From positions 454,111 through 518,110 of the forward strand of contig JBAZZB010000001.1 of NCBI GenBank assembly GCA_041659045.1: a stretch of 64,000 bases of DNA. Reading direction: 5' to 3'. A program made the translations under genes and the position numbers. This document shows, piece after piece, positions 1-64,000 of the stretch; position 1 is the first letter of the stretch, and each line of letters opens with the position of its first letter. Below the pieces are notes generated by a model. It was not told where the DNA came from. It saw only the letters and a program-made list of their open reading frames with translations, and did not search any database. This DNA is from Patescibacteria group bacterium (GTDB taxonomy: Bacteria; Patescibacteriota; Patescibacteriia; SG8-24; DYFX01).

Positions 1-1525
1 TCGCTTCCGTGAAGACGGAGGCGAGACCACGTGTGTCGATGGTTTGGGCACCGGGCTGCAAAATTTTTGACGCGACCCACGAGGCTACGACGGCGCCGAC
101 AAGATATTTTCCAAGCGCGCGGAAAATCCCCGAGGCACCGAGGCGGCCGAACTTTCGACGCAAGAAATAGAAAAGCAGCGTGACTTGGACGATCGAGGCA
201 ATGGAGTAGGCGGCCGTGAGCGCGAGCACGCGCACGTCATCGATACTGAACAAAGAGAGCCAGAGCCATGTCGTGGCGCGACCGCTCGTGCCAGAGAGCC
301 AGCCTTTAATGGCAAACGTCGCAACAATATTAGCCATCATCGCCGCAAGCGAGATGACGACGGGGATCCAGGTATTCTTGAGCGCATAGAAAGCGCGCGC
401 CAGAAGCGGTGCTAATCCCTGCAGCGACATCGTCAGAACCGCCAGCGCCAAGGCGGCCGCCGACAAACGCGTATCATTCCAACTGAGCGTTTCCGCACCG
501 ATCAATACGCGAACGATCTGAAGCCGCAAGACGAAGGCGAGCGTCGTAAGCGGCACCAAGAAAAACAGAATCTGTCGAAGCGTCATCGAAAAGGTCGTGC
601 GAAATGCCTCGCGATCATTCCGCGCGGCCGCTTCTGAGAGCGCGGGAAATGCCGCCATGGCGAATGGAATCGCCACGACGCCGACCGGAACCGCCGCGAT
701 GTTCATCGCAAGATTGAAGAGCGCCGGAGCGCCGACGCCGAACGTTGTGCCAATGGCCGTGCCGATAAACTGGCTGATCTGCGAGATGTCGATACCGAAG
801 ATGCGCGGCAAAAATAAGCGCCCCACTTCGCGGACGCCTTCATGTTTCGTATCGAAGACGAAATGCGAGCGCCATCCAAGAGCAATGACGGCCGGGAGCT
901 GTACCAGGAAATGCAGAACGGCGCCCAAAATTGCGCCATAGGCCACGCCGAGCACCCCGAACGGCTTCGACAGTACGACGATGCCGAAGATGATCGAAGC
1001 GTTATAGAGAAGAGGCGCCAGCGATGCTGCCAAGAAGCGCTTATGGGCATTCAGGACGCTTGTGAGCACCGCCGAGAGCGCGAAGACAAACGGCGAGAGC
1101 ATCATGACGCGCGTGAGCGAGATCGTCAGTTCGAGCTTCTCCCCCGTGAAGCCAGGTGCGATGAGCGGCACCAGCTTTGAAGCGCCAATCGACAAGGCAA
1201 GGCAGAGCACACCCATAACGACGCCAACGATCGTCAGAATGCTGTTGGTCATGCGCCACGCATCCTCGCGCTTATCCTTGGCAACGTATTCGGTAAAAAC
1301 GGGAATGAACGCCACGGAGAGCGTTCCGAGAATCAAGAGCGCGAACAGGAAGTTCGGAATTTGAAACGAAGCGTAGTAGGCATCGAGCGCGTCGCTCACG
1401 CCGAAACGGGACACCAAAAGTCGGTCACGGAAGAGTCCGAGAACACGCGAAAGGATCGAACTGACGGCGATTAAAAACGCACCGCCGGCAATCGTTTTGG
1501 ATTCCTGCGTGAACAGTTTGAACAT
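1..1525 (-). CDS. murJ: Lipid II flippase MurJ (MviN), partial; the 3' end runs off the window start
   Basis: Reverse-strand translation from ATG at 1523-1525 gives MFKLFTQESKTIAGGAFLIAVSSILSRVLGLFRDRLL...GVSDALDAYYASFQIPNFLF, a classic MurJ N-terminus. Hand translation down to position 2 gave a polytopic membrane protein with no stop seen. It is absent from the ORF track because it is truncated by the window edge. Confidence 0.8.
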   Translation of the reverse strand, partial: MFKLFTQESKTIAGGAFLIAVSSILSRVLGLFRDRLLVSRFGVSDALDAYYASFQIPNFLFALLILGTLSVAFIPVFTEYVAKDKREDAWRMTNSILTIVGVVMGVLCLALSIGASKLVPLIAPGFTGEKLELTISLTRVMMLSPFVFALSAVLTSVLNAHKRFLAASLAPLLYNASIIFGIVVLSKPFGVLGVAYGAILGAVLHFLVQLPAVIALGWRSHFVFDTKHEGVREVGRLFLPRIFGIDISQISQFIGTAIGTTFGVGAPALFNLAMNIAAVPVGVVAIPFAMAAFPALSEAAARNDREAFRTTFSMTLRQILFFLVPLTTLAFVLRLQIVRVLIGAETLSWNDTRLSAAALALAVLTMSLQGLAPLLARAFYALKNTWIPVVISLAAMMANIVATFAIKGWLSGTSGRATTWLWLSLFSIDDVRVLALTAAYSIASIVQVTLLFYFLRRKFGRLGASGIFRALGKYLVGAVVASWVASKILQPGAQTIDTRGLASVFTEA

Positions 1526-1529
1526 GTTC

Positions 1530-2573
1530 CTATTTCAACGCGTCGACCGTTTCGCGCGCGATCATGCTTTCCTCGTCGGTCGGCACGACCAGCGCTTTCA
1601 GCTTGAACGGTTTCAACCACTTCATGATCATGGCACGGATCTCTTTGGAGCGCTCCCCCACTCCGGCGGTAAAGACCACCGCGTCGCAGCCACCCATGAC
1701 GGTCATATACTGACCGACGTACCGCACGACGTCGTACACGAACATCTCGAGCGCGAGTTTGGAGCGCTTATCGCCTGTTGCAGCTTTCGCCAGTACGTCG
1801 CGCATATCCATCGTGCCGGCGATGCCAAGCATGCCGCTCTTCTTATTCAGAAGATCATCAACCTGGTCCGGGGTCATCTTGAGCTCGCGGATCAACCAGA
1901 GCGGAATCTCCGGATCGATGTCTCCACAACGCGTGGACATGGTCAGGCCTTCGAGCGGCGTGAAACCCATGCTCGTGTCGACCGCTTTGCCGTTCTTCAC
2001 CGCAGTCACCGAAGCACCACTGCCGAGGTGGCACGTGACAAGCTTCAATTTCGCGAGCGGCTTCTTCAGTTTTTTCGCCGCCTCGCCCGCGACGTAGGCG
2101 TGCGAGATGCCGTGAAAACCGTATTTACGTACGCCGTGCTTTTCATAGAGCGTATAGGGCAAGGCGTACATGTAGGCGTAGTCCGGCAGATCGCGGTAGA
2201 ACGCCGTGTCAAAAACGGCGACGTTCGGCACGCCTGGCAGCAGCTTCATGGCCGCTTCGATTCCAAGAACGTTCGGCGGATTGTGCAACGGCGCGAGCTT
2301 GTACAACGCCTTCAGTTTTGAAATGACGCGCGCGTCGAGCGCGGTCGGCGCGAGAAATTCGCTTCCTCCATGCACGACGCGATGTCCGACAGCCGTGACT
2401 TTTTGCGGATCAAAACCTTTTTTCTTGAGATCGGAAAAAGCGCTCGAAAGCGCGCCGGCATAGTCGCCATTCACGCGTTCGATTAAACCGGAGGCCAAGA
2501 CCTTCAGTTTGGGGTTCAGGAGCTTGTATTTGAGCGAGGACGACCCGCAATTGATGACAAGAATCATGGGCAC
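1530..2573 (-). CDS. ackA: Acetate kinase
   Basis: 347 aa. N-terminus MPMILVINCGSSSLKYKL, then HRVVHGG and VGHLGNG-like motifs typical of the acetate/propionate kinase family. Sits directly downstream of pduL and the por genes. Confidence 0.85.
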   Translation of the reverse strand: MPMILVINCGSSSLKYKLLNPKLKVLASGLIERVNGDYAGALSSAFSDLKKKGFDPQKVTAVGHRVVHGGSEFLAPTALDARVISKLKALYKLAPLHNPPNVLGIEAAMKLLPGVPNVAVFDTAFYRDLPDYAYMYALPYTLYEKHGVRKYGFHGISHAYVAGEAAKKLKKPLAKLKLVTCHLGSGASVTAVKNGKAVDTSMGFTPLEGLTMSTRCGDIDPEIPLWLIRELKMTPDQVDDLLNKKSGMLGIAGTMDMRDVLAKAATGDKRSKLALEMFVYDVVRYVGQYMTVMGGCDAVVFTAGVGERSKEIRAMIMKWLKPFKLKALVVPTDEESMIARETVDALK

Positions 2574-2585
2574 ACTTTACACGGC

Positions 2586-3203
2586 TCACGCCGCTTTCGA
2601 CCAGACATCGACGATCTTTCCGATTGCGCCCTGGGCGGAAAGTGAGGCGGCATTCGCCTCGTCTGTATCCAAATGAATATTCATGCGGAAACTCGGATGC
2701 ACGCGTACCGCGACATCGTGCACCGTGATCGGCGTGTCGCCAGGCACGCGCACGGAAAGCACGTCGCCATTCTTAAGCCCGAGCGCTTCCGCTTCTTTAT
2801 CGGAAATATGAAGATGTCGCGCGTCGTTGATGACGCCTTCACTGAGTTCAACCGAGCCCTTGGGTCCGATCAATTCGCACTTTCCCGTTCCAGCCAAGTC
2901 ACCAGACACGCGCACGGGCGTTTCGATCCCAAGCTTGAAGCCGTCGGAAAACGCCAACTCAACTTGCGACTGCTTGCGGCAAGGTCCGAGCACGCGCGCT
3001 TCGGCTTGTCCTTTTGCGCCCTTCACGATGACTTTTTCCTCGTAGGCGTACTGCCCGGTTTGAGACAATTCTTTTAATTGCGTCATCTGATATCCGGCGC
3101 CGAAAAGAATGTCTTGATGCTCTTGCGAAAGGTGCACGTGGCGCGCCGAATATTCGATGCGCACGTCGTGGCCGCTTGCGGGGTGTTCAGCGTGGGTCGT
3201 CAT
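2586..3203 (-). CDS. pduL: PduL/EutD-type phosphate acyltransferase (phosphotransacetylase function)
   Basis: 205 aa with duplicated PduL-like half-domains containing RHVHLS and RHLHIS His motifs. Lies between the por genes and ackA, with stop/start spacing consistent with one operon. Confidence 0.7.
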   Translation of the reverse strand: MTTHAEHPASGHDVRIEYSARHVHLSQEHQDILFGAGYQMTQLKELSQTGQYAYEEKVIVKGAKGQAEARVLGPCRKQSQVELAFSDGFKLGIETPVRVSGDLAGTGKCELIGPKGSVELSEGVINDARHLHISDKEAEALGLKNGDVLSVRVPGDTPITVHDVAVRVHPSFRMNIHLDTDEANAASLSAQGAIGKIVDVWSKAA

Positions 3204-3684
3204 AATGCTTCACGATCGGAGTTTCATCATAGCGGAGGAAGGCGCGCAGGAACCGCGCGATCAATGTCTTTTCTTCTGTCTTTCCGAATTTCTTCAAGCG
3301 AGACTTCGGCGCGTGGAACGTCGTAACGGCGAGTTCGATCACCTTCGCGTTCATGCGCACAATCCAACCGAGAAGCCCCGTCTTCCACATCGGGTTTGAA
3401 AGACGCTTGTTCGTAATCTTAATGGCGCTGTCGGGACACACGCGCTCGCAGGTTTCGCAGCCAATGCACTTGTCGAGATCGATGTAGATGCCCGGCTCGC
3501 CGAGCATGCCCAAATCCTTGTTGTGCCACGAGATGGCGTTTACCGGGCACTTCAAGACACACACACCGCAAGATTTGCAGAGCCCAAGGAACCGCGTGAC
3601 ACGGATTTTTGAGTTCTCTTCAGTTTTCGGACGGAAACGCTGGAGTTCTTCCGGCGTGCCACGGTCCATATCAAGCGAGGGCAT
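3187..3684 (-). CDS. porD: 2-oxoacid:ferredoxin oxidoreductase delta subunit (2x[4Fe-4S] ferredoxin)
   Basis: Two CxxCxxCxxxCP motifs (CKSCGVCVLKCP and CIGCETCERVCP). Overlaps the porG stop. Confidence 0.75.
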   Translation of the reverse strand: MPSLDMDRGTPEELQRFRPKTEENSKIRVTRFLGLCKSCGVCVLKCPVNAISWHNKDLGMLGEPGIYIDLDKCIGCETCERVCPDSAIKITNKRLSNPMWKTGLLGWIVRMNAKVIELAVTTFHAPKSRLKKFGKTEEKTLIARFLRAFLRYDETPIVKHYDDPR

Positions 3685-4219
3685 AGCCTTTGTCGAACGC
3701 TTTACGATTCAATTCCTTGAGCGACGGATCCTTCACATACTTCGAAGCGAAGACGTGATCGAGCGCCGCTTCGAATTTATTCTTGTCGAGTCCGGGAATG
3801 AGTTTCACCATGGCGCCCATGATGATCATGTTGAAGACGCGCGGCTTCTTGAATTCTTCCTTGGCGATCTTGCCCGCGTCGATTTCGCGCGGATGCCAGC
3901 GCTCGAGTTTAGAAAGATCTTTCACGAGGTAGCTGTTCACAATGACTTTCGTGTCGTCTTTCAAAAATCCATGAATGCGGTCAACCGCACGCTGCGAGAG
4001 CACGACCCACAAATCAGCCTTCTCGAATTTCGGATACGCCGGCGCAACGTCGCCGATTTGCGCATACGCCTCGGTTACACCGCCGCGCTTCTCTGTTGAG
4101 AAGTATGGCACGTACACGGCTTTCTTCCCTTGTTCAAACGCCGCAATCGCAATGATCTTGGCGATCGATTGCACGCCCTGCCCCCCTTCGCCGCAGATGA
4201 CGATTTTAAACGTATCCAT
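3671..4219 (-). CDS. porG: 2-oxoacid:ferredoxin oxidoreductase gamma subunit
   Basis: MDTFKIVICGEGGQGVQS is a typical POR gamma N-terminus. Start moved to the internal ATG at 4217-4219, immediately after the porB stop at 4221. Confidence 0.75.
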   Translation of the reverse strand: MDTFKIVICGEGGQGVQSIAKIIAIAAFEQGKKAVYVPYFSTEKRGGVTEAYAQIGDVAPAYPKFEKADLWVVLSQRAVDRIHGFLKDDTKVIVNSYLVKDLSKLERWHPREIDAGKIAKEEFKKPRVFNMIIMGAMVKLIPGLDKNKFEAALDHVFASKYVKDPSLKELNRKAFDKGYALA

Positions 4220-4220
4220 A

Positions 4221-4949
4221 CTAGAAGCGTCCCAGTTTGTAGACCGCCGCCATCTTCTTCTCAAGAATGTCGAACGTTTCGTTGGGCTTGTCGATCGTGC
4301 CCCAGTTGAGCGTGCAGGGCGACAGCACTTCCAAGAACGCGAAGCCCTTATTCTCTTTCACGAAGGCCAGCCCTTCCTTCATATATTTCCGGAGTTCGAG
4401 TTGACGCGTCGTAATACCGCGCGCGACCCATGCCGTCGGATTCAGGTGACGGATAAGGTTCGGTCCTTTGACGTAATGATTGTCGGCGCCGTATGGCGTC
4501 GTGATGGTTTTGGTGCCTGGCAACGTCGTCGGAGCCTCTTGGCCGCCGGTCATGGCGTAGACCGCGTTGTTCACGACAATCACGAAGACGTTGTCATTTC
4601 GAATCGCTGCGTTCAAAAGAGAACCCATGCCGATCGCGTAGGCTCCGCCATCACCGACGTAAGCCACCGGAATCGCTTGCGGATTGCCACGCTTCACGCC
4701 GACCATGACAGGCACGGTGCGTCCGTGGTGCGTTTCGATCGTGTCGATGTTGAAAAAATCAAACGCCAAGAGAGAGCAGCCGATGTCGACTCCGAAGGCC
4801 AGGCGTTTTTGAATACCGAGTTCGTCGACAGCGAAACCAAAGGCCTTTAAAACCTCCGGATGTCCGCAACCAGGACAAAACAGGTGCGGCTTCGATTCGA
4901 CGCGTACACACTTCGGGAACGCGAGCTGGGCGGCAGAAGGATGGCTCAT
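4221..4949 (-). CDS. porB: 2-oxoacid:ferredoxin oxidoreductase beta subunit (TPP-binding)
   Basis: CPGCGH...GDGG...NN TPP-binding signature of POR beta. 4-nt overlap with porA. Confidence 0.8.
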   Translation of the reverse strand: MSHPSAAQLAFPKCVRVESKPHLFCPGCGHPEVLKAFGFAVDELGIQKRLAFGVDIGCSLLAFDFFNIDTIETHHGRTVPVMVGVKRGNPQAIPVAYVGDGGAYAIGMGSLLNAAIRNDNVFVIVVNNAVYAMTGGQEAPTTLPGTKTITTPYGADNHYVKGPNLIRHLNPTAWVARGITTRQLELRKYMKEGLAFVKENKGFAFLEVLSPCTLNWGTIDKPNETFDILEKKMAAVYKLGRF

Positions 4950-6079
4950 ACTTCAGGCATATCCGTAATCAGCCGCATAATTTCCTCGACGGAAATACCG
5001 ATCGAGGGGCGGTGGTATTCGATCATCGGAGCGTCGGTTACGCCGTAGAGCTGCTCTTTGACGAGACGCGAAAGTTGGGCAATTGCCGACTCTGGCACGA
5101 TGATGCGCTTAGCGCCTTTCGCGGCCGCACGCATCGCTTTCGTTGGGAAGGGCCGGAGGGTAATGGGTCGGAACAGGCGCGCCTTGCCTCCCGTCTGATC
5201 GATCGCCTGTTTGGCCGCCGAACCGACGATACCGAAAGCAACGATCAAAATTTCAGCATTCGGATCGCCATACGTTTCATGCTCTTCAATTTCCGGAGCG
5301 ACCTTGTCCCACGCCGCCTTGATTTCAAGATTGACTTGCAGTGTTTCCTCTTCAAGGTTCAAACAGTTTCGGTAACAGGAATATTCAACTCCGTCCTGAT
5401 TGCGAATATGTACTTCTGGCGTCGGCACGACCTCGTTGATTGGCCGGTCGCGTTTTTCTTCAAGCAGATATCTTTCCGTCGGCGTCATTTCAACACCTCT
5501 GCTCGCCGGCTCGTAGATTTCAACTTCTCCCATCATCTTGGCTTGATAGCCATCAGCCAACAAAAAAGTCGGGAAGCGATATTTCCACGCCGTGTTGAAC
5601 GCTTTGATGCCGTAGTCGTACAGCTCTTGAAGATTTCCCGGCGCGTAGACGATGCGGTAGCCGTTACCGTTGCCGCCGAACGCCGTCAGGTTCACTTCGG
5701 ACTGCGAATAGATAACCGTCGACGTCGATGGTCCACCGCGTTGGTTGATATAGGCGACGACCGGCAAACGCATGGCTTCACACATCGAGAAGGCGTCTTG
5801 CATGAGCACGTTGCCAGGACCAGCAGTGGCGGTGAAGGCTTTTTGCCCGGAGAGTACGGCGCCGAGCAACATGAACGACGCGCCGATTTCGTCTTCCGCC
5901 TGCACGAACACCATGCCGTCCTTCTTCCCCTTCTCGCTTCCAGCTTCCTTGGCCCACCACAACAAAATTTCCGATCCCGGTGTGATCGGATAGCCGTACA
6001 TCCCCGTTGCTCCCGCAGCACGAGCCGCAAGCGCCAGGATCTCATTGCCCATCAGGAAGCGTTTTTCTGGCATGTACAA
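4946..6079 (-). CDS. porA: 2-oxoacid:ferredoxin oxidoreductase alpha subunit
   Basis: 377 aa. MPEKRFLMGNEILALAARAAGATGMYGYPITPGSEI is a canonical POR/KOR alpha N-terminus. Confidence 0.8.
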   Translation of the reverse strand: MYMPEKRFLMGNEILALAARAAGATGMYGYPITPGSEILLWWAKEAGSEKGKKDGMVFVQAEDEIGASFMLLGAVLSGQKAFTATAGPGNVLMQDAFSMCEAMRLPVVAYINQRGGPSTSTVIYSQSEVNLTAFGGNGNGYRIVYAPGNLQELYDYGIKAFNTAWKYRFPTFLLADGYQAKMMGEVEIYEPASRGVEMTPTERYLLEEKRDRPINEVVPTPEVHIRNQDGVEYSCYRNCLNLEEETLQVNLEIKAAWDKVAPEIEEHETYGDPNAEILIVAFGIVGSAAKQAIDQTGGKARLFRPITLRPFPTKAMRAAAKGAKRIIVPESAIAQLSRLVKEQLYGVTDAPMIEYHRPSIGISVEEIMRLITDMPEV

Positions 6080-6098
6080 AAAATGATGGTCTATACCA

Positions 6099-6437
6099 TC
6101 ATTCTAATGCCCACGGCGATTTCTTGGGAGTGTACAACCAGAAGAGGTCGTCTCCTTCGACCGCGATTTCGATTTTTTCAAGCTCAGAGCCTTCGGGTGC
6201 TCCCCCGGCATCGGGGACGGCGATGCCGGTTTTACAGTCGAACTGGCCGCCGTGCCAGTCACATTCGAGGACTTCTCCGGTACAACGAAGCTTGCCGCCC
6301 ATATGGGTGCAGAAGTTCACGTAGCCGCGAAGACCGTCGCCCGTGTTGACGACGATCAAGTCTTTTCCGATTGCGCGATAGCTTTTGGCGCGGCCAGCGG
6401 CGATCTCTGAAACTTTTCCAAGCGGAATCTTTTGCAT
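6099..6437 (-). CDS. Rieske [2Fe-2S] domain protein
   Basis: CTHMGG...CDWHGGQF is a Rieske CxH...CxxH motif. Start set at the internal ATG 6435-6437, just after the upstream stop at 6439. Confidence 0.55.
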   Translation of the reverse strand: MQKIPLGKVSEIAAGRAKSYRAIGKDLIVVNTGDGLRGYVNFCTHMGGKLRCTGEVLECDWHGGQFDCKTGIAVPDAGGAPEGSELEKIEIAVEGDDLFWLYTPKKSPWALE

Positions 6438-6438
6438 G

Positions 6439-8121
6439 CTAGCGAATGACGCCTCCCCACTCAACAAGCGTGAAACCATCGCGCTTCGGCGTGCGGATCG
6501 TGAAGCCTTCAACCGAGATCGGTTTTTCGAGCGGCAGGAAGTCCATGAGCACACGGATGACCGTGTCCGGTTTCGGCGTGACGTTGAGAGGTGCTAACGC
6601 GTCCATGGCGCGGTTCCCAAGGAAGGTCACAAAGTAGTACGGCGAGCCTGTCATGCGCGGTTCCCAGAATTCAATGAAGTCGGCACGTTCTTGTGTGTTA
6701 AGACCGAGCGAGGAAAGTTTTTCGATCAGGAATCCGTGGACGTCTTTCTGTGCCACGACAAATCCTTGCTTCGGCGTCTCATACAAGCCACCGCGCCCTT
6801 CCCAGAAAAGATACGGGTACGTTTTGCCATCCTTCAAGTTCGTGAGTTCGCCCTTGGACGTCGCACGGACATTCCAACCGCCATCATAGGCAGGTTCCGT
6901 GACCGTGAATCCTCCTTGCGGATACAACTTCACGCTGACGTCGGTTGTCTCTTCAGGATAGAGGTAGATGACGGGCTTGCCGCATTCGACCGCGGGCAAG
7001 AATGCAGCCTTCTGAAATTTTGCCAGTCGGCCGAAAGCATCGCGCCAGAAAAACAGCGGTTGTGCCTTCACGAAATCTTGGTACAACATTTTATCGTCAC
7101 CACGTCCAAGCGCGTAACTGTTCTCATAGGTATCCCTGAGCAGTGCGTGATCGGCGTTCTTGAGGGTGTACACGTTTTCACCTTGTGCCGTCTTACCAGC
7201 GACGCTCAAATCGCCGAGCGCGATACCCTGGACGACTGACAGGAAGTTGGATGCGCCGCATCCGCCAACATCGGTCGCCCAATACTCTTCCGTATTCTTC
7301 ATGCCGTTGCTCCAAGTAACCTCTGGCACGTGCAGATTCTCGTCATAGAACGGAATGTCGAGCGCATAGGCGCGGACCGTTCCATCCGGAGCTACCGCAT
7401 AGAAACCGTGCTGCGGGCGCTCAACCCCTTCGGCGTCGGTGTACAGCGTGCCGAGAGTCGGATGAACGAATGCGATCTTCTTGCCCTTCAGATCGAAAAA
7501 TGGCGCATCTTTCTGAGGATGCTGCTGGCTGAAAAAAGACAGTTGTTGAATGCGCAGTGTCGCGCCGTCTTGCTCGATCGTTTCGGGGAAGACGAGATCA
7601 GGAATAACGATCGTTGCGTCAAACGAGAATTTTTCGGCATCAAAACGCACCGGACCATATTCGTTCGGTACCATATCCACGGTCGCCGAGTGATTGGCGA
7701 GCATCACCGGCTTGCCTTCTTGAGGAAGCAGCACGTGATAGGTCGTATAATCGCCCATGTTCTGTGGTGTAACGCTCACGAACACCACCTGCGCGCCGGC
7801 ATACGGTCCAGCGACGACCGTGCCCACACTGCGCATCTTGTCTTGCGGCGGGAATTCGGTTTTCCTCTGCTGTGCGATCATTTCATTGTACGCATCTGTG
7901 AAAAGATCGATGCCAGAAATTTCTTTCGGCGCCGACCATTTCACTTCCAGGGTCAACGTTGCGCTTGTCGTCTGTTGAGAATCCGGGGTTGAAATCTCAT
8001 TTACAGGCTCGGCAGGTTCATTCATCGTAACCGGCTTTTGATGCACGAACGCGAAATACGCGACGCTGGTGAGCGCAATGACCGCGAAAGCGACCATCAG
8101 GCGAAAATAGTGTTTGTTCAT
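6439..8121 (-). CDS. Hypothetical membrane-anchored exported protein (560 aa)
   Basis: Long ORF with an N-terminal TM helix (FRLMVAFAVIALTSVAYFAF). No recognisable catalytic motifs. Confidence 0.6.
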   Translation of the reverse strand: MNKHYFRLMVAFAVIALTSVAYFAFVHQKPVTMNEPAEPVNEISTPDSQQTTSATLTLEVKWSAPKEISGIDLFTDAYNEMIAQQRKTEFPPQDKMRSVGTVVAGPYAGAQVVFVSVTPQNMGDYTTYHVLLPQEGKPVMLANHSATVDMVPNEYGPVRFDAEKFSFDATIVIPDLVFPETIEQDGATLRIQQLSFFSQQHPQKDAPFFDLKGKKIAFVHPTLGTLYTDAEGVERPQHGFYAVAPDGTVRAYALDIPFYDENLHVPEVTWSNGMKNTEEYWATDVGGCGASNFLSVVQGIALGDLSVAGKTAQGENVYTLKNADHALLRDTYENSYALGRGDDKMLYQDFVKAQPLFFWRDAFGRLAKFQKAAFLPAVECGKPVIYLYPEETTDVSVKLYPQGGFTVTEPAYDGGWNVRATSKGELTNLKDGKTYPYLFWEGRGGLYETPKQGFVVAQKDVHGFLIEKLSSLGLNTQERADFIEFWEPRMTGSPYYFVTFLGNRAMDALAPLNVTPKPDTVIRVLMDFLPLEKPISVEGFTIRTPKRDGFTLVEWGGVIR

Positions 8122-9977
8122 AGAGATGATTTGAGCGTAAACATTCCAGACTCAACGGACGCTTTCACGTCGTCGGAGACGTTAGAATCCTGTCCGAGCG
8201 TTCGTAGCAGCATACGGCGTTTTTCATACGACATCAAGCGTGGTTGACCATTGCGGATATCGAACGGCATGAGGTGAAAGACCGTTTCTTTACCATCATC
8301 GGCGATACCTACGGCCAAGCCTTCGCTCGTCGCCGCGCTAAAAGACTGATCGAAGATGAAATTTCCGAGCGAATAGAAGATTGCCTTCCCATTATACACC
8401 TCAATCGTTTGAAGGACGTGCGGGTGCGCGCCGATGATGACATCCGCTCCCGCGTCGATGAAGCGATGCGCGAGTTCTGTCTGCGTTCGAGTGGGTCGGC
8501 GTTCATATTCAACGCCCCAATGCGGGTACACAACAACAAAGGCTCCGCCTTTTTTTGCCGTACCAATCGCTTTCACAACATCATCCGCACCTTGCCCGGC
8601 GAACTGATGGAAGCCGATCTGTGCAACGCGACGTCCGCGCACAGAAGTAACGTTCATGATCTCGCTTTGGTTGGAGGGGTCGCCAAAGGTGTTCATTCCA
8701 GCAGCCTGAATCAAGCCTCGAGCCGCGACCAGGGCTTCTCTACCGAAATTATTGGAATGATTATTCGCGAGGCCGAGATGTGTGAATCCTGTGCGCGCGA
8801 GCGTCGCGAGCCACGCCGGTTCAAACGGAAACCGCAGATCATCCGGCTCGACCGGTTTTTGCGCTTCAGAAACATCGCTAAAGACGCCCTCGGCATTGGT
8901 CGTCACAAGATCGCTCCCTTTATAGAGACGGCGCATGCCGTCGAACAAGAACGCCACGCCGTTGCGCTGAATCGTCGCCTCCACACCGCGCGCGAGCATC
9001 ATGTCGCCGAACGCGAGAAGCGTGACGGTAGGATCCACGTCTTTTTTTCCCTTCGCGAAGGAACCGACGATATAGCTTGTAACGCCGGGCTGCGACGGCT
9101 GCTTCGTCAGCTCTGCCGAGTTCGAGTGCGCGAAGAGCGTAAAACGCCGCGCCTTGAGACCCTCGAGATGCCGCATCACCAGACGCAAACCCTGCATCGA
9201 GTCGATGTCGAGCGAACGCGCGCCTTCGTCATCCAGCGAACGAATCACCGTCATGCTTTTACGATCATGGAAGCGCGCCGCGGTGTCGGTCAACTCGTGC
9301 GTGAAATCGAAGGAGCCGACGACCAAAACGCGCGAACCAAAAATATCGCGAATCCCCTCTACCGCTTTTTCGATTTCTTCATCAGTCGCCGTCTCTTTGA
9401 TCATGAGCGGCACAACACGCGCGTTCGGTAACGATTTTTTGATGAACGGCACGATGCCGGAAATACCGTGTTCGCGTGCGAACGGTTCCTCTTCAATCGT
9501 AACCGCTCCCTTCTGAGCCAAGCGTTCGACCGCGTCGCAATCACTCTCAAGTTGGCCGTACGGCGTGCGCCAAGCGGATGGTGTCGCAATGATCGAACCA
9601 CGACCGCTCATAAAATGATTCGGGCTCACAAGCACGACGGTCACTCTTTTCTCGGTCGCTACCGCGCCAAACGCTTCAGCAATATAGGGGGCCGCCAACA
9701 AATGATGAGGCACGATGAGTCCTTTGATGCTGGGGTCCGTCTTACGCGCCGCGGCATTCCGATAGGCTTCATCAAAGATCTCCGGGGTGCTGAAATACGA
9801 ATACTGGATCGTCTCCGGACAGATCAACGCAAGTCGACGTTCTTCGATCAGCTCCGTCCAAATGAAAAAAGCGCCAAGAAGCGCGGCAACAAAAATCGTT
9901 CCGATCAGGGCGTTACGAGCGATCCTTCGCGCGAGCGTTTTTGGCATAACCGAAGGTATACGCAAAACGATCGTCAC
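8118..9977 (-). CDS. Fusion protein: MEMO1-like (AmmeMemoRadiSam system protein B) N-terminal domain plus CapA/PgsA metallophosphatase-like C-terminal domain
   Basis: N-terminal TM. LIVPHH...EHGISGIVPF resembles the MEMO1 family. C-terminal LLAFGDMMLARG...ANNHSNNFG...HWGVEY...GAHPHVLQ resembles the CapA poly-gamma-glutamate/capsule synthesis family. Confidence 0.65.
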   Translation of the reverse strand: MTIVLRIPSVMPKTLARRIARNALIGTIFVAALLGAFFIWTELIEERRLALICPETIQYSYFSTPEIFDEAYRNAAARKTDPSIKGLIVPHHLLAAPYIAEAFGAVATEKRVTVVLVSPNHFMSGRGSIIATPSAWRTPYGQLESDCDAVERLAQKGAVTIEEEPFAREHGISGIVPFIKKSLPNARVVPLMIKETATDEEIEKAVEGIRDIFGSRVLVVGSFDFTHELTDTAARFHDRKSMTVIRSLDDEGARSLDIDSMQGLRLVMRHLEGLKARRFTLFAHSNSAELTKQPSQPGVTSYIVGSFAKGKKDVDPTVTLLAFGDMMLARGVEATIQRNGVAFLFDGMRRLYKGSDLVTTNAEGVFSDVSEAQKPVEPDDLRFPFEPAWLATLARTGFTHLGLANNHSNNFGREALVAARGLIQAAGMNTFGDPSNQSEIMNVTSVRGRRVAQIGFHQFAGQGADDVVKAIGTAKKGGAFVVVYPHWGVEYERRPTRTQTELAHRFIDAGADVIIGAHPHVLQTIEVYNGKAIFYSLGNFIFDQSFSAATSEGLAVGIADDGKETVFHLMPFDIRNGQPRLMSYEKRRMLLRTLGQDSNVSDDVKASVESGMFTLKSSL

Positions 9978-10638
9978 GGATCCGGTTATGCATCAACAGA
10001 TGAAGCTCGGCCAGGAGATATTTACCAAAAATAGAAAAACGACCGTCGCGCTCAAACCGTCGAACGGAAACGCGAATCCGAGAACCGTGCATCACGCGAA
10101 ACGTACCAACTTGCCGCGCGCGCTCGACGTAGTCGTGGTCTTCCGCCAACTTGATCGATTCGTCGAAACCGCCGATGCGTTCGTGTAGGCTCTTGCGAGC
10201 GAAAATACAGAACCCGGGCGCATGCGCCAACATGAATTGCGTCGCCATCATGTGCGCGTTGAACACGTTGTGCGAAACGTGATCAATAAACTTTCCGCTC
10301 ATCGCCTTGACAAGACACGTGCCCGCGTCCAGTTCACGACGTTCGAACTGCTCCATCTTCGCGGCGAGCCATTCAACGTCCGGCAAAACGACGTCGGCGT
10401 CGAGAAACAAAAGCACGTCGCCTTTCGCCGCCTCCGCGCCACGATTACGTCCAGGACCAGGCATGCCGCCCTGAATCACGCGCGCGCCGAACCGCTTCGC
10501 GATCTCGCGGGTACGGTCGGTCGAACTGGCATCCGCAACGATAATTTCATACCCGTCAAAGCCTTGGCTTCGAATGGAAGCCAAAAGGCGCGGCAGGTAC
10601 TCTTCTTCGTTGTAGGTCGGGATGATGATGCTCAGCAT
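9913..10638 (-). CDS. Family 2 glycosyltransferase
   Basis: LSIIIPTYNEEEYLPRLL...DADxxLPxxW...ED motifs of GT2. Start set at MLSIIIP. Confidence 0.75.
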   Translation of the reverse strand: MLSIIIPTYNEEEYLPRLLASIRSQGFDGYEIIVADASSTDRTREIAKRFGARVIQGGMPGPGRNRGAEAAKGDVLLFLDADVVLPDVEWLAAKMEQFERRELDAGTCLVKAMSGKFIDHVSHNVFNAHMMATQFMLAHAPGFCIFARKSLHERIGGFDESIKLAEDHDYVERARQVGTFRVMHGSRIRVSVRRFERDGRFSIFGKYLLAELHLLMHNRIRDDRFAYTFGYAKNARAKDRS

Positions 10639-10695
10639 ATGTAGTTTTTCGGCTGTTTTAAGCCAAAAAACCGTATCAAGAGGCATGATAGCACG

Positions 10696-11856
10696 TCAGG
10701 GCCTTTCTCGGAAGAGGTGTGGGTTTAACCGAATCAGCTGATCGTCCCCTTCTTTGGGAATGCCGTGACCATCCGTATTCGAGGTAAGGAGGTAGAACAT
10801 GCCGTCGGGTCCAACCTCTACCGTCCGGATACGACCAAATTCAGTCTCAAAATGCGCTTGAACGGAAACCGGCGATGCGTCGACCGCAACCTCATACAAC
10901 GCTTCGCCACGCAACGTGCCGAAGAACACGCTTCCATCGAACCAAGCGGCGCCTGATGGCGACCAAAAGCCCTCGCGTCCGGAATCCACGCTTGGAGCGG
11001 TAACGCCATCAGCCGCTTCTCGACCGCGCACGAGCGGCCACCCGTAATTTTTTCCCGCTTCGATAAGATTCACTTCGTCGTGACCAAGACTCAAACTGCG
11101 ACCGCGCTCGGTCGCCCAGAGTCTCCCGTCGTCGTCCCACGCGAAACCTTCGACGTTTCGATGTCCGTATGTCCAGATTGCGTTGCCGAACGGATTCTCT
11201 TTCGGTGTGGAGCCGTCGTCGTTCACGCGCAAAATTTTTCCTCCAAACGAGCGCATGTCTTGCGCCGTCGATTCGTCGCCAGCATCTCCTGTTGAAATGT
11301 AAAGTTTCTGATCGGGGCCGAACCGCATCGCGCCACCATTTCCCCACGCACCAGCAGGAATATTCTGAAGGATCGTCGTTCGATCAAAAAGCGCGTCATG
11401 CTCGAGACGATACCGTTCGACACGATTCTTTAGATCACCGTGCTGATCAAGCGCCGTAAAATACGCGTAGATCCAACCGTTTTGTGAAAACTCCGGGTGC
11501 GCCGCGATTCCAAGAAGTCCGCCTTCAATCATGCGTTGAACACCTGGCACCTCGATCGTGCGCATGGCGCCGTCTGGACCAATGCTCCGTAGCCGCCCAG
11601 CGCGTTCAGAAATCAACAGGCTGCCATCAGGCAAAAAAACAAGTGCCCATGGCGCCTCGAGGCGCGAAGCTACAATCGAGACGTCTTCTGACGCAAAATC
11701 CTGTTTCAAGAATCCCTGCCGCACGATACCGTCCCCCGCCCAGCGCGCTCGACCCAGCGTCCAGATAATGACGTTGCGATACGCGTACGCTGTTCCTACA
11801 ACCGCAAGAACAAAAAAAGCGGCGAGAACGTGGCGCGCGAAAGGCGAAAGCTTCAT
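10696..11856 (-). CDS. PQQ-dependent sugar dehydrogenase (soluble glucose/sorbosone dehydrogenase family), exported
   Basis: Signal/TM N-terminus. PWALVFLPDGSLLISERAGRLR and YGHRN...GWP motifs of the SGDH beta-propeller family. Confidence 0.75.
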   Translation of the reverse strand: MKLSPFARHVLAAFFVLAVVGTAYAYRNVIIWTLGRARWAGDGIVRQGFLKQDFASEDVSIVASRLEAPWALVFLPDGSLLISERAGRLRSIGPDGAMRTIEVPGVQRMIEGGLLGIAAHPEFSQNGWIYAYFTALDQHGDLKNRVERYRLEHDALFDRTTILQNIPAGAWGNGGAMRFGPDQKLYISTGDAGDESTAQDMRSFGGKILRVNDDGSTPKENPFGNAIWTYGHRNVEGFAWDDDGRLWATERGRSLSLGHDEVNLIEAGKNYGWPLVRGREAADGVTAPSVDSGREGFWSPSGAAWFDGSVFFGTLRGEALYEVAVDASPVSVQAHFETEFGRIRTVEVGPDGMFYLLTSNTDGHGIPKEGDDQLIRLNPHLFRERP

Positions 11857-11874
11857 GAGGCAAGTATACCAAAA

Positions 11875-12576
11875 TTAAAAGACCGCGCTCTGGTATGGAA
11901 TACCGGCGCGGTCGAGAAACGTTCGTATCTTGTGAACAGGCACAGCGACGCGAATGAGCGCTTGTCGATTATCGGTCACAGCACCGTCTCTACCAGCACC
12001 CGCGTGCATGACGTGCAGCAAACCGACAAGCCAACCGGTTCTGGCCAGGTATACGCCGGAGCCAGACATACCTTGACCATCCGTGAATTCGATCGCCAGC
12101 TCGTCATCAACATCGCGAAGTTCGTTGCTCCAATGGACACTCTTCACGCGACCGTAGCCAGCCATTTCACCGAGGTCATAGGGGAAGCCGACCGTGTACA
12201 CCGCGTCAAGCGCGTGCACATCCTCGATACGGCCGAGCACGACCGTCGTTTCGAAGCGTCGTTCGACCTTGAGCACAGAAATATCCAGTTCGCGGTCCCA
12301 GGCAACCACCTTGGCGGGATAGTCGATAGCAGGGGCGCCATCGACAGAAATACGCACGAACGGCTCGTTCTCGCCTTGTCCGGCGACGTGGTAGCACGTC
12401 AGTAGGTAGCCGCTGCGGTGCAGTACCACTGCTGTCCCGTGCCCCATCGGACGCAGGTCGACGCGATGCGTCGCCTCCGTATTCCGATCGATCGCGGGAG
12501 TTTCTGGACCCGTTCGAGCCACACACGCACTGAGACACGCGAAGAAGAACACGCAGAGCTGAATCTTTTTCCTCAT
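11875..12576 (-). CDS. Trypsin-like serine protease lipoprotein (S1 family)
   Basis: Lipobox LSAC. TCYHV (His), DISVLKV (Asp) and GMSGSGV (Ser) is a catalytic triad context. Confidence 0.6.
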   Translation of the reverse strand: MRKKIQLCVFFFACLSACVARTGPETPAIDRNTEATHRVDLRPMGHGTAVVLHRSGYLLTCYHVAGQGENEPFVRISVDGAPAIDYPAKVVAWDRELDISVLKVERRFETTVVLGRIEDVHALDAVYTVGFPYDLGEMAGYGRVKSVHWSNELRDVDDELAIEFTDGQGMSGSGVYLARTGWLVGLLHVMHAGAGRDGAVTDNRQALIRVAVPVHKIRTFLDRAGIPYQSAVF

Positions 12577-12664
12577 ACAACCTCCTGTGGAAAAAGGATG
12601 CCTTGCAAATTCAGCATAGCACGCCCCCGCGCAAAGCCCGTAAGTCTGCTATGATGGAAGCACT

Positions 12665-13825
12665 ATGCGACGCATTCTTTTTGCCTTTCTCTTCGCCCTT
12701 ACGCTTTTCTCCGCCGTGCCCGCCCGCGCACAAGACGATGCTTCCAGGCCGTTGTATACGGAGATCGGGAGACACTTCATGATCGGCGCGCGCTTTTATG
12801 GTCAGGCGATCAGTAGCTGGACATGGATGCTTCTCACGCGCCTGGGACTCTCAGGTCGTTTCACGGTCGTGAGCGCGGGTGGCGACTGCACGCAGTTCTC
12901 CCGCTGCGCGCAAGGCTTGGTATGTCTCAACACCTGCAAAGAAAGTTCGTGCGTGCGTTTTGAAAAACATTGCGTCGTCGGACCGAAAATTGTCCCCGTA
13001 CTTGGTGCTTCCTCGATCTGCGGCGCGGAGAATCTGTGCGTCGATGGCACCGACTGCGCTCGCGTCTGCCCGATCGGCGCAAGCTGTAGCGCCACACACC
13101 GCTGCGTCGCGACGCGCCACCCCGAAAGCAGCTGCAAGTTAGATCTCGATTGTTCGACCGTTTGCGGGAATCTCCCAGCACCTGAAATCGGCCCTGGTGG
13201 GTACATTGCTCGTTGCGCGGAAGGTGCCTGCGCCTGCGACCCCATCGAAATTTTTCCGACAGCGACGCGCGTTGACTGCCCAGCAAATACGAACTCTACG
13301 CTCGCGTGCCCCGAGTTTACTTTCCAAGCATGCGCGGCTGGAGAAAATGGCGGAGCATTCGTTACATGCCTCCACGCACCGGAATACGGCGGCACCTGTT
13401 TCCAGAACGAAGAATGCGCGAAAGCTGACTGCCCCGAAGCCTCGGTACCGTTTTGCGATGAAAGCCGTGCCTGCAAATGCCACGTCGCCGAAACGACCGT
13501 TATTGCTTGCGTAAGCGCGACAGAATGCGCCGGCACCGCCTGCGGAGCCAACGAAATCGCCGCCTGCATCACCGGAGCTTGCGCCTGCGCCCCGGCCGGC
13601 GTTACCTCAGCATGTACCGTTGCCTCCGACTGTTCGACAGAGTGCCCGAGCGGCTTCTCTGCCGCCTGCGAGGCCTCTGCATGCGTCTGTCAGCGAACGA
13701 AGGAGAACGTTCCGGTAGCGTGCCAAACCGTGGAACAGTGCGGCTCCGTTTCTTGCCCGAATGACTACCAAAAAACCTGCTTGAACAGCGTTTGCGCCTG
13801 CACAAGAACGACCGTGCCGCGTTGA
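12665..13825 (+). CDS. Secreted cysteine-rich repeat protein (about 60 Cys in 386 aa)
   Basis: Clear signal peptide MRRILFAFLFALTLFSAVPARAQD, followed by dozens of CxxxC/CxC spacings. No homolog recognised from memory. Confidence 0.6.
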   Translation: MRRILFAFLFALTLFSAVPARAQDDASRPLYTEIGRHFMIGARFYGQAISSWTWMLLTRLGLSGRFTVVSAGGDCTQFSRCAQGLVCLNTCKESSCVRFEKHCVVGPKIVPVLGASSICGAENLCVDGTDCARVCPIGASCSATHRCVATRHPESSCKLDLDCSTVCGNLPAPEIGPGGYIARCAEGACACDPIEIFPTATRVDCPANTNSTLACPEFTFQACAAGENGGAFVTCLHAPEYGGTCFQNEECAKADCPEASVPFCDESRACKCHVAETTVIACVSATECAGTACGANEIAACITGACACAPAGVTSACTVASDCSTECPSGFSAACEASACVCQRTKENVPVACQTVEQCGSVSCPNDYQKTCLNSVCACTRTTVPR

Positions 13826-13863
13826 TTGACGAAAACGCCAAAAAAAGGTAGCGTTGGGCGGAT

Positions 13864-15174
13864 ATGAAGTACGGCGAGAAACTCACGCTCCAGGTGGAAT
13901 CCTTCGACGAGCGCGGTCGCGGCATCGGACAATCCGAAGCCAAAAAAACGGCCGCGTCTTTTGTCATTCCAGGCGAGACGGTCGAAGGTATGTTTGTCGG
14001 CCGCAAGCAGGGTGTCGCCAAGATGGGTAATATTCACGTCACGCAAGCCTCTCCAGATCGCGTGAACGTTGAATGCCCGCACGCCGGCGTTTGCGGGGGC
14101 TGCGCCTGGCAACACGTCCGTTACGAGCGCCAAGTCGAAGAGAAGCGTCGTATGGTTGCCGAAGCGTTGGCGCCCGTCGGCGTAGAGCTGGCTGAGGTCG
14201 TCCATGCCGAGGAAAAGTTCCGCCACCGCAACCGCATGGACTTTGTCTTCGGCCCGCATGGCGAACTGGGTTTGAAGGAACCGGGTCGCTGGGACAAGCA
14301 TCTCAACCTCACAACCTGCTTGATGCTCTCGTCGGAAGCGACGGATGTGTTAAACGCTGTCCGCGCCTGGGTCGCCACGACCTCGCACAAACCATGGGAC
14401 AACCGTCGTCACGACGGCTTCTTGCGTTACGTTGTTATTCGCGAAGGCAAGTTCACGAACGAACGCCTCGTGACTCTCGTAACCGCGCGCGGGGAACTCG
14501 AAAAGAAGGAAGAACTCATCAACGCGCTTTCTCCGCTCTGCACATCACTCGTCCATGGCATCAATCCCCTTTTGACAGACCTTTCGATCGCCACGGAACT
14601 CCATCCTCTTAAAGGAGAGGCACTGCTCCGCGAGAAAATCGGCGACATCACCTATCGCATCCACCCGAACGCGTTTTTCCAAACGAACAGCCGTATGGCC
14701 GGCCGCTTGCTCGAGCGCGTACGCGCACTCGTCCTCAGTGGCGCGCATGAACGCTTGCTCGACCTCTACTGCGGCGGCGGATTCTTCTCACTGGCGCTGG
14801 CAAAGGATGTTGAGTCTGCGCTCGGTATCGAGCTTGACCCGCAAGCGATCAAGGAAGCAGAGGCCGCGGCCGAAGAAAACAATGTCAAAAACGTTCGCTA
14901 TCGTGCAGAAGCTGCGGAGCAACTTTCCTGGGAAACCGAGAAGCCTGACGTGGTCATCATCGACCCGCCTAGAAGCGGACTGCATCCCAAAGTTAAAAAA
15001 ACACTGCTCGAAAAACGTCCGCCCCGCATCGTCTACGTCTCCTGCAACTATCGCACGCTCGCCACGGATTTGAGCGAACTCCTCAAAGCGTATAAAGCCG
15101 AGCCCGCCGTCTGCGTCGATCTCTTCCCGCATACGCCCCATATTGAAACAGTGGTACACTTAACCTTGCTATGA
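13864..15174 (+). CDS. rlmD: 23S rRNA (uracil-C5)-methyltransferase RlmD/RumA family
   Basis: TRAM-like N-terminus, CPHAGVCGGCAWQ Fe-S cluster motif, DLYCGGGFFS SAM-binding motif and C-terminal catalytic Cys region. Confidence 0.8.
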   Translation: MKYGEKLTLQVESFDERGRGIGQSEAKKTAASFVIPGETVEGMFVGRKQGVAKMGNIHVTQASPDRVNVECPHAGVCGGCAWQHVRYERQVEEKRRMVAEALAPVGVELAEVVHAEEKFRHRNRMDFVFGPHGELGLKEPGRWDKHLNLTTCLMLSSEATDVLNAVRAWVATTSHKPWDNRRHDGFLRYVVIREGKFTNERLVTLVTARGELEKKEELINALSPLCTSLVHGINPLLTDLSIATELHPLKGEALLREKIGDITYRIHPNAFFQTNSRMAGRLLERVRALVLSGAHERLLDLYCGGGFFSLALAKDVESALGIELDPQAIKEAEAAAEENNVKNVRYRAEAAEQLSWETEKPDVVIIDPPRSGLHPKVKKTLLEKRPPRIVYVSCNYRTLATDLSELLKAYKAEPAVCVDLFPHTPHIETVVHLTLL

Positions 15175-16031
15175 AAGTAGGATTCGTCGCCCTCGTCGGG
15201 CGCTCCAACACCGGAAAATCGACGCTCGTGAACGCGCTTGTCGGAACCAAGGTCGCCATCACGACGCCGAAACCGCAAACCACGCGCCAAGCCATTCAAG
15301 GCGTCCTCCACGGCGAGGAAGGCCAGATTATTTTTGTCGACACGCCAGGCATCTTCCGCAAGCGCCGCGACCTCATGACGTCGCACATGAACCAGGCCGT
15401 CAAAGGTGCTCTGGAGGGCGTTGACGTCGTGCTCTACGTCGTCGACCCAACCCGCGCGATCGGTGAAGAAGAAGAGGATATTTTGAAACTCTTGAAGAAC
15501 GTCGCGGCACCAAGGCTCCTGATCATCAACAAAATCGACGCCTTGAAAACGCCGTATATCGACGACTTCCGAGCGCTGTCGCAGGATTTCGACGGTGTCG
15601 TTGAAATTTCCGCGCTCAGGGGCACTCATCTTAAAGCGCTGCTCAAAGCGATCTACGACCGCTTGCCGGAAGGCGAAGCGATCTATCCCGAACATCAAAT
15701 CACCAACGTCGACAGCAAGACGTGGTACGGCGAGCTGATCCGCGAGAAGCTCTTCATGTCGCTCTACCAGGAAGTGCCGTACACCACGACTGTCGAAGTC
15801 GACGAGATCGAAGCGCGCCCTTCGAAAAACGGCAAAGAAATGATCTACGTCAAAGCACGCATTTTGACGGACAACGACCAGCACAAGCGCATGATCATCG
15901 GAGCGGGCGGCATCATGATCCGCAAAGTCGGCACGATGGTGCGCAAGGAACTTGAACAAATCCACGGCAAACCAGTCTTCTTGGACCTCGAAGTTGTCAC
16001 CGATCCACATTGGCCCGAGCGTCTCCAGTAG
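15171..16031 (+). CDS. era: GTPase Era
   Basis: GRSNTGKSTL (G1), DTPG (G3), NKID (G4) and a C-terminal KH domain. 4-nt overlap with rlmD. Confidence 0.9.
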   Translation: MKVGFVALVGRSNTGKSTLVNALVGTKVAITTPKPQTTRQAIQGVLHGEEGQIIFVDTPGIFRKRRDLMTSHMNQAVKGALEGVDVVLYVVDPTRAIGEEEEDILKLLKNVAAPRLLIINKIDALKTPYIDDFRALSQDFDGVVEISALRGTHLKALLKAIYDRLPEGEAIYPEHQITNVDSKTWYGELIREKLFMSLYQEVPYTTTVEVDEIEARPSKNGKEMIYVKARILTDNDQHKRMIIGAGGIMIRKVGTMVRKELEQIHGKPVFLDLEVVTDPHWPERLQ

Positions 16032-16047
16032 GTTATACTGGGGGTAT

Positions 16048-16752
16048 ATGGAAGAAAAAATTTCCGATGAATTCGGTTGGCGCATCTTCCGCATCATGGC
16101 GGAGTTCGTCGATGGGTTCCAAATTATCCGTGGTCTGAACAAGACGGTTTCTTTTTTCGGTTCGGCTCGCTTTGGTGAGAATGATCACCATTATAAGGAA
16201 GCTCGCGAACTGGCACAGAAACTTGGTAAAGCAGGTTACACCATTGTCACGGGTGGCGGGCCCGGCATCATGGAGGCAGGCAACCGCGGCGCCATGGACG
16301 TCGGCGCACAATCTGTCGGCTTGAACATTGAATTACCGAAAGAACAGCACCTGAACCCCTATACGACGCGTTCGCAGGGTTTTCATTATTTCTTCACCCG
16401 TAAGGTGATGCTTTCGTACGCAGCACAGGCGTATGTCTATTTCCCTGGAGGATTCGGAACCCTCGACGAGCTTTTGGAGCTTGTCGTGCTCATTCAAACA
16501 AAAAAAATCGATCCGCTTCCGGTCGTTCTCGTTGGTAAGGACTTTTGGAGTCCTTTCATGAAGTGGATCGAGGAGCACGTCTATAAAAACCACCAGGCGA
16601 TCGACAAAGAAGACATGTCGATCTACCACCTCGCCCACGATGTCGATGACGCGTTTTCGATTATTGAAAGAACACTCCTGTGCCCTCCGAACGCGAGCAA
16701 ATGCTGGTATGGATACCAGCCACACCACGTCAGGGGCGCGAAACAGAAGTGA
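16048..16752 (+). CDS. LOG family protein (TIGR00730 Rossmann-fold nucleotide-binding; cytokinin riboside 5'-monophosphate phosphoribohydrolase-like)
   Basis: GGGPGIMEAGNRGA and PGGFGTLDEL motifs. Start set at ATG 16048 (MEEKISDEF). Unusual C-terminal tail. Confidence 0.7.
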   Translation: MEEKISDEFGWRIFRIMAEFVDGFQIIRGLNKTVSFFGSARFGENDHHYKEARELAQKLGKAGYTIVTGGGPGIMEAGNRGAMDVGAQSVGLNIELPKEQHLNPYTTRSQGFHYFFTRKVMLSYAAQAYVYFPGGFGTLDELLELVVLIQTKKIDPLPVVLVGKDFWSPFMKWIEEHVYKNHQAIDKEDMSIYHLAHDVDDAFSIIERTLLCPPNASKCWYGYQPHHVRGAKQK

Positions 16753-17557
16753 TCTCGTACCCGATCTCGTTCCAGCGCACGGATGCCGGCTCAAGCGCCT
16801 TGAGTGCAGGTTGGGCGGCTGGGTGCACGACAACCTTCAAGATCAACGGGTGCTCCGGATTGTCGAGTACGAACAGGTCGGCAAACCAGCTCGTGGCACG
16901 GACAACGCGCACGAACGTTAAACGACCATCCACAAGAAGCGGGAACGTATCGGACGTTCCCGTTTTTTGCAGTTGAAACGGCGAAGCGATCGCGCTTGAA
17001 GTTGAAGAGCCCGCATACGTCACCGCGAGAGCATTGAATGTCTGGAAAGCACGAGAAACGGCGGAGAGCGTTTGCTCTGCCAAGCCGAGTCGCCATTCGA
17101 CCTTGCCGTTATCATGGAGTGAAGCGAATGCCGAACGCGTCATCCACAACCCTCCGTTGTGACGCGCTTCGCCTGTACCCACCGGCCAAAAGGCTGGCAA
17201 GAGCATCGCTTGCGCGTCCTCGAAAAAGACGAGCGCGAGCGTGCCAGTCGCGGAGGCGGTTTTCCATTCCAACGCAGCGAACGTCTCTGGCGCCGCCTCG
17301 CGTACCGTCACGTGAAGCGCACGGCTTTCATCGCCAAAGACCTCATCAACGGCACCTGTCACACCCAAGGTTGAAGGTCGAACCGTTAGCGTGAGACCGG
17401 ATTCGAAATGAATCGAGCGCGCGGCCGCGCTTGCGTCACTGGACGGGGCACCAAACCACGGCAGTCTGGCAAGCGCCGTCTGAAGTTTTTCGATAGGCTC
17501 ACAGCCCGCGCCAAGCAGCACAAGCGCAGCTGATGCAAAAAACAAAGAGGCTTTCAT
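16730..17557 (-). CDS. Hypothetical lipoprotein
   Basis: Lipobox LLGAGC after a signal peptide. No other recognisable motifs. Confidence 0.5.
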   Translation of the reverse strand: MKASLFFASAALVLLGAGCEPIEKLQTALARLPWFGAPSSDASAAARSIHFESGLTLTVRPSTLGVTGAVDEVFGDESRALHVTVREAAPETFAALEWKTASATGTLALVFFEDAQAMLLPAFWPVGTGEARHNGGLWMTRSAFASLHDNGKVEWRLGLAEQTLSAVSRAFQTFNALAVTYAGSSTSSAIASPFQLQKTGTSDTFPLLVDGRLTFVRVVRATSWFADLFVLDNPEHPLILKVVVHPAAQPALKALEPASVRWNEIGYEITSVSRP

Positions 17558-17574
17558 GCTCGTATCGTATCACA

Positions 17575-18468
17575 TCATGCCAAGACCCAACGGTCTCGCG
17601 ACTTTTTGATAAGACCGTCTTTTTCCAATCCTTCCAACACGCGCTGAAGCCAAGGAAGATCCTTTTTTTCAAACCCCACGCGCACCCGTCGACCCAACGC
17701 CTCCAGATGAACATGAGAAACAGATCGTGCACGAAGCTCCTCGATCACGCGGCCGCGGTAGATCCTGTTTGGAATTCCGAGCGCGTCGGTTTTTTCGACT
17801 CGCGACGCTTTCTGCTTCGGCAGGGATTTCATTTTCAAAATCCTAGGATAGGATTTGCAGAGCTTCTTAAGCGGGCAAACCTCGCATGACGGACTCCTCG
17901 CTTTGCAAAGCGTGGCACCAATATCCATCAATCCCTGATTCACGTCATACGAAAGTCGTTCAGGCAGCGAGCGTTCCCAGGCAAGCCAGCTGCGCTCATC
18001 AAACATTTTCGGATCCGCTTTTGGACCCTTATACACGCGGTTGAGTACGCGCCGAAGGTTTGTGTCGGGTGCCAGAGCGCGTTTACGAAAAACAAAGGCA
18101 CGGATCGCTCGCGCGGTATACGGCCCAATCCCTTTCAAGGAAACGAGCGCTTCGGTTTCGGATGGAAGCATGCCGTCGTAACGCGTCACAACTTCCATCG
18201 CGAGATGCCTGAGGCGCACGGCGCGCATATTGTATCCAAGCCCTTTCCAGGCGCGCACAACATCAGCCTGTGATGCTTCGGCAAGTGCGTTCCAGCTGGG
18301 AAAAACAGAAACAAAGCGCGTAAAAAGAGGAACAACGCGATCAACCTGCGTCTGCTGCAGCATGAATTCAGACACAACGACGCGGTAGGGATCCACCGTA
18401 TTCCGCCACGGAAGATTCCGTCCGTGCGCGCGATACCACCGCGCGATCACGCCCCACAAACTCTTCAT
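17575..18468 (-). CDS. mutY: A/G-specific adenine glycosylase family (HhH-GPD with 4Fe-4S), MutY-like
   Basis: LPWR...DPYRVVVSEFMLQQTQV, an HhH-GPD motif and the Cx6Cx2Cx5C cluster CKARSPSCEVCPLKKLC. Start chosen at MKSLWGV, right after the upstream stop. Confidence 0.7.
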   Translation of the reverse strand: MKSLWGVIARWYRAHGRNLPWRNTVDPYRVVVSEFMLQQTQVDRVVPLFTRFVSVFPSWNALAEASQADVVRAWKGLGYNMRAVRLRHLAMEVVTRYDGMLPSETEALVSLKGIGPYTARAIRAFVFRKRALAPDTNLRRVLNRVYKGPKADPKMFDERSWLAWERSLPERLSYDVNQGLMDIGATLCKARSPSCEVCPLKKLCKSYPRILKMKSLPKQKASRVEKTDALGIPNRIYRGRVIEELRARSVSHVHLEALGRRVRVGFEKKDLPWLQRVLEGLEKDGLIKKSRDRWVLA

Positions 18469-19163
18469 GCGCGCAGTGATGCCAATTCTTGCTCGGTCAA
18501 AGGACGCCAATCCCCTTCTTCCAAATCATCGAGCTCAACACCACCGACGCGCGTGCGAACCAATTTCAAAACGCCATAACCCAGCGCTTCGCACATGCGG
18601 CGAATTTGGCGATTCTTTCCTTCCGTCAGAACGATACGGAAGCGCGCGTTATCGACCTGCTCCACTTTTGCGCGGCGTGTTTTAAGACCGAGAATCCGGA
18701 CACCCTCGCTCATTTTCTGCAAAAATTCTGCCGTAACGGCTTTGTTCACACCGACATCATATTCTTTTTCTGTGCCGGAGTCCGGTCGCATTAAGCGGTC
18801 GGCAAGCGCGGTATCGTCCGTCAACAACAAAAGACCGCTCGAGGCAACGTCGAGTCGTCCAACAGGAAAGAGGCGCGCGTTCGGCAAGGGTTTTTCGGAT
18901 TGATGGAGCACTTCCATCACGTTATCGGGTGAGTTTGCGTCCGTTGTAACGATAACGCCGACCGGTTTGTGAAAAGCGATCGCCGTTGAGCGCGTCAACG
19001 GGACGATTTTGCGACCACTGACTTCGACGCGGTCGCCTTCGGAAACCTGATCGCCCAGACCCGCCACACGCCCGTTAATCTTCACTTTTCCAGCCTCAAT
19101 CAGGCGATCTGCCTCACGGCGCGACGCAACTCCGGCTCCATTCAAGTATTTATTGATGCGCAT
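18465..19163 (-). CDS. Pseudouridine synthase (RsuA/RluB family) with S4 domain
   Basis: MRINKYLNGAGVASRREADRLI (S4 domain), GRLD catalytic motif and NRQIRRM motif. Confidence 0.8.
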   Translation of the reverse strand: MRINKYLNGAGVASRREADRLIEAGKVKINGRVAGLGDQVSEGDRVEVSGRKIVPLTRSTAIAFHKPVGVIVTTDANSPDNVMEVLHQSEKPLPNARLFPVGRLDVASSGLLLLTDDTALADRLMRPDSGTEKEYDVGVNKAVTAEFLQKMSEGVRILGLKTRRAKVEQVDNARFRIVLTEGKNRQIRRMCEALGYGVLKLVRTRVGGVELDDLEEGDWRPLTEQELASLRA

Positions 19164-19217
19164 GCTCGGAGTGTAGCACACCGCCCAAAAAGGAAAACCC
19201 GCCGTTACGGCAGGTAC

Positions 19218-20669
19218 CTATTCGACACGTCGCGAGATGTCGTCGATGGCTTTGAGTACGCGCTTCTCGGTTTCACGCACCGAGGCACCACTCTGCAAAT
19301 CATGGAAGGCATCACTCACGTTCCGTCGGCTGGAACGAATGGCCTTTTGCACTTTCAAGCGAAGTCTTCTGACAGAACCGAGGAGATAGAGGATAACCAG
19401 AGACAGTACGGTCGTAGCGACACCGGCGGCAAACGGCACCCAGAAGCCTTGGGGCGCGGTTCGCTCCGTACGCTGCTCGACAACCTTCGGTGCTTCCATC
19501 ACGACCATTGGCGTAACTTTCGGCATCGCAGGCGCCTCAGTCACCGTAAACGGAACCATCGCCTCGCGAGAATGGCCAGCCCGATCAAAAGCTCTGACGG
19601 ACAGCGTGTGCGTGCCTGCCGAAAGTTGCGACACCTCATAGGTTGACGTCGCGGTGCCAAACCATTCAACGGACTGCCCTCCGTCAATGCGCACCTCGTA
19701 TCGGGCAATACCAGAGCCACGATCCGTCGCATCAAACAGGAAACGCGCGGCGTCCGACGGTTGAGCTCTCTGAATTTCGTGAATTTCGAAATGTTCCGGA
19801 TCTTCCGTATCGATCTGAACGCGATAATGCGTTGTCGCACCCCACTCCCCACCTTTTCTAAATTGCGCGTGGAAATACCACACACCGTCCTCCAAATCCT
19901 TCACCGTTCTTGAAGCAATGGCTGGCGTGTAACTTACTGTCGGTGAGGCATTTGGAATAACCCCGACGAGCAAACGCACAGCATCAACGCCGGTCGGCAC
20001 CGACCAGGCAAAAGCCGCATCTCGTGACGCATACCACGCATCAGAATCAGGATGCGTACTGGAAACAATTCTTGGCGCCGGCACACTGTTACCCGTCGGC
20101 ACTTCTGGCGCAGTTGTGCCCACGAGCGTAAAACTCGCGCCGAGGAGTCCGGAGGCAACTTCCGTTCCTTGGCCGTCATTGGCCAATACGGACCCTGTCG
20201 AGAAAGACGCTTTCGCCGTACCTTCAGACTTCACGCGAAAGGAAACGGATAAAAGTTTCCCGCTGGACCCTTGAAAGCCAGGATTCAACACAATACCCTC
20301 GAAACCAATCGTTCCGGCCGTGTTTGAAAAGCTTGGATCTTGAATCCAAAGCCCAAAAACAGAACCACTTTTTGAAAGCGATACGACTTCAAGTTTGTCC
20401 GGTGGAAAGATGATACCTCCTGATGCGGCGTTGACCGCGCGATCCGTGCTCGAGACGTAGACGTTTACTGTAAAGGCGCTGCCGACAGCGTGAGAGCCAG
20501 ACGACGGCGAAAGGTACAGAGACGCCGCCTCGGCAGAGGCTGGCACCGCAACAAAAAACAAAATCGCCACCGCGATAGCTCGCGTTTTTTGAAAAAATGA
20601 GCGATACGTTTTGCCGTGGTTTACGACAAACGTATCAAAAAAACGTCGTCTCAAGTTCATTGCGTTCAA
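19218..20669 (-). CDS. Cohesin-like domain cell-surface protein with C-terminal TM anchor
   Basis: Signal peptide, cohesin-like beta-sandwich segment (LYLSPSSGSHAVGSAFTVNVYVSS...GIIFPPDKLEVVSL), Ig-like middle and a C-terminal hydrophobic helix plus basic tail. Paralog of the next gene. Confidence 0.55.
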   Translation of the reverse strand: MNAMNLRRRFFDTFVVNHGKTYRSFFQKTRAIAVAILFFVAVPASAEAASLYLSPSSGSHAVGSAFTVNVYVSSTDRAVNAASGGIIFPPDKLEVVSLSKSGSVFGLWIQDPSFSNTAGTIGFEGIVLNPGFQGSSGKLLSVSFRVKSEGTAKASFSTGSVLANDGQGTEVASGLLGASFTLVGTTAPEVPTGNSVPAPRIVSSTHPDSDAWYASRDAAFAWSVPTGVDAVRLLVGVIPNASPTVSYTPAIASRTVKDLEDGVWYFHAQFRKGGEWGATTHYRVQIDTEDPEHFEIHEIQRAQPSDAARFLFDATDRGSGIARYEVRIDGGQSVEWFGTATSTYEVSQLSAGTHTLSVRAFDRAGHSREAMVPFTVTEAPAMPKVTPMVVMEAPKVVEQRTERTAPQGFWVPFAAGVATTVLSLVILYLLGSVRRLRLKVQKAIRSSRRNVSDAFHDLQSGASVRETEKRVLKAIDDISRRVE

Positions 20670-20676
20670 CAGGTTC

Positions 20677-21558
20677 TTACGAACCTTGTTTCCTCCGGGA
20701 AAGCACGCGAGAGAGAGTTCGACCGAGCAAGAACCCTATCAACACCATCATAGCAAGCGTCGCGTATTTTTGGTATGACGACTGCTTCTTTGCCGCGAAC
20801 ACCGTTGCAACGCGCGCATGCCCTTTCTTATCGACGGCCTTAACAGAAATATCCTCGTTCACGTTTTGGTTTTGCAAAAGATACGGACTTTCGGCTGTCA
20901 CGTACGCTCCTCCACCTTCGCGCACTTCATAATGATCAATTCCGGAGGCCTTGTCTTGCGTCGCGAAAACTAGGAAGTACTTGCCCTCAAACATGTTCGG
21001 ATCGCGAGACACGACCGGAACAAACGTTTCAGGCGCGTCAAGATCGGCTTTCTCGTACGTGACATCGCCTTCACCCACAACCTGCTCCGCGACCTCAAGA
21101 ATCAGCGGCCGCGCGTTCGCGCTTGCCTGCGTTCCTTTTCCGTCGTGAAGCAAGATTTGCTCTTCTTGCACCTGGAAAAACGCCACACCAGCACGTAGAG
21201 GACGCACGACAACGGAAAAAAGAAAACTTTTTTCCCCAACGTGACCTCCAGGAATAATGCCGGAGAATGCAATTTTTCCGGTACCAGCCTGAGGTCGTTG
21301 TATCCAAAATGTTACTGTTGAATTGCCGTCTCGTATAGCCTCAACATCAAAAGACTCCGCTGGAAAAACAAGCGTTCCCTCAACAGCGTTCACGTCTTCG
21401 TTTTCCGTATCAAGAAACACGTCAACGACATACGAACTTCCGACATGAAATGGCGCGGTTTCAGTTTCTGCAAAAATACTCGCCGCAGAAACCGCGCCCG
21501 CGCGCATAAGGAACATCGTCGCAAGCAATGTCAGTGAAATTTTTTTGAAAAGCTGCAT
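20677..21558 (-). CDS. Cohesin-like domain cell-surface protein with C-terminal TM anchor (paralog)
   Basis: Signal peptide, then the same cohesin-like pattern (HVGSSYVVDVFLDTENEDVNAVEGTLVFPAESFDVEAI) and a C-terminal TM plus basic tail. Confidence 0.55.
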   Translation of the reverse strand: MQLFKKISLTLLATMFLMRAGAVSAASIFAETETAPFHVGSSYVVDVFLDTENEDVNAVEGTLVFPAESFDVEAIRDGNSTVTFWIQRPQAGTGKIAFSGIIPGGHVGEKSFLFSVVVRPLRAGVAFFQVQEEQILLHDGKGTQASANARPLILEVAEQVVGEGDVTYEKADLDAPETFVPVVSRDPNMFEGKYFLVFATQDKASGIDHYEVREGGGAYVTAESPYLLQNQNVNEDISVKAVDKKGHARVATVFAAKKQSSYQKYATLAMMVLIGFLLGRTLSRVLSRRKQGS

Positions 21559-21566
21559 ACGACAGA

Positions 21567-22619
21567 TTAGCCAGACCAGTGATACGCCATAATACTAAAG
21601 TCGACAAGGTTCACTTTCCCGTCGCCATTCAATTGTTCTTTCTCAACCACTCGGAATTCAGCAGAAAGCTCGCGCTGATACCAATACGCAACGATCGAGA
21701 AGTCGACAAGGTTCACCTTCCCATCGCCGTTTACGTCGCCCTTCACACCAACAACATCAGGCAGCGCCGTCACGTTCTTCGTTCCAACGACGAATCCTAC
21801 AGTTTTTCCGAACGGGCTCGCCTCCTCCTCCAACGCCGACTTTGCTTGCGTACTATGTGATCCGGCTTCAAGCACGGCCGTATTGAGCGTGTACAAATAC
21901 GCGCCCGTGGCATCGGCATTCACGCTGTAAAAAAGTTCGTTCTCGGAATTCACCGCAAGTGTCACTTCACTATTCGGCGCAGTCCGCCCAAAAATAGCAA
22001 TGTTGTCTCCGCGTTTTACCTCGCTTTTATCTGCAGAGATCGTCGGTGCGATAAAAATTCCACTTACTCTCGTTGTGGCGCCATTCGTAATGTAAACCGG
22101 GAAACTAAACAATGCAGAATGCAGGCCGGTCGCATCTTCACCATAAATACCGAAGGCATAATTCCCCGTCGCCAAACCCGTCAGGCTCACCTCAAAACGG
22201 GCGTCTGGACCAGCAATGGTTGAAACGGCAACCTGACCATCCTTTAAGACAACAACCTTGCTCAACGGATATGCCCTGCCTGAAAAGGTTACCTGCGTAA
22301 CGACGGGAACCGTCGTAGCTCCTCCCCCACCCCCACCTGTTGCACCACCGCCCACGCTCCCGCTTGATGTCGTGCAAAGCGATGTATCAAACGAACAAGA
22401 GGGATCGCATGATAGCGTACCTCCGCCGAATCCCTGCGACTGGCACGATTGTCCGTTGAGATCAGTGACGTCGCACTCTTCATCCCACTCGGTAATCGTA
22501 TTCCCGCAGACGGAAATACGGATTCTCGCTGAGATGGTCGAGGCAGAGGTAACTACCGGAAAAACCACCAGCCACACAGCAAAAATAAGCGCGGAAAATC
22601 TCGCCAAGACACGGCTCAT
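21567..22619 (-). CDS. Dockerin-containing secreted protein
   Basis: C-terminal duplicated type-I dockerin calcium-binding segments GDVNGDGKVNLVDFSIVAYWYQ and LNGDGKVNLVDFSIMAYHW. The N-terminal region has a signal peptide, a Cys-rich segment, a poly-Gly linker and Ig-like beta domains. Confidence 0.7.
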   Translation of the reverse strand: MSRVLARFSALIFAVWLVVFPVVTSASTISARIRISVCGNTITEWDEECDVTDLNGQSCQSQGFGGGTLSCDPSCSFDTSLCTTSSGSVGGGATGGGGGGATTVPVVTQVTFSGRAYPLSKVVVLKDGQVAVSTIAGPDARFEVSLTGLATGNYAFGIYGEDATGLHSALFSFPVYITNGATTRVSGIFIAPTISADKSEVKRGDNIAIFGRTAPNSEVTLAVNSENELFYSVNADATGAYLYTLNTAVLEAGSHSTQAKSALEEEASPFGKTVGFVVGTKNVTALPDVVGVKGDVNGDGKVNLVDFSIVAYWYQRELSAEFRVVEKEQLNGDGKVNLVDFSIMAYHWSG

Positions 22620-23239
22620 GATTTCCTCGAAATTGCGAATTCCAATTTGAAGAATTTCTTAAACGCCGCCGCGAGGAGCACGAACCCAATGAATCCGAAT
22701 ACGATGTACGTCCAAGGCCTATAGCGCGCGATCAAGCTTGTGATGCGATAAAATACCGCCTGAAAGATATTTGAGGGCGCAACCGTGAAGTAGAATTTCG
22801 AAGCAGCAGCAACACCGATACTGGCACCGCCCGTCGTGCGAGCTTTCCTCAAAGGGCGCGCTTCAAGAAACGCATAATACTCGCCCGGTTTGGCGTTCAA
22901 AGGCACGCGGAGCGTCATGGTGACCGGCTGAACCTTTCCAGGCTCAAGACTGAACGTCCGCGGCGTAAACGTCACCCAATCGCGACCCGGACGAAGCTGA
23001 GGAACGTTTTCCTGATACTCGATAAAAGCTTCGTACTCCGTAAGTTCATCACCCGTGTTGATTACGGGCAGAGTCGGAAGATCGTAAATCGTTCCAGGCT
23101 TGAGGGGTTCTTCTAGGATGACTTTTCCGAGCCCCACGCCGACTCCAACATTCGCAAAAACAGCGAGTGGGAACGCGAGCGCGGCTACGACCGCCAAGGC
23201 AGCTTTTCGGACAAAAATTTTCCGCATACCAACCTTCAC
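22616..23239 (-). CDS. Hypothetical surface protein with signal peptide and C-terminal TM anchor
   Basis: Signal peptide AALAVVAALAFPLAVFA, a beta-rich middle and a C-terminal helix FGFIGFVLLAAAF plus KKFFK tail. 4-nt overlap with the dockerin gene. Confidence 0.5.
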   Translation of the reverse strand: MKVGMRKIFVRKAALAVVAALAFPLAVFANVGVGVGLGKVILEEPLKPGTIYDLPTLPVINTGDELTEYEAFIEYQENVPQLRPGRDWVTFTPRTFSLEPGKVQPVTMTLRVPLNAKPGEYYAFLEARPLRKARTTGGASIGVAAASKFYFTVAPSNIFQAVFYRITSLIARYRPWTYIVFGFIGFVLLAAAFKKFFKLEFAISRKS

Positions 23240-23254
23240 GGTGAAGTACTCGAA

Positions 23255-23773
23255 TCAGGATGCTGTCGCGGTAACAACAACGTCGACACTTTGCTGTGTG
23301 TAATCTGCAGTTGCCGTTGGAGTCGTAAGAGTCAGGTCGAAACGTGTCGCCGCACCTACGGCCACGTCCGCAACCAAAGCGGTATTCCCCGTGGTCAAAG
23401 CCGTGTAGTTTGTCGGGTTGGATTCACAGGCCGTGAGGCAGAAGGAATGCCTGTACGTTTCTGAACTCGAAGTCGCCCCCAGCGTCCAGCTAGCGGAATC
23501 CGTGCCGGAAATGAAAAAATCTTCGACAACGTTGCCGGTGTTCGTCGCGCTTTGCGTGTCCCACATACCCACTGAAGTCGAGCGTGCAGTGCTCAGACTC
23601 AACGATCCATAGGCAATGCTAGCGTCAGCAGCTGTCAGCGCCACGTTCGTAACCGTGACAGTCGCTGCTACTGTTGCCGCCTGAACCGTCATCGTTGAAA
23701 ACGCCATCAACGAGGAGAACAAAAAGACCGCTGCCATCCAACTCCATCCCACTCTTGTTAGAGTCAAACGCAT
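23255..23773 (-). CDS. Small secreted protein, paralog of the C-terminal module of the giant glycine-rich protein (WxL-like)
   Basis: Start set at MRLTLTRVGWSWMAAVFLFSSLMAFS (signal peptide). The rest aligns nearly residue-for-residue with the last roughly 170 aa of the 1425-aa protein (GMWDTQSATNTGNV..DF.I.GT..A.WTLGAT). The similarity is also visible at nucleotide level. Confidence 0.6.
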   Translation of the reverse strand: MRLTLTRVGWSWMAAVFLFSSLMAFSTMTVQAATVAATVTVTNVALTAADASIAYGSLSLSTARSTSVGMWDTQSATNTGNVVEDFFISGTDSASWTLGATSSSETYRHSFCLTACESNPTNYTALTTGNTALVADVAVGAATRFDLTLTTPTATADYTQQSVDVVVTATAS

Positions 23774-23867
23774 ACGTCTAAGAAAAACATTCGGCCATTT
23801 ATAACTTGCCTCTATGATACCACGATCTTCAAGCGACCGATTGCGAAGATATCCCCAGTTTTCAGCC

Positions 23868-26800
23868 CTAATGCTGTGTCGCAGTGATGACGACGTCGAC
23901 GCTTTGTTGCGTATTGTATGAGGTCGATGTCGGCGTCGAAATATTGAGATCAAAGAGCTGCGCGGCGTCTACGGCGACGTTCGTTACCATCGACGTCTCC
24001 CCCGTCGTCAACGCCGTATAGTTGGTCGGTGCGGTCGTACAGCTCGCCGTGCAGAACGCATGCGCATACTGCTCGCTGCTTGGTGTCGCGCCGAGCGTCC
24101 AGTTAGCCGTGTTCGTTCCGCGAATGGTGAAATCCTCAGCAACGTTTCCGGTATTTGTCGCGCTTTGCGTGTCCCACATACCCGTTGATGTCGAGCGTGT
24201 CTCGCTGGTACCCATGATTCCATAAGCGACCGTGCCATCTCCAACAGTCACCGCGACAATCGTCGCCGGATTGATGGTGATCTGTCCTGATGAGTAGGCG
24301 CTTACGGGAGAGTTTTCACCATCATCGACGACACCGTACACGTAATAGCTTCCTGTCGTGACCCCTGTCGTGTCCCAAGCGCACGTCACACCTGTTCCTT
24401 CAGCGGCGGTGGCACACGGGCCGCTGATCACCGTACCGTCGAGACCGGAGTTATTGGTATCGTAATAGAAAGCCGCCGTCACAACATCATCGGAGTCAGC
24501 CAGGGTATACGTCACGTTGTAGGAATCTCCGACGGTAACGGTGTCGCTTGTGCCATCCGGTTGTGAAACCGAAATCGTTGGCGCAGCGTTGCCTGAAGCG
24601 ACATACGAAAGTTTCACTTTTCCATCAGCGCCGGCACCACCGATCGTACATGTCGATGTCGATGCGGATTCTCCGCCTCCACCTCCACCTCCACCGCTTC
24701 CGCTCGCTGGTGCGTTTCCGTTCGTGGCAATAGCGGACGCGCCATCTCCGCCAATACCTCCGCCCGAGGGGGCCGCCGCTGCCGTTGCTGTCGTCCAGGT
24801 CGTCGCGCCACTCGTACCATTCGCCGCAATGCCGGCGCTTGAACCGCCAGGTCCGCCGTAACCATTCGTGTTGTTGTAACCAACCCCTCCGTCACCGCCG
24901 GATGCGATGTAACTTGGCTCACTCACGCCTCCACTCGACGCACCGCCGCTTCCACCGGCCGGCGGCGTACCCGTTGAGTTTGCGCCGCCCGCGCCGCCTT
25001 TTGCCATCACGGTTGAGGCATCGACAAAATAGCTGTCCTCCCCAGATAATCCAGAAAGACAGGTGCCGCCGAGCCCGCCTCCTCCCGCCACGACGGTGTA
25101 GGTATTTCCAGCAGTGACTGCAACGGTGTTTTTGGAATATCCGCCGCCACCTCCACCACCACCTCCGTCGGAAATAATGCGCTGCTGTCCGCCACCACCA
25201 CCACCGCCGCCCCACACTTCAACATCAACAGACGTCACACCTGTGGGCGCCGTCCATGTGTAGACATAGGTGATTCGTACACGACCAACATAACCGTCTC
25301 CGCCTTTAACAGTGGCGCCTTCGGCCGCGCCGCCGCCGCCGCCGCCAGGACCAATATCCGGAGCCAAACCGTCCGTCGTTCCTGACGTAGCTGTGCCATA
25401 CCCTCCAGGACCACCACCAACGACAGCTACCGCACCAGTCGGTGCCGTGCTCGCATTCGTACCGGCACTCCCCGTACCTGCCGCACTGCCTCCACCTCCA
25501 CCAGCACCCGTCGCGCTGTTCGTACCAGCTCTACCGTTGCCGCCAGTGTAGGTCGTGTCGCCAACACTGGAACCGCCGGCGCCACCTGCGCCACCTGATC
25601 CTCCAGTGCCAGAGCCTCCGCTTCCCACATTTGGATTGCCGCCACTTCCGCCTTTTGCCATTACTGTCGAGGCGTCAATAAAATAGCTGTCTCCGCCAGC
25701 ATTACCGGCGCTTGAGGCGACGCCTGTTCCACCAGCACCAACAACAACGGTGTAGTCATTTCCAGGTGTGACGGAAATATTGGATTTCTTTGCGTAAGCA
25801 CCGCCTCCGCCGCCTCCGCCGCCATCATTCGCGGAGTCATTGTTACCGCCGCCGGCTCCGCCACCACCCCACGCCTCGACGTTCACGGCCGTGACGCCTG
25901 CAGGAGCCGTCCATGTTGCGGAACTCGTATAAACAACCGAACCCGTCGCATACGTATCAACCGTATCCGAAGAATCCGCAATATATGTGATAGCGACTTT
26001 TCCATCAGCGCCTTGACCTCCAATCGAACACGTTGTTGTTGAAAGCGCATCGGCTGCGCCGCCACCGCCGCCGCCAGAACCAAAATTACTCAAAGGCGGA
26101 TCCCCCGGCACACCGTCTGCGTCGCCGCCGTCACCGCCAATACCGCCCCCGTGCGGCGGTTTTGAAGCGTCGTCAATTGCCCATGTTGTGGGTCCATTCG
26201 TACCGTTTGCTGCCACGCCCGCGCTTGAGCCGCCAGGGCCGCCTCTGCCATCAGTAGCATTACTGCCCTTACCTCCGTTACCGCCGGAAAATTTTGTATC
26301 ACCAACGCCGGAAGCTGCCGCGCCACCAGCACCACCAGAACCTGGTGTGCCCGTAGAGTTCGGGCCGCCACTACCACCCTTCGCCATCACGGTCGATGTA
26401 TCGATAAAATAACTGTCGTCTCCAGCTACGCCAGTGATACATGTGCCTCCAAGACCACCAGCACCAACACCGACCGCATACGTGTTACCTGGAGTGACTG
26501 AAATGCTAGTTTTTTTGGAATATCCTCCGCCGCCGCCTCCACCTCCGCCGTCGGAAACAATGCGCTGTTGTCCACCGCCACCTCCGCCTCCGCCCCACAC
26601 TTCAACATCAACAGACGTCACGCCCGTCGGTGCCGTCCAGGTATAGATATAGGTAATGCGTACGCGACCAGGCGCACCGTCGCCACCTTGAGCAGTTGCT
26701 CCTTCGCCACTACCTCCGCCTCCGCCGCCAGGACCAATGTCAGGGGCAAGGCCGTTTCCGGCAACCGTAAATCCGTAGCCACCAGGACCACCACCAACCA

Positions 26801-28145
26801 CCGCAGTCGCGCCGGTCACTGTCGCAGCCGTGCCGTTGTTGCCGGCACTTGTCGTTCCCGCACCGCCACCACCTCCTCCTCCAATACCTGTCGTACTGTT
26901 TCTTCCCGCGCCACCAGTACCGCCCGAATACGTAACATCACCAACACTCGAACCACTGGCTCCTCCTGTTCCAGCAGTGCCGGCATCTCCAGTAGACGCT
27001 CCGCCCCCACCGCCACCCTTCGCCATGACCGTCGAAGAATCGATAAAATAGCTGTCGCCACCGGCGTTCCCGGCGCTTGAAGCCACGCCCGTACCTCCCG
27101 CGCCAACGACAACGGTATAGCCGTTTCCCGGTGTAACGGAGATATTCGATTTCTTCGCATACGCACCACCGCCGCCGCCACCACCACTGTCCGCGGAGGC
27201 TTGTGTGTTACCGCCACCTGCGCCACCAGCGCCCCACGCCTCGACGTTCACGGCCGTAACGCCGGTCGGAGCCGTCCATGTCGTCGAACTCGTATAGACA
27301 ACGGAGCCCGTCGTATATCTTTCTTCATAACCGCCCGTAGGTCGAAAACGAACCGCTCCAAGATCTACAGCGAAATCATCTGTTCCGTTTTTTGTTGCCG
27401 TACCGGCCGTGCCATCAGCATTCTCGACACCTTGCGTGTAATAGCTTCCCGGCGAGTTCAGCACGACGACCTCCGAATGTACTTCGATAATACTTGTTGC
27501 TTCGTACATCTGCACCTGCGTCGTCACGCGCGGAATACCTTCCTCGCAGCACTGTGCGAGATCCAAAAAATCCACGACAAAGACGCGATTTGGCGTTGAG
27601 CCAAACGTCTGATACCGAATCTGCGAACCGTTTGAGGAACTCGCGTACAAGTCGGCCCACACGGCGGCGATCAGCGCATTTGGCGTGGCTGCGTCTGGAA
27701 TCACTTGCGTGTTCGTGGAGCTGCCAGGGGTGTCGCCCGTAAAACTGACAAAGCCGTTGGAACTGATCCAGACCGAATCGTAATCGGTACCGTAAAAGGT
27801 AAATGTGAACGGCAGCGTAATCTCGCTGGAAAATTCGTTATCAAATGTTCCAGACGTATCAAACGCCGCAGTCGCTCCCCCATCAAGCGTGTAGGGATCG
27901 TAGGCGATGGTTGATGATTGATAGAAAATCTCAGCCGAGGCTTTCGCTTCGCGTACGTTTGGAAAAAACGGATTGTGACCGAGCCGCGGCCAATCAGAAA
28001 AAATCCAGCTGGTCATGATTGTCAAAACCAGCAGGAAGCGTGACACCTTGGCGGCCTTCTTACATCCAGACCAAAAAACACGCCTACACCAAGCAGCGCG
28101 GCGCGCGACAGAATCCATGTCGATGCGGATGGTCAACGTGCGCAT
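23868..28145 (-). CDS. Giant (1425 aa) glycine-rich repeat cell-surface protein
   Basis: N-terminal TM/signal and a beta domain with PFTFTFYGTDYDSVWISSNGFVSF. Then four repeats of TWTAPxGVTxVxVExWG(G)n...VTPGNxYxVxVGAGG...SYFIDxSTVMAKGG(G)n, organised as two near-identical roughly 467-aa super-repeats. Then an Ig-like domain and a C-terminal module with an NWTL motif. The exact start is uncertain. Confidence 0.75.
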   Translation of the reverse strand: MRTLTIRIDMDSVARRAAWCRRVFWSGCKKAAKVSRFLLVLTIMTSWIFSDWPRLGHNPFFPNVREAKASAEIFYQSSTIAYDPYTLDGGATAAFDTSGTFDNEFSSEITLPFTFTFYGTDYDSVWISSNGFVSFTGDTPGSSTNTQVIPDAATPNALIAAVWADLYASSSNGSQIRYQTFGSTPNRVFVVDFLDLAQCCEEGIPRVTTQVQMYEATSIIEVHSEVVVLNSPGSYYTQGVENADGTAGTATKNGTDDFAVDLGAVRFRPTGGYEERYTTGSVVYTSSTTWTAPTGVTAVNVEAWGAGGAGGGNTQASADSGGGGGGGAYAKKSNISVTPGNGYTVVVGAGGTGVASSAGNAGGDSYFIDSSTVMAKGGGGGGASTGDAGTAGTGGASGSSVGDVTYSGGTGGAGRNSTTGIGGGGGGGAGTTSAGNNGTAATVTGATAVVGGGPGGYGFTVAGNGLAPDIGPGGGGGGSGEGATAQGGDGAPGRVRITYIYTWTAPTGVTSVDVEVWGGGGGGGGQQRIVSDGGGGGGGGGYSKKTSISVTPGNTYAVGVGAGGLGGTCITGVAGDDSYFIDTSTVMAKGGSGGPNSTGTPGSGGAGGAAASGVGDTKFSGGNGGKGSNATDGRGGPGGSSAGVAANGTNGPTTWAIDDASKPPHGGGIGGDGGDADGVPGDPPLSNFGSGGGGGGAADALSTTTCSIGGQGADGKVAITYIADSSDTVDTYATGSVVYTSSATWTAPAGVTAVNVEAWGGGGAGGGNNDSANDGGGGGGGGAYAKKSNISVTPGNDYTVVVGAGGTGVASSAGNAGGDSYFIDASTVMAKGGSGGNPNVGSGGSGTGGSGGAGGAGGSSVGDTTYTGGNGRAGTNSATGAGGGGGSAAGTGSAGTNASTAPTGAVAVVGGGPGGYGTATSGTTDGLAPDIGPGGGGGGAAEGATVKGGDGYVGRVRITYVYTWTAPTGVTSVDVEVWGGGGGGGGQQRIISDGGGGGGGGGYSKNTVAVTAGNTYTVVAGGGGLGGTCLSGLSGEDSYFVDASTVMAKGGAGGANSTGTPPAGGSGGASSGGVSEPSYIASGGDGGVGYNNTNGYGGPGGSSAGIAANGTSGATTWTTATAAAAPSGGGIGGDGASAIATNGNAPASGSGGGGGGGGESASTSTCTIGGAGADGKVKLSYVASGNAAPTISVSQPDGTSDTVTVGDSYNVTYTLADSDDVVTAAFYYDTNNSGLDGTVISGPCATAAEGTGVTCAWDTTGVTTGSYYVYGVVDDGENSPVSAYSSGQITINPATIVAVTVGDGTVAYGIMGTSETRSTSTGMWDTQSATNTGNVAEDFTIRGTNTANWTLGATPSSEQYAHAFCTASCTTAPTNYTALTTGETSMVTNVAVDAAQLFDLNISTPTSTSYNTQQSVDVVITATQH

Positions 28146-28217
28146 AGGGTCCGATGCGCTTTCGCGGATAACGACCCAAGTATAACACGACCACGGACTC
28201 TCGTACTGTCCCCAAGG

Positions 28218-28817
28218 TTACTGACGAACGTAAGGTGCCAGCTCAGCCGTCACGATAAAACGCTTAAAGGCCGTACCGAGCGGATAGGAAGTTTGCAGCG
28301 TCAAAGTTTTCTTCACGCCATCGCCTTGGGACAACACGCTGAGGTCCTTCGGGGAAACAACTTTCGTGCCCGTTACGACGTACAAAAACGGCGTACCGGA
28401 AGCATTCGTCACCTCGATTTCTTCACCAACGCGAATCGACATGAGCTTCGCGAACACATCTTTGTATGAACCCGGACTCCACACGTAATCGCTGGAGTGA
28501 CCAAAAAAGTAGGCGTTGCCAACTTGTCCCGGCATCGCCGTTCCCGGAAAATGCACGACACCTTTTTCGAGCGCTTGCTGAAAAGATTTCTCGTTACGCG
28601 CCGCTGGCTCGATGACAGGCGCATCGATTCCGAGTCCAGGGATCGCCAAACGCACCGCCAACGTTGAAGAAGACGAGGCGGCAACCGTTTCAATCATAAG
28701 CGTGGCGGAGTCGGGACGATCTCCGTCAACGCGTGCGCGAATCGATGGCCAAGCCATGATAAACACGGACGCGACAAGCGCGATGAAAGGCAGAAGTATA
28801 TGGGCGTGGCGGCGCAT
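28218..28817 (-). CDS. Sortase-fold protein with Ser in place of the catalytic Cys
   Basis: N-terminal TM. LAIPGLGIDAPVIE, HFPGTAMPGQVGNAYFFGHSS (the His motif) and KRFIVTAEL (Arg motif) align with SrtA. The TLxTC motif reads LTLQTSYP, with codon TCC at 28287-28289. The protein contains no Cys at all. Confidence 0.65.
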   Translation of the reverse strand: MRRHAHILLPFIALVASVFIMAWPSIRARVDGDRPDSATLMIETVAASSSSTLAVRLAIPGLGIDAPVIEPAARNEKSFQQALEKGVVHFPGTAMPGQVGNAYFFGHSSDYVWSPGSYKDVFAKLMSIRVGEEIEVTNASGTPFLYVVTGTKVVSPKDLSVLSQGDGVKKTLTLQTSYPLGTAFKRFIVTAELAPYVRQ

Positions 28818-28858
28818 AAGACGTAAACACGCCGGCAGGTGCCGGCGTGCCTATGATA

Positions 28859-29581
28859 TCAAGAACGTTTACGGAGCGACAGGACGACACCGAACGTCAT
28901 CACGACAAGTGCCATCGGAAGCGAAGCGCCTCCGGTGCGCGGAAGCTCGTCAACCGTGTTCGTGTCTCCACCAGGAGGCGTGGTACCGCCGTCCGGAGGC
29001 GTGAGCGGATTGCAGCCGGGGCTAAGCGGATCGCACGTCGCGACATCAGGAGGCGTGATCGGAGCACAATCGGGGCTTCCAACCGGGCAGCTCGGCGGCG
29101 CCGGAGGTTCACAGCTCGTCATGTTGCAGCCACCAGGCGGCGGGGTCGTCGGACCGTCGCAGCCCTGCGAGCATTCCGGAGTTGCAATCGCAACGTCGTC
29201 ATACGTAACAACGCAGGTTGCGGAACCGTTTTCAGCCAAGGTGCCGGAGCAGCCCGGACCGTAAAAACGAGCGTAGTACGGCTGGTGCGATCCCTGAACA
29301 GCGTAGTTGCCCGGGGATACGGCCATCGTGATACCCGGTGCGCCAAAACCAGCCCACGTCGAGAGGGTGGTCATGCCGTCGCCGTAGGTCATAAGAAAGT
29401 TTGCCGGCAAGGCAATACCTCCGTCATCATTGATGACGTTCGTCACAACGTTGATCGTGGCTTGGCTGTTGCCGCCACCGCCCGGACCGGGGCCGGTCGG
29501 GTTATACGAGGCCGCCTGAACGCGGGCAGCGCTCGTAAGAAGCGCCGTCGCAAAGACAAGCGCGAGAAGTGTTTTTCGCAT
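28859..29581 (-). CDS. Secreted Pro/Gly/Cys-rich protein with C-terminal LPRTG sorting signal
   Basis: Signal peptide MRKTLLALVFATALLTSAARVQA. C-terminus ELPRTGGASLPMALVVMTFGVVLSLRKRS, which is LPXTG plus a hydrophobic stretch plus a basic tail. Confidence 0.65.
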   Translation of the reverse strand: MRKTLLALVFATALLTSAARVQAASYNPTGPGPGGGGNSQATINVVTNVINDDGGIALPANFLMTYGDGMTTLSTWAGFGAPGITMAVSPGNYAVQGSHQPYYARFYGPGCSGTLAENGSATCVVTYDDVAIATPECSQGCDGPTTPPPGGCNMTSCEPPAPPSCPVGSPDCAPITPPDVATCDPLSPGCNPLTPPDGGTTPPGGDTNTVDELPRTGGASLPMALVVMTFGVVLSLRKRS

Positions 29582-29657
29582 AGTTGCGTAAAGAATATGC
29601 GAGGAGGATAGCTAAAAACGGCGCGCACGTCAAGGCAGCTATCACCACCTCTTCTTA

Positions 29658-29686
29658 TTGACAGCCTCCGCCCAAAACGATACGAT
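29658..29686 (+). promoter_or_regulatory. Sigma70-type promoter for tRNA-Gln (TTGACA-17 nt-TACGAT)
   Basis: TTGACA at 29658-29663, a 17-nt spacer and TACGAT at 29681-29686, about 10 nt upstream of the tRNA 5' end. Confidence 0.55.
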
Positions 29687-29696
29687 GTCGGCGCAT

Positions 29697-29770
29697 TCGG
29701 GGATCGTCTAATGGTAGGACAACAGACTCTGAATCTGTTTATCTTGGTTCGAATCCAGGTCCCCGAGCCA
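29697..29770 (+). tRNA. tRNA-Gln (anticodon CTG)
   Basis: Hand-folded cloverleaf: acceptor TCGGGGA/TCCCCGA, D-arm GTCT/GGAC, anticodon arm ACAGA/TCTGT with loop CTCTGAA, T-arm CTTGG/CCAGG with loop TTCGAAT, discriminator G and an encoded CCA. Confidence 0.85.
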
Positions 29771-29871
29771 TGGAAAAACACCGGCAAGACCGGTGTTTTT
29801 TCGTATGATAGTGATGTCTTCGTCCGATATGGTATAAGTGGTGTGCGAACACTCTTGATTTAATCCGCCCT

Positions 29872-30324
29872 ATGGAACCAAAAAATCCCGAATCAATGCC
29901 GACACAGCCGGAAGTGGCCAAGGTAGAGGCCGAGGGATCGGCTCCGTTGTCGCCTGAAGAAGAGGATCAAGCGGCGTACTGGCTCGAAATGATGGCGGCA
30001 GAGAGTGCGGAGAAGAAGCGTACGGAAAAAATCCCTGAACCGACGGAAGGTGAAAAAGCCGTGTCGGAGTTGAATGAGATTTTTGACGTATGGCTGGCGC
30101 CGGAGAAACTTGAGGCGCTTCACGCTTTGAGTACTGAAGCTGAAGCCGTGGAGAACCCTCTGCGTGCTGAAGCAAAATTGGCATTGGGCGAGATTCTGAA
30201 AAGAATCAATCTTGCAAAAAAATCGCTTCCTGGCAGCGAGACTGACCCTCTCATGGCAAAGTACAAGCTCGTTTCGAGAGCTGTCGGCGTCATCAATCGC
30301 GGATTGGTTGATCACACGAGATAA
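29872..30324 (+). CDS. Hypothetical acidic protein
   Basis: 150-aa ORF followed by a rho-independent terminator. No recognisable motifs. Confidence 0.45.
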   Translation: MEPKNPESMPTQPEVAKVEAEGSAPLSPEEEDQAAYWLEMMAAESAEKKRTEKIPEPTEGEKAVSELNEIFDVWLAPEKLEALHALSTEAEAVENPLRAEAKLALGEILKRINLAKKSLPGSETDPLMAKYKLVSRAVGVINRGLVDHTR

Positions 30325-30326
30325 TC

Positions 30327-30360
30327 AAAGAAGACCCAGTCTCTCGGCTGGGTCTTCTTT
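30327..30360 (+). terminator. Rho-independent terminator
   Basis: AAGAAGACCCAGtctctcggCTGGGTCTTCTTTT is a perfect stem followed by a T-tract. Confidence 0.6.
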
Positions 30361-30398
30361 TACTTGAACGGTCAACGACGATGCGTGCGCGGTGGTCT

Positions 30399-30827
30399 TT
30401 AGACCTTATCCTGTTCCGGCAGCTTCTTGTTGGCCTCCGCCGTCGAGACAGGCTTACTCATCACGACCGCCTTCACAATCAACCAACCGAAAAGCGCATA
30501 GACCGCCATGGCCAAAAGTGTCGATCCTTCAAAGACCACACCCTCAGCTTGGGTCGATTTGAAGACCGAGTAGAACGGTGCTCCGAACACGCCCGTCACG
30601 CCGTAGACGAATTTCGAGAATCCCGCCGCAGGATTCGCTCCCAGCATTTTCAGAAAAAGACGCAAAAGTAGGAAGACCTCCGCGATTCCCACGAGGTACC
30701 AAATAACCTGCGTGATGCGATACAAGGGCTTGATGCGCTGCGTCGGCATGTTCTCCTGCTTGAGCGTCGAGTCGACGGTCGGCATCGGCGTCTTCGGCAC
30801 CGGTTGTTGCGAGGGCTGCGCATCCAT
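30399..30827 (-). CDS. YggT-family integral membrane protein
   Basis: YLVGIAEVFLLLRLFLKMLGANP and a second repeat FVYGVTGVFGAPF are characteristic of YggT/Ycf19. Confidence 0.55.
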   Translation of the reverse strand: MDAQPSQQPVPKTPMPTVDSTLKQENMPTQRIKPLYRITQVIWYLVGIAEVFLLLRLFLKMLGANPAAGFSKFVYGVTGVFGAPFYSVFKSTQAEGVVFEGSTLLAMAVYALFGWLIVKAVVMSKPVSTAEANKKLPEQDKV

Positions 30828-30979
30828 ACGAATGAAGGTAATGGGGTAAATCACTTCCAGTATAACATCATTAAGGTACTTTTACGTTCCATGTTCCGTT
30901 TCGATCCCGTTTTCGTAGTAAGATAGTAGGAGCATTACTCGTCTGTCTTTTTGGAATCTAATCCTTGTAACGCCTTTTT

Positions 30980-31747
30980 ATGAAACGATCCGTGATCGTT
31001 ATGTCCCTTCTGCTCCTCGTCGGAGCAGGATGCGGCTACAAAACCCCTTCACCGGAACCCTCGCCCGCGCGCCCTACGGAAGAAGTTTCCGGCTCAATCG
31101 ACGGCACATGGAAATTGAAGCGCTTTAAAGCTTCCGGCAAAGAAACCCAGGATGTTTCCAAGATCGGCTCGACGCTGACGATCGAAGCCGGTACCCGCCT
31201 CTCTGCCAGGATCTGCAACAGCATGAGCGGCGAATACAACATCGAAAGCGGCACGCTGAAAGTGTCGATACTCCTGAGCACCAAGATGTTCTGCACGGGT
31301 CTTCCGGGTGAGATCGAAACGGCCTTCAGCCAAGGCTTGTCGACCGGCCTCAAGATCGATCTTTCCAGCGAAGTACTCGTCCTCCGCGCCGGTGCGGGCG
31401 CCGAGTTCACCTACGAAAGATCCGAAGACCCGCGCGTAGGAACACCGGCCGATGAGGAAACTGCAGCCGAGGACCGGGTCGTCAGCGGCACCGTTGTCTC
31501 TATTGATACCGACCAGGTGCCGGTGGACGGCCCCGCTGTCGTGAATCTTCGTACTTCGAGCGGTGCCATGGCGAAGATTCTGGTTCCCTCGTTTGGCCTC
31601 GGTCTTTGCAAGGCGAAAGCCTCCATCGCCGACGTCTATACGCTGAAGGCCGGTGACCGTGTCGAAGCAAACGGTTCGCTTGGCGTGGACGGCGCGATCA
31701 TCCCCTGTCAGTCGGAGGCGCATTATCTGCGCGTCACTACAAAGTAA
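30980..31747 (+). CDS. META/HslJ-like domain lipoprotein
   Basis: Lipobox LLVGAGC. DGTWKLKRF...LTIEAGTRLSARICNSMSGEYNIESGTLKVS resembles the META (DUF306) domain. Confidence 0.55.
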   Translation: MKRSVIVMSLLLLVGAGCGYKTPSPEPSPARPTEEVSGSIDGTWKLKRFKASGKETQDVSKIGSTLTIEAGTRLSARICNSMSGEYNIESGTLKVSILLSTKMFCTGLPGEIETAFSQGLSTGLKIDLSSEVLVLRAGAGAEFTYERSEDPRVGTPADEETAAEDRVVSGTVVSIDTDQVPVDGPAVVNLRTSSGAMAKILVPSFGLGLCKAKASIADVYTLKAGDRVEANGSLGVDGAIIPCQSEAHYLRVTTK

Positions 31748-31756
31748 ACAGATCAA

Positions 31757-31795
31757 AAAAGACCCGGCCTCAATACCGGGTCTTTTTGTTTTTCG
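31757..31795 (+). terminator. Rho-independent terminator
   Basis: GACCCGGcctcaataCCGGGTC followed by TTTTTGTTTTT. Confidence 0.6.
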
Positions 31796-31830
31796 ATGAT
31801 CGCGCTATGCTCGCGGCGAGGAGGTGCAGC

Positions 31831-32151
31831 GTGCGAACACTTTGGAGCGTCCCAGCGAAGACTGAGCTCATCGAGGATCCGCTCGCCTCGCCATTCGGAC
31901 CCGTGCGGAAAACCAAGCAGAGAATCCTGCGCGCCTATCGACGTCACGCCATGAAAACGCACGATTGCGATCGTTGTTGCGGAGTGATCGAGGCGGGAGA
32001 GATGTACGAAGGCGTCGTCGAGATCACTTCAGAGGGAAGACTCCGCGTCTCCAAGCAACATGTCGAGCCGTCCTGCGATTGGCCGACGGAACCGAACGAC
32101 GAAGACAGGGAAACTCACCACGCGCAAAACCCACTCGCCCGCGCCGCCTGA
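31831..32151 (+). CDS. Hypothetical small protein with CxxC-C...C cluster (possible zinc ribbon)
   Basis: GTG start 6 nt after GAGGAGG. Contains HDCDRCCG...C. The ORF-track ATG at 31786 lies inside the upstream terminator and is therefore unlikely. Confidence 0.35.
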   Translation: MRTLWSVPAKTELIEDPLASPFGPVRKTKQRILRAYRRHAMKTHDCDRCCGVIEAGEMYEGVVEITSEGRLRVSKQHVEPSCDWPTEPNDEDRETHHAQNPLARAA

Positions 32152-32180
32152 CGCGAGAACATGTTTCTCAGCGTCTTTTT

Positions 32181-32624
32181 TTACGACAAGCGCTCTAGTG
32201 CTAACTCGATTGTTTCGACTTGCACGATCCCATAGCGTTCGCACACAATATCCACGTTCCCCTTTCTCCAAAAACCCTCGGGGCAAACGACGACGAGTTT
32301 CCCACTCCGCGCGAAGAGACCGAGTTCCAACAAACTGATCGGTGACTTCGTCTGCGGATCAAAATACATGAGAATCTTGTCGGCGCGTTCGAGCGCGGAA
32401 AGCTCCCACTCGACCTGTTTTTTGAACTCTTCATTGTTGATGTTCTGTTCCCATGACGAATCCCAAGAACCGCGGCGCGGGTTCAGAATGACCCAGTCGG
32501 TTTCTGCCAAACGGCCCACGACGTCTTGTTGCCATTCGTGCGCTCGGTTCATCTCAATACTGCCGGCCAAAAAAAGTTTTCTGCCTTCGTTTGGAATTGG
32601 TTGTGGCGCTTGAATTTCTTGCAT
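32181..32624 (-). CDS. Nucleoside 2-deoxyribosyltransferase-like protein
   Basis: KLFLAGSIEMNRA...ILNPRR...ISLLELGLFARSGKLVVVCPEGFWRKGNVD matches the NDT/RCL-like fold. Start at MQEIQ (ATG 32622-32624). Confidence 0.5.
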   Translation of the reverse strand: MQEIQAPQPIPNEGRKLFLAGSIEMNRAHEWQQDVVGRLAETDWVILNPRRGSWDSSWEQNINNEEFKKQVEWELSALERADKILMYFDPQTKSPISLLELGLFARSGKLVVVCPEGFWRKGNVDIVCERYGIVQVETIELALERLS

Positions 32625-32657
32625 GGATTTTTTTTCTCGCAGTGCTATAATTCGCAC

Positions 32658-33437
32658 ATGATTATCGACGCGCACACCCACATCGGTTTCGGAAAAGCGA
32701 TCACGAAGTCGGCAAAGCAACTCTTGGCCGAACTTGACCGTGGGAAGGTCGACAAAGCAATGGTCTTTGCCGGCGCCATCAACGAGTGTACCAACGAAGC
32801 CTTACTCAAGGAAATCGCTTTGCACAAGAAACGCTTGTTCGGCGTTGGTTCGGTCTCTCCGAATGGCCCGAAGTCGTATCGACCGTCGCTCGCTTCGATG
32901 GAGCGGTGGCTTAAAAGCGGCGAGTTGCGCGCGATCAAATTCTATCTCGGCTACGAGCCGTTCTATCCGAACGACAACCGCCTGCGTCCATATCTGCGAC
33001 TCCTCCAAAAATACGACCGTCCGGCAATCTTCCACAGTGGTGACGTCTACAACGTCGTAAAAGGCGCGAAATTGAAATACGCGCATGCGCTCCATGTCGA
33101 CGACTTGGCTTCGGAGATGCCGCATCTCAAAATCATTATCGCCCATCTTGGCAGTCCATGGATCATTGATGCCGCACAGGTGTGCTACAAGAACGAGAAC
33201 ATCTACGCGGATTGTTCCGGATTTGTGTACGGCGATTTCTCACCCGTAAAGCGCAAGGAATTTATCAATGTTTGGAAGGAATTTGAACGCGTCACTGAAT
33301 CGAACGGGCGTATCCTCTTCGGCAGCGACTGGCCGATTAGCGATGTCCGACCATACGTCGACGTCGTTCGAAAGCTGGCTGGTCGCCACGCCGCACGGGT
33401 ATTCCATAAAAATGCCGAGACACTGTTCGGCGTTTAA
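32658..33437 (+). CDS. Amidohydrolase-family (TIM-barrel metal-dependent hydrolase) protein
   Basis: MIIDAHTHIGF N-terminal HxH metal motif, then HSGD and a later IAHLGSPW His. Start set at ATG 32658. Confidence 0.65.
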   Translation: MIIDAHTHIGFGKAITKSAKQLLAELDRGKVDKAMVFAGAINECTNEALLKEIALHKKRLFGVGSVSPNGPKSYRPSLASMERWLKSGELRAIKFYLGYEPFYPNDNRLRPYLRLLQKYDRPAIFHSGDVYNVVKGAKLKYAHALHVDDLASEMPHLKIIIAHLGSPWIIDAAQVCYKNENIYADCSGFVYGDFSPVKRKEFINVWKEFERVTESNGRILFGSDWPISDVRPYVDVVRKLAGRHAARVFHKNAETLFGV

Positions 33438-33575
33438 GCTCAGGCATTGACGTTTCCGAAGTTAGGTGCTATCGTAGAACCTTAATCAGGAGCCCCGCAT
33501 ACGCGGGGCTGGACTCGATCCCGTAGCGGCAGTTGTCGTGACCTAGGGGCCTCGGGTCAATGACACACCCCCTAC

Positions 33576-35069
33576 ATGTCCCAACCGCTTCCGTCCGGCG
33601 ACGGCTTGGCCTTTCACGGCCTCGGCATCGCCCCTAAATTGTTGGAAATCCTGGGTAAGCACAACTACTCTGTGCCGACCCCGATCCAACACAAGTCCAT
33701 CCCCGTCTCCATTGAAGGGAAGGACATGATCGGTATCGCTCAAACCGGTACCGGCAAAACGCTGGCTTTCGGCGTTCCTATGCTTCAGCGCCTCGCGATC
33801 CATAAGGGTCGCGGTCTGGCACTTTTACCGACCCGCGAGCTCGCGCTCCAGGTCGACGAAACGCTGCACAAGCTCGGTAAAGATATGGGTATTCGCACGG
33901 CGGTCTTGATCGGCGGCGCTTCGATGCGCCAGCAAATCGACAACCTCCGCCGCAATCCTCACGTCATCGTGGCCACGCCTGGCCGTTTGATCGATCACCT
34001 TCAGCAAAAAACCGTCGACCTCTCGGACATCAAAATCCTCGTTCTCGACGAAGCTGATCGCATGCTCGACATGGGATTCCTCCCGCAGATCAACCGCATT
34101 CTTCGCACCGTGCCGAAGGATCGCCAGACAATGCTCTTCTCCGCCACCATGCCGGAAGACATTGTTTCGATCGCCGCCAACCACATGAAGACCCCGGTGC
34201 GCATCGAAATCGCTCGCCAAGGTTCGCTTGCCGACACCGTCGCACAGGAAATGTACGTCGTGCGCAAGGATCAAAAACTCCGCTTGCTCGACAAGGTGCT
34301 CGACGAATATAAGGGCTCTGTTCTTGTTTTCGCCCGCACCAAATTTTCCGCCAAAAAAATCGCTCGCGCCGTTCGCGGCATGGGCCATGGCGCCGACGAG
34401 ATCCATTCCAACCGCAGTCTCAACCAGCGCAAAGCCGCGCTTGAAGGTTTCAAAACCGGCAAGCACCGCGTTCTTGTCGCCACCGACATTGCCGCTCGCG
34501 GCATTGACGTGACCGGCATCGAAGTCGTTATTAACTTCGACGTTCCGGAAAACGCGGACGATTACGTTCACCGCATCGGCCGCACCGGCCGCGCGGGACG
34601 TCTCGGCAAAGCCATCACCTTTGCCCAGCCCGACCAAGGCAGCGAAGTCCGCGACATCGAGCGCCTGACGCGCAAGATGCTCCCGATCACGCCACTGCCC
34701 AAGGAACTCCCGCCCGAGCGCCCGATGCACCAGGAGGCCGAACGTCCGGACCTCGGCGTCTGGCAACCGCGCCCTCAGGGCGGTCGCGGCGGCTATCAGA
34801 GCCGTCCGCACTCCGGTGGCAGCCAAGGCAGCAGCCGTGGCGGCTACCAGGGCCGCTCCAGCAGCCAGGGCGGTTACGCTCCGCGCCAAGGCGGCTCCTC
34901 CGGTTACGCCGGCAGCCGCAGCCAGGGCACGAGCACTCCTTCGTCCCACCAGGGGCAGAGCCAAGGTGCTTCACAAGGCAGCTCACAGAGCCGCCCATCG
35001 AGCGGCTTCGGCGGCAAAAAGGGTGGCAAGCGCCGCATGCCCCCGAAAAAGTTCTACTACGCGGAATAA
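33576..35069 (+). CDS. DEAD-box ATP-dependent RNA helicase with C-terminal RGG/Gly-Ser-rich tail
   Basis: Q-motif, AQTGTGKT (motif I), PTRELA, DEAD, SAT and HRIGRTGR motifs. A long low-complexity basic tail follows. Confidence 0.9.
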   Translation: MSQPLPSGDGLAFHGLGIAPKLLEILGKHNYSVPTPIQHKSIPVSIEGKDMIGIAQTGTGKTLAFGVPMLQRLAIHKGRGLALLPTRELALQVDETLHKLGKDMGIRTAVLIGGASMRQQIDNLRRNPHVIVATPGRLIDHLQQKTVDLSDIKILVLDEADRMLDMGFLPQINRILRTVPKDRQTMLFSATMPEDIVSIAANHMKTPVRIEIARQGSLADTVAQEMYVVRKDQKLRLLDKVLDEYKGSVLVFARTKFSAKKIARAVRGMGHGADEIHSNRSLNQRKAALEGFKTGKHRVLVATDIAARGIDVTGIEVVINFDVPENADDYVHRIGRTGRAGRLGKAITFAQPDQGSEVRDIERLTRKMLPITPLPKELPPERPMHQEAERPDLGVWQPRPQGGRGGYQSRPHSGGSQGSSRGGYQGRSSSQGGYAPRQGGSSGYAGSRSQGTSTPSSHQGQSQGASQGSSQSRPSSGFGGKKGGKRRMPPKKFYYAE

Positions 35070-35105
35070 AAAGAAATCCCTCTCTGGTAAAGAGAGGGAT
35101 TTTTC

Positions 35106-35411
35106 TTATTCAACGCTTTCGAGCACAATTCTCTTTTCAAAAATCCCTCGTTCAATCCCCTTTTCCACGCGTACCGCTTCGACCTCCTTCTCGTCAAATC
35201 CGTGGTGAGCGCAAATCGCTTTTACGACCTCGAGAATATCTGCCAGCTCTTCCGCATTACGGTCACGAGCGAATTCTTCGACTTCTTCGCGGAGTTTGTC
35301 GACGAGGCGTTCGCCGTATTCCTCAACGGAAACCTCGCGAAATGTTGCGGTCTGTCCTTTGGCCTTGATGATTTCCGGAATCCTGTCCCGTACGAGCTTG
35401 TCGTGTTTCAT
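35106..35411 (-). CDS. MazG-like nucleotide pyrophosphohydrolase (small all-alpha NTP-PPase)
   Basis: KLVRDRIPEII...EEVEEF...ELADILEV is an EExxE/D motif pattern of MazG/phosphoribosyl-ATP pyrophosphohydrolase-like proteins. Confidence 0.55.
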   Translation of the reverse strand: MKHDKLVRDRIPEIIKAKGQTATFREVSVEEYGERLVDKLREEVEEFARDRNAEELADILEVVKAICAHHGFDEKEVEAVRVEKGIERGIFEKRIVLESVE

Positions 35412-35418
35412 AGAAAGA

Positions 35419-36975
35419 TTAGCTTGCCGCAACCGTGCCGCCAAATTCTTTGACTAAATCCGCAAAGCCGTCCGGAAGATTCGCCGATGCTTCAACCTGA
35501 ATATGCGGTGAAGGTTCGACGAGTCCATCGGTGCGCTGCGCCACTAGAATCGCTTTAACGCGCATCGCAGCACCAAGCACTTCACCGAGCGCGGCTTCAA
35601 ATGAATCGCGATGCCGTTTATCGTTTAAGCGATCGCGATACATCGTGTATTGGAAGCCGACGGTCAGAAGCCCGCCATCACAATCCAAAAGCTCGGCCGC
35701 GCCGAGCATATACGGAAGTCCATGGTTCCGCTTTTGTGCGGCTGCCAAAATCTCCGTCCATTTTTCTTTCACGTGGGCAAGCGCCACGCCGTCACCGGAC
35801 GGAAGCGTTTCGACACGCTCCGTGTTCAAAGGTTCTGGTGCGGAGGCTTCTGGTGCCGCCGTAGGCTTTGAGGCTTCTACCTTCGGCACACTACTCGTGG
35901 GCGGAGCGGGAGGCGGCGGATCGCGCCGTGGTGGTTCGGCCGCACGCACCGGCTCGGCGCACCACTCTGCTAGCAGAAGTTCGAAACCGAGCTCGGGCGG
36001 GTCCAGACGTTTCATTTCGCCGTGGGCGCGCACAAGACGTTCAAGCAAAGCCGATGCGTTTGCCAAACCGTTTCCAGCGTCCTTCATAGAAGTCAGCGCG
36101 GCTTCGCGACCGCGCTCGACCAATTCCGCAACAATACGAATCGGGTCCGCTCCGGATGCGAGCAATGTTTCCCATACCGCCAGCGTTTTTGAAGCGTCGC
36201 GCAAGACAAGCGCCTCCATAAGTCCGTTGACGGCTTCGGAAGAAACGATCGGCAACACGAGCGCGGCCGTTTCCGCCGTAATCTTTTTCTCGCCAAGCGA
36301 AAAAATCTGGCTGAGCAAACTCTCGGCGTCACGCAAACACCCTTCGCTGAGTCGTGCAACGGCCGCGAGCACGCTCGCCTCAACCGTAAAACCCTCCTTC
36401 TTCGCCAGACCCTCCAATCGCTCGATTAACTCCGCTGTGGGAATTTTTCGAAAATCAAATCGTTGGCAGCGCGAAATAACCGTGGCCGGCAGCTTATGAA
36501 GCTCTGTTGTCGCCAAGATGAACACGACACGCGCAGGCGGCTCTTCCAGCGTCTTCAAGAGCGCGTTAAAAGCCGACGTCGAGAGCATGTGCACTTCGTC
36601 GATAATGAAAACCTTGTAGGCGAGTTTCGACGGCGCGAAACGCGCGTTTTCGATCACCTGTTCGCGCACGTTGTCGACGCCGGTATGAGAGGCGGCATCG
36701 ATTTCAACAACATCAAGCGCGCGCCCTTCGGCGATTTCCGTGCAGGCGTCGCAACTTCCACATGGCTCACCGGCTTTCGAACGTTCGCGGCAATTGAGCG
36801 CCTTGGCAAAAATACGCGCCAAACTTGTCTTGCCGACTCCGCGTGGGCCGGAAAACAAATAGCTGTGCGCGACACGATCGGTCGCGACCTCATTCGCCAG
36901 CGCCGCTTTGACGTGCTCCTGCCCGGCAACCTCGGCAAACGTCTTGGGCCTGTATTTTCTGTACAGTACGGTCAT
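35419..36975 (-). CDS. dnaX: DNA polymerase III subunit gamma/tau
   Basis: YRPKTFAEVAGQEHV...GPRGVGKTS...C-x-C zinc module...DEVHMLS are canonical DnaX motifs. Confidence 0.9.
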   Translation of the reverse strand: MTVLYRKYRPKTFAEVAGQEHVKAALANEVATDRVAHSYLFSGPRGVGKTSLARIFAKALNCRERSKAGEPCGSCDACTEIAEGRALDVVEIDAASHTGVDNVREQVIENARFAPSKLAYKVFIIDEVHMLSTSAFNALLKTLEEPPARVVFILATTELHKLPATVISRCQRFDFRKIPTAELIERLEGLAKKEGFTVEASVLAAVARLSEGCLRDAESLLSQIFSLGEKKITAETAALVLPIVSSEAVNGLMEALVLRDASKTLAVWETLLASGADPIRIVAELVERGREAALTSMKDAGNGLANASALLERLVRAHGEMKRLDPPELGFELLLAEWCAEPVRAAEPPRRDPPPPAPPTSSVPKVEASKPTAAPEASAPEPLNTERVETLPSGDGVALAHVKEKWTEILAAAQKRNHGLPYMLGAAELLDCDGGLLTVGFQYTMYRDRLNDKRHRDSFEAALGEVLGAAMRVKAILVAQRTDGLVEPSPHIQVEASANLPDGFADLVKEFGGTVAAS

Positions 36976-36993
36976 GACAGGCCGATGAGTTTC

Positions 36994-37704
36994 TTAGAGC
37001 TGCGGCTTCTTGCGGATGATGTTTTCAACGGCAGCCCATTTGGACGGCGCGTTCTTCGGCACGAGGATAACGGCTTCGTCGCCTGCGTCGGCCTTGTAAT
37101 ACGTGACGGACGCCTTAATTACTTTCCAGGAGCGACCACCCGCAACAACCAAGAACTGACTCGTTTCTTGATCGAAGGCGAGAGAACCGATCAAGCGCTG
37201 TCGCTCGATCGGGCCGATTTGTTTGTAAATGAAGTTTCCGCGCCCACCGATCGTGAGCTTCAACATGTCGCCCTCAACAAGCTTCGACTTCGAAGCGTAG
37301 TTCGGAGGCACGGCGTAGCTTTTACCGTCGTCTCCGACCATTTCCTGGCCGTCAAAGACGCCCTCAACGACGCGATCGCCGGAGGAAAAAGCGTCGGTGG
37401 AATTTTGAGAGGGCGGAACGAGCGGGATGGCGGTAACGTTCCACGTTTGGGCTTCTTGCACGAGCCCCACCTGAGCACCTCTTGTTTCAGGGGCTGTGTC
37501 GTCAAGTAATTTTAGGGCGTTGTCGATCGAGTCGCGTACGTTCTTCAGGATCGCGCGAAGCGTCGCTGCTTTTGTCGGCGCAACGTCCGCGTGAACGACC
37601 GCTTCAACAAGCGCGTCCAAACGGTCCGGCATTTCTTTCGTCGCAACAGCTTCAGAGGACAACGGGCGCGCTTCTTGATCGATTTCTTCAGTGAGCCATT
37701 CCAT
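36994..37704 (-). CDS. Hypothetical protein
   Basis: 236-aa ORF between the ATPase gene and dnaX. No recognisable motifs. Confidence 0.45.
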   Translation of the reverse strand: MEWLTEEIDQEARPLSSEAVATKEMPDRLDALVEAVVHADVAPTKAATLRAILKNVRDSIDNALKLLDDTAPETRGAQVGLVQEAQTWNVTAIPLVPPSQNSTDAFSSGDRVVEGVFDGQEMVGDDGKSYAVPPNYASKSKLVEGDMLKLTIGGRGNFIYKQIGPIERQRLIGSLAFDQETSQFLVVAGGRSWKVIKASVTYYKADAGDEAVILVPKNAPSKWAAVENIIRKKPQL

Positions 37705-37781
37705 AGTGAGCTTTTGTTTGATTCTTCCTGTTCTCTATAGCATACGGCACGGACGCGCGCTATCGGGACGCATGTGGATAG

Positions 37782-40235
37782 TTAGATAAACCTCAAGCGT
37801 TCGCGAATTTCCGCCTCGACAATCTCACGGTCGCGTCCGTATTTGAGACGCGAGAGCTGCTTGATGGCGGCTGTGATCTTCGTATCGCCTTTTGACAGGC
37901 CAGCCATTGCCATGTTGAAGGGGCGACTTGCCGTGTTGTCGATCAGAATTTTCGCATTGGCCGTATACGCTTCAACGTTCACGAGATCGAACGGTGTGAA
38001 GACCGGTGCAAATTCCTTGCCCAAAAATTCTGCGTCCTCAGTGCCGATACGGAAGGCGACCATCGTACCGACGTTACCAAAGATGGCGTCGCGAATCGTG
38101 GTGTCGCCTTTGGCCGAAATCTGCCCGATATATTGGTGCGCGATAATCAGATCAAGGCCGTACTTACGAGCCTCCGAGAGAATCGTCGCAATCGAGTCGG
38201 TAATAAAGTTCTGGAACTCGTCGATGTAGAGGTAGAAGTCTTTGCGATCCTTGGCGTCCATGTCCGTGCGCGAGAGTGCCGCCATCAAGATCTTGCCGAC
38301 CAAGACCATACCGATCAGGTACGCGTTGATGTCGCCGAGTTTGCCCTTGGAAAGATCGAGCAAGAGAATCTTGCCTTCATCCATCGCTTGGCGAACGTTG
38401 AACGCGCTCTTCTGCTGGCCGATGATCGGGCGAACAATGTCGTTGGTGATGAACGGTGTGAGCTTCGAAGTGATGTACGGCACCATGTTGGCGAGCGACG
38501 CTTCACCGCCGGCCTTCGACGCTTCCTTCAACCAGAAATCTTTCACGACTTGCGTCTTGCATTTCGACAACTTGTAAGCGCGGAAGCGTTCGTCGGAGAG
38601 CACACGCGGAATTTCCATCAAGGTCGAACCGGAAGCCGGATCGTCCATGACAAGAATCATGGCGTTGCGCATATACTGCTCGAACATCGGCCCACCCGTC
38701 GATTTAAGATCGTAGAGCTTGTCGAAAATCTTCAGCATCTCGTTGATGACGAAGGTTTTCTGTTCCGGATATTTTTCGTCGTACTCCAGCAAATTGAGAC
38801 CCATCGGCCGCTCGGTATCGGCCGGCGAGAAATAGATCACATCATCAGCGCGATTCTTCGGCACAAACGACAACGCATCCTGCGCAAAATCTCCGTGCGG
38901 ATCGATCACGCAAACACCTTTGCCAGCTTCAATGTCCTGCTTGACCATCGCCTTCATCATCTCGCTCTTACCAGAACCAGACTTACCGATGATGTACATG
39001 TGGCGACGGCGATCCCCCTGCTTGATGCGTACCGGATGCTCTTGGCCGCGGTACTTCACAACACCCAGAAGAATCCCCTCTTTCGGCAGGTTGGACGGTG
39101 GCGGTGCCTTGCGAGCCGTCAGCCAGCGAATGTTGGGTGTTTCGGTCGAGCTGAGCGGCAGATGCCAGAGACTCGCAAGCTCGTCAGGCGTCAGCACCAT
39201 GCGTCGCTTGTCGTGAAAGATACGCAAAATGAAGTCGCTGACGATGCGGCTTTTTCCTTCGCTGACGCGCTTAAACGCGTTACCGTACTGCGGACTCGAA
39301 AACTGGTTGAACGCACCAATCAAGTTTCCAAGCACGAGTTCGGCGCGTCCTGGCGTCGGCGATGAGGCAACCAAATTCACGTTGGTGTCGAGTCCGAGCT
39401 GGCCGACTTTTTCTTCGATCGACTTCACCATCTGCTCCTCAAGCGGCGACAAACGATATTCTTTGGCTTTTTCACCCGTCTTTTCCTCCTGCGTACCGTG
39501 CTTGATGAGACCTGATCCCTTACGCGCCTGGTCGTACGAGCGGCCTTGCTGCATAAGCGAAGCGATCTTCACCCCCTTCTCACGCCACGTTTTTTTCGCC
39601 GAACGCACAAGAATTTGGATTGCAGCACCATCACCAGTTTCGACTTTCGCGAGCGCATTCGTCAGCGCGTTCAGCGGATCGGTTTCAAGTTTTTTGTAGG
39701 TATGAAGTGGGAAGAAGTTTTCGCGCCCAAACACGAGGTGCGCGCTTGCGATTGTCCCCTTCGGTTGAAACACATTATAGTCGGAAACTTCCTCGATTTG
39801 CGCCAAAGGGTATTGCGCGTGGACTTGCTGTTCGACAAATTCACGAAAACGCTTTGGTGCCGAAATGTAAAACGAAACAAGACCACCTGTCGCCACGATT
39901 TCAAAAGCAATGACATCTCCGCGTCCTGCGAGCCACGCGCGGAGACCCCGCTCTGCCTTCAGGCCGCCAACACTTTTGAAAACACCTTCCGCCACAGCGA
40001 TGATGCCCTGAATTTCCTGGAGCGATTTGTCGTGCTGGCCGCCGTCTTTTTCACCGGATTCTTTCGGCACGGTTATGAGCATGACGACGTTGTCGAAACC
40101 ACGCGCGATTTCAGCTCTGGCCGTCAGGATGCGGCGCACGATTCTGAGCACGATCAAAAACACGAACAGCCCGACCACAAAAGGAACGGCGGGCATGACA
40201 AGCGATACAAGATCGGGAAACTGAAACGGGTTCAT
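37782..40235 (-). CDS. Type IV secretion coupling-protein-like P-loop ATPase (VirD4/TraG/TrwB-like), membrane anchored
   Basis: N-terminal TM helix, Walker A IIGKSGSGKS and motifs VIDPHGDF and YIDEFQNF, typical of T4SS coupling proteins and CPR-type DNA-translocating ATPases. Confidence 0.65.
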   Translation of the reverse strand: MNPFQFPDLVSLVMPAVPFVVGLFVFLIVLRIVRRILTARAEIARGFDNVVMLITVPKESGEKDGGQHDKSLQEIQGIIAVAEGVFKSVGGLKAERGLRAWLAGRGDVIAFEIVATGGLVSFYISAPKRFREFVEQQVHAQYPLAQIEEVSDYNVFQPKGTIASAHLVFGRENFFPLHTYKKLETDPLNALTNALAKVETGDGAAIQILVRSAKKTWREKGVKIASLMQQGRSYDQARKGSGLIKHGTQEEKTGEKAKEYRLSPLEEQMVKSIEEKVGQLGLDTNVNLVASSPTPGRAELVLGNLIGAFNQFSSPQYGNAFKRVSEGKSRIVSDFILRIFHDKRRMVLTPDELASLWHLPLSSTETPNIRWLTARKAPPPSNLPKEGILLGVVKYRGQEHPVRIKQGDRRRHMYIIGKSGSGKSEMMKAMVKQDIEAGKGVCVIDPHGDFAQDALSFVPKNRADDVIYFSPADTERPMGLNLLEYDEKYPEQKTFVINEMLKIFDKLYDLKSTGGPMFEQYMRNAMILVMDDPASGSTLMEIPRVLSDERFRAYKLSKCKTQVVKDFWLKEASKAGGEASLANMVPYITSKLTPFITNDIVRPIIGQQKSAFNVRQAMDEGKILLLDLSKGKLGDINAYLIGMVLVGKILMAALSRTDMDAKDRKDFYLYIDEFQNFITDSIATILSEARKYGLDLIIAHQYIGQISAKGDTTIRDAIFGNVGTMVAFRIGTEDAEFLGKEFAPVFTPFDLVNVEAYTANAKILIDNTASRPFNMAMAGLSKGDTKITAAIKQLSRLKYGRDREIVEAEIRERLRFI

Positions 40236-40684
40236 AGTTTCAAGATCTTATCGGTTTTGATCTTGGCTTCTTGCGTCAGAAAAAAATGATTGACGCCCGG
40301 GATCAACTTCAGCCAGGTGGCGATAAGTTTGAGCACCACACGGGCGTTCACCTTGGCGGTACGCACCATCGTGACGATGAGTGTCGTAATACGTTCGCCC
40401 TCCTTACGAAACTTGGCCTGCAGCTCCGGTGTCATCTTATGAAAGGCATCACCGAGGTCTTCTTCGAGAATACTTTCGACCGCGCGCACGGCGGGATCTT
40501 TCGGAACAGCTACCACCGGCGCCGCGACCGTCGGTACGTCTGGCATGACAGGAACTGGCTCCGGAGGTTGCTCAACAACTGGTGTTGGAGACTCAAACGA
40601 AGCCCCTGTCTCAGGAACTTCGTTGCGTTGCTCCGGAGTGGCCGGAACCTCTTCAAAACCGGGCGTTGTCCCTCCTGGCGGCAT
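40232..40684 (-). CDS. Hypothetical Pro-rich small protein translationally coupled to the ATPase
   Basis: Its stop overlaps the ATPase start (ATGA). Pro/Glu-rich N-terminal half and a helical C-terminal half. Confidence 0.4.
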   Translation of the reverse strand: MPPGGTTPGFEEVPATPEQRNEVPETGASFESPTPVVEQPPEPVPVMPDVPTVAAPVVAVPKDPAVRAVESILEEDLGDAFHKMTPELQAKFRKEGERITTLIVTMVRTAKVNARVVLKLIATWLKLIPGVNHFFLTQEAKIKTDKILKL

Positions 40685-40762
40685 AGGCGTTGACTTCTCA
40701 AGTATAGCATACCTATACTGGCTCTGGTGCGTCGCAAAAACCCTTTACCGGGAACGGAGCGC

Positions 40763-41356
40763 ATGTCTTTGTCAAAAGCGAGCGGAGATATCCCAGATCT
40801 CAAGAAACAGCGTTCACGGAAGAACGCGATTCCAAAGGCCCTGGAGAAGCCTCGTCGCCAGCCACGATCCGTCGAGCTGCCAGCCGTTGTTGTTCGCGTG
40901 AAGCAGTTCGCCGAAGCTGTCGCGCTGATCAACATCCCCCGATCCGACACCGGGGCGGATCTCGTCCTCTACATGATCGGCGCGCACCCAGATGTCGCCG
41001 CGCTGACGACCGATGGCGCCTACGTGAACTTCGGCGACATCGTGAGTATCGAGAAGCCGAGCTGCGAAGCTATCCTGATCGAGGAAGCCAAGAAAGCGGC
41101 TCCGAAACCACCAGGTACGAACGCCTGGATCCCCGTCCGACACGCCGCGCGTATGAAGCGCGAGACGGACGGCACGATCACGGATATTTTGATCCAAATC
41201 TGCAACATCCCTGACTCCGAAGGCGGTCGCGAGCTGCTCCAGGAAATCTTCAGGGAGTACAGCTCGCGAGACGTGTACGAGTACACGCTCTACACTTCGG
41301 AACGGGACGTCGTTCCGGTGTGGTCGTTGGCTGACGCCAATGGTCACAAGCGCTAG
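40763..41356 (+). CDS. Hypothetical protein
   Basis: ORF with a plausible TATACT -10 box upstream. Start chosen at MSLSK. No recognisable motifs. Confidence 0.4.
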   Translation: MSLSKASGDIPDLKKQRSRKNAIPKALEKPRRQPRSVELPAVVVRVKQFAEAVALINIPRSDTGADLVLYMIGAHPDVAALTTDGAYVNFGDIVSIEKPSCEAILIEEAKKAAPKPPGTNAWIPVRHAARMKRETDGTITDILIQICNIPDSEGGRELLQEIFREYSSRDVYEYTLYTSERDVVPVWSLADANGHKR

Positions 41357-41389
41357 CCGTTTCCCGACATTCTGTCGGGATTTTCTTTT

Positions 41390-42763
41390 CTACGCTTTCT
41401 TCAATTTCTGACCTTGTGGGGTATCTTCGACGATCCAGCCCTTCGTAGCGATTTCATCACGAAGGCGGTCTGAGGCTGCCCAATCTTTGTTGGTACGTGC
41501 GTTGATGCGGTCATCTGCTAACGTTTGCACGTCTTCCGGAACTTCCGTCACCCTCATTTCAAAAAGTTTGAGTCCAAAGACAGTGTCAAAAGCGCGCATG
41601 AACGATGCCCCTTCTTTTTGATCAACGTTGCCCTTGTTGGCTTCGGTCATAAAGGCGTGAACAAGAGCCAGAACCGCAGAAACGTTCATATCATCGTCCA
41701 TTGCCTCCTCAAGACGCGTTTCGTACGTTCCTTTCACCCGTTCGGAATCAACAAAAAGTTCCGCTACAGAGCGCATCTGCGCGAGCGTGCGTTCCGCCGC
41801 TTTCAAACCGTCCATCGTGAAGTTGAATTGCGTACGGTAGTGGGAAGACAGGAGCAAGAATCGTACGGCTTCCGCCGAAAAGCCTTTAGCCGTCAGATCG
41901 GCGAGTGTATACGTATTCCCCTTCGATTTCGACATCTTTTCGCCTTCAACCAACAAGAACGACACGTGCAGCCAGTGCTTTGAGAACGGAGCGTGGTTGG
42001 CGCTTTCCGATTGGGCAATTTCGCACTCGTTGTGCGGGAATTTCAAATCTTCGCCACCAACATGGAGGCTCAGCGTATCGCCCAAATACTCCTTCGCCAT
42101 CGCTGAGCACTCAAGGTGCCAGCCGGGGTAGCCTTGGATGCCACGCGGGCCTTTCCATTGCATGACATGGTTCGGATTCTGAATCCACAGTGCGAAGTCA
42201 GCCGGATGTTTTTTGTCGTCTTTCACTTCGACGCGCGCGCCAGCAACAAGATCTTCGACGGAGTTGCCAGAAAGTTTTCCGTAGTTCTTGAACGAAGCGA
42301 CGTCAAAATACACGTCTCCTTTTTCCGTGATGTAGGCGTGCTCTTCATCGAGAAGTTTTTCGACCAAGGCCACCATCTGCGGAATGTGTTCCGTGGCGCG
42401 CGGATGCTTCCACGCGCGTTTGAAGCCAAGGGCGTCCATGTCACGGAAAAACACTTCTTCATAGAAGCGCGCGATTTCTTCCGGTGTCTTGCCTTCTTTG
42501 GCCGCGGCGGCCGTCATCTTATCTTCGCCGGTGTCGGCATCGTTCAGCATGTGGCCGACGTCAGTGATATTCATCACGAGTCTCACTTCGCGTCCTCGAT
42601 ATTCCAAATAACGACGGAGGAGATCGGTCGTCAAAAACGTGCGGAGGTTTCCAATCGAAGCGTAGTGATAGACCGTCGGCCCGCAGGCGTAGATCGTCAC
42701 GGGCTCGGTTCCTTGCCCCGGGAATTCCTTCAATTGCTTGGTCAGCGAGTCGTACAACTGCAT
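41390..42763 (-). CDS. cysS: Cysteine--tRNA ligase
   Basis: CGPTVYHYASIGN (HIGH-type motif), KMSKSKGN and zinc-binding Cys residues. Confidence 0.9.
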   Translation of the reverse strand: MQLYDSLTKQLKEFPGQGTEPVTIYACGPTVYHYASIGNLRTFLTTDLLRRYLEYRGREVRLVMNITDVGHMLNDADTGEDKMTAAAAKEGKTPEEIARFYEEVFFRDMDALGFKRAWKHPRATEHIPQMVALVEKLLDEEHAYITEKGDVYFDVASFKNYGKLSGNSVEDLVAGARVEVKDDKKHPADFALWIQNPNHVMQWKGPRGIQGYPGWHLECSAMAKEYLGDTLSLHVGGEDLKFPHNECEIAQSESANHAPFSKHWLHVSFLLVEGEKMSKSKGNTYTLADLTAKGFSAEAVRFLLLSSHYRTQFNFTMDGLKAAERTLAQMRSVAELFVDSERVKGTYETRLEEAMDDDMNVSAVLALVHAFMTEANKGNVDQKEGASFMRAFDTVFGLKLFEMRVTEVPEDVQTLADDRINARTNKDWAASDRLRDEIATKGWIVEDTPQGQKLKKA

Positions 42764-42807
42764 AGTTGTGCTATACTATCATCAACTTAGTCCTATCACA
42801 ATTCCGT

Positions 42808-43362
42808 ATGGACATGAAGAAAGCGGCGCTTGCCGTCGTCGGCCTAGCCGTTGGTTTCGTGGCCGGGTACGGGACGGGTCGCGTCTCGACAGGCACGCCG
42901 ATCAATCCCCTTTCCGGAACGAAAGGGAGCTACGAAGAAGGGTACGCCGCTGCCGTAAAAGTGGCGACGGAATCAGGAGTTTTTCCTCCCCTTCCGACAG
43001 AGCTTTCCGTCTTGAGCGGCAAAATCGTTTCTGCCGACAAGACCTCGATCGTGTTTGATGCTGATCTTATCGCACAGAACCCGCTCCTGAAACTTGAAGG
43101 CCCGACGCGACGCACGATCCTTCTCGGCACGGATACCAAGATCGTCCGCATCGAAGAGAAGAATTCAGAGGAACTCGCCGCGGCTCAAGACGCGTTTGCG
43201 AAAGCAATGGCTACGGGCGAACCCGTGCCGCCGCCATCCCCTGTCAAACAGGTTCCGTACACGGAGCCGCTCAAAGCTGGTGACATGATCATGGTCGAGG
43301 CTGCCACCAACATCCTGCAGTCCACATCGTTCAGCGCTACGCTCATCACCGTTCTGCCGTAA
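42808..43362 (+). CDS. Hypothetical membrane-anchored protein
   Basis: MDMKKAALAVVGLAVGFVAGYG is an N-terminal TM helix. Followed by a terminator. Confidence 0.45.
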   Translation: MDMKKAALAVVGLAVGFVAGYGTGRVSTGTPINPLSGTKGSYEEGYAAAVKVATESGVFPPLPTELSVLSGKIVSADKTSIVFDADLIAQNPLLKLEGPTRRTILLGTDTKIVRIEEKNSEELAAAQDAFAKAMATGEPVPPPSPVKQVPYTEPLKAGDMIMVEAATNILQSTSFSATLITVLP

Positions 43363-43365
43363 CGA

Positions 43366-43394
43366 AAAACCCCGGAAATATTCCGGGGTTTTTT
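43366..43394 (+). terminator. Rho-independent terminator
   Basis: AAAAACCCCGGAAatattCCGGGGTTTTTT. Confidence 0.6.
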
Positions 43395-43444
43395 AAAATC
43401 AAAAAAACAAGGTGGTGAGCCTTGTCGTCCTTGAGCTCGGTCGC

Positions 43445-43963
43445 CTAGGGCGTGCCGAACTCGTGGACATCGGAGCAGATGTGCCCCGGTACCGGGTACT
43501 CGAGGGCGTTCTTGACGAGCTGGCCGGTGACGCGCGTGGCGCCGTCGTTACTGGTCTCGAACCGGCCGAACAGTTCCACGTAGAAGCGACCGTTGGCGTC
43601 GGTGGCATCCTTCCAGACGCGGAAGCTGCCGTCGTCGCGCACGCCCGACTTCTCGAACACGTAGGTGTGCGTGCCGCGGAAGTCGACGTAGACCGCCGTG
43701 AACGTGTACAGGCGCAGGGGCGCGGAAGCCTCCCGCACGACGTCGATGTGGACCTCGGAGCCACTGCTGGTGACGACCTGCCCGGAACCATCCTGGCAGC
43801 TCTGGGTGAAGCGCCAGGCCTCGGCTGCGTAGCTGCCGACCGGATCGGAATCACCCGTCCAGACCTCCTGATCCGTCGGCGTCGCGCCACCGGACTCCTG
43901 GTTGGTGCCGAAGCACGCGCCGATGAGCAGACACACCGAGAGACAAAGAGCGAACTTGAACAT
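43445..43963 (-). CDS. Hypothetical lipoprotein encoded on a local high-GC island
   Basis: MFKFALCLSVCLLIGACFG contains a lipobox. GC content and GC3 are markedly higher than the surroundings. Terminators flank it on both sides. Confidence 0.5.
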   Translation of the reverse strand: MFKFALCLSVCLLIGACFGTNQESGGATPTDQEVWTGDSDPVGSYAAEAWRFTQSCQDGSGQVVTSSGSEVHIDVVREASAPLRLYTFTAVYVDFRGTHTYVFEKSGVRDDGSFRVWKDATDANGRFYVELFGRFETSNDGATRVTGQLVKNALEYPVPGHICSDVHEFGTP

Positions 43964-44026
43964 GGGATCCTCCTCTTGTGGTGCGAAGAATCTACCATAA
44001 AAAACCGTTTCTGTCAAGATGTGAAC

Positions 44027-44062
44027 AACAAAAAAACACCCCGGAAAACCGGGGTGTTTTTT
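44027..44062. terminator. Bidirectional rho-independent terminator
   Basis: AAAAAACACCCCGGaaaaCCGGGGTGTTTTTTT is a palindrome flanked by A and T tracts. Confidence 0.6.
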
Positions 44063-44065
44063 TGA

Positions 44066-47000
44066 TCATTTTTTGATCAGGTCTTTGAGTTCCTGAAGTT
44101 CCTGACGGAGCTCATCGATCTCTTTCTCCTGCTCGCGCAACTCGCTATCAAGCTCCTTGATGGCGTTGATGCTGATGTAGGTGAAATCGCTCGGATCAAC
44201 CATGTAGATAGCCGTCTTACTGGTATCCGTAGGATTCAGCTTGCGATAATCGGTCCTAACCATGGACGGCGCGATTTTTTGCAACTCCTGCGCGATCACA
44301 CCGACACCCTTATGACCCGCGGGCATTTCACCCAAGCCATTATAGGTGTAGTTCACCGGATTAACCTCGCGAATAACCGAGAGGCCACTGGTGTATGGCG
44401 TAACATCTTTTTTCACGCGACGATCAGACGTCGCCGTCCAGCTGCCGCCACCAGGTTTTGCCGCGCCACCCGAACTGACGTACACACCCCAAGACGTACT
44501 GCCTCCAGAAGCGTGCGCATACACGGCCGTGTTCAACGCCGTGCCGCTCATGGCGTAAAATACGCCGCCGTAGTTTGTAGAGTTAGAGGAGCTCGTCGAT
44601 AAGCCATAGACGCCGTAGTTACCGTACGCAAGATAGACGTTTGATCCTTCAGACTGGTGCGTGAAGTGAGCGCCCGCAATACCTGCAACAGTACTACCTT
44701 CAACACCGTAGGAGTTTGTTCCTTGTCCGTAGATACCTGTCGTACTACCCGTTCCGTACACACCATAGATCGTACCTGTCGATTGAATACCCCAGCCACC
44801 AATCGGCGAAGCGCCGTTGACGCCAAGACTGTTGGTGATTGTCACGCGACCCTGCGCGTAGAGAGCCGTATCAAACGACTGGAAGGCCTGTGCATAGACA
44901 GCTGTGCTACCCGCCGTATTTGCGCCGAAGTAACCACCATACGAGCTACCGGAAGCATTCACACCGATTGAACCGCCGCTTCCCGCAAGCGCCGTACCAC
45001 CAGCGTTCACGACTGCAGCCACGCCAGCGACGGTACCGCGTACCGAAAGCGCCGTATCAAACGAGGAAAAGCCGAGACCTGTGTTGCTAATACCAACATA
45101 GTTGTTGATTTGGCGACCGCGCGCGGCGACAGTATCAAGCGTGTCCACTTCAGCGCCACAATCAACCCATACGCTGTTTTCAAAGCAGCGAAGCTTGTTG
45201 TTGACCGAGTTGTAGTACAGCATGCCGTTCACGCCAGCCGGGTTCGAGCCCATGCTGCCGAGAACGAGTTCGCCACTCACCGTCGTACGGTCAGTCGTCG
45301 CGTTACCAAGCGTCGAGTTGTCAGCAACCCAGAACGTTCCGCCGACCGTCAACGTCGAACCGGGACCGGCGATACCAACGCCTACGCGGTTGTTGGCCGC
45401 ATCGATATACAGGGTGTTCGCGTCAAAGTTCAGGCTGTTCGGCGTCGTGATCGCCGTTCCGGTAATCGTCAGTGTGTCGGCAGCCGCGTTTCCAATCGTC
45501 GTGTTGCCGTTAATCGCGAGGTTCTGCGCAGCAATGACCGTCACACCGTCATCGGTCAATGTCGAGTTTCCGATTGATGAGGCGGTTGTAAACTTCGGAA
45601 TCGCGTTGACAGTACCGCTACCAGTCAGACCAGAAGGAATGCAGTCCCTCCAAGCACCGTTTTCATAGCAGCGGAACTTGTTTGTCGTCGTATTGTAGAA
45701 CATGCGTCCGTTCGTACCTCCAATATCGACTGCGGACAAACCAAGAATCAGCGAAGTACCGTTGCCAATTGTGGCTCCACCAGAGAACGAGGCCGTACCA
45801 GCGACGTGCAACGACGTGAAGTCGCCACCCCAACCCGTGCTCGAACTTCCATAGACACCGGTACCATTGCTGGTGGAGTGTCCGTACACGCCGTAGACGG
45901 GGGAAATACCGTACACGCCCGTGCTCACGCCACTACCCATGATACCCGTCGAACCAGGACCCGAAGCAATGGATGTTATCGCTGTATTGCCGTTGCCGGA
46001 ATTATTAACGGTGATCGTAGGCACCGAAACAGAGTTCGCAGTAAGGACACCGTATACGCGCATGGCGTAGGCCGGGTCCGGGGCGCCGCCAACACCAATC
46101 GTGGCGCCGTCATCCCAAATATTGGAGTTACCAACCGTGTTTCCGTCGGAAGTGAACTTAACAAGTCGGTTGAGCTCACCCACGCCAGCGACGCTTGGCG
46201 GGCAGTTCGTACCGTTCGCGACACAAACCAACTGACCACCTACGGACATCGTACCGGCCGCAACGACGTTACCGTCAGCATCGACGCTGAAGCGGTCAAC
46301 CGACTCAGCCTGCAAAAGGAGAATCTTTCCCGCGGCGAATTGGTCGACGTTACCGTAGATCAGGTTTTCTGCCGGGTTGGTCAGACGGACATCCGGACTA
46401 CCGAACATCGCCATTCCAGCGACATCCACCGTCCCCGCCTCGTCAACGGACAAAACGGTTTCGTTAAGGCCGTTTATCCAGTAGTAGGCGTTTGAGGAGT
46501 TGTCGTTGGTGTCGATGCGGTAGTAGACGGATCCGTCTGTGTAGAGATTGAACGCGTTCTCGCCCGTACCGTAGAGCTCGATACCGCCCACTTGGTTCGC
46601 GAGCGTCATTACGGTTCCACCAAGCGTGTTGTTGAAGGCCGTGGTCGTACTGAACGTCTTGGCTCCGGTAAACGTTTGCGTGTTGTTCAAAAGCGCGACG
46701 TTTGAAGAAAGACGCGCGTCATTCAATGTACCAGTCGTAATGCTGTTCGCGTTGATGTTGCCGACCACAACGCCGTCGATTCCGCCCTGCACGTGGAGCC
46801 TGCCGGGAATGACAATACTGTTCGTAGAAGAAACCGTCATCGAGCTGATGCCGTTCGTGACAAGGTTCATCGTATCGGCCGCACTGCGGTAGATACCCGT
46901 GTTGCTGTCACCGTTGAAGGTAAGCGCCGGGATTGCCGCCGAACCAACCGGAATGAACATCGAACCCGTTTGCAAACCCGCACCGCCGTTGTTGACGATG

Positions 47001-47500
47001 AATCGTTGCACACCACCAGTTGTGATACCAACGTTGTCAGTACCGACCCAATACATACCCGTATTGCTGTCGCCATTGAACGTGTACGACGGAACGGCAG
47101 CAGAGCCGACGGAACCCGAGAGAACACCTTGCGTCGTCAGGTCGCCGGACAGGCCGATCCGGAAACGATCAGCAGCACCCAGTTGGAGCAACAACAAACT
47201 GCCCGCGCTGGAAGTCGCGCCGACATTGCCGTACAGCAAATTCTGACCGGCCGAGTTCAAGACCGGTGTGCTGGCGCCTGCCTGGAAGGTTGCGCCGACT
47301 TTCGCGTCGCCCGTGACGTTGATGCTCGCGTTCTGTGCCGGGCTCGCGATCGGGATGTTCTGAATGACGGCCGGACTGCAGTTTGGAGGCGTACAGGTCG
47401 GGGCGGCGAATTGCGCGTGAGCGGCGCGCGCGCCAAAAGCCAAAGCGACAAAGGCTACGAGCGAAACGAAAATCTTGCGGTCGGTCGTGGCGATGCGCAT
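44066..47500 (-). CDS. Secreted tail-fibre-like protein with C-terminal intramolecular chaperone (peptidase S74) domain and terminal coiled coil
   Basis: Signal peptide at MRIATTDRKIFVSLVAFVALAFGARAAHA (start ATG 47498-47500). Long Gly/Ser/Thr/Asn-rich beta-rich body. A twice-repeated NxxxNKxRC(Y/F)ENxxWxDC motif. C-terminal SDRRVKKDV...GVGVIAQELQKIAPSMV matches the autoproteolytic chaperone domain of phage tail spikes/endosialidases. Ends with a heptad-like REQEKEIDELRQELQELKDLIKK. Confidence 0.7.
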   Translation of the reverse strand: MRIATTDRKIFVSLVAFVALAFGARAAHAQFAAPTCTPPNCSPAVIQNIPIASPAQNASINVTGDAKVGATFQAGASTPVLNSAGQNLLYGNVGATSSAGSLLLLQLGAADRFRIGLSGDLTTQGVLSGSVGSAAVPSYTFNGDSNTGMYWVGTDNVGITTGGVQRFIVNNGGAGLQTGSMFIPVGSAAIPALTFNGDSNTGIYRSAADTMNLVTNGISSMTVSSTNSIVIPGRLHVQGGIDGVVVGNINANSITTGTLNDARLSSNVALLNNTQTFTGAKTFSTTTAFNNTLGGTVMTLANQVGGIELYGTGENAFNLYTDGSVYYRIDTNDNSSNAYYWINGLNETVLSVDEAGTVDVAGMAMFGSPDVRLTNPAENLIYGNVDQFAAGKILLLQAESVDRFSVDADGNVVAAGTMSVGGQLVCVANGTNCPPSVAGVGELNRLVKFTSDGNTVGNSNIWDDGATIGVGGAPDPAYAMRVYGVLTANSVSVPTITVNNSGNGNTAITSIASGPGSTGIMGSGVSTGVYGISPVYGVYGHSTSNGTGVYGSSSTGWGGDFTSLHVAGTASFSGGATIGNGTSLILGLSAVDIGGTNGRMFYNTTTNKFRCYENGAWRDCIPSGLTGSGTVNAIPKFTTASSIGNSTLTDDGVTVIAAQNLAINGNTTIGNAAADTLTITGTAITTPNSLNFDANTLYIDAANNRVGVGIAGPGSTLTVGGTFWVADNSTLGNATTDRTTVSGELVLGSMGSNPAGVNGMLYYNSVNNKLRCFENSVWVDCGAEVDTLDTVAARGRQINNYVGISNTGLGFSSFDTALSVRGTVAGVAAVVNAGGTALAGSGGSIGVNASGSSYGGYFGANTAGSTAVYAQAFQSFDTALYAQGRVTITNSLGVNGASPIGGWGIQSTGTIYGVYGTGSTTGIYGQGTNSYGVEGSTVAGIAGAHFTHQSEGSNVYLAYGNYGVYGLSTSSSNSTNYGGVFYAMSGTALNTAVYAHASGGSTSWGVYVSSGGAAKPGGGSWTATSDRRVKKDVTPYTSGLSVIREVNPVNYTYNGLGEMPAGHKGVGVIAQELQKIAPSMVRTDYRKLNPTDTSKTAIYMVDPSDFTYISINAIKELDSELREQEKEIDELRQELQELKDLIKK

Positions 47501-47561
47501 AAGGCGTAATGGTTGATGAGACCAGTATACCTTTTCCGCTTGCATTCCCCATTGGGGATAA

Positions 47562-48623
47562 CTACTCACCCTCTTCGCGAAGCTCTTCGAGCAGTTGTTT
47601 GGCCTTTTTGGAAAGATGTTTGGGCGTGCGAATACGTACACGGACGAAATGGTCGCCGCGCCCGGATGCCTGAAGTTTATTGATGCCGCGATTCTTCAAA
47701 CGAATCTCCTCACCCGCCTGAACGCCACTTGGGATTTTGATCGTGATCTCTCCGTCGAGCGTTTCGATTTCTTTTTCGGCGCCGAGCGCGGCGTCGGCAA
47801 AACCGATTTCGAGATTCGAGTAGACATCGAAACCGTCGCGTTCGAAGCGCGTGTCGGGCTGAATACGGATATGCAAATACAAATCGCCGTTTTGCGCTCC
47901 GTGCGGACCCGCCTCGCCACCACCTTGCACGCGAATCGTTTCTCCATGATCGATGCCGGCCGGAATTTTGACCGTCATCGACGTCTTCTCGCGCTTCACG
48001 CCCGCACCACTGCACTCCTTGCACTCTTTCTCGGGAACATTGCCGGAGCCACGGCATGCACCACACGTCGCGACGGCTTCAAAGCTGCCGAGAATCGTGC
48101 GCTGCATCTGGCGCACGCGGCCTTGGCCGCCGCACGTTTTGCAGGTGATCATTTTCGAACCTGGCGGAATGCCGGTGCCGGAACAGGCGCCGCACGCGAC
48201 AGGTTTGTAAAGTTCAAGCGTTTTTTCTGTACCGAATGCCGCGTCGCTAAATGAAATCGTTACGTTCACTTCGATATCGCCGCCGCGCGCTTGGCGCCGT
48301 CCACCACGCTGACCGCCGAAGCCAAACATGTCGCCGAACATCTCTCCCAAATCCCCCATGTCAAAATTCGCCCCTTGGCCTCCAAAGCCCTGGCCGCCGA
48401 AACCACCGAAGCCCGGACCGGCGGAACCGAACTGGTCGTACTGGGCGCGTTTCTTGGAATCTCCGAGTACCTGATAGGCCTCGTTGATCTCTTTAAACTT
48501 AGCTTCGTCTCCGCCCTCCTTGTCGGGGTGATGTTTGTGCGCCAAAACACGGAAGGCCTTTTTGATCTCCTCTTCGGAGGCCCCCTTGCTTATTCCTAGG
48601 ATTTGGTAATAGTCTTTAGACAT
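47562..48623 (-). CDS. dnaJ: Molecular chaperone DnaJ
   Basis: J-domain with HPD (KHHPDK), G/F-rich region and four CxxCxGxG zinc-finger repeats. Confidence 0.9.
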   Translation of the reverse strand: MSKDYYQILGISKGASEEEIKKAFRVLAHKHHPDKEGGDEAKFKEINEAYQVLGDSKKRAQYDQFGSAGPGFGGFGGQGFGGQGANFDMGDLGEMFGDMFGFGGQRGGRRQARGGDIEVNVTISFSDAAFGTEKTLELYKPVACGACSGTGIPPGSKMITCKTCGGQGRVRQMQRTILGSFEAVATCGACRGSGNVPEKECKECSGAGVKREKTSMTVKIPAGIDHGETIRVQGGGEAGPHGAQNGDLYLHIRIQPDTRFERDGFDVYSNLEIGFADAALGAEKEIETLDGEITIKIPSGVQAGEEIRLKNRGINKLQASGRGDHFVRVRIRTPKHLSKKAKQLLEELREEGE

Positions 48624-48651
48624 CGAAGGTCATTATACAGGAGGGTCGGTC

Positions 48652-49344
48652 ATGGCCGAATTCGCGTGTCCGTATGTCCTATGCCCGAGGTGCCTACCTC
48701 TGCGCGACTGGGCGACGGACCCCGTGGTTCGAACCCAGGGCCGCGTCAACCGAGAGCGCTACCAAACGAACGATCCGCGTACGCACCGCTGCACCGCCGC
48801 CGAGCGCGAAGGTGTCAATCGGCCGTGCCGGAAGGCGATCAATCCGATGCTCTGCCTGTGCCGAGGGCACGGCGAAGCGCTCGGTCTTTGCCAGCACTGC
48901 ATGAAACGACTGGACGGAGGCGAGGACATGACGATCACTCCCGATGAGGCCACTGAAACGATCATCGATGCCTTCACGGTTCTGGTGAAGACATATGGCC
49001 TGACGGTTTCTGTCGGCTTACTGGAAGAGCGTCTGCCGGAATTGCCGCCCGAAATGCAGCAGTTCCATGCGGATGCGGCATCCTCCCTGGACGATGACGG
49101 GAAGCGACGGACGTTCCTGGAGCGCATCGACGGCCGGCAGAAGCGACCTATCTGGAGCGCCGGCCTCGGATCCAATACGCGCAACCGTCGGTTCTGCGAA
49201 AGCTGCACTTCACCACGCTACACGGGCGCCATTTTCGCTCCGGCCACCTGCGGCCACTGGACCGCCGGCAGTCAGATGGCCGCCTGCATCATCTGCAGCG
49301 CGGAACACTCCGCCTGCGAACGTTGCGGGACCTCCCTCGAGTAG
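48652..49344 (+). CDS. Hypothetical Cys-rich protein encoded antisense between dnaK and dnaJ
   Basis: Good SD (AGGAGG 7 nt upstream of ATG). Multiple CxxC pairs (CPYVLCPRC, CLCRGH...CQHC, CESC, CIICSAEHSACERC). Locally elevated GC. Confidence 0.45.
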   Translation: MAEFACPYVLCPRCLPLRDWATDPVVRTQGRVNRERYQTNDPRTHRCTAAEREGVNRPCRKAINPMLCLCRGHGEALGLCQHCMKRLDGGEDMTITPDEATETIIDAFTVLVKTYGLTVSVGLLEERLPELPPEMQQFHADAASSLDDDGKRRTFLERIDGRQKRPIWSAGLGSNTRNRRFCESCTSPRYTGAIFAPATCGHWTAGSQMAACIICSAEHSACERCGTSLE

Positions 49345-49354
49345 GTCCCGTTTT

Positions 49355-51238
<1,884 letters not shown>

Positions 51239-51250
51239 AGATGTTTCGTA

Positions 51251-51341
51251 AGACCCCTCCGCCCTGCGGGCACCTCCCCTTTCAGGGGAGGGATTCTGGG
51301 CTTGGCTCCCCTCTCTGAAAGAGAGGGGATGGGGGTGAGTC
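51251..51341. repeat. Copy 1 of a roughly 92-nt hairpin-rich intergenic repeat (between hsp20 stop and dnaK start)
   Basis: AGACCCCTCCGCCCTGCGGGCACCTCCCCTTTCAGGGGAGG...CCCCTCTCTGAAAGAGAGGGG...GGGGGTGAGTC. About 85% identical to the copy at 53186-53278. Contains three perfect hairpins. Confidence 0.7.
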
Positions 51342-51348
51342 TAAAAAG

Positions 51349-51753
51349 TTATTTCCCCTTCACTTCAATCTTAATTTCTTTCTTCTCCCCTTCTTCAGCT
51401 TTCGGAATCGTGATGCGAAGTAATCCGTGCTCCGACGTCGCTTCGGCCTTCTCGCCGATGACCGGCGCGGGCAGGGCGATCTTGCGCTGGAAGGCACCGT
51501 AGCGGACTTCCTTATAGAGGTAATCCTTCTCGTCGACTTCCTTGCGGTGCTCTGTTTTGCCGCGGAGCGTCAGCACGCCGCCTTCGACCGTGACTTCGAC
51601 GTCTTTCGGATCAACGCCCGCGAGCGCCGTCTCGACGACGACATCGTTGCCGTTCTCATACACGTCGACGGCAGGGATGAAGCCTTTGGAGAGGTCCATG
51701 AGACCTCGATCCAAATCTTCGAGCGGGTTCTGGTTTTTTGGGAGGAGGGACAT
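51349..51753 (-). CDS. Hsp20/alpha-crystallin family small heat-shock protein
   Basis: Alpha-crystallin domain (PAVDVYENGNDVVVETALAGV...GVLTL). Start at MSLLPKN (ATG 51751-51753). Confidence 0.8.
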   Translation of the reverse strand: MSLLPKNQNPLEDLDRGLMDLSKGFIPAVDVYENGNDVVVETALAGVDPKDVEVTVEGGVLTLRGKTEHRKEVDEKDYLYKEVRYGAFQRKIALPAPVIGEKAEATSEHGLLRITIPKAEEGEKKEIKIEVKGK

Positions 51754-51754
51754 A

Positions 51755-52366
51755 TTATACTTTTGAAACTTTCCAAACACTCCAAACAGAGTATGCAAGA
51801 CTAAGAACTGCACATACGCTCAGCAATGTAACAATTGTTCCAGAGCTGAAATGGTTAAAAAGTGTTCCCCTATAATGTGGGAGAAGAAGTATCGATGTTG
51901 AAATTGGTACTGTGACAATAACAAGATTACGAATTAGATATCCAAAAACCTTCTCTCTCCTGTCGTAAAAACTTTGCATGAGGTTTTTGTGATGCTCTAA
52001 AAAAGTATAGATCCTGTCTTTTTTAGACAGGTCCGATCGCCATTGGCCACTAACGTTAGCCAGCAACGTCAACAAGGCACTTTGATATGACGGTCTGGGG
52101 ACACTTTCTACAAATTCATGGTTGATTTTGAAGAGAGCAGACTTGATTTTTTCTAACACTTCTCGCGTCGACATCTTCTCAAGCAACTCTTCTTCCCCTG
52201 GATCAAGCAACATTAAAAAGCCTTTTGCTTTATCATAGCTCTGGGTAATCTTTTCGTTCAGAAATGAAATTCTGAAGATAACAAAAGTGGCAAACATAGC
52301 AATCAGTGCGGCTAGTGTCTGCGCGATTGTGCTAAGCGAGTAGTACCAAAAATTCTCCATAATCAC
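51755..52366 (-). CDS. Hypothetical membrane protein encoded on an AT-rich insert inside the heat-shock operon
   Basis: 203-aa ORF with N- and C-terminal TM helices. Local GC is roughly 40% versus about 60% for flanking genes. Confidence 0.5.
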   Translation of the reverse strand: MIMENFWYYSLSTIAQTLAALIAMFATFVIFRISFLNEKITQSYDKAKGFLMLLDPGEEELLEKMSTREVLEKIKSALFKINHEFVESVPRPSYQSALLTLLANVSGQWRSDLSKKDRIYTFLEHHKNLMQSFYDRREKVFGYLIRNLVIVTVPISTSILLLPHYRGTLFNHFSSGTIVTLLSVCAVLSLAYSVWSVWKVSKV

Positions 52367-52677
52367 TTCGCCAACGCCTTGAAGCTAGCGCCGACCGTAT
52401 CAAACTTCACCAGCTTGTTCTGGGTCTGGACGCTCAACTTGATGCTGTTGAGTCCCGCTTTGTGTTTCGGGAGGTCGGCCAGGCGGATTTTTTGATCGCG
52501 CATTTCGGTGCCTTTGTCACCGACGACGCGGGTCGGGACGGTCACGAGCGAGTCGCCGTTCAAACGGAAGAACATCAGGAACTTCGGCCATTCCTTGAAG
52601 GAAAAGCTGTGCTTCTCGTATTCGTCATCCCATTCGAGTTCGCTTTTGAGCAACATATTTTTGCGGTTATTTTGCAA
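52363..52677 (-). CDS. Hypothetical small protein
   Basis: 104-aa ORF with 4-nt overlaps to neighbours on both sides. No motifs recognised. Confidence 0.4.
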   Translation of the reverse strand: MQNNRKNMLLKSELEWDDEYEKHSFSFKEWPKFLMFFRLNGDSLVTVPTRVVGDKGTEMRDQKIRLADLPKHKAGLNSIKLSVQTQNKLVKFDTVGASFKALAK

Positions 52678-53173
52678 CGATGACTTTCGCAGGGCGGACC
52701 GTTTTACCGTTGATCTCGTAACCGGCTTGGACTTCTTTTAGGATGGTGCCGTGCGTTTTGTCGCTTTCTTCTTCAGCAACCGCTTCATGCTTCGTGGCGT
52801 CGAACGTTTCGCCCGTCGTTTTGATTGCTGTGAGGCCGAGGTCACGGAGCGCTTCTTCGAGCTGCTTTTGGATGAAGCCGACGCCGACCGCCCAGTTCAC
52901 GACTGTCTTGTCGTCCGACTTCGGCATGTGTGACATTGCGGTGTTGAAGTTGTCGAAGACGGGCAGGAAGCGTTCGACGACGCGGAGTGTCGCGTACTGC
53001 CCCATCTCGGCGCGTTCGCGCGCGACGTCTTTCTTCAGGTTCTGGTAGTCGGCGAGAGCGCGCTTCCAGTTGAGTTCCATTTCCGAGTAGAGCTGCTCAG
53101 CAGATTTTTCGGAGTTCTGGGCCCCGGCCTCCGCCGGGGTGGTTTCGGATTCGTTTTTCTTTTCTTCTTCCAT
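52667..53173 (-). CDS. grpE: Nucleotide exchange factor GrpE
   Basis: Coiled-coil N-terminus, then LRVVERFLPVFDNF and the C-terminal beta domain typical of GrpE. Confidence 0.85.
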   Translation of the reverse strand: MEEEKKNESETTPAEAGAQNSEKSAEQLYSEMELNWKRALADYQNLKKDVARERAEMGQYATLRVVERFLPVFDNFNTAMSHMPKSDDKTVVNWAVGVGFIQKQLEEALRDLGLTAIKTTGETFDATKHEAVAEEESDKTHGTILKEVQAGYEINGKTVRPAKVIVAK

Positions 53174-53185
53174 AGGTGTTGTTCA

Positions 53186-53278
53186 AGACCCCTCCGCCCT
53201 GCGGGCACCTCCCCTTTCAGGGGAGGGTTTCGCGCGCGGTTCCCCCTCTCTGAAAGAGAGGGGGCTAGGGGGTGAGTC
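53186..53278. repeat. Copy 2 of the hairpin-rich intergenic repeat (between hrcA stop and grpE start)
   Basis: Same element as 51251-51341. Occupies the entire hrcA-grpE intergenic space. Confidence 0.7.
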
Positions 53279-53281
53279 TAT

Positions 53282-53971
53282 TCAAGCTTTAAGCGTTTCA
53301 ACCGCTGTTTCAAGAAGGGCGAGGTCGGTGTCGTAGTCCATGCGCATCGGGCCGAGGAGGCCGAGGAGGCCGATCGGCGAACGTACGACGAGGAGTCCGC
53401 ATTCGGCACCGAAGGGATTTTCCGAACCGATCAGGATGCGCGCGTCCGAGCCGACTTCGGGAAACATTTTTTCCATCGTCTCGTCGAGATGATCGAGTAC
53501 TCGCGACATCGAGGCGACGAGCGAGAGCTGTTTGAACTCTGGCTTGGCGAACAAGTTGGAGAGGCCGGTGTAGTAGACATCGCGCGGAGTGAAGGCGGCG
53601 AGGGCGGATTCGTTTGCGAGTTCGGCGAGGGCTTTGGCGACGCGTCGCAACTTGTCGCTTTCTTCTTCTGCGGCCTTCGCGGCTTCGGCGAGCGCGGTCG
53701 CGGCGGCTGCTCCCGGTTTTTTCTTTTCGAGGAAACGATCGACGTAGTAGCGATACCCTTTCTCGCTCGGCGCGCGACCCGCTGACGTGTGTGGCTGAAG
53801 CAGGAAGCCTTGTTCTTCGAGCACGGAAAGTTCGTTTCGAATCGTCGCTGAGGAGACGTCCAAGCCAGATTCATCGGCCAGCCACGCCGAACCAACCGGC
53901 TCAGCGCTTTGAATAAAGCGCCGTACGGTAAGTTTCAGCAGGATTTCTTGCCGAGAATCAAGCTGCTCCAT
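53282..53971 (-). CDS. hrcA: Heat-inducible transcription repressor HrcA
   Basis: N-terminal winged-helix (SAEPVGSAWLADESGLDVSSATIRNELSVLEEQGFL). Sits immediately downstream of a CIRCE element. Confidence 0.8.
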   Translation of the reverse strand: MEQLDSRQEILLKLTVRRFIQSAEPVGSAWLADESGLDVSSATIRNELSVLEEQGFLLQPHTSAGRAPSEKGYRYYVDRFLEKKKPGAAAATALAEAAKAAEEESDKLRRVAKALAELANESALAAFTPRDVYYTGLSNLFAKPEFKQLSLVASMSRVLDHLDETMEKMFPEVGSDARILIGSENPFGAECGLLVVRSPIGLLGLLGPMRMDYDTDLALLETAVETLKA

Positions 53972-53979
53972 AGGGTTTC

Positions 53980-54005
53980 TAGCACTCAGATTATACGAGT
54001 GCTAA
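53980..54005. promoter_or_regulatory. CIRCE operator (HrcA binding site)
   Basis: TAGCACTC-agattatac-GAGTGCTAA is a perfect 8/9-bp inverted repeat with a 9-nt spacer. It ends 9 nt upstream of the hrcA start codon. Confidence 0.85.
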
Positions 54006-54055
54006 CGAACCGTCAAGCAGACTCTGCACCCTTGACAAAACACGAAAAAACCGCG

Positions 54056-54535
54056 ATGGTTCCGGCGGAGGTCAACGTGCGCCCATACCTGATCGAGCTC
54101 GTTCTCTACACGGCACTGGCCTTCTCGGCCGAAGACATCTTCATCGGACTCGGCAACGTCGTCCGCAGCCTCTGGCGAAAGGAGAAGGTCGACTGGAAGC
54201 TGCCTTGCTGCACCAACCTGTGGAGTTTCCCGGTGTACGCCGTCTCGGCGACTCTGGCGTTCAACATCATGGACGTGGTGTCGCCGAACTTCTACGAAAA
54301 CGCCTGGTGGCAGCGAGGAGTGTTCTACGCCTTCTGTACCTATCTCTTCGAATTCTCGTGGGGTTTCATCCTCGAAGAGACGGTCGGCGAATGCCCGTGG
54401 CGCTACCGCAAGTCGTCGTGGCGGATCTGGCGATACATCAAGCCGGAATACGTCGGCCTCTGGTTCCTCTTCGGCTTCGCGCTTGAATGGATTCACCTCG
54501 AAGCGCTTCCCGTCGCCGTGGCCGCCTTCTCTTGA
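54056..54535 (+). CDS. DUF1113-like (putative ABC-transporter type IV) membrane protein
   Basis: FEFSWGFILEETVGECPWRY...SSWRIWRYIKPEY aromatic-rich multi-TM pattern. Start set at MVPAEVN (ATG 54056), so it does not overlap hrcA. Confidence 0.55.
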   Translation: MVPAEVNVRPYLIELVLYTALAFSAEDIFIGLGNVVRSLWRKEKVDWKLPCCTNLWSFPVYAVSATLAFNIMDVVSPNFYENAWWQRGVFYAFCTYLFEFSWGFILEETVGECPWRYRKSSWRIWRYIKPEYVGLWFLFGFALEWIHLEALPVAVAAFS

Positions 54536-54539
54536 CATG

Positions 54540-55295
54540 ACGGTCGTGATCTGCTAGAACGTAGCCATCGCGGAGTACGGAACAGGTGCGCGGCACCCGC
54601 TGAAGCGCACGGCCGAAAAGGGACGAGGTGGTCCCGCTATGAACCACTGAGGCTGTCCGTACTCCGCTTCGTTTCGATGAAAGGTCACCCTGTCCAGGGC
54701 AGTGACCAGGCGACTGTTCAGTCGATGTCTGTCAGGCAGAGAAGCGTGAGGCCTGTGAGGCCTCAACCCCCGCGCAATCTCACCTGGCCACCGTCGACGG
54801 CGTACGCAAGCGTGCCCTCCCTGCAATGGCATTCTGCCGCAGCATGGTCGAGAACCGCTTCCGTCCAGGCCAACGCGACGATCGTCGCATGGTCTTCGAC
54901 GCCAAGAACAGGGGCCTTTGGCCCATCTCCGGCGGACTTCCTTGTGGAGTCCGTTTTAATTTTTCTCCTTGCCTATCCGAAGCTCCTGCTTTAGGATGAC
55001 CACGCCTAAGGCTCGCCCGCGTGCGGGAGCAACGAGCTTGGCGGCTCCCGGCAGATGACGGATGCTCATACGGGCACGTCCAGCGGCACGGGGCCTACAA
55101 AGCAACGGTTCATCGAAGCTGGAACCAGGCGACGATCCGGCAACTGACTTCGGTCGGTTGGCACACGCACCGCCCTCCTTGCGGCTTGTAGAGAAAGGGA
55201 GACAGCGCTGCTTCCGGTCTCGTCGAAAGACGGGAACCTCGGTGCAGGATCGGCATTTCTCAGGCGGACTCTTTACGGGTCCGCTTTTTCTTTTG
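54540..55295 (+). ncRNA. Candidate structured non-coding RNA or long 3' UTR (unclassified)
   Basis: About 750 nt with no convincing ORF in any frame. Multiple stable hairpins (for example GGTCACCCTGtccAGGGCAGTGACC at about 54688-54713). Ends in a plus-strand intrinsic terminator GCGGACtctttacGGGTCCGCTTTTT (about 55265-55295). Confidence 0.25.
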
Positions 55296-55313
55296 TGTTA
55301 AACTGGAACGACT

Positions 55314-56327
55314 ATGAAAACACTCGACGACACAATTGGTCGCAATCCGCTCATGATCGGCGTGATCGTCGGATTCGGCGGCGCTGCACTCTGCCTCGTC
55401 ATCTTCCTCATCTTCACGGGACGCTCTCTCTATATGATCAGTGGAGAGAAGGCGAGCGGACAGATCACCGGCATCGCGGAGCGCGGCAGTCGCAAATCTT
55501 CGGAGACCTTTGCGCCTGTGGTCACGTTCACGACTCCGGATGGACGGACTCACAAGTTCACGTCCGCACTCAGCACGGGAGCGATTCCCAAAATCGGCCA
55601 GCGTGTTGAGGTGCTCTATAATCCTAAAAGCCCCGGAAGCGCCGAAATCAACTCCTTCTCGGCGTTATGGCTCGGCTCGATCGCGTGTTTCATCGGACTC
55701 CTGGTCTTTTTGATGATCGGCTTCGCGGGCCGTCACGCCGTGCGGAAGCGGGAACGTTTCCTGCGCAACGGAGCGCGCGTTGACGCAACGATCGTCGAAG
55801 CCAGCGCTGTCAAAAACGCTTGGCAGCCGACGCTCACGCCGCAAACGATCCAATCAAAATTCGGCTGGAACATCAGCGCCACGGCGATCGATCCGATCTC
55901 GGGCGCTGCGCGCACCTATACGGGAAAGTTGGCCGGTTCAAAACCGTCTGCGATCAATCCCCTTCGCCTCGGAGCAAAAACCGTGCCGGTGTACGTCGAT
56001 CGTACCGATCCGGCGCAGTACTACATGGACGTCAATCAGCTGACGCCGTTAAACTTGTTTCCTGAAAAGTTCGCCGGCAAGACAATGTTTCAGCAAATAG
56101 GCGTCATGAACGAGCTCCGAAAGGAAGCCGAGCGCGGAAGCGAAAGTTTCGTCAACCCGTCACCGAACGCGTTCATGCCCGACGCTGACAAGTTGTTTAA
56201 AAAGGTATCGCCTGACCTCGCAAAATTCGTAGCGGAAGCCAAAGCCGCTGGTCAAGACACGGAAACGATCCGCAAAGCGCTCCTCACTGCCGGTTGGGGC
56301 TCGGCTGATATCGACAAGGCACTGTAA
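55314..56327 (+). CDS. DUF3592-like membrane protein with C-terminal soluble domain
   Basis: Two TM helices flank a beta-domain (GEKASGQITGIAERGS...TFTTPDGRTHKF), as in DUF3592. Followed by a terminator. Confidence 0.55.
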   Translation: MKTLDDTIGRNPLMIGVIVGFGGAALCLVIFLIFTGRSLYMISGEKASGQITGIAERGSRKSSETFAPVVTFTTPDGRTHKFTSALSTGAIPKIGQRVEVLYNPKSPGSAEINSFSALWLGSIACFIGLLVFLMIGFAGRHAVRKRERFLRNGARVDATIVEASAVKNAWQPTLTPQTIQSKFGWNISATAIDPISGAARTYTGKLAGSKPSAINPLRLGAKTVPVYVDRTDPAQYYMDVNQLTPLNLFPEKFAGKTMFQQIGVMNELRKEAERGSESFVNPSPNAFMPDADKLFKKVSPDLAKFVAEAKAAGQDTETIRKALLTAGWGSADIDKAL

Positions 56328-56329
56328 AG

Positions 56330-56356
56330 AAAAAGCCCTGAGTGTCAGGGCTTGCG
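56330..56356. terminator. Bidirectional rho-independent terminator
   Basis: AAAAAGCCCTGAgtgTCAGGGCTTG. Confidence 0.5.
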
Positions 56357-56734
56357 TTTGCGCCGTAGCGGCGGCTTCCGCTTCGGCGTGCTGGGTTTGA
56401 CGACCTTGGTCGGCGAGATCTTGCGCTTGGCCTTGAGAGCCGCGGGGGCTCGCGTCGGCACGGGTGAACGTCGGACAGACGGCAGGATCGGCGTCACGAA
56501 TCCCTTGTTCAGACCCGCAAGTACGCGATTTCGGCGCTCTTGGTCGCGAGCTTCGCCTTGCTCGAAGAATTCCGCGATTGCGGGGTCGTCGGATTGCACG
56601 ACACGAAACGACTCGGGGTGCTCAAGATCCATGATGACGATCTTGGCATCACTCGCCGCCGCTTGATCAACCGCCGCGCCAAGCGACAGTGCGAGGAGCG
56701 AAAGATTGAGACTGCGTGAACGAGGTGCGCTCAT
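56345..56734 (-). CDS. Hypothetical secreted protein with Lys/Pro/Arg-rich C-terminal tail
   Basis: Signal peptide MSAPRSRSLNLSLLALSLGAAVDQAAA. Highly basic C-terminus. Confidence 0.4.
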   Translation of the reverse strand: MSAPRSRSLNLSLLALSLGAAVDQAAASDAKIVIMDLEHPESFRVVQSDDPAIAEFFEQGEARDQERRNRVLAGLNKGFVTPILPSVRRSPVPTRAPAALKAKRKISPTKVVKPSTPKRKPPLRRKRKP

Positions 56735-56916
56735 TTCTTCCTCCAGAGTCCGCCCAGCCAGAAGCCGAGCCAGGACGTATCGAAACGTTTACACGCTTTT
56801 TCCACAACAGCGATCAGATCAATCGCTCGAATGAGCACGTTTTTTTCTTCGGGACCGCCGGCGCCCATGTGATTCCTCCTGTGAACAGGGTTGCACGAAA
56901 AAGCTCGCGTGTCAAT

Positions 56917-59649
56917 CTAGAGCCAGTGCTTCGGGATGACGCCGCCTCGAATCAGCACTTTCCAACCCTCGACAAACCAGAGCACGGAAGAGCTGACGAG
57001 AATCGCGAGCGCCCATTCTTTCCAACCAACGCTCGCAAGACCGAAAACGTTTTGCAACGCCGGCACGTAGATAATGAGGGCGGCGTGCGCGATCGAAATT
57101 GAAACGCCGACGGGTACCCAACGATTGGCGCTGAAGCCGAGCTTGAAAACGGAAGTTGTCGCAGAACGTAGACTAAAGACGTTCCAAAGCTGAAAGAAGG
57201 TCATGGCGAGGAACGCGACAGTACGCGCATAGTTTTCGCCATCACGAACGTCTGCCCAACGGAACAGAAGAAGCGTACCAGCCGCCATGAGCACAGCGGT
57301 AAACACTGTCAGAATAAAGACGCTGCGAGAGAGCATGCGCGCGTTCTTACGACGCGGAGGATGCGATAATTCATCGCCGTGACGTCGTTCAGCGGCGAGC
57401 GCAACGCCGGTAAACCCGTCCGTCACCAAGTTCAACCAGAGAATCTGCGCGGGCAGAAGCGGGATCGGCAACGACAGAACAAGCGCGGCAAGAATCGTCA
57501 CAACCTCGCCGACGTTGGTCATGACAAGATACGCGACCGTTTGTTTGACGTTGCGATAGACGATGCGACCCTCTTCGACGGCCGCCACGATCGAAACAAA
57601 GTTGTCGTCGGAGAGCACCATCTCGGCGACCTCTTTAGTGACGTCGGTTCCGGTGATGCCCATGGCGATACCGATGTCCGCGCGCTTGAGCGCTGGCGCG
57701 TCGTTAATGCCATCGCCCGTCATGGCCACGGTATGACCGAGTGTTTGAAGCGCACTCACGATGCGCAGTTTTGTTTGCGGAGAAACGCGCGCGAACACGG
57801 CGGCGCGAGAGAGAATGCCGCGCAAGGCGTCGTCGGACAACGAGGCAACTTCATCATCGATAAATACTTTACCCGTGAGATCCTCGTCGCGATCCAAAAT
57901 ACCAACCTCACGCGCGATGGCCACGGCCGTATCGCGATGATCGCCCGTGTTCATGATGACGCGGATACCGGCGCGACGGCACTCGAGAATCGCCTCGCGC
58001 ACATCCTTGCGTGGCGGGTCGATCATGCCGACAAGACCGAGAATCGTCAGGCCGTGGAGATCTTTTTCATGTAGCTCGGCGTGCGCCATGTCGACGTGCT
58101 TGTAGGCGACCGCCAACACACGGAGCGCGCCATCAGCCATGTTCCGCGTCGCAGCTTCCAGGCGAGCGCGCATCTCGGCCGTCATGGGATGCGCCGCGCC
58201 TTTTTCGGTGGCGGCATCGGCCATGGCGAGAATCGATTCAACGGCGCCGACGATCATAATTTCGCGCGTCGGCTTGTCGCCAGGCGCGACGTACTCGTGC
58301 AAAATCGCTCGATATTTGCGATCGGAGGTAAATGGAATCTCGTCGACCGTTTTCTCGGCGCGGAGCAAATCATTTTTTTCGTATCCGCCCTTACCTGCCA
58401 TCACGACGAGCGCGGCTTCAGTCGGATCCCCTGAGGCGATCCAGCGTCCATCCTGTTTTTCAACCGCCGCGCTATTGCAGAGCGCGGCCACGCGCAAAAG
58501 ATGCAAAAACGAAGGGTGCTCAGCCGGCGAAGCTTTTTTTCCTTGAATCAGAAACTCCCCTTCTGGCGCCCAACCCTCACCCGTCACTTCGATTTCGTGC
58601 GTCAGCGTGAACGCTTTGCGCACCGTCATCTGGTTTTCCGTCAGCGTTCCTGTTTTGTCGGTGCAGATAACGTCGACCGTGCCGAGCGTTTCGACAGCTG
58701 GTAAACGGCGAGTGATCGCGTTGCGACGTGCCATGCGCTGCACGCCGATCGCGAGCACGACGGCGAGCACCGCCGGCAAGCCTTCAGGAATACTCGAAAC
58801 CGCCATGGCGATCGCGACAAGAAACATGTCGAGTGGTTCAAGACCCTGCCGCACGCCCACAAAGAAAATAATGCCCGCGCAAGCGATCGCGGCAATCGCT
58901 AAACCTCCACCGAGCCGATCGACGCGGCGCTCAAGAGGAGTTTTTTCGCGTTTGATGACGGAAAGAGATTGCGCGATTTGACCAAAGGCCGTGGCGCGTC
59001 CCGTGGCAATAACGACACCGGCGCCTTCGCCAGACGTCACGAGCGTGCCCATGAACGCGATACATGCACGATCACCGACCGAGGCGCTCTCCGCGACTGG
59101 TTGCAGTTTTTTTGAAGATGGCAGCGACTCCCCCGTGAGCGCGGCTTCGTCAATTTCAAGATCGCGAGAACGCACGAGACGCAGATCCGCGGAAATGCGA
59201 TCCCCTTGCGAGATGAGCACGACGTCGCCGGGTACCAGCTTGGAAGACTCAAGCCGAACGGTATGATCGTTTCGTTTCACCGTGACGGTCGGAACAACCA
59301 TCGCCTTGAGTTTCGAAAGCGCCGCTTCGGCTTTGCGTTCCTGCGCGTAGCCGATCAGCGCATTGGCAAGCACGATGATGCCAATCGCCGCGGCGTCAAG
59401 CGCGTGACCCGCGAAAAACGAAATGGCGGCAGCCACGAAAAGCACGTACACGAGCGCGTTCTTGAATTGCTTCAGAAACAAAAAGAACTTCGACGTCGAA
59501 GGTTCGGCGGGAAGTTCGTTCGGACCATAGGTTTCAAGCCGTGATACCGCCTCGCTGTCAGACAGGCCTTCCACCGACGTGGCAAGCGCGGTCAGCGTTT
59601 CATCGACGCCGAGCGCGTGCCAGGCGCGGTCATTGTTTTTCTTCATCAT
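56917..59649 (-). CDS. P-type cation-transporting ATPase (P2-type, Ca2+/Mg2+-like)
   Basis: DKTGTLT phosphorylation motif, TGES-like actuator motif and TGDGINDAPALKRADIGIAMG hinge motif. Ten predicted TM segments. Start set at ATG 59647-59649. Confidence 0.9.
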   Translation of the reverse strand: MMKKNNDRAWHALGVDETLTALATSVEGLSDSEAVSRLETYGPNELPAEPSTSKFFLFLKQFKNALVYVLFVAAAISFFAGHALDAAAIGIIVLANALIGYAQERKAEAALSKLKAMVVPTVTVKRNDHTVRLESSKLVPGDVVLISQGDRISADLRLVRSRDLEIDEAALTGESLPSSKKLQPVAESASVGDRACIAFMGTLVTSGEGAGVVIATGRATAFGQIAQSLSVIKREKTPLERRVDRLGGGLAIAAIACAGIIFFVGVRQGLEPLDMFLVAIAMAVSSIPEGLPAVLAVVLAIGVQRMARRNAITRRLPAVETLGTVDVICTDKTGTLTENQMTVRKAFTLTHEIEVTGEGWAPEGEFLIQGKKASPAEHPSFLHLLRVAALCNSAAVEKQDGRWIASGDPTEAALVVMAGKGGYEKNDLLRAEKTVDEIPFTSDRKYRAILHEYVAPGDKPTREIMIVGAVESILAMADAATEKGAAHPMTAEMRARLEAATRNMADGALRVLAVAYKHVDMAHAELHEKDLHGLTILGLVGMIDPPRKDVREAILECRRAGIRVIMNTGDHRDTAVAIAREVGILDRDEDLTGKVFIDDEVASLSDDALRGILSRAAVFARVSPQTKLRIVSALQTLGHTVAMTGDGINDAPALKRADIGIAMGITGTDVTKEVAEMVLSDDNFVSIVAAVEEGRIVYRNVKQTVAYLVMTNVGEVVTILAALVLSLPIPLLPAQILWLNLVTDGFTGVALAAERRHGDELSHPPRRKNARMLSRSVFILTVFTAVLMAAGTLLLFRWADVRDGENYARTVAFLAMTFFQLWNVFSLRSATTSVFKLGFSANRWVPVGVSISIAHAALIIYVPALQNVFGLASVGWKEWALAILVSSSVLWFVEGWKVLIRGGVIPKHWL

Positions 59650-60211
59650 GGGTCTCGCGGATTTCAGAGAGCAGCACATTCTCAACGCGGATGCCGCGCG
59701 GGAAAAAGATGCGCTCGAGCTCCTGCTTGGTTTCAATTTCGATCTGGTCGCGTTTGGCGGAGATGGCGTCGGCGAAGGTGAAGCGCGCCGCGATCATGCG
59801 CATGCGGCTGCGGATCGTCGGACGAACGATCTTCTGCACGAAGTCGTCACCGATCGTCTGCCAGATCGTCGGGATCTGCTCGATGTCGAGGCGCAAGAGC
59901 ACCGTACCTTCGACGGAAACGCGCTTGCCGTCGGCGGTTTGCGCCAAGACCGGTTCATCACCGAGCGCCTTGGCGTGCGTCGGATCAAACTCTTTGGAAA
60001 TCGAATACTCGAGCGTCTGCGTGTTAAACAGCTTGGCCTTCTGCCAAAACGGGATCTTCAAATGCAGTCCCGGCATCATCACTTTTTTCAAAACGCCGCG
60101 GCCCAAATCATAGACGCAGGCGACATAGCCGGGCGGCACGTGAATGAAGAGCCCTTTGAGGACATCTTCCACCACGAACGAATACATCATTTGGTCGAGT
60201 CGGTCGGCCAT
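59630..60211 (-). CDS. SPFH/band-7 (stomatin/prohibitin-like) domain protein
   Basis: VSVEGTVLLRLDIEQIPTIWQTIGDDFVQKIVRPTIRSRMRMIAARFTFADAISAKRDQIE matches the SPFH core. Overlaps the ATPase start. Confidence 0.6.
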   Translation of the reverse strand: MADRLDQMMYSFVVEDVLKGLFIHVPPGYVACVYDLGRGVLKKVMMPGLHLKIPFWQKAKLFNTQTLEYSISKEFDPTHAKALGDEPVLAQTADGKRVSVEGTVLLRLDIEQIPTIWQTIGDDFVQKIVRPTIRSRMRMIAARFTFADAISAKRDQIEIETKQELERIFFPRGIRVENVLLSEIRETHDEEKQ

Positions 60212-60849
60212 AGCGAGCGTCGAAGGTTAGAAACGGTCAGGGAAAACACCATCGATGTCAGGACAAACAGGCTCTTGGCCATCGGCAAGATCGACAATAC
60301 CACGACGGTAAAGACCGGGAAAGCGTAGCGATAGATGGCGTCTTTCTTCTGCAGAAGGTGCGCGACCTTGCGCTGCTGCAGCGAAATCTCGATAAAGAGG
60401 AGAAGACCGACGGCTGAAGCCCAATACAAGTTGCGCTCGCCGAGCTCCGTGCCGAAAAACGTCGTGTTGATCGGTTGAGCGAAGCTGCCGTAGATGCCGC
60501 GCTGAAAAACTTGATAGAGCACGATCATGACGATGAGCTGCACGAACAGGATCATCGCCTTGGCCCAATGGCTCACCTTGTGCTCCTTGAGAAAGGCGCG
60601 GATATGCTCCCCCGCCAACACCTCGTCGTACTTGAAACGCTCCTGAATTTCGGCGACCTGAGATTCAAGATGCTCGTAACGCGCCGCGTCGCGTTCTGCT
60701 TTGATCGTGAGCGGGATCAAAGCGAGACGCAAAAGAAAGGTCATCTCGATAACCGCCACGCCAAGGTTGCCGAAGGCGACGGTTTCGTAGAAAAAGATGA
60801 GGAGATCGAGAAGCGGCGCGACCAGCAAATTCCGCCACAAGTCAATCAT
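60187..60849 (-). CDS. yidC: Membrane protein insertase YidC/Oxa1 family (short form)
   Basis: GNLGVAVIEMTFLLRLALIPLTIKAERDAARYEHLESQVAEIQERFKYD and following TM segments match the YidC2/SpoIIIJ-type core. Confidence 0.6.
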   Translation of the reverse strand: MIDLWRNLLVAPLLDLLIFFYETVAFGNLGVAVIEMTFLLRLALIPLTIKAERDAARYEHLESQVAEIQERFKYDEVLAGEHIRAFLKEHKVSHWAKAMILFVQLIVMIVLYQVFQRGIYGSFAQPINTTFFGTELGERNLYWASAVGLLLFIEISLQQRKVAHLLQKKDAIYRYAFPVFTVVVLSILPMAKSLFVLTSMVFSLTVSNLRRSLWPTDSTK

Positions 60850-60856
60850 AGACGTC

Positions 60857-61849
60857 TTATCGTAATGACGGCAGTATAACAGTTTCGACGTCTCGAAGCG
60901 ACGTCGCCTGGTTCAAGCGAACGCGAATTTCTTTACTGTTCGGTTCGCCTTTGAAATACCAGGCAAAATGCTTGCGCATGAGCGTAACGCCGCGCTCTTC
61001 ACCGTAGCGCGCGATCATGAGCTTTGTGTGATCAAGCACCGTGCGCACGCGCGTTTCTTCGTCGATGATCGTTGTAATTTTTCCGTCTTTCAAAAGCTCT
61101 TCGATCTGTTTCAAGATCCAGGGATTGCCGAGCGCGCCGCGGGCGATCAACGTGCCGTCAGCACCGGATTGCTCCATCGCCGGCACGGCCGCTTCGGGCG
61201 TATGCACGTCGCCGTTCACGAGCACGGGAATCGAAACACGCTTCTTCACTTCACCGACCATCTTCCAATCGGCGACGCCAGAATAGCCTTGCGCCTTGGT
61301 GCGTCCGTGGACGGTCAGCAAATCGGCACCCGCTTGTTCCAAAATTGGCGCGAAGTCGAGGCACTCTCGCGGATCGCTCCACCCAAGGCGTATTTTTACC
61401 GAAAGCGGCACGGTGATGACGGCTTTCATTTTTCGAATGATCTCGGCGGCGCGCTCCGGCTCTTTCATAAGCGCAGCACCGTTGAAGTTCGAGGTGATCT
61501 TGTAGACGGGGCAACCCATGTTGATGTCGATGCCGTCCGGATGAAACCGCTCTTCAACAATGCGCGCGGCTTCGGCCATGGTGTCCGGGTCTGCGCCAAA
61601 AATTTGCTGGATGATTGGGCGCTCCGCTTCTTCAAACTTGCACATGTCGAGCGTCTTTTCGTTCAGGCGCACGATTGCTTCCGCCGAAACCATTTCGCGA
61701 AACACAATCTTGGCTCCGAAGCGCTTGGCGATCAAGCAGAATTCGGAGTCGGTCATATCGGCCATCGGCGACAGCGCGATGATTGGTTTTTCGATGGTTT
61801 TCCAAGAAAACATAAAAGCTACGCTAGGAATGTCCCAGCGTAGCTCCAA
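60857..61849 (-). CDS. dusB: tRNA-dihydrouridine synthase
   Basis: ALSPMADMTDSEF...IDINMGCPV...KIR TIM-barrel FMN motifs of the Dus family. Confidence 0.85.
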   Translation of the reverse strand: MELRWDIPSVAFMFSWKTIEKPIIALSPMADMTDSEFCLIAKRFGAKIVFREMVSAEAIVRLNEKTLDMCKFEEAERPIIQQIFGADPDTMAEAARIVEERFHPDGIDINMGCPVYKITSNFNGAALMKEPERAAEIIRKMKAVITVPLSVKIRLGWSDPRECLDFAPILEQAGADLLTVHGRTKAQGYSGVADWKMVGEVKKRVSIPVLVNGDVHTPEAAVPAMEQSGADGTLIARGALGNPWILKQIEELLKDGKITTIIDEETRVRTVLDHTKLMIARYGEERGVTLMRKHFAWYFKGEPNSKEIRVRLNQATSLRDVETVILPSLR

Positions 61850-61867
61850 TTTAGCTTTGCGTCAACG

Positions 61868-62344
61868 TTAGGCTTTGGGCACTGTCGGCATGGCGGCGTC
61901 GTGCTCGTTCGCGCTTTTTTTCATGAGCAGCGCGTCAACGCTGTACGCGCCGGCGCCGGAGAAAAAGAGGTTGAGAGAAGCGGCCAGAAGCAACACTTCG
62001 AGTTCAACTTTTGCCCAAGAAGAGAGACCCTTCGCGGCCAAAATCGCCACGACCATGGTCGACGCGTGCAGAAGCGCGATCGGGCGCACGGCCAAACCCA
62101 GGATCAAAAGAATACCTCCGAAGAATTCGACACCGCCAATGAACGGCGCCATGAGCCCCGGCATCGGTACGCCGATCTTGTCGAAGAAACCGGTCGTCAT
62201 GGCCAATCCTCCGAAGAGCTTCATCTTTCCGTGGAAGACAAAGATGGCGCCGACGGCAACGCGAAGGACGAGCTTGGCCACGTCGGCATTGCACGGCTTG
62301 CGCAGGCACGCCATGAGCGGATGATGCATGAGCTTGTGAAACAT
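61868..62344 (-). CDS. DoxX-family membrane protein
   Basis: Four TM helices with the AVGAIFVFHGKMKLFGG pattern. Start set at MFHKLMHH (ATG 62342-62344). Confidence 0.55.
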   Translation of the reverse strand: MFHKLMHHPLMACLRKPCNADVAKLVLRVAVGAIFVFHGKMKLFGGLAMTTGFFDKIGVPMPGLMAPFIGGVEFFGGILLILGLAVRPIALLHASTMVVAILAAKGLSSWAKVELEVLLLAASLNLFFSGAGAYSVDALLMKKSANEHDAAMPTVPKA

Positions 62345-62387
62345 AAAAACGGTTGGAATTAATTGCAGGTTCAACATAGCATACTAC

Positions 62388-62416
62388 TAGACAGTCTTCC
62401 ACTTGCATGCTATCTT
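62388..62416 (+). promoter_or_regulatory. Sigma70-type promoter for tRNA-Glu (TAGACA-17 nt-TATCTT)
   Basis: TAGACA at 62388-62393, a 17-nt spacer and TATCTT at 62411-62416, about 11 nt upstream of the tRNA. Confidence 0.45.
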
Positions 62417-62427
62417 CGTAAGCGCCT

Positions 62428-62506
62428 GGCGCGTTCGTCTAGCCCGGTCCAGGACGTCGCCTTCTCACGGCGAAAATCAGGGGTTCAAATCCCCTACGCG
62501 CTACCA
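62428..62506 (+). tRNA. tRNA-Glu (anticodon CTC)
   Basis: Hand-folded: acceptor GGCGCGT/ACGCGCT (G1-U72), D-arm GTCT/GGAC with loop AGCCCGGTCCA, anticodon arm TCGCC/GGCGA with loop TTCTCAC, T-arm AGGGG/CCCCT with loop TTCAAAT and an encoded CCA. Followed by a terminator hairpin. Confidence 0.8.
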
Positions 62507-62600
62507 GAAAGATCCCGCTCCCTTTTGGGAGGGGGCTTTTTCTTTGTATGTGCGTTGACAGAACGATGAAATTCAGCTAAGCCTTGGTGCGGAGGTTCGA

Positions 62601-63266
62601 GTGAGAAAAGACGATTTTTCCTTGGCGCGATCCGAACTCCTCGTGCTGACGAACACGGTGCCGGAGGGCGCCGAACTCTACGGCATCCTGTTTTACGGAA
62701 GAGCGCAGACGGACGTGGTACCTCTGTACCCTTTCGTGGCTGCGTGTTTCGAGAAATACCGTTGCCCGATTCTCATCAACGGTTCGGACGGCAGGAGACA
62801 TGACGGAACCGTTCCTCGGGAATCATGGCCGGGCGGCGAAGAGTACCGAGCACAGCTCGTCGCGCGCGGTGTACCTTCAAGCGCCATTCTGGAGGCCGAG
62901 CCCGCGCACAACACGAGCACCGAAACGGAAAGCTTTCTGAAGCTGTTGGGAGGTGACGCACGTACGTGTGCCGGCAAGAACCTCGCCATCGTGGCGCATC
63001 CGCATCAGCTTCTGCGCATCATGGCGACGCTCATTCAGAAGCTCGGCACGCACGCCGACTCCTGGCCGAGAATCTACTCGCTGTATCCGTCGAAAACGCG
63101 GTGGTTCGAAACCGTGGCCGGTTCCCAAGGAGAAAACGGCGACATCGCCAGAATCGATCACGCGGATCTCGAAGTCCGGCGCGTGCTCAACTACCAACGC
63201 AGGGATTGCGCCGACTACTGGCAACTCGAGGCCTACTTCCGCTGGCTGGAGACCGAAACATCTTAG
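62601..63266 (+). CDS. Hypothetical protein
   Basis: 221-aa ORF in a GC-rich stretch. No confident family assignment. Confidence 0.4.
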   Translation: MRKDDFSLARSELLVLTNTVPEGAELYGILFYGRAQTDVVPLYPFVAACFEKYRCPILINGSDGRRHDGTVPRESWPGGEEYRAQLVARGVPSSAILEAEPAHNTSTETESFLKLLGGDARTCAGKNLAIVAHPHQLLRIMATLIQKLGTHADSWPRIYSLYPSKTRWFETVAGSQGENGDIARIDHADLEVRRVLNYQRRDCADYWQLEAYFRWLETETS

Positions 63267-63323
63267 CCTCACCCTTGCGGTGAGGTCTTTTTTTTGGTAA
63301 GTGAATGATAGGAGAAATCGATC

Positions 63324-64000
63324 ATGTCCTTTCCAAGAAATTTCGTCCTTGTGCGTCACGGTGAGTCCGAAGGCAACGCGGCCATGCGCATGGCCGAGCG
63401 CGGCGACCCCGACGCCCTGAGAAAGGCGTTCGAGGGTCGGCATACGAGCCAGTTCCGCCTGACCGATCTCGGCGTGGAGCAAGCTGCTGCGGCCGGTGCC
63501 TGGTTGCGCCAGGAGTTCTTCGAGAATGGCGGCGGTTTTGACCGCTGCTATACCTCGCAGTACGTGCGAGCGATGGAAACGGCGGCGCTGCTCGAATTGC
63601 CGAACGCGGAATGGTACCGGAATTTCTATCTGGCAGAACGCGACTCCGGGGGTATCGAACAACGGCCAGAACACGCGCGCGACGAAGAATTCCGTACGAT
63701 GCTCGGCATGCGCACCATCGAACCGTTCTTCTGGCGACCCAGCAACGGCGAGTCAATTGCCCAGATGTGCCTGCGACTCGATCGCGTGCAGGACACGTTG
63801 CATCGCGAATGCAGCGATGGAAACGTGGTCGCGGTTTGCCATGGCGAGGTCATGTGGGGATTCCGCGTGCTCGTCGAACGACTGGCACAAGAAACCTTTC
63901 GTGATCTCTATCTCTCGAAGGATCCGGCGAACCGAATCCACAACTGTCAGATTTTGCACTACACACGCGCCGATCCCGATGATCCGCTCGCACCCTCGAC
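63324..64000 (+). CDS. Histidine phosphatase superfamily (phosphoglycerate-mutase-like) protein, partial; runs off window end
   Basis: ATG at 63324 with a GGAG RBS. N-terminus FVLVRHGESEGN is the RHG catalytic motif. Hand translation stays open to the window end. Confidence 0.6.
   Translation, partial: MSFPRNFVLVRHGESEGNAAMRMAERGDPDALRKAFEGRHTSQFRLTDLGVEQAAAAGAWLRQEFFENGGGFDRCYTSQYVRAMETAALLELPNAEWYRNFYLAERDSGGIEQRPEHARDEEFRTMLGMRTIEPFFWRPSNGESIAQMCLRLDRVQDTLHRECSDGNVVAVCHGEVMWGFRVLVERLAQETFRDLYLSKDPANRIHNCQILHYTRADPDDPLAPS

What the first reader, a model, noticed from the sequence alone, without database searches (positions are those of the whole stretch)
28218..28817. Sortase homologue with serine at the catalytic cysteine position, next to an LPRTG substrate
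All sortase landmarks are present: N-terminal TM, the IPxxGxxxPV segment, the GNxxxxGHS His motif and the KRFIVTAEL Arg motif. The TLxTC motif, however, reads LTLQTSYP. The nucleophile codon is TCC (28287-28289 on the minus strand) rather than TGC, and the protein contains no cysteine at all. The immediately upstream gene ends in a textbook LPRTG sorting signal, so a functional transpeptidase is expected here. The homologue is therefore one of three things: a sequencing error one nucleotide from Cys, a Ser-nucleophile sortase variant, or an inactive pseudo-sortase.
Basis: partly seen in the sequence, partly recalled or inferred. Interest (0 to 1): 0.65.

Follow-up and report, generated by a model that had tools for sequence, protein, structure and literature searches.

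The report
Serine-for-cysteine sortase clade in Patescibacteria
This gene belongs to a large, old and strictly conserved group of sortases from ultra-small (Patescibacteria/CPR) bacteria in which the cysteine that defines all studied sortases is always a serine, usually sits next to an LPRTG surface protein, and so is probably a natural serine-based sortase, though no one has tested its activity.

Summary
ORF 28218-28817 (-) encodes a 199-aa sortase-fold protein with no cysteine. Ser177 (TCC, 28289-28287) lies in the catalytic Cys column. The gene 41 bp upstream ends in ELPRTG + TM + RKRS.

It is not a sequencing error. All 226 closest homologues have Ser there, in the motif L-Q-T-S-Y-P-x-G-T-A, and 83 genes use all four TCN codons. 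The Ser proteins form one clade, as diverse as its Cys sisters (47% versus 50% mean identity), found in at least 161 species genomes, mostly labelled Patescibacteria.

His107 and Arg186 are invariant. Five other positions flanking the catalytic residues in sequence switch with the nucleophile: Gln175 (210/210 versus 0/260), Asp110, Tyr/Trp178, Tyr103 and Ala183.

In 50 of 81 loci the co-directional upstream gene carries a sorting signal (46 LPRTG, 4 LPVTG). Six loci lie between murG and murC. Three cluster representatives are substrate-LPRTG-TM-TM-sortase fusions.

Best reading (about 0.6): an active serine-nucleophile sortase dedicated to LPRTG adhesin-like proteins. Main rival (about 0.25): a binding-only pseudo-sortase. 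Nine literature searches found no description of it. It is a new variant of a known kind, and activity is untested.

The parts
28218..28817 (-). Ser-clade sortase homologue, 199 aa, no cysteine
   Evidence: ORF. Pfam PF04203 E=1.7e-24. AF2 model pLDDT 84, with Foldseek top hits all sortases (4d70 E=5.8e-12, SrtC and SrtE structures).
28746..28802 (-). N-terminal membrane anchor (about residues 6-24, ILLPFIALVASVFIMAWPS)
   Evidence: Hydrophobic stretch read from the translation. AF2 predicts helix 2-30.
28488..28499 (-). His107-Ser108-Ser109-Asp110 (GHSSD): catalytic His plus clade-specific Asp110
   Evidence: His aligns to the catalytic His of 4d70 and 8t28. H107 is invariant in 210 Ser and 260 Cys relatives. 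D110 occurs in 205/210 Ser-clade members versus 6/260 Cys sisters.
28281..28298 (-). L-Q-T-S-Y-P motif; Ser177 codon TCC at 28289-28287 replaces the TLxTC cysteine
   Evidence: Sequence and alignment to solved sortases. Ser in 226/226 clade members. Q175 occurs in 210/210 versus 0/260, and Y/W178 in 210/210 versus T in 229/260.
28260..28262 (-). Arg186, the conserved sortase arginine (KRFIV)
   Evidence: Aligned to the Arg of 4d70. Invariant in 470 relatives.
28859..29581 (-). Substrate gene: 240-aa secreted protein with a signal peptide, a weak SpaA_2 prealbumin-like domain, a Pro/Cys-rich stalk and a C-terminal sorting signal
   Evidence: ORF. SpaA_2 E=0.0031, below the Pfam cutoff. Orthologous arrangement in L001-L003. 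There is no Lys in the mature part (read from the translation).
28862..28945 (-). Cell-wall sorting signal: LPRTG (28945-28931), hydrophobic segment, RKRS tail
   Evidence: Sequence. The same signal is found upstream of the sortase in 50 of 81 loci.
28824..28853 (-). 13-bp GC-rich RNA hairpin between the substrate stop and the sortase start (possible attenuator)
   Evidence: MFE -23.7 kcal/mol, z=-3.3 against shuffles. The terminator scan did not call it. The short 22-bp intergenic gap of L001 leaves no room for an equivalent hairpin (gap length read; the sequence itself was not examined).
29605..29633 (-). Promoter-like site upstream of the substrate gene
   Evidence: TTGACG-17-TATCCT, 9 of 12 matches. 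This is a consensus match only.
23868..28145 (-). Downstream co-directional 1425-aa glycine-rich repeat protein; possibly the same operon, not shown to be a substrate
   Evidence: Pfam Gly_rich_2 PF21722 E=8.4e-56, 4 stretches. It lies 72 bp after the sortase stop. It has no sorting signal.

Best explanation
The gene encodes a membrane-anchored, extracytoplasmic sortase in which serine (Ser177) has replaced the usual cysteine nucleophile. It belongs to a monophyletic clade, found mostly in Patescibacteria, that arose once from single-Cys CPR sortases. Proposed mechanism, by analogy with sortases: the enzyme recognises the (E)LPRTG signal of the surface protein encoded just upstream. His107 acts as general base for Ser177, possibly polarised by the clade-specific Asp110. 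Ser177 attacks the Thr-Gly bond and forms an oxy-ester acyl-enzyme, while Arg186 and the new Gln175/Tyr178/Tyr103 network position the substrate and stabilise the oxyanion. An amine then resolves the intermediate, most likely the peptide stem of lipid II or peptidoglycan, which anchors the adhesin-like protein to the wall. What is shown here: homology and fold, Ser in the Cys column, strict conservation, co-varying active-site positions, LPRTG synteny, dcw context and substrate-enzyme fusions. What is inferred: catalysis by Ser, the roles of Asp110 and Gln175, and the acceptor.
For: 1. Ser occupies the Cys column in 226/226 members. The codon is TCC 24, TCG 22, TCT 20, TCA 17, with no AGY, in 83 genes. 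This fits one ancient TGY-to-TCY change followed by long purifying selection.
2. The Ser sequences form a single clade in an NJ tree. Within-clade identity is 47% (minimum 27%), against 50% in the Cys sisters, so constraint is not relaxed.
3. His107 and Arg186 are invariant in 210 Ser and 260 Cys sequences. Gln175 switches perfectly with the nucleophile (210/210 versus 0/260), as do Asp110 (205/210 versus 6/260), Tyr/Trp178 (210/210 versus Thr in 229/260), Tyr103 (195/210 versus 0/260) and Ala183 (201/210 versus 12/260). This looks like a remodelled active site, not a decayed one.
4. In 50 of 81 loci the gene immediately upstream and co-directional carries a sorting signal (46 LPRTG, 4 LPVTG) with the extended consensus LGAT-x-E-LPRTG. 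These proteins range from 110 to 1562 aa and belong to different families (SpaA_2, SdrD_B, DUF11/CLIPPER).
5. Three cluster representatives are single ORFs of the form substrate-LPRTG-TM-basic-TM-Ser-sortase. Two were verified on contigs from independent sources.
6. In 6 of 81 loci the gene sits in the order ftsW-murG-[Ser-sortase]-murC-ftsQ, next to lipid II synthesis.
7. The fold is a sortase fold, with pLDDT above 80 around the active-site segments.
Against: There are no biochemical data. In characterised sortases the Cys is essential. S. aureus SrtA C184S is used as a 'cys-less' backbone (PMC5578623), and from my own knowledge it is regarded as inactive. An oxy-ester is intrinsically less prone to aminolysis than a thioester. 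I could not obtain model coordinates, so the proximity of Asp110 and Gln175 to His107 and Ser177 is inferred only from strand periodicity and sequence position. I could not determine whether genomes carrying the Ser enzyme also carry a canonical Cys sortase that might do the chemistry. None was found within 10 kb in 81 loci or in the 64-kb window, but that samples only a few percent of each genome. About 38% of loci have no adjacent substrate.
Confidence: 0.6

Rival explanations
1. Pseudo-sortase. The protein keeps the sortase fold and the LPRTG-binding groove but does no chemistry. It would act as a receptor, chaperone or retention factor for the neighbouring surface protein, or hand it to a canonical Cys sortase encoded elsewhere.
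For: Cys is essential in every sortase studied (own knowledge; C184S is used as a cys-less backbone). Binding-only pseudoenzymes commonly keep much of their active-site architecture. Cys-type sortases are frequent in CPR: a sortase family is present in more than half of CPR genomes (PMC6744442), and Cys sisters are also found in Patescibacteria.
Against: A dead site should tolerate Ala, Gly or Thr, yet Ser is found in 226/226 members with all four TCN codons. His107 and Arg186 are invariant. Five positions flanking the catalytic residues in sequence changed in concert and were then frozen. Sequence constraint equals that of the Cys sisters. Substrate-enzyme fusions are most simply explained by cis-processing. 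No Cys sortase was seen in any of 81 neighbourhoods.
Confidence: 0.25
2. Active serine hydrolase ('sheddase' or maturase). Ser177 forms the acyl-enzyme, but water resolves it. The enzyme would then release LPRTG proteins from their membrane anchor rather than ligating them to peptidoglycan.
For: Oxy-esters favour hydrolysis over aminolysis compared with thioesters (general chemistry, own knowledge). The mature substrate in the window has no Lys, so pilus-type polymerisation is unlikely (read). All the evidence for an active site listed under the best explanation applies here equally.
Against: The murG-[sortase]-murC position in 6 loci points to lipid II or peptidoglycan. Ser acyl-enzymes do perform transpeptidation in the penicillin-binding proteins (own knowledge). 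Substrates carry typical wall-anchored adhesin domains: SpaA_2, SdrD_B and DUF11.
Confidence: 0.13
3. Sequencing or assembly error: the true codon is TGC (Cys).
For: TCC is one substitution away from TGC.
Against: All 226 homologues from independent assemblies (NCBI, JGI, ENA, Logan) have Ser. The closest relatives at 74-93% identity read LQTSYP. Q175, Y178, D110 and Y103 in this very gene are the Ser-clade states, not the Cys-clade states. A single miscalled base cannot produce that.
Confidence: 0.01

Closest known systems
Sortases, MEROPS family C60 / Pfam PF04203 (classes A-F cysteine transpeptidases)
   Same: Same fold (Foldseek E about 1e-11 to SrtD, SrtC, SrtE and SrtA structures). Pfam domain above cutoff. 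N-terminal membrane anchor. Catalytic His and Arg in their usual motifs. TLxT-x-P context around the nucleophile. An adjacent LPxTG-type substrate with a hydrophobic segment and basic tail.
   Different: The nucleophile column is Ser, never Cys. No class-specific NCBIfam model reaches its cutoff (class D 54-58 bits against 140-165; class E 47.7 against 160). The motifs GHSSD and LQTSYPxGTA are specific to the clade. The X residue of the substrate motif is fixed as Arg (LPRTG).
Single-Cys sortases of Patescibacteria (Saccharimonadales, Berkelbacteria): the sister clades
   Same: Closest sequences with Cys (36% mean and 49% maximum identity). They share the GHSS motif, the W-x-PG-x-YK insertion after the His, and P-x-GT after the nucleophile.
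   Different: They have L-[I/M]-T-C-T-P and N/G/Y in place of Asp110. They carry exactly one Cys in 243/260 sequences. In three loci examined they lie near murA/mreB with no adjacent LPxTG gene.
Class C / dedicated sortases encoded next to their SpaA-type pilin or adhesin substrates in Gram-positive bacteria
   Same: The enzyme gene is directly coupled to its substrate gene. The substrates contain SpaA_2/CnaB-like and SdrD_B domains.
   Different: No lid was assessed, and the class C model is not met (38 bits against 160). The window substrate has no Lys for pilin polymerisation. The nucleophile is Ser.
Penicillin-binding D,D-transpeptidases versus L,D-transpeptidases (YkuD): a Ser/Cys pair of acyl-enzyme wall transpeptidases
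   Same: This is a functional analogy only. It shows that both Ser oxy-ester and Cys thioester acyl-enzymes can support peptidoglycan transpeptidation (own knowledge).
   Different: The folds are unrelated, and no homology is claimed.

Membership tests
Sortase superfamily (Pfam PF04203, sortase beta-barrel fold) | Significant match to the sortase domain profile over its full length | tested here: met
   E=1.7e-24, 86.4 bits against a cutoff of 26.6, profile positions 1-124 of 125. TIGR01076 sortase_fam scores 48.5 against a cutoff of 39.35.
Sortase superfamily (Pfam PF04203, sortase beta-barrel fold) | Sortase fold | tested here: met
   AF2 pLDDT 84.3. All 50 listed Foldseek PDB hits are sortases, the best being 4d70 at E=5.8e-12.
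Sortase cysteine transpeptidases (MEROPS C60) | Catalytic Cys in the TLxTC motif | tested here: not met
   Ser177 aligns to the Cys of 8t28 and 4d70. The protein has no Cys at all. Ser is found in 226/226 clade members.
Sortase cysteine transpeptidases (MEROPS C60) | Catalytic His and conserved Arg | tested here: met
   H107 and R186 are aligned to the solved sortases and invariant in 470 relatives.
Sortase cysteine transpeptidases (MEROPS C60) | N-terminal membrane anchor with an extracytoplasmic catalytic domain | tested here: met
   Hydrophobic residues 6-24 and a predicted helix at 2-30. Topology itself is inferred.
Sortase cysteine transpeptidases (MEROPS C60) | Substrate with a C-terminal sorting signal (LPXTG-like motif, hydrophobic segment, basic tail) | tested here: met
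   ELPRTG + 19 hydrophobic/small residues + RKRS in the gene 41 bp upstream. The same arrangement occurs in 50 of 81 loci.
Sortase cysteine transpeptidases (MEROPS C60) | Cleavage between Thr and Gly and transpeptidation to an amine acceptor | not testable with these tools
   This needs an enzyme assay or mass spectrometry of the anchored product.
Named sortase classes A-F (NCBIfam class models) | Score at or above the class model's curated cutoff | tested here: not met
   Class D 54.3 against 165; SrtD 57.9 against 140; class E 47.7 against 160; class F 38.5 against 166; class C 38.1 against 160. Classes A and B gave no hit at E<=0.01.
Pilus-assembly (class C-like) sortase system | Pilin substrate with a Lys-containing pilin motif for polymerisation | tested here: not met
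   The mature part of the window substrate contains no Lys (translation). Other substrates were not examined for pilin motifs.

The most novel reading that the evidence does not exclude
Patescibacteria harbour a natural serine-nucleophile sortase family with the catalytic set Ser177-His107-Arg186, and with Asp110 and Gln175 recruited to make a hydroxyl nucleophile work. The family anchors or processes LPRTG surface adhesins and in some lineages is fused to its own substrate for processing in cis. This would be the first sortase that is not a cysteine enzyme, and an independent Cys-to-Ser nucleophile switch within protease clan CL.
Probability: 0.55. Interest if true: 0.85.

Novelty: new variant of a known kind. 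Interest (0 to 1): 0.74.

Why it matters
Sortases are defined, classified (MEROPS C60) and targeted by drugs as cysteine transpeptidases. Thiol-directed inhibitors and the 'TLxTC' rule are used to recognise them.

A large clade that has kept Ser for as long as its sisters have kept Cys, with a co-adapted active site and its own LPRTG substrates, would show three things:
- The sortase scaffold can run on a hydroxyl nucleophile.
- There is a natural set of compensating substitutions (Q175, D110, Y178, Y103, A183) that can be transplanted into SrtA to test what a Ser nucleophile needs.
- An oxidation- and thiol-reagent-insensitive enzyme with a tight LPRTG specificity could be available for protein ligation.

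It also bears on how the ultra-small, host-attached Patescibacteria display adhesins. Annotation pipelines currently call these proteins 'sortase', 'sortase A', 'class D sortase' or 'class E sortase' without flagging the missing Cys. If the protein instead proves to be a binding-only pseudoenzyme, it would be the first described pseudo-sortase family with a dedicated client.

Tried and rejected
**Sequencing error.** Rejected.

**Profile misalignment placing the Cys column elsewhere.** Rejected. Three independent alignments agree (Pfam, phmmer to PDB chains, MAFFT/hmmalign with 260 Cys sisters), and the protein has no Cys anywhere.

**Second sortase in the window.** None found by hmmsearch with a Ser+Cys profile over all ORFs of 70 aa or more.

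**Co-occurrence of a Cys sortase in Ser-clade genomes.** I used 'longest contig length' as a fingerprint and compared the 240 listed hits from two profile searches with Cys-sister profiles against the long contigs carrying Ser enzymes. There were no matches. This is uninformative rather than negative, because only the 120 best hits of 1349 and of 1001 are listed per search.

**Literature.** Nine searches were run: sortase with serine, Patescibacteria, CPR or Parcubacteria; 'pseudosortase' and related terms; 'lacks the catalytic cysteine'; C184S; LPRTG. None found a description of Ser sortases. Meheust et al. 2019 note only that a sortase family is common in CPR. The library lacks most subscription journals, so absence is not proof.

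**Pilus-polymerising sortase.** Considered and judged unlikely for this locus, because the mature substrate has no Lys.

**AGY serine codons as a sign of repeated origin.** None found.

**Taxon labels.** I did not verify the taxonomic labels of the TPA MAGs ('Gammaproteobacteria', 'Saccharibacteria', 'Binatia'), or the lineage of the window itself beyond its CPR-like gene content.
Full report
**1. Observation**

The ORF at 28218-28817 on the minus strand encodes 199 aa with an ATG start. It matches the Pfam Sortase domain over essentially its whole length: PF04203, E=1.7e-24, 86.4 bits against a cutoff of 26.6. Residue-by-residue alignments to solved sortases place its motifs under theirs:
- 'GNAYFFGH' under 'GNFSIAGH'.
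- 'LTLQTSYPLG' under 'LTLVTCTPLG' (8t28) and 'MTIVTCT' (4d70).
- 'KRFIV' under 'DRYIV'.

His107 and Arg186 are therefore in place, and the nucleophile column holds Ser177. Its codon is TCC at 28289-28287. The protein has no cysteine.

An AlphaFold2 model built on 40 homologues has mean pLDDT 84. It has an N-terminal helix at residues 2-30 followed by a beta-barrel. All 50 listed Foldseek hits in the PDB are sortases of classes D, C, E and A, the best at E=5.8e-12.

The gene 41 bp upstream (28859-29581, minus strand, 240 aa) has a signal peptide and ends ...TNTVDELPRTGGASLPMALVVMTFGVVLSLRKRS. It is the only sorting-signal protein in the 64-kb window, and the sortase is the only sortase homologue there.

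**2. Not an error, and not a one-off**

The 120 best homologues in a 5.8-billion-protein collection all carry Ser in that column, within the motif L-T-L-Q-T-S-Y-P-L-G-T-A-L. They share 44-93% identity with the query and come from NCBI, JGI, ENA and Logan assemblies.

An exhaustive HMMER search of 1.84 billion cluster representatives found 7503 sortase-like proteins at E<=1e-3. Of its 150 best hits, 112 have Ser and 38 have Cys. Pooled with the 120 homologues above, 226 sequences have Ser and 38 have Cys, and the first Cys sequences appear at about 127 bits and below.

A pattern scan of one genome per GTDB species found 161 genomes encoding a Ser-type relative. Where a lineage is named it is Patescibacteria: Doudnabacteria, Uhrbacteria, Paceibacter, Veblenbacteria and the Parcubacteria group. 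Some automated TPA labels ('Gammaproteobacteria', 'Saccharibacteria', 'Binatia') were not verified.

Across 83 Ser-clade genes the Ser codon is TCC 24, TCG 22, TCT 20 and TCA 17, and never AGY. The third position is saturated while the amino acid never changes. This is the signature of one ancient TGY-to-TCY substitution followed by long purifying selection.

**3. One clade with a remodelled active site**

After two further profile searches added 222 more Cys-type relatives, I aligned 489 sequences to one profile. Among the 471 with good coverage there were 211 Ser sequences (210 homologues plus the query) and 260 Cys sequences:
- Mean identity is 47% within the Ser group (minimum 27%), 50% within the Cys group, and 36% between them.
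- The nearest neighbour is of the same type for 99.8% of sequences.
- In an NJ tree of 91 Ser and 90 Cys sequences, a single branch separates all Ser from all Cys.

Positions invariant in both groups are N101, H107, S108, S109, P179 and R186. T176 is nearly invariant in both (208/210 Ser, 259/260 Cys). Positions that switch with the nucleophile:

| Position | Ser clade | Cys sisters |
|---|---|---|
| 175 | Gln 210/210 | 0/260 (Ile/Met) |
| 110 | Asp 205/210 | 6/260 (Asn/Gly/Tyr) |
| 178 | Tyr/Trp 210/210 | Thr 229/260 |
| 103 | Tyr 195/210 | 0/260 (Val/Phe/Ala) |
| 183 | Ala 201/210 | 12/260 |

All five lie within 2-6 residues of the catalytic His, Ser or Arg. Residue 175 is two positions before the nucleophile on the same strand, and residue 103 is four before the His. 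By beta-strand periodicity both should therefore face the active site. This is an inference; no coordinates were available.

The Cys sisters carry exactly one Cys in 243 of 260 sequences. The Ser clade has none in 144 of 210. The picture is of a site re-tuned around a new nucleophile and then frozen, not of a decaying site.

**4. Substrate linkage**

In 50 of 81 loci (80 fetched plus the window), the gene immediately upstream and co-directional (-150 to +400 bp) ends in a sorting signal. The motif is LPRTG in 46 and LPVTG in 4. The preferred upstream context is L-G-A-T/D-T/E-E, and the motif is followed by about 24 residues of hydrophobic segment and basic tail.

These proteins range from 110 to 1562 aa and are not one family. 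Ten that I scanned carry SpaA_2 prealbumin-like, SdrD_B or DUF11/CLIPPER domains, which are the usual building blocks of wall-anchored adhesins in Gram-positive bacteria. The window's substrate has a weak SpaA_2 match, E=0.003. A motif conserved across unrelated passenger proteins implies that something still reads it.

Three 50%-identity cluster representatives (P0126, P0128, P0131) are single polypeptides of the form passenger-LPRTG-TM-basic-TM-Ser-sortase. Two were verified as uninterrupted ORFs on contigs from independent sources. One of these is the NCBI Doudnabacteria assembly JACPKU010000006.1. Such a 'Rosetta-stone' fusion is topologically sound, with both the passenger and the catalytic domain outside the cell, and is most simply explained by processing in cis.

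**5. Cell-wall linkage**

In six loci (L008, L019, L021, L022, L024, L053) the Ser-sortase lies co-directionally between murG and murC. Gene assignments in four of these loci were checked with Pfam, which also showed ftsW upstream (L008, L053) and ftsQ downstream (L022). Adjacency of ftsW, murG and murC in all six was confirmed with phmmer. MurG makes lipid II, which is the canonical sortase acceptor (established knowledge of the pathway). Seven other loci lie next to ruvB and/or queA (five next to both), which is uninformative.

Three Cys-sister loci lie near murA (L081-L083) and mreB (L081). None has an adjacent LPxTG gene.

**6. Mechanism proposed**

Shown here: homology, fold, the Ser/His/Arg constellation, conservation, covariation, synteny, fusions and dcw context.

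Inferred: the enzyme binds (E)LPRTG. His107 deprotonates Ser177, and Asp110 is a candidate third triad member. Ser177 attacks the Thr-Gly bond to give an oxy-ester. Arg186, together with Gln175 and Tyr178, handles the oxyanion and substrate. A peptidoglycan-precursor amine then resolves the ester. Ser acyl-enzymes do support wall transpeptidation in the penicillin-binding proteins (own knowledge), so the chemistry is feasible. I put this reading at about 0.6, including some uncertainty about the acceptor.

**7. Rivals**

- *Binding-only pseudo-sortase (about 0.25).* For it: Cys is essential in all studied sortases. SrtA C184S serves as a 'cys-less' backbone (PMC5578623). CPR genomes often have sortases (PMC6744442). 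Against it: invariant Ser, unrelaxed constraint, the concerted changes in the site, and the fusions.
- *Ser hydrolase that releases rather than anchors LPRTG proteins (about 0.13).* It cannot be separated from the best explanation by sequence. The dcw context argues mildly for transpeptidation.
- *Sequencing error (below 0.01).* Refuted.

I could not establish whether Ser-clade genomes also encode a Cys sortase. None lies within 10 kb in 81 loci or in the window. The only second sortases seen, in L008 and L061, scored strongly against the combined profile and appear to be Ser-type: L008's copy reads LQTSYP, and L061's carries GHSSD, though its nucleophile was not read directly. The contig-length fingerprint comparison found no shared contigs, but that test has little power.

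**8. Comparison with known families**

By sequence and fold this is a member of the sortase superfamily (PF04203; TIGR01076 also above cutoff). It fails the defining catalytic-Cys criterion of the cysteine transpeptidases (MEROPS C60). It reaches none of the NCBIfam class cutoffs: class D 54-58 against 140-165, class E 48 against 160, class C 38 against 160, class F 38.5 against 166.

Its nearest relatives are the single-Cys sortases of Saccharimonadales and Berkelbacteria. Functionally it resembles substrate-dedicated sortases encoded next to SpaA-type proteins, but the window substrate lacks any Lys for pilus polymerisation.

Public annotations call these proteins 'sortase', 'sortase A' or 'class E sortase' and 'class D sortase' for the Cys sisters, with no flag for the missing Cys. 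Nine full-text searches found no description of a Ser-type or pseudo-sortase. The library omits most subscription journals, so prior description cannot be excluded.

**9. Local context in the window**

A promoter-like site (29633-29605, minus strand) precedes the substrate gene, just past a divergent tRNA-Gln. A 13-bp GC-rich hairpin (28853-28824; -23.7 kcal/mol, z=-3.3) sits between the substrate stop and the sortase start and might lower enzyme expression relative to substrate. The 22-bp intergenic gap in L001 leaves no room for an equivalent hairpin (gap length read).

Downstream on the same strand are:
- a 1425-aa Gly_rich_2 repeat protein,
- several proteins with no domain match,
- a dockerin-domain protein,
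- a protein with a cohesin match just below the Pfam cutoff.

This suggests a surface-assembly gene cluster. The rest of the window is ordinary chromosome: ackA, PFOR, dnaX, cysS, dnaK/dnaJ/hrcA, yidC and a P-type ATPase. The presence of cysS, and the many Cys residues in the substrate stalk, show that the organism does not avoid cysteine in general.

**10. Verdict**

The error hypothesis is refuted. The gene is a typical member of a previously unremarked, monophyletic, strongly constrained Ser-for-Cys sortase clade found mostly in Patescibacteria, with dedicated LPRTG substrates. It is most likely a genuine serine-nucleophile sortase, but this rests on comparative evidence only. Novelty: new variant of a known kind. 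Interest: 0.74.

Noticed in passing
L085:5001-6554 (NCBI JACPKU010000006.1, also L030) and L084:3429-6188; proteins P0126, P0128, P0131: Natural single-ORF fusions of a DUF11/CLIPPER surface protein, its LPRTG signal, two TM segments and a Ser-type sortase domain: substrate and enzyme in one polypeptide.
   Followed up: partly
L008, L019, L021, L022, L024, L053 (sortase at about 10000 in each): The Ser-type sortase gene is inserted co-directionally between murG and murC in the division/cell-wall (dcw) cluster (ftsW-murG-srt-murC-ftsQ).
   Followed up: yes
window 28824-28853 (-): A stable 13-bp GC-rich hairpin (-23.7 kcal/mol, z=-3.3) lies in the 41-bp gap between the LPRTG gene and the sortase gene. 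It may be an attenuator setting the substrate:enzyme ratio. The 22-bp gap in the close relative L001 leaves no room for an equivalent.
   Followed up: partly
window 19218-20669 (-) and 21567-22619 (-): A dockerin-domain protein (Dockerin_1 E=1.2e-6, above cutoff) and a protein with a weak cohesin match (E=2e-4, 22 bits, just below the 24.1 cutoff) lie in the same minus-strand cluster downstream of the sortase. This hints at a cohesin-dockerin surface assembly in a CPR-like genome.
   Followed up: no
window 23868-28145 (-): A 1425-aa protein with four Gly_rich_2 (PF21722) repeats lies 72 bp downstream of the sortase. It has no sorting signal, and its relation to the sortase is unknown. Its GC-rich repeats generate many spurious antisense ORFs.
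   Followed up: no
window 44066-47641 (-) and 37782-40235 (-): A 1191-aa protein ends in a Peptidase_S74 intramolecular-chaperone domain (of the tail-fibre/endosialidase type). About 4 kb away is an 817-aa VirD4/TraG-like coupling ATPase. These may be a surface fibre and a T4SS-like module.
   Followed up: no
P0152, P0169, P0170, P0187, P0218 (Ser-clade members of 336-369 aa): Some Ser-type sortases carry an insert between the TM anchor and the catalytic domain with DxDxDG-type (thrombospondin type-3-like) putative calcium-binding repeats.
   Followed up: no
L083:10078-10602 (-) and L083:6001-6768 (+): A 979-kb CPR contig with two Cys-type sortases 3 kb apart (LTLYTCTPL and a GHSS-type sister), next to glycosyltransferase and polysaccharide deacetylase genes. 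This shows that sortase paralogy exists in the Cys-sister lineages.
   Followed up: partly
window 28847-29611 (+): A 254-aa Arg-rich ORF lies antisense to the LPRTG gene. It is almost certainly a spurious product of high GC content, not a gene.
   Followed up: no

What the first reader, a model, noticed from the sequence alone, without database searches (positions are those of the whole stretch)
44066..47500. Sec-exported tail-fibre-like protein with self-cleaving S74 chaperone domain and no surrounding phage genes
The 1144-aa protein has a cleavable signal peptide and a long beta-rich Gly/Thr/Asn body. It contains two copies of an NxxxNKxRC(Y/F)ENxxWxDC motif. It ends with the SDRRVKKDV...GVIAQELQKIAP intramolecular-chaperone autoprotease domain that trims phage tail spikes after trimerisation, followed by a heptad coiled coil. 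Flanking genes are cysS and dnaJ with no capsid, terminase or other tail genes, so this is not a prophage. It looks like a host-encoded trimeric surface fibre that borrows phage tail-fibre maturation chemistry.
Basis: partly seen in the sequence, partly recalled or inferred. Interest (0 to 1): 0.65.

Follow-up and report, generated by a model that had tools for sequence, protein, structure and literature searches.

The report
Cell-encoded phage-like fibre in Patescibacteria
A tiny, probably host-dependent bacterium (Patescibacteria) carries, at a fixed chromosomal site next to its heat-shock genes, an exported 1144-residue protein built like a phage tail fibre with a self-cleaving folding domain. 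Its far end is swapped between close relatives, which makes it a good candidate for the structure these bacteria use to recognise partner cells.

Summary
Window 44066..47500 (-) encodes a 1144-aa protein with these parts:
- a Sec-type signal peptide
- four local Cys pairs
- duplicated beta-rich modules, including two NKxRC(Y/F)EN modules
- a C-terminal Peptidase_S74 intramolecular-chaperone domain (Pfam E=6e-13) with the S1025/K1030 dyad and a terminal coiled coil.

No phage structural gene lies in the 64 kb. The gene is a positional orthologue in all nine family loci inspected (dnaJ, fibre, antisense ~200-aa gene, cysS, then a T4SS-coupling-protein-like ATPase and dnaX). It evolves faster than its neighbours (36-76% identity against 63-98%) but under purifying selection (dN/dS about 0.1).

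The ~60 residues after the signal peptide are invariant. The distal end is mosaic. In the closest genome, everything after the motif DTLDTVAARG (aa 786-795) is replaced by a different C-terminal module, probably Peptidase_G2-like. Other members end in a Cys-rich knob.

This is the architecture described in 2024 for the Bdellovibrio MAT prey-recognition fibres. That family had not been reported in Patescibacteria. Here there is one locus per genome, and the N-terminal module has no detected relative outside this small family.

Verdict: real. I rate it a new variant of a known kind. Export, trimerisation, autocleavage and adhesion are all inferred, not shown.

The parts
44066..47500 (-). Complete CDS of the fibre protein (1144 aa plus stop)
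   Evidence: ORF list. Identical to an NCBI protein named 'tail fiber domain-containing protein [Patescibacteria group bacterium]'. dN/dS about 0.1 against orthologues.
47414..47500 (-). Sec-type signal peptide, aa 1-29, with predicted cleavage A-H-A|Q-F
   Evidence: Charged n-region, 14-residue hydrophobic core and an AxA site. AQF is invariant in 24 homologues while the h-region varies. This is a heuristic call, not a SignalP run.
47240..47413 (-). Invariant N-terminal module, aa 30-87 (QFxxPTCxPPxCxPxVIQNI...Q.A.IN..G..K.G), with the Cys36/Cys41 pair; proposed cell-proximal docking end
   Evidence: It holds most of the invariant columns of alignment A1. Only 46 relatives were found in 1.84 billion representative proteins. 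None was found in viral contigs. No Pfam hit. AF2 confidence is low.
45116..47239 (-). Shaft, aa 88-795, built of duplicated beta modules: NLxYGN..LLLLQ..DRF (x2), PSYTFxGDxNTG (x2), xKFT..GNS..DDG (x2), and Cys426/Cys433
   Evidence: Internal repeats have z 8.9-19 against shuffles. aa 130-244 are modelled at pLDDT 84-92 and match 78 BFVD viral models at E<=1e-3, many of them S74 or chaperone-domain phage proteins. PHROG 28766 tail fibre hits aa 130-174.
45638..45778 (-). First Cys-loop module, aa 575-621 (GRMFYNTTTNKFRCYENGAWRDC; Cys611/Cys620)
   Evidence: Duplicated module, z=17.5. Beta-hairpin at pLDDT 62-74.
45158..45298 (-). Second Cys-loop module, aa 735-781 (GMLYYNSVNNKLRCFENSVWVDC; Cys772/Cys781)
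   Evidence: Lies within the PHROG 1980 tail-fibre alignment (aa 745-1140).
45116..45145 (-). Junction motif DTLDTVAARG, aa 786-795; the recombination breakpoint for tip exchange
   Evidence: The motif occurs in 8 family members, twice in P0009. DNA colinearity with the closest genome (L005) stops exactly at window 45117, aa 795.
44429..45115 (-). Distal tip of the mature fibre, aa 796-1024, with Gly/Tyr-rich GxYG repeats; aa ~900-1010 are hypervariable
   Evidence: Identity to orthologues falls to 38-62% at aa 900-1000 against 72-94% in the flanking stretches. There is a blastn gap at aa 913-1010 against L001. PHROGs 5668 and 5481 tail-fibre alignments cover aa 820-1143. The AF2 monomer model is unreliable here.
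44069..44428 (-). Peptidase_S74 intramolecular-chaperone/autoprotease domain, aa 1025-1144. Catalytic Ser1025 is codon 44426..44428 and Lys1030 is codon 44411..44413. The terminal coiled coil is aa 1103-1143.
   Evidence: Pfam, PDB phmmer, Foldseek. SDxRxK is conserved in all canonical S74-type family members, with a 118-147 aa released fragment. Heptad register. pLDDT 70-84.
44029..44064 (.). Strong palindromic intrinsic terminator immediately after the stop codon
   Evidence: 16-bp stem with 8 GC pairs, flanked by A and T runs. The downstream lipoprotein-like gene has its own TTGACA-17-TAGATT promoter-like site.

Best explanation
This is a chromosomally encoded, vertically inherited fibre protein of a small clade of Patescibacteria. 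It is built on the plan of a phage tail fibre and of the Bdellovibrio MAT adhesins.

**Proposed mechanism (steps 1-5 are inferred)**
1. The precursor is exported through Sec, and the leader is cut at AHA|QF.
2. Outside the membrane, three C-terminal S74 domains associate through their beta-strands and terminal coiled coil. They nucleate folding of the interleaved trimeric shaft from the C-terminus towards the N-terminus. Local Cys pairs staple four loops.
3. Once the trimer is correct, Ser1025, activated by Lys1030, cleaves the T1024-S1025 bond. The 120-residue chaperone leaves and exposes the distal tip (aa ~796-1024).
4. The invariant N-terminal ~60 residues hold the fibre on a conserved envelope component.
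5. The hypervariable, exchangeable tip binds a surface ligand, probably a glycan, on a partner or host cell or a substrate.

**Tip exchange.** Tip specificity is renewed by recombination at the conserved DTLDTVAARG junction. That exchange can even replace the S74 module with a G2-like chaperone module or with a Cys-rich knob.

**Shown here**
- domain content
- catalytic motif
- fold of the S74 domain
- non-phage context
- conserved synteny
- purifying selection
- mosaicism and the breakpoint.

**Inferred:** export, trimerisation, cleavage, anchoring and ligand binding.
For: **S74 domain**
- Profile, sequence and fold matches, with the SDxRxK dyad conserved across the family.

**Export**
- Leader with an invariant AxA|QF site.
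- Eight Cys arranged as four local pairs, which fits an extracytoplasmic protein.

**Not a prophage**
- The whole window holds cellular genes and no phage structural gene.
- All nine family loci inspected lie between dnaJ and cysS.
- There is one locus per genome in 11 GTDB species, all Patescibacteria or Minisyncoccota, or mislabelled MAGs with the same synteny.
- The N-terminal module is absent from IMG/VR.

**Functional and fast-evolving**
- dN/dS is about 0.1.
- The fibre is 36-76% identical where DnaK is 89-98% and CysS 63-88%.

**Conserved base with a variable tip**
-.
- Exact breakpoint at aa 795 in the closest genome.
- Alternative C-terminal modules.

**Phage-type shaft modules**
-.

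**Precedent**
- Bdellovibrio MAT fibres have the same layout: signal peptide, conserved N-terminal domain, trimeric fibre, and S74 or non-S74 tips.
- S74 autocleavage was shown for Bd3182 (S782A blocks it).
- Surface localisation and glycan binding were also shown (PMC10769870).
Against: - There is no experimental or expression data for this organism.
- The signal peptide was judged by rule of thumb only.
- The AF2 monomer model of the shaft and tip is poor (mean pLDDT 45), so trimeric beta-helix geometry is not shown.
- No anchoring partner was identified. There is no LPxTG or other known anchor motif, so the fibre could simply be released.
- Homology of the N-terminal module to the Bdellovibrio MAT N-domain could not be tested (afdb50 unavailable).
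- There is one copy per genome, unlike the 21 paralogues in Bdellovibrio.
- An episymbiotic lifestyle for this particular clade is assumed from what is known of cultivated Patescibacteria (PMC12206443 abstract). It is not shown.
Confidence: 0.6

Rival explanations
1. The protein is a secreted, unanchored trimeric lectin or enzyme. It is exported and processed as above but released into the medium. There it would act as a soluble polysaccharide-binding or depolymerising spike, for example to loosen host capsule or biofilm matrix, rather than as an attached adhesin.
For: - After leader cleavage there is no recognisable anchor: no LPxTG, no lipobox, no transmembrane segment.
- S74 domains are typical of phage endosialidases and depolymerase spikes (3gw6 is a weak, non-significant match, E about 0.04; BFVD 'putative endosialidase').
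Against: - No glycosidase or lyase domain was found by Pfam, NCBIfam or PHROGs.
- The strictly invariant N-terminal module with a variable distal end is the signature of a docking end. A free enzyme would be expected to conserve its catalytic part instead.
Confidence: 0.15
2. The protein is a receptor-binding fibre for a phage-tail-like particle (tailocin, extracellular contractile injection system or gene-transfer agent) or for a resident phage encoded elsewhere in the genome. The gene would have become unlinked from its cluster.
For: - S74-terminated fibres are used by eCIS particles (PMC12923769 and bioRxiv 10.1101/2025.05.13.653841, listed).
- The shaft and S74 modules resemble phage fibres.
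Against: - A Sec leader does not fit cytoplasmic particle assembly.
- No sheath, tube, baseplate, capsid or terminase gene lies in the 64 kb or in the ±8-10 kb around eight other loci.
- The position is fixed beside dnaJ across genomes whose DnaJ is only 74% identical.
- The N-terminal module, which would be the particle-docking end, is absent from 2.9 million viral contigs.
Confidence: 0.05
3. The protein is a structural envelope spike or S-layer-associated fibre with no specific recognition role, or one whose variability is driven by escape from phages or predators that use it as a receptor. Partner recognition would not be the driver.
For: - It is a single-copy, conserved-position gene, like a core envelope component.
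- Rapid divergence and cassette replacement are also what phage-receptor escape would produce.
Against: - Variability is concentrated at the distal tip that S74 cleavage exposes. In phage fibres and MAT proteins that is the ligand-binding end (PMC10769870).
- Nothing in the data distinguishes 'binds a ligand' from 'is bound as a receptor'.
Confidence: 0.15

Closest known systems
Bdellovibrio bacteriovorus MAT (mosaic adhesive trimer) fibres, e.g. Bd3182 (Caulton et al. 2024, Nat Microbiol, PMC10769870)
   Same: - Both are cell-encoded, not phage.
- Both have a signal peptide followed directly by a conserved N-terminal module.
- Both have a long (~1000 aa) beta-rich fibre.
- C-termini are either S74 with an SDxxxK motif or alternative non-S74 tips, with 'tip swapping'.
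- Both are found in bacteria that live on other cells.
(for MAT; for this protein.)
   Different: - There is one locus per genome at a fixed site beside dnaJ, not 21 dispersed paralogues.
- The invariant N-terminal module is ~60 aa with a Cys pair. Homology to the ~130-aa MAT N-domain was not testable.
- The MAT 'capping-loop' motif is found only once, loosely (VGGAPDPAYAM).
- The organism is a Patescibacterium. From general knowledge these have a Gram-positive-like envelope without an outer membrane, so the anchoring must differ.
- Patescibacteria are not in the paper's list of MAT-bearing lineages.
Phage tail fibres and spikes with a C-terminal intramolecular chaperone (K1F endosialidase 3GW6, T5 pb1 4UW8, S16 gp37 6F45)
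   Same: - The S74 domain has the Ser-Lys dyad, sits at the C-terminus, and releases a ~120-150 aa fragment ending in a helical coiled coil (3gw6 and 4uw8 give only weak, non-significant Foldseek hits).
- Shaft modules are shared with phage S74 proteins.
   Different: - This protein has a Sec leader, paired cysteines and an N-terminal module unknown in viruses.
- No neighbouring virion genes.
- Against 50,697 phage genomes, only aa 1022-1144 match by tblastn, at 29-38% identity.
Eukaryotic MyRF ICA domain (7DC3)
   Same: It is the best structural match to the modelled C-terminal domain (Foldseek E=2e-4, 26% identity over 121 columns). It is another case of a cell using the phage S74 trimerise-then-cleave module.
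   Different: MyRF is a membrane-tethered transcription factor. Its cleavage releases a nuclear fragment and has nothing to do with a surface fibre.
Tail fibres of extracellular contractile injection systems carrying S74
   Same: They are bacterial-genome-encoded fibres with S74 ends (papers listed).
   Different: Those are encoded inside eCIS clusters and assembled in the cytoplasm. Here there is no such cluster, and a leader peptide is present.

Membership tests
Peptidase S74 / intramolecular chaperone auto-processing domain (PF13884) | Profile match above the curated threshold | tested here: met
   E=6e-13, 49.3 bits against a cut-off of 22; aa 1025-1081 align to profile positions 1-57.
Peptidase S74 / intramolecular chaperone auto-processing domain (PF13884) | Catalytic Ser-Lys dyad in an S-D-x-x-x-K motif at the start of the domain | tested here: met
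   S1025-D-R-R-V-K1030. SDxRxK occurs in every canonical S74-type family member and aligns with SDRRIKKD of 6f45_A.
Peptidase S74 / intramolecular chaperone auto-processing domain (PF13884) | C-terminal position; released fragment of about 120-150 aa ending in a trimer-forming helix | tested here: met
   120 aa follow the cleavage site (118-147 in relatives). Helix 1103-1143 has a heptad register.
Peptidase S74 / intramolecular chaperone auto-processing domain (PF13884) | Fold like solved IMC/ICA domains | tested here: met
   Foldseek: 7dc3 E=2e-4, prob 1.0, TMt 0.57-0.60. 4uw8 and 3gw6 follow. Only this region of the model is confident.
Peptidase S74 / intramolecular chaperone auto-processing domain (PF13884) | Trimerisation-dependent autocleavage | not testable with these tools
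   This needs expression of aa ~796-1144 with and without S1025A or K1030A.
MAT (mosaic adhesive trimer) fibres of predatory bacteria | Signal peptide | tested here: met
   The n/h/c regions and an invariant AxA|QF site are present. This is a heuristic call without SignalP.
MAT (mosaic adhesive trimer) fibres of predatory bacteria | Conserved N-terminal domain right after the leader, homologous to the ~130-aa MAT N-domain | not testable with these tools
   An invariant module exists (aa 30-87). No Bdellovibrio N-domain sequence or structure was reachable: it is not in the PDB and afdb50 was unavailable. The module itself is modelled at low confidence.
MAT (mosaic adhesive trimer) fibres of predatory bacteria | Common base with alternative S74 and non-S74 tips | tested here: met
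   Of 24 aligned members, 17 are S74-type (15 with the canonical SDxRxK motif; P0017 and P0024 have a variant motif but a precomputed S74 Pfam hit), 5 have a G2-like module and 2 have a Cys-rich knob. The breakpoint is at aa 795.
MAT (mosaic adhesive trimer) fibres of predatory bacteria | Large paralogous repertoire per genome | tested here: not met
   The genome scan with N-module patterns found one locus per species representative. Only one copy lies in this 64-kb window.
MAT (mosaic adhesive trimer) fibres of predatory bacteria | Surface display and binding of prey or host ligands | not testable with these tools
   Experimental.
Prophage, tailocin or eCIS tail fibre | Encoded within a cluster of virion, tail or baseplate genes | tested here: not met
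   No such gene lies in the window or around eight orthologous loci. The two tRNAs are 14 kb or more away and no integrase-family hit was returned.

The most novel reading that the evidence does not exclude
The fibre is the main host- or partner-specificity determinant of this Patescibacteria clade. It is a single 'receptor-binding protein' locus whose tip cassette (aa 796 to the end, sometimes with the downstream gene) is exchanged by recombination at the DTLDTVAARG junction, much as phages swap fibre tips. The cassettes carry either of two unrelated phage-type self-cleaving chaperones (S74, or a G2-like module with an invariant DIAEVY motif) that work after Sec export. If so, host range of uncultured episymbionts could be read, and perhaps predicted, from one gene.
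Probability: 0.25. Interest if true: 0.7.

Novelty: new variant of a known kind. Interest (0 to 1): 0.5.

Why it matters
How ultrasmall Patescibacteria find and hold their hosts is largely unknown. So far type IV pili and a few adhesins have been implicated in Saccharibacteria (PMC12206443 and PMC10633639).

This locus offers a concrete, testable candidate in another lineage. It is a single, syntenic, fast-evolving fibre with a conserved base and a swappable tip, and its processing chemistry is already understood in phages and Bdellovibrio.

It also extends cell-owned S74 fibres to a lineage with a different envelope. In addition, it suggests that two different phage chaperone modules are interchangeable at one locus.

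Practical uses would be:
- recombinant tips as probes to identify hosts in mixed communities
- tip typing in metagenomes as a proxy for host range.

Tried and rejected
**Hypotheses rejected**
- **Prophage or mobile element.** Rejected by the whole-window annotation and the nine syntenic loci.
- **Tailocin or eCIS fibre.** Rejected as unlikely because of the leader, the lack of a cluster, and the N-module's absence from viral contigs.
- **Sortase anchoring.** A sortase gene lies at 28218..28817, but the fibre has no LPxTG, and its C-terminus is removed in any case.
- **The downstream 172-aa lipoprotein as a conserved partner.** Rejected: it is missing or non-homologous in L005, L007 and L008 and has its own promoter-like site after a terminator.

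**Searches that found nothing**
- The search for homologous proteins with the N-terminal 125 aa returned nothing. This was evidently a word-index failure, because phmmer later found 46 relatives.
- Pfam at E<=10 on the N-module, the Cys-loop module, module B and module C gave nothing meaningful.
- NCBIfam gave nothing.
- PDB sequence and profile searches with module B gave nothing.
- Foldseek of the N-terminal model against the PDB gave nothing significant.

- The full-length AF2 monomer model is unreliable outside three short regions.
- Self-BLAST for internal repeats printed nothing. I replaced it with local alignments scored against shuffles.


Full report
**1. The object**

Window 44066..47500 (-) is a 1144-aa ORF. 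The longest mechanical ORF starts at a GTG at 47641 and would overlap the end of dnaJ (stop at 47562). The ATG at 47500 leaves a 61-nt gap, the same spacing as in the orthologues. A 16-bp GC-rich palindromic terminator follows the stop codon directly (44029..44064). No terminator or promoter-like site was found between dnaJ and the fibre gene, so read-through from the hrcA-grpE-dnaK-dnaJ operon is possible; this is inference. The identical protein exists in NCBI on a 646-kb contig as 'MAG: tail fiber domain-containing protein [Patescibacteria group bacterium]'.

**2.

All were verified.
- **S74 domain.** Pfam Peptidase_S74 matches aa 1025-1081 at E=6e-13, starting at profile position 1 on Ser1025. 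The motif S1025-D-R-R-V-K1030 is the Ser-Lys dyad. It aligns with SDRRIKKD of the phage S16 gp37 chain 6f45_A, and that alignment runs on through the C-terminal coiled coil (E=7.7e-7).
- **Structure.** In a full-length AF2 monomer model (mean pLDDT 45, unreliable overall) the S74 region is confident (pLDDT 70-84). It matches the MyRF ICA domain 7dc3 (E=2e-4, TMt about 0.6); the T5 pb1 and K1F chaperones 4uw8 and 3gw6 follow only as weak, non-significant hits (E 0.012-0.2).
- **Coiled coil.** It is real, with a heptad register, but it belongs to the chaperone domain and is not an added feature.
- **Leader.** The n-region has R2, R8 and K9. The hydrophobic core is 14 residues. The site is A-H-A|Q-F. 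Across 24 homologues the core varies while A29-Q30-F31 are invariant.
- **NKxRC(Y/F)EN motifs.** The two copies lie in a duplicated ~50-aa module (z=17.5). Three other module pairs are also duplicated (z 8.9-19).
- **Cysteines.** The eight cysteines form four local pairs: 36/41, 426/433, 611/620 and 772/781. Across the core family the Cys count is always even. This fits an exported, disulfide-stapled protein, but that reading is inference.

**3. Context**

Pfam and PHROGs over the whole window find only cellular genes:
- acetate kinase, PFOR, glycosyltransferase, tRNA and rRNA modification enzymes and Era-like GTPase
- dnaX, DEAD helicase, cysS and the hrcA-grpE-hsp20-dnaK-dnaJ operon
- YidC, Dus and a P-type ATPase-sized ORF
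- other surface proteins.

There is no capsid, terminase, portal, tail or baseplate gene, and no integrase-family hit. The only tRNAs are at 29.7 and 62.4 kb. cysS is not immediately adjacent. A 172-aa lipoprotein-like gene with its own promoter-like site, and an antisense ~185-aa membrane-anchored gene, lie in between.

**4. It is a positional orthologue, not a mobile gene**

All nine family loci inspected (the window and eight from other assemblies) have the same order: dnaJ, fibre, antisense ~200-aa gene, cysS, then DUF8128/TraG-like ATPase and dnaX. This includes a contig labelled 'Baltobacteraceae', which is evidently misbinned.

| Comparison with the window | Fibre | DnaK | T4CP-like | CysS |
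|---|---|---|---|---|
| Identity across loci | 76, 72, 55, 39, 36% | 89-98% | 82-92% | 63-88% |

dS is saturated. dN/dS is about 0.1 in every region, including the S74 domain. The gene is therefore functional, constrained, and faster-evolving than its neighbours.

A scan of one genome for each of 185,579 GTDB species found 11 loci, one per genome. All are Patescibacteria or Minisyncoccota, or generically mislabelled MAGs. The same N-terminal patterns found no relative in 2.9 million viral contigs. phmmer of aa 26-135 against 1.84 billion representative proteins found only 46 hits.

**5. Conserved base, mosaic tip**

Most invariant columns of the 24-sequence alignment lie in aa 29-69, immediately after the leader. 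Identity profiles are mosaic.

In the genome with the most similar flanks (L005; DnaK 98%), DNA colinearity runs from dnaJ to fibre aa 795 (window 45117). It then stops and resumes only at window 42954. A ~2.2-kb segment has therefore been replaced, comprising the tip, the S74 domain, the lipoprotein gene and part of the antisense gene. The breakpoint coincides with the motif DTLDTVAARG (aa 786-795). That motif occurs in eight members, twice in one of them. Among the S74-type orthologues the least conserved stretch is aa ~900-1010, just before the cleavage site. That stretch becomes the exposed end after chaperone release.

The C-termini fall into three kinds:
- **(A) S74.** Found in 17 of the 24 aligned members; 15 have the canonical SDxRxK motif, and P0017 and P0024 have a variant motif with a precomputed S74 Pfam hit.
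- **(B) A ~200-aa module with an invariant DIAEVY...ALAGRxPVKVT...PGDLLT motif and a terminal coiled coil.** Found in 5 members.
- **(C) A short Cys-rich knob.** Found in 2 members.

Module B has no direct Pfam or PDB hit. It does have at least 270 homologues in environmental MAGs. It aligns at 99.6% hhalign probability to a protein whose overlapping region passes the Pfam Peptidase_G2 (phi29 gp12-type chaperone) threshold. Module B is therefore probably a second kind of phage intramolecular chaperone. The link is transitive and weak.

**6. Relation to phage fibres**

tblastn against 50,697 phage genomes matches only aa 1022-1144, at 29-38% identity. Profiles see more. PHROG tail-fibre families align to aa 745-1143 and to the PSYTFxGDxNTG module. 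A second AF2 model (aa 30-244) is confident for that repeat pair (pLDDT 84-92). That model matches 78 BFVD viral models at E<=1e-3, many annotated as S74 or intramolecular-chaperone proteins, but nothing significant in the PDB. So the shaft and chaperone are of phage-fibre type. The leader, the invariant N-module and the cysteine pairs are what set this protein apart.

**7. What is known**

The Bdellovibrio MAT family (PMC10769870) has the same logic:
- a signal peptide
- a conserved ~130-aa N-domain thought to bind the predator surface
- a trimeric fibre
- 13 members ending in S74 (SDxxxK; Bd3182 cleaves at S782 and S782A blocks it) and 8 with other tips
- surface localisation and glycan binding for one member.

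MAT-like proteins were listed for Oligoflexia, a PVC predator, Micavibrio, Bradymonadales, Myxococcales, Bacteroidota and Omnitrophota, but not for Patescibacteria. No paper in the library combines 'mosaic adhesive' with a Patescibacteria term. Three Patescibacteria papers I checked do not mention S74 or tail-fibre-like proteins.

The present family differs in several ways:
- It is single-copy and syntenic.
- Its invariant module is shorter and Cys-stapled, and its homology to the MAT N-domain could not be tested.
- It lies in a lineage that, from general knowledge, lacks an outer membrane.

**8. Mechanism and confidence**

The best-supported reading has five steps:
1. Sec export.
2. Extracytoplasmic trimerisation nucleated by the S74 domains.
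3. Autocleavage at T1024|S1025.
4. Retention through the invariant N-terminus.
5. Ligand binding by the exchangeable tip.

The domain facts and genomic facts are shown. Export, trimerisation, cleavage, anchoring and binding are inferred from homology and from the MAT precedent. Rivals are a released soluble spike, a plain envelope fibre whose variability reflects receptor escape, and a fibre for an unlinked tail-like particle. The data do not exclude the first two.

**9. Verdict**

It is already machine-annotated as a 'tail fiber domain-containing protein'. It belongs to the now-known class of cell-owned S74 fibres, but it is a distinct variant in an unreported lineage, with a well-defined tip-swap junction. 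Interest is moderate.

Noticed in passing
L005:12403-13528 (P0005 aa ~796-1175); also P0004, P0006, P0021, P0022: Syntenic orthologues carry a different ~200-aa C-terminal module in place of S74. It has invariant DIAEVY, STSPGVLMGN, ALAGRxPVKVT and PGDLLT motifs and a terminal coiled coil. It has no direct Pfam or PDB hit but at least 270 homologues in environmental MAGs. Through P0177 it links to Peptidase_G2, the phi29 gp12-type intramolecular chaperone.
   Followed up: partly
P0018 and P0020 C-termini (last ~80 aa): A third tip type: a short Cys-rich knob (GSGWxxCG..YCxCPNGSF...QVYCYKP) ends the protein with no chaperone domain and no Pfam hit.
   Followed up: no
window 23868..28145 (-), with 28218..28817 (-): A 1425-aa protein with four Gly_rich_2 (PF21722) stretches lies next to a sortase gene. 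No LPxTG motif was found in it by a simple pattern. The 232-aa ORF just downstream (23255..23953) has a near-identical C-terminal ~60 aa.
   Followed up: partly
window 19218..23239 (-): A run of exported proteins has weak cohesin/Big_7 and dockerin/Big_6 matches (483 aa and 350 aa) plus two leader-bearing proteins with no known domain. This may be a second surface-assembly cluster.
   Followed up: no
window 37782..40235 (-) with 40232..40684 (-) and 36994..37704 (-): An 817-aa TraG/VirD4-like coupling ATPase (DUF8128 in the orthologues) is translationally coupled to a 150-aa Pro-rich protein and followed by a 236-aa protein. The trio is conserved in all nine loci, 3.8 kb from the fibre. It may relate to the Patescibacteria type IV secretion system described in PMC12102498.
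   Followed up: no
window 42766..43362 (+): An antisense gene of ~185-250 aa with an N-terminal membrane anchor sits between the fibre and cysS in every locus. It evolves fast (31-65% identity), its function is unknown, and its 3' part lies inside the segment replaced in L005.
   Followed up: partly
window 47501..47561: No terminator or sigma-70-like promoter was detected between the dnaJ stop and the fibre start. The adjacency is conserved, with a 168-aa gene inserted in L007 and L021, so the fibre may be co-transcribed with the heat-shock operon.
   Followed up: partly
loci L011-L014, L016, L017, L019 and L020: Several public MAG records carrying this locus are labelled 'uncultured Gammaproteobacteria' or 'Candidatus Baltobacteraceae'. 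For the labelled records whose gene context was looked up (P0012/L020, 'Baltobacteraceae', and P0019/L022, the same contig as L017, 'Gammaproteobacteria'), the flanking genes show the Patescibacteria synteny; the contexts of the others were not inspected. The labels look like binning or taxonomy errors.
   Followed up: partly
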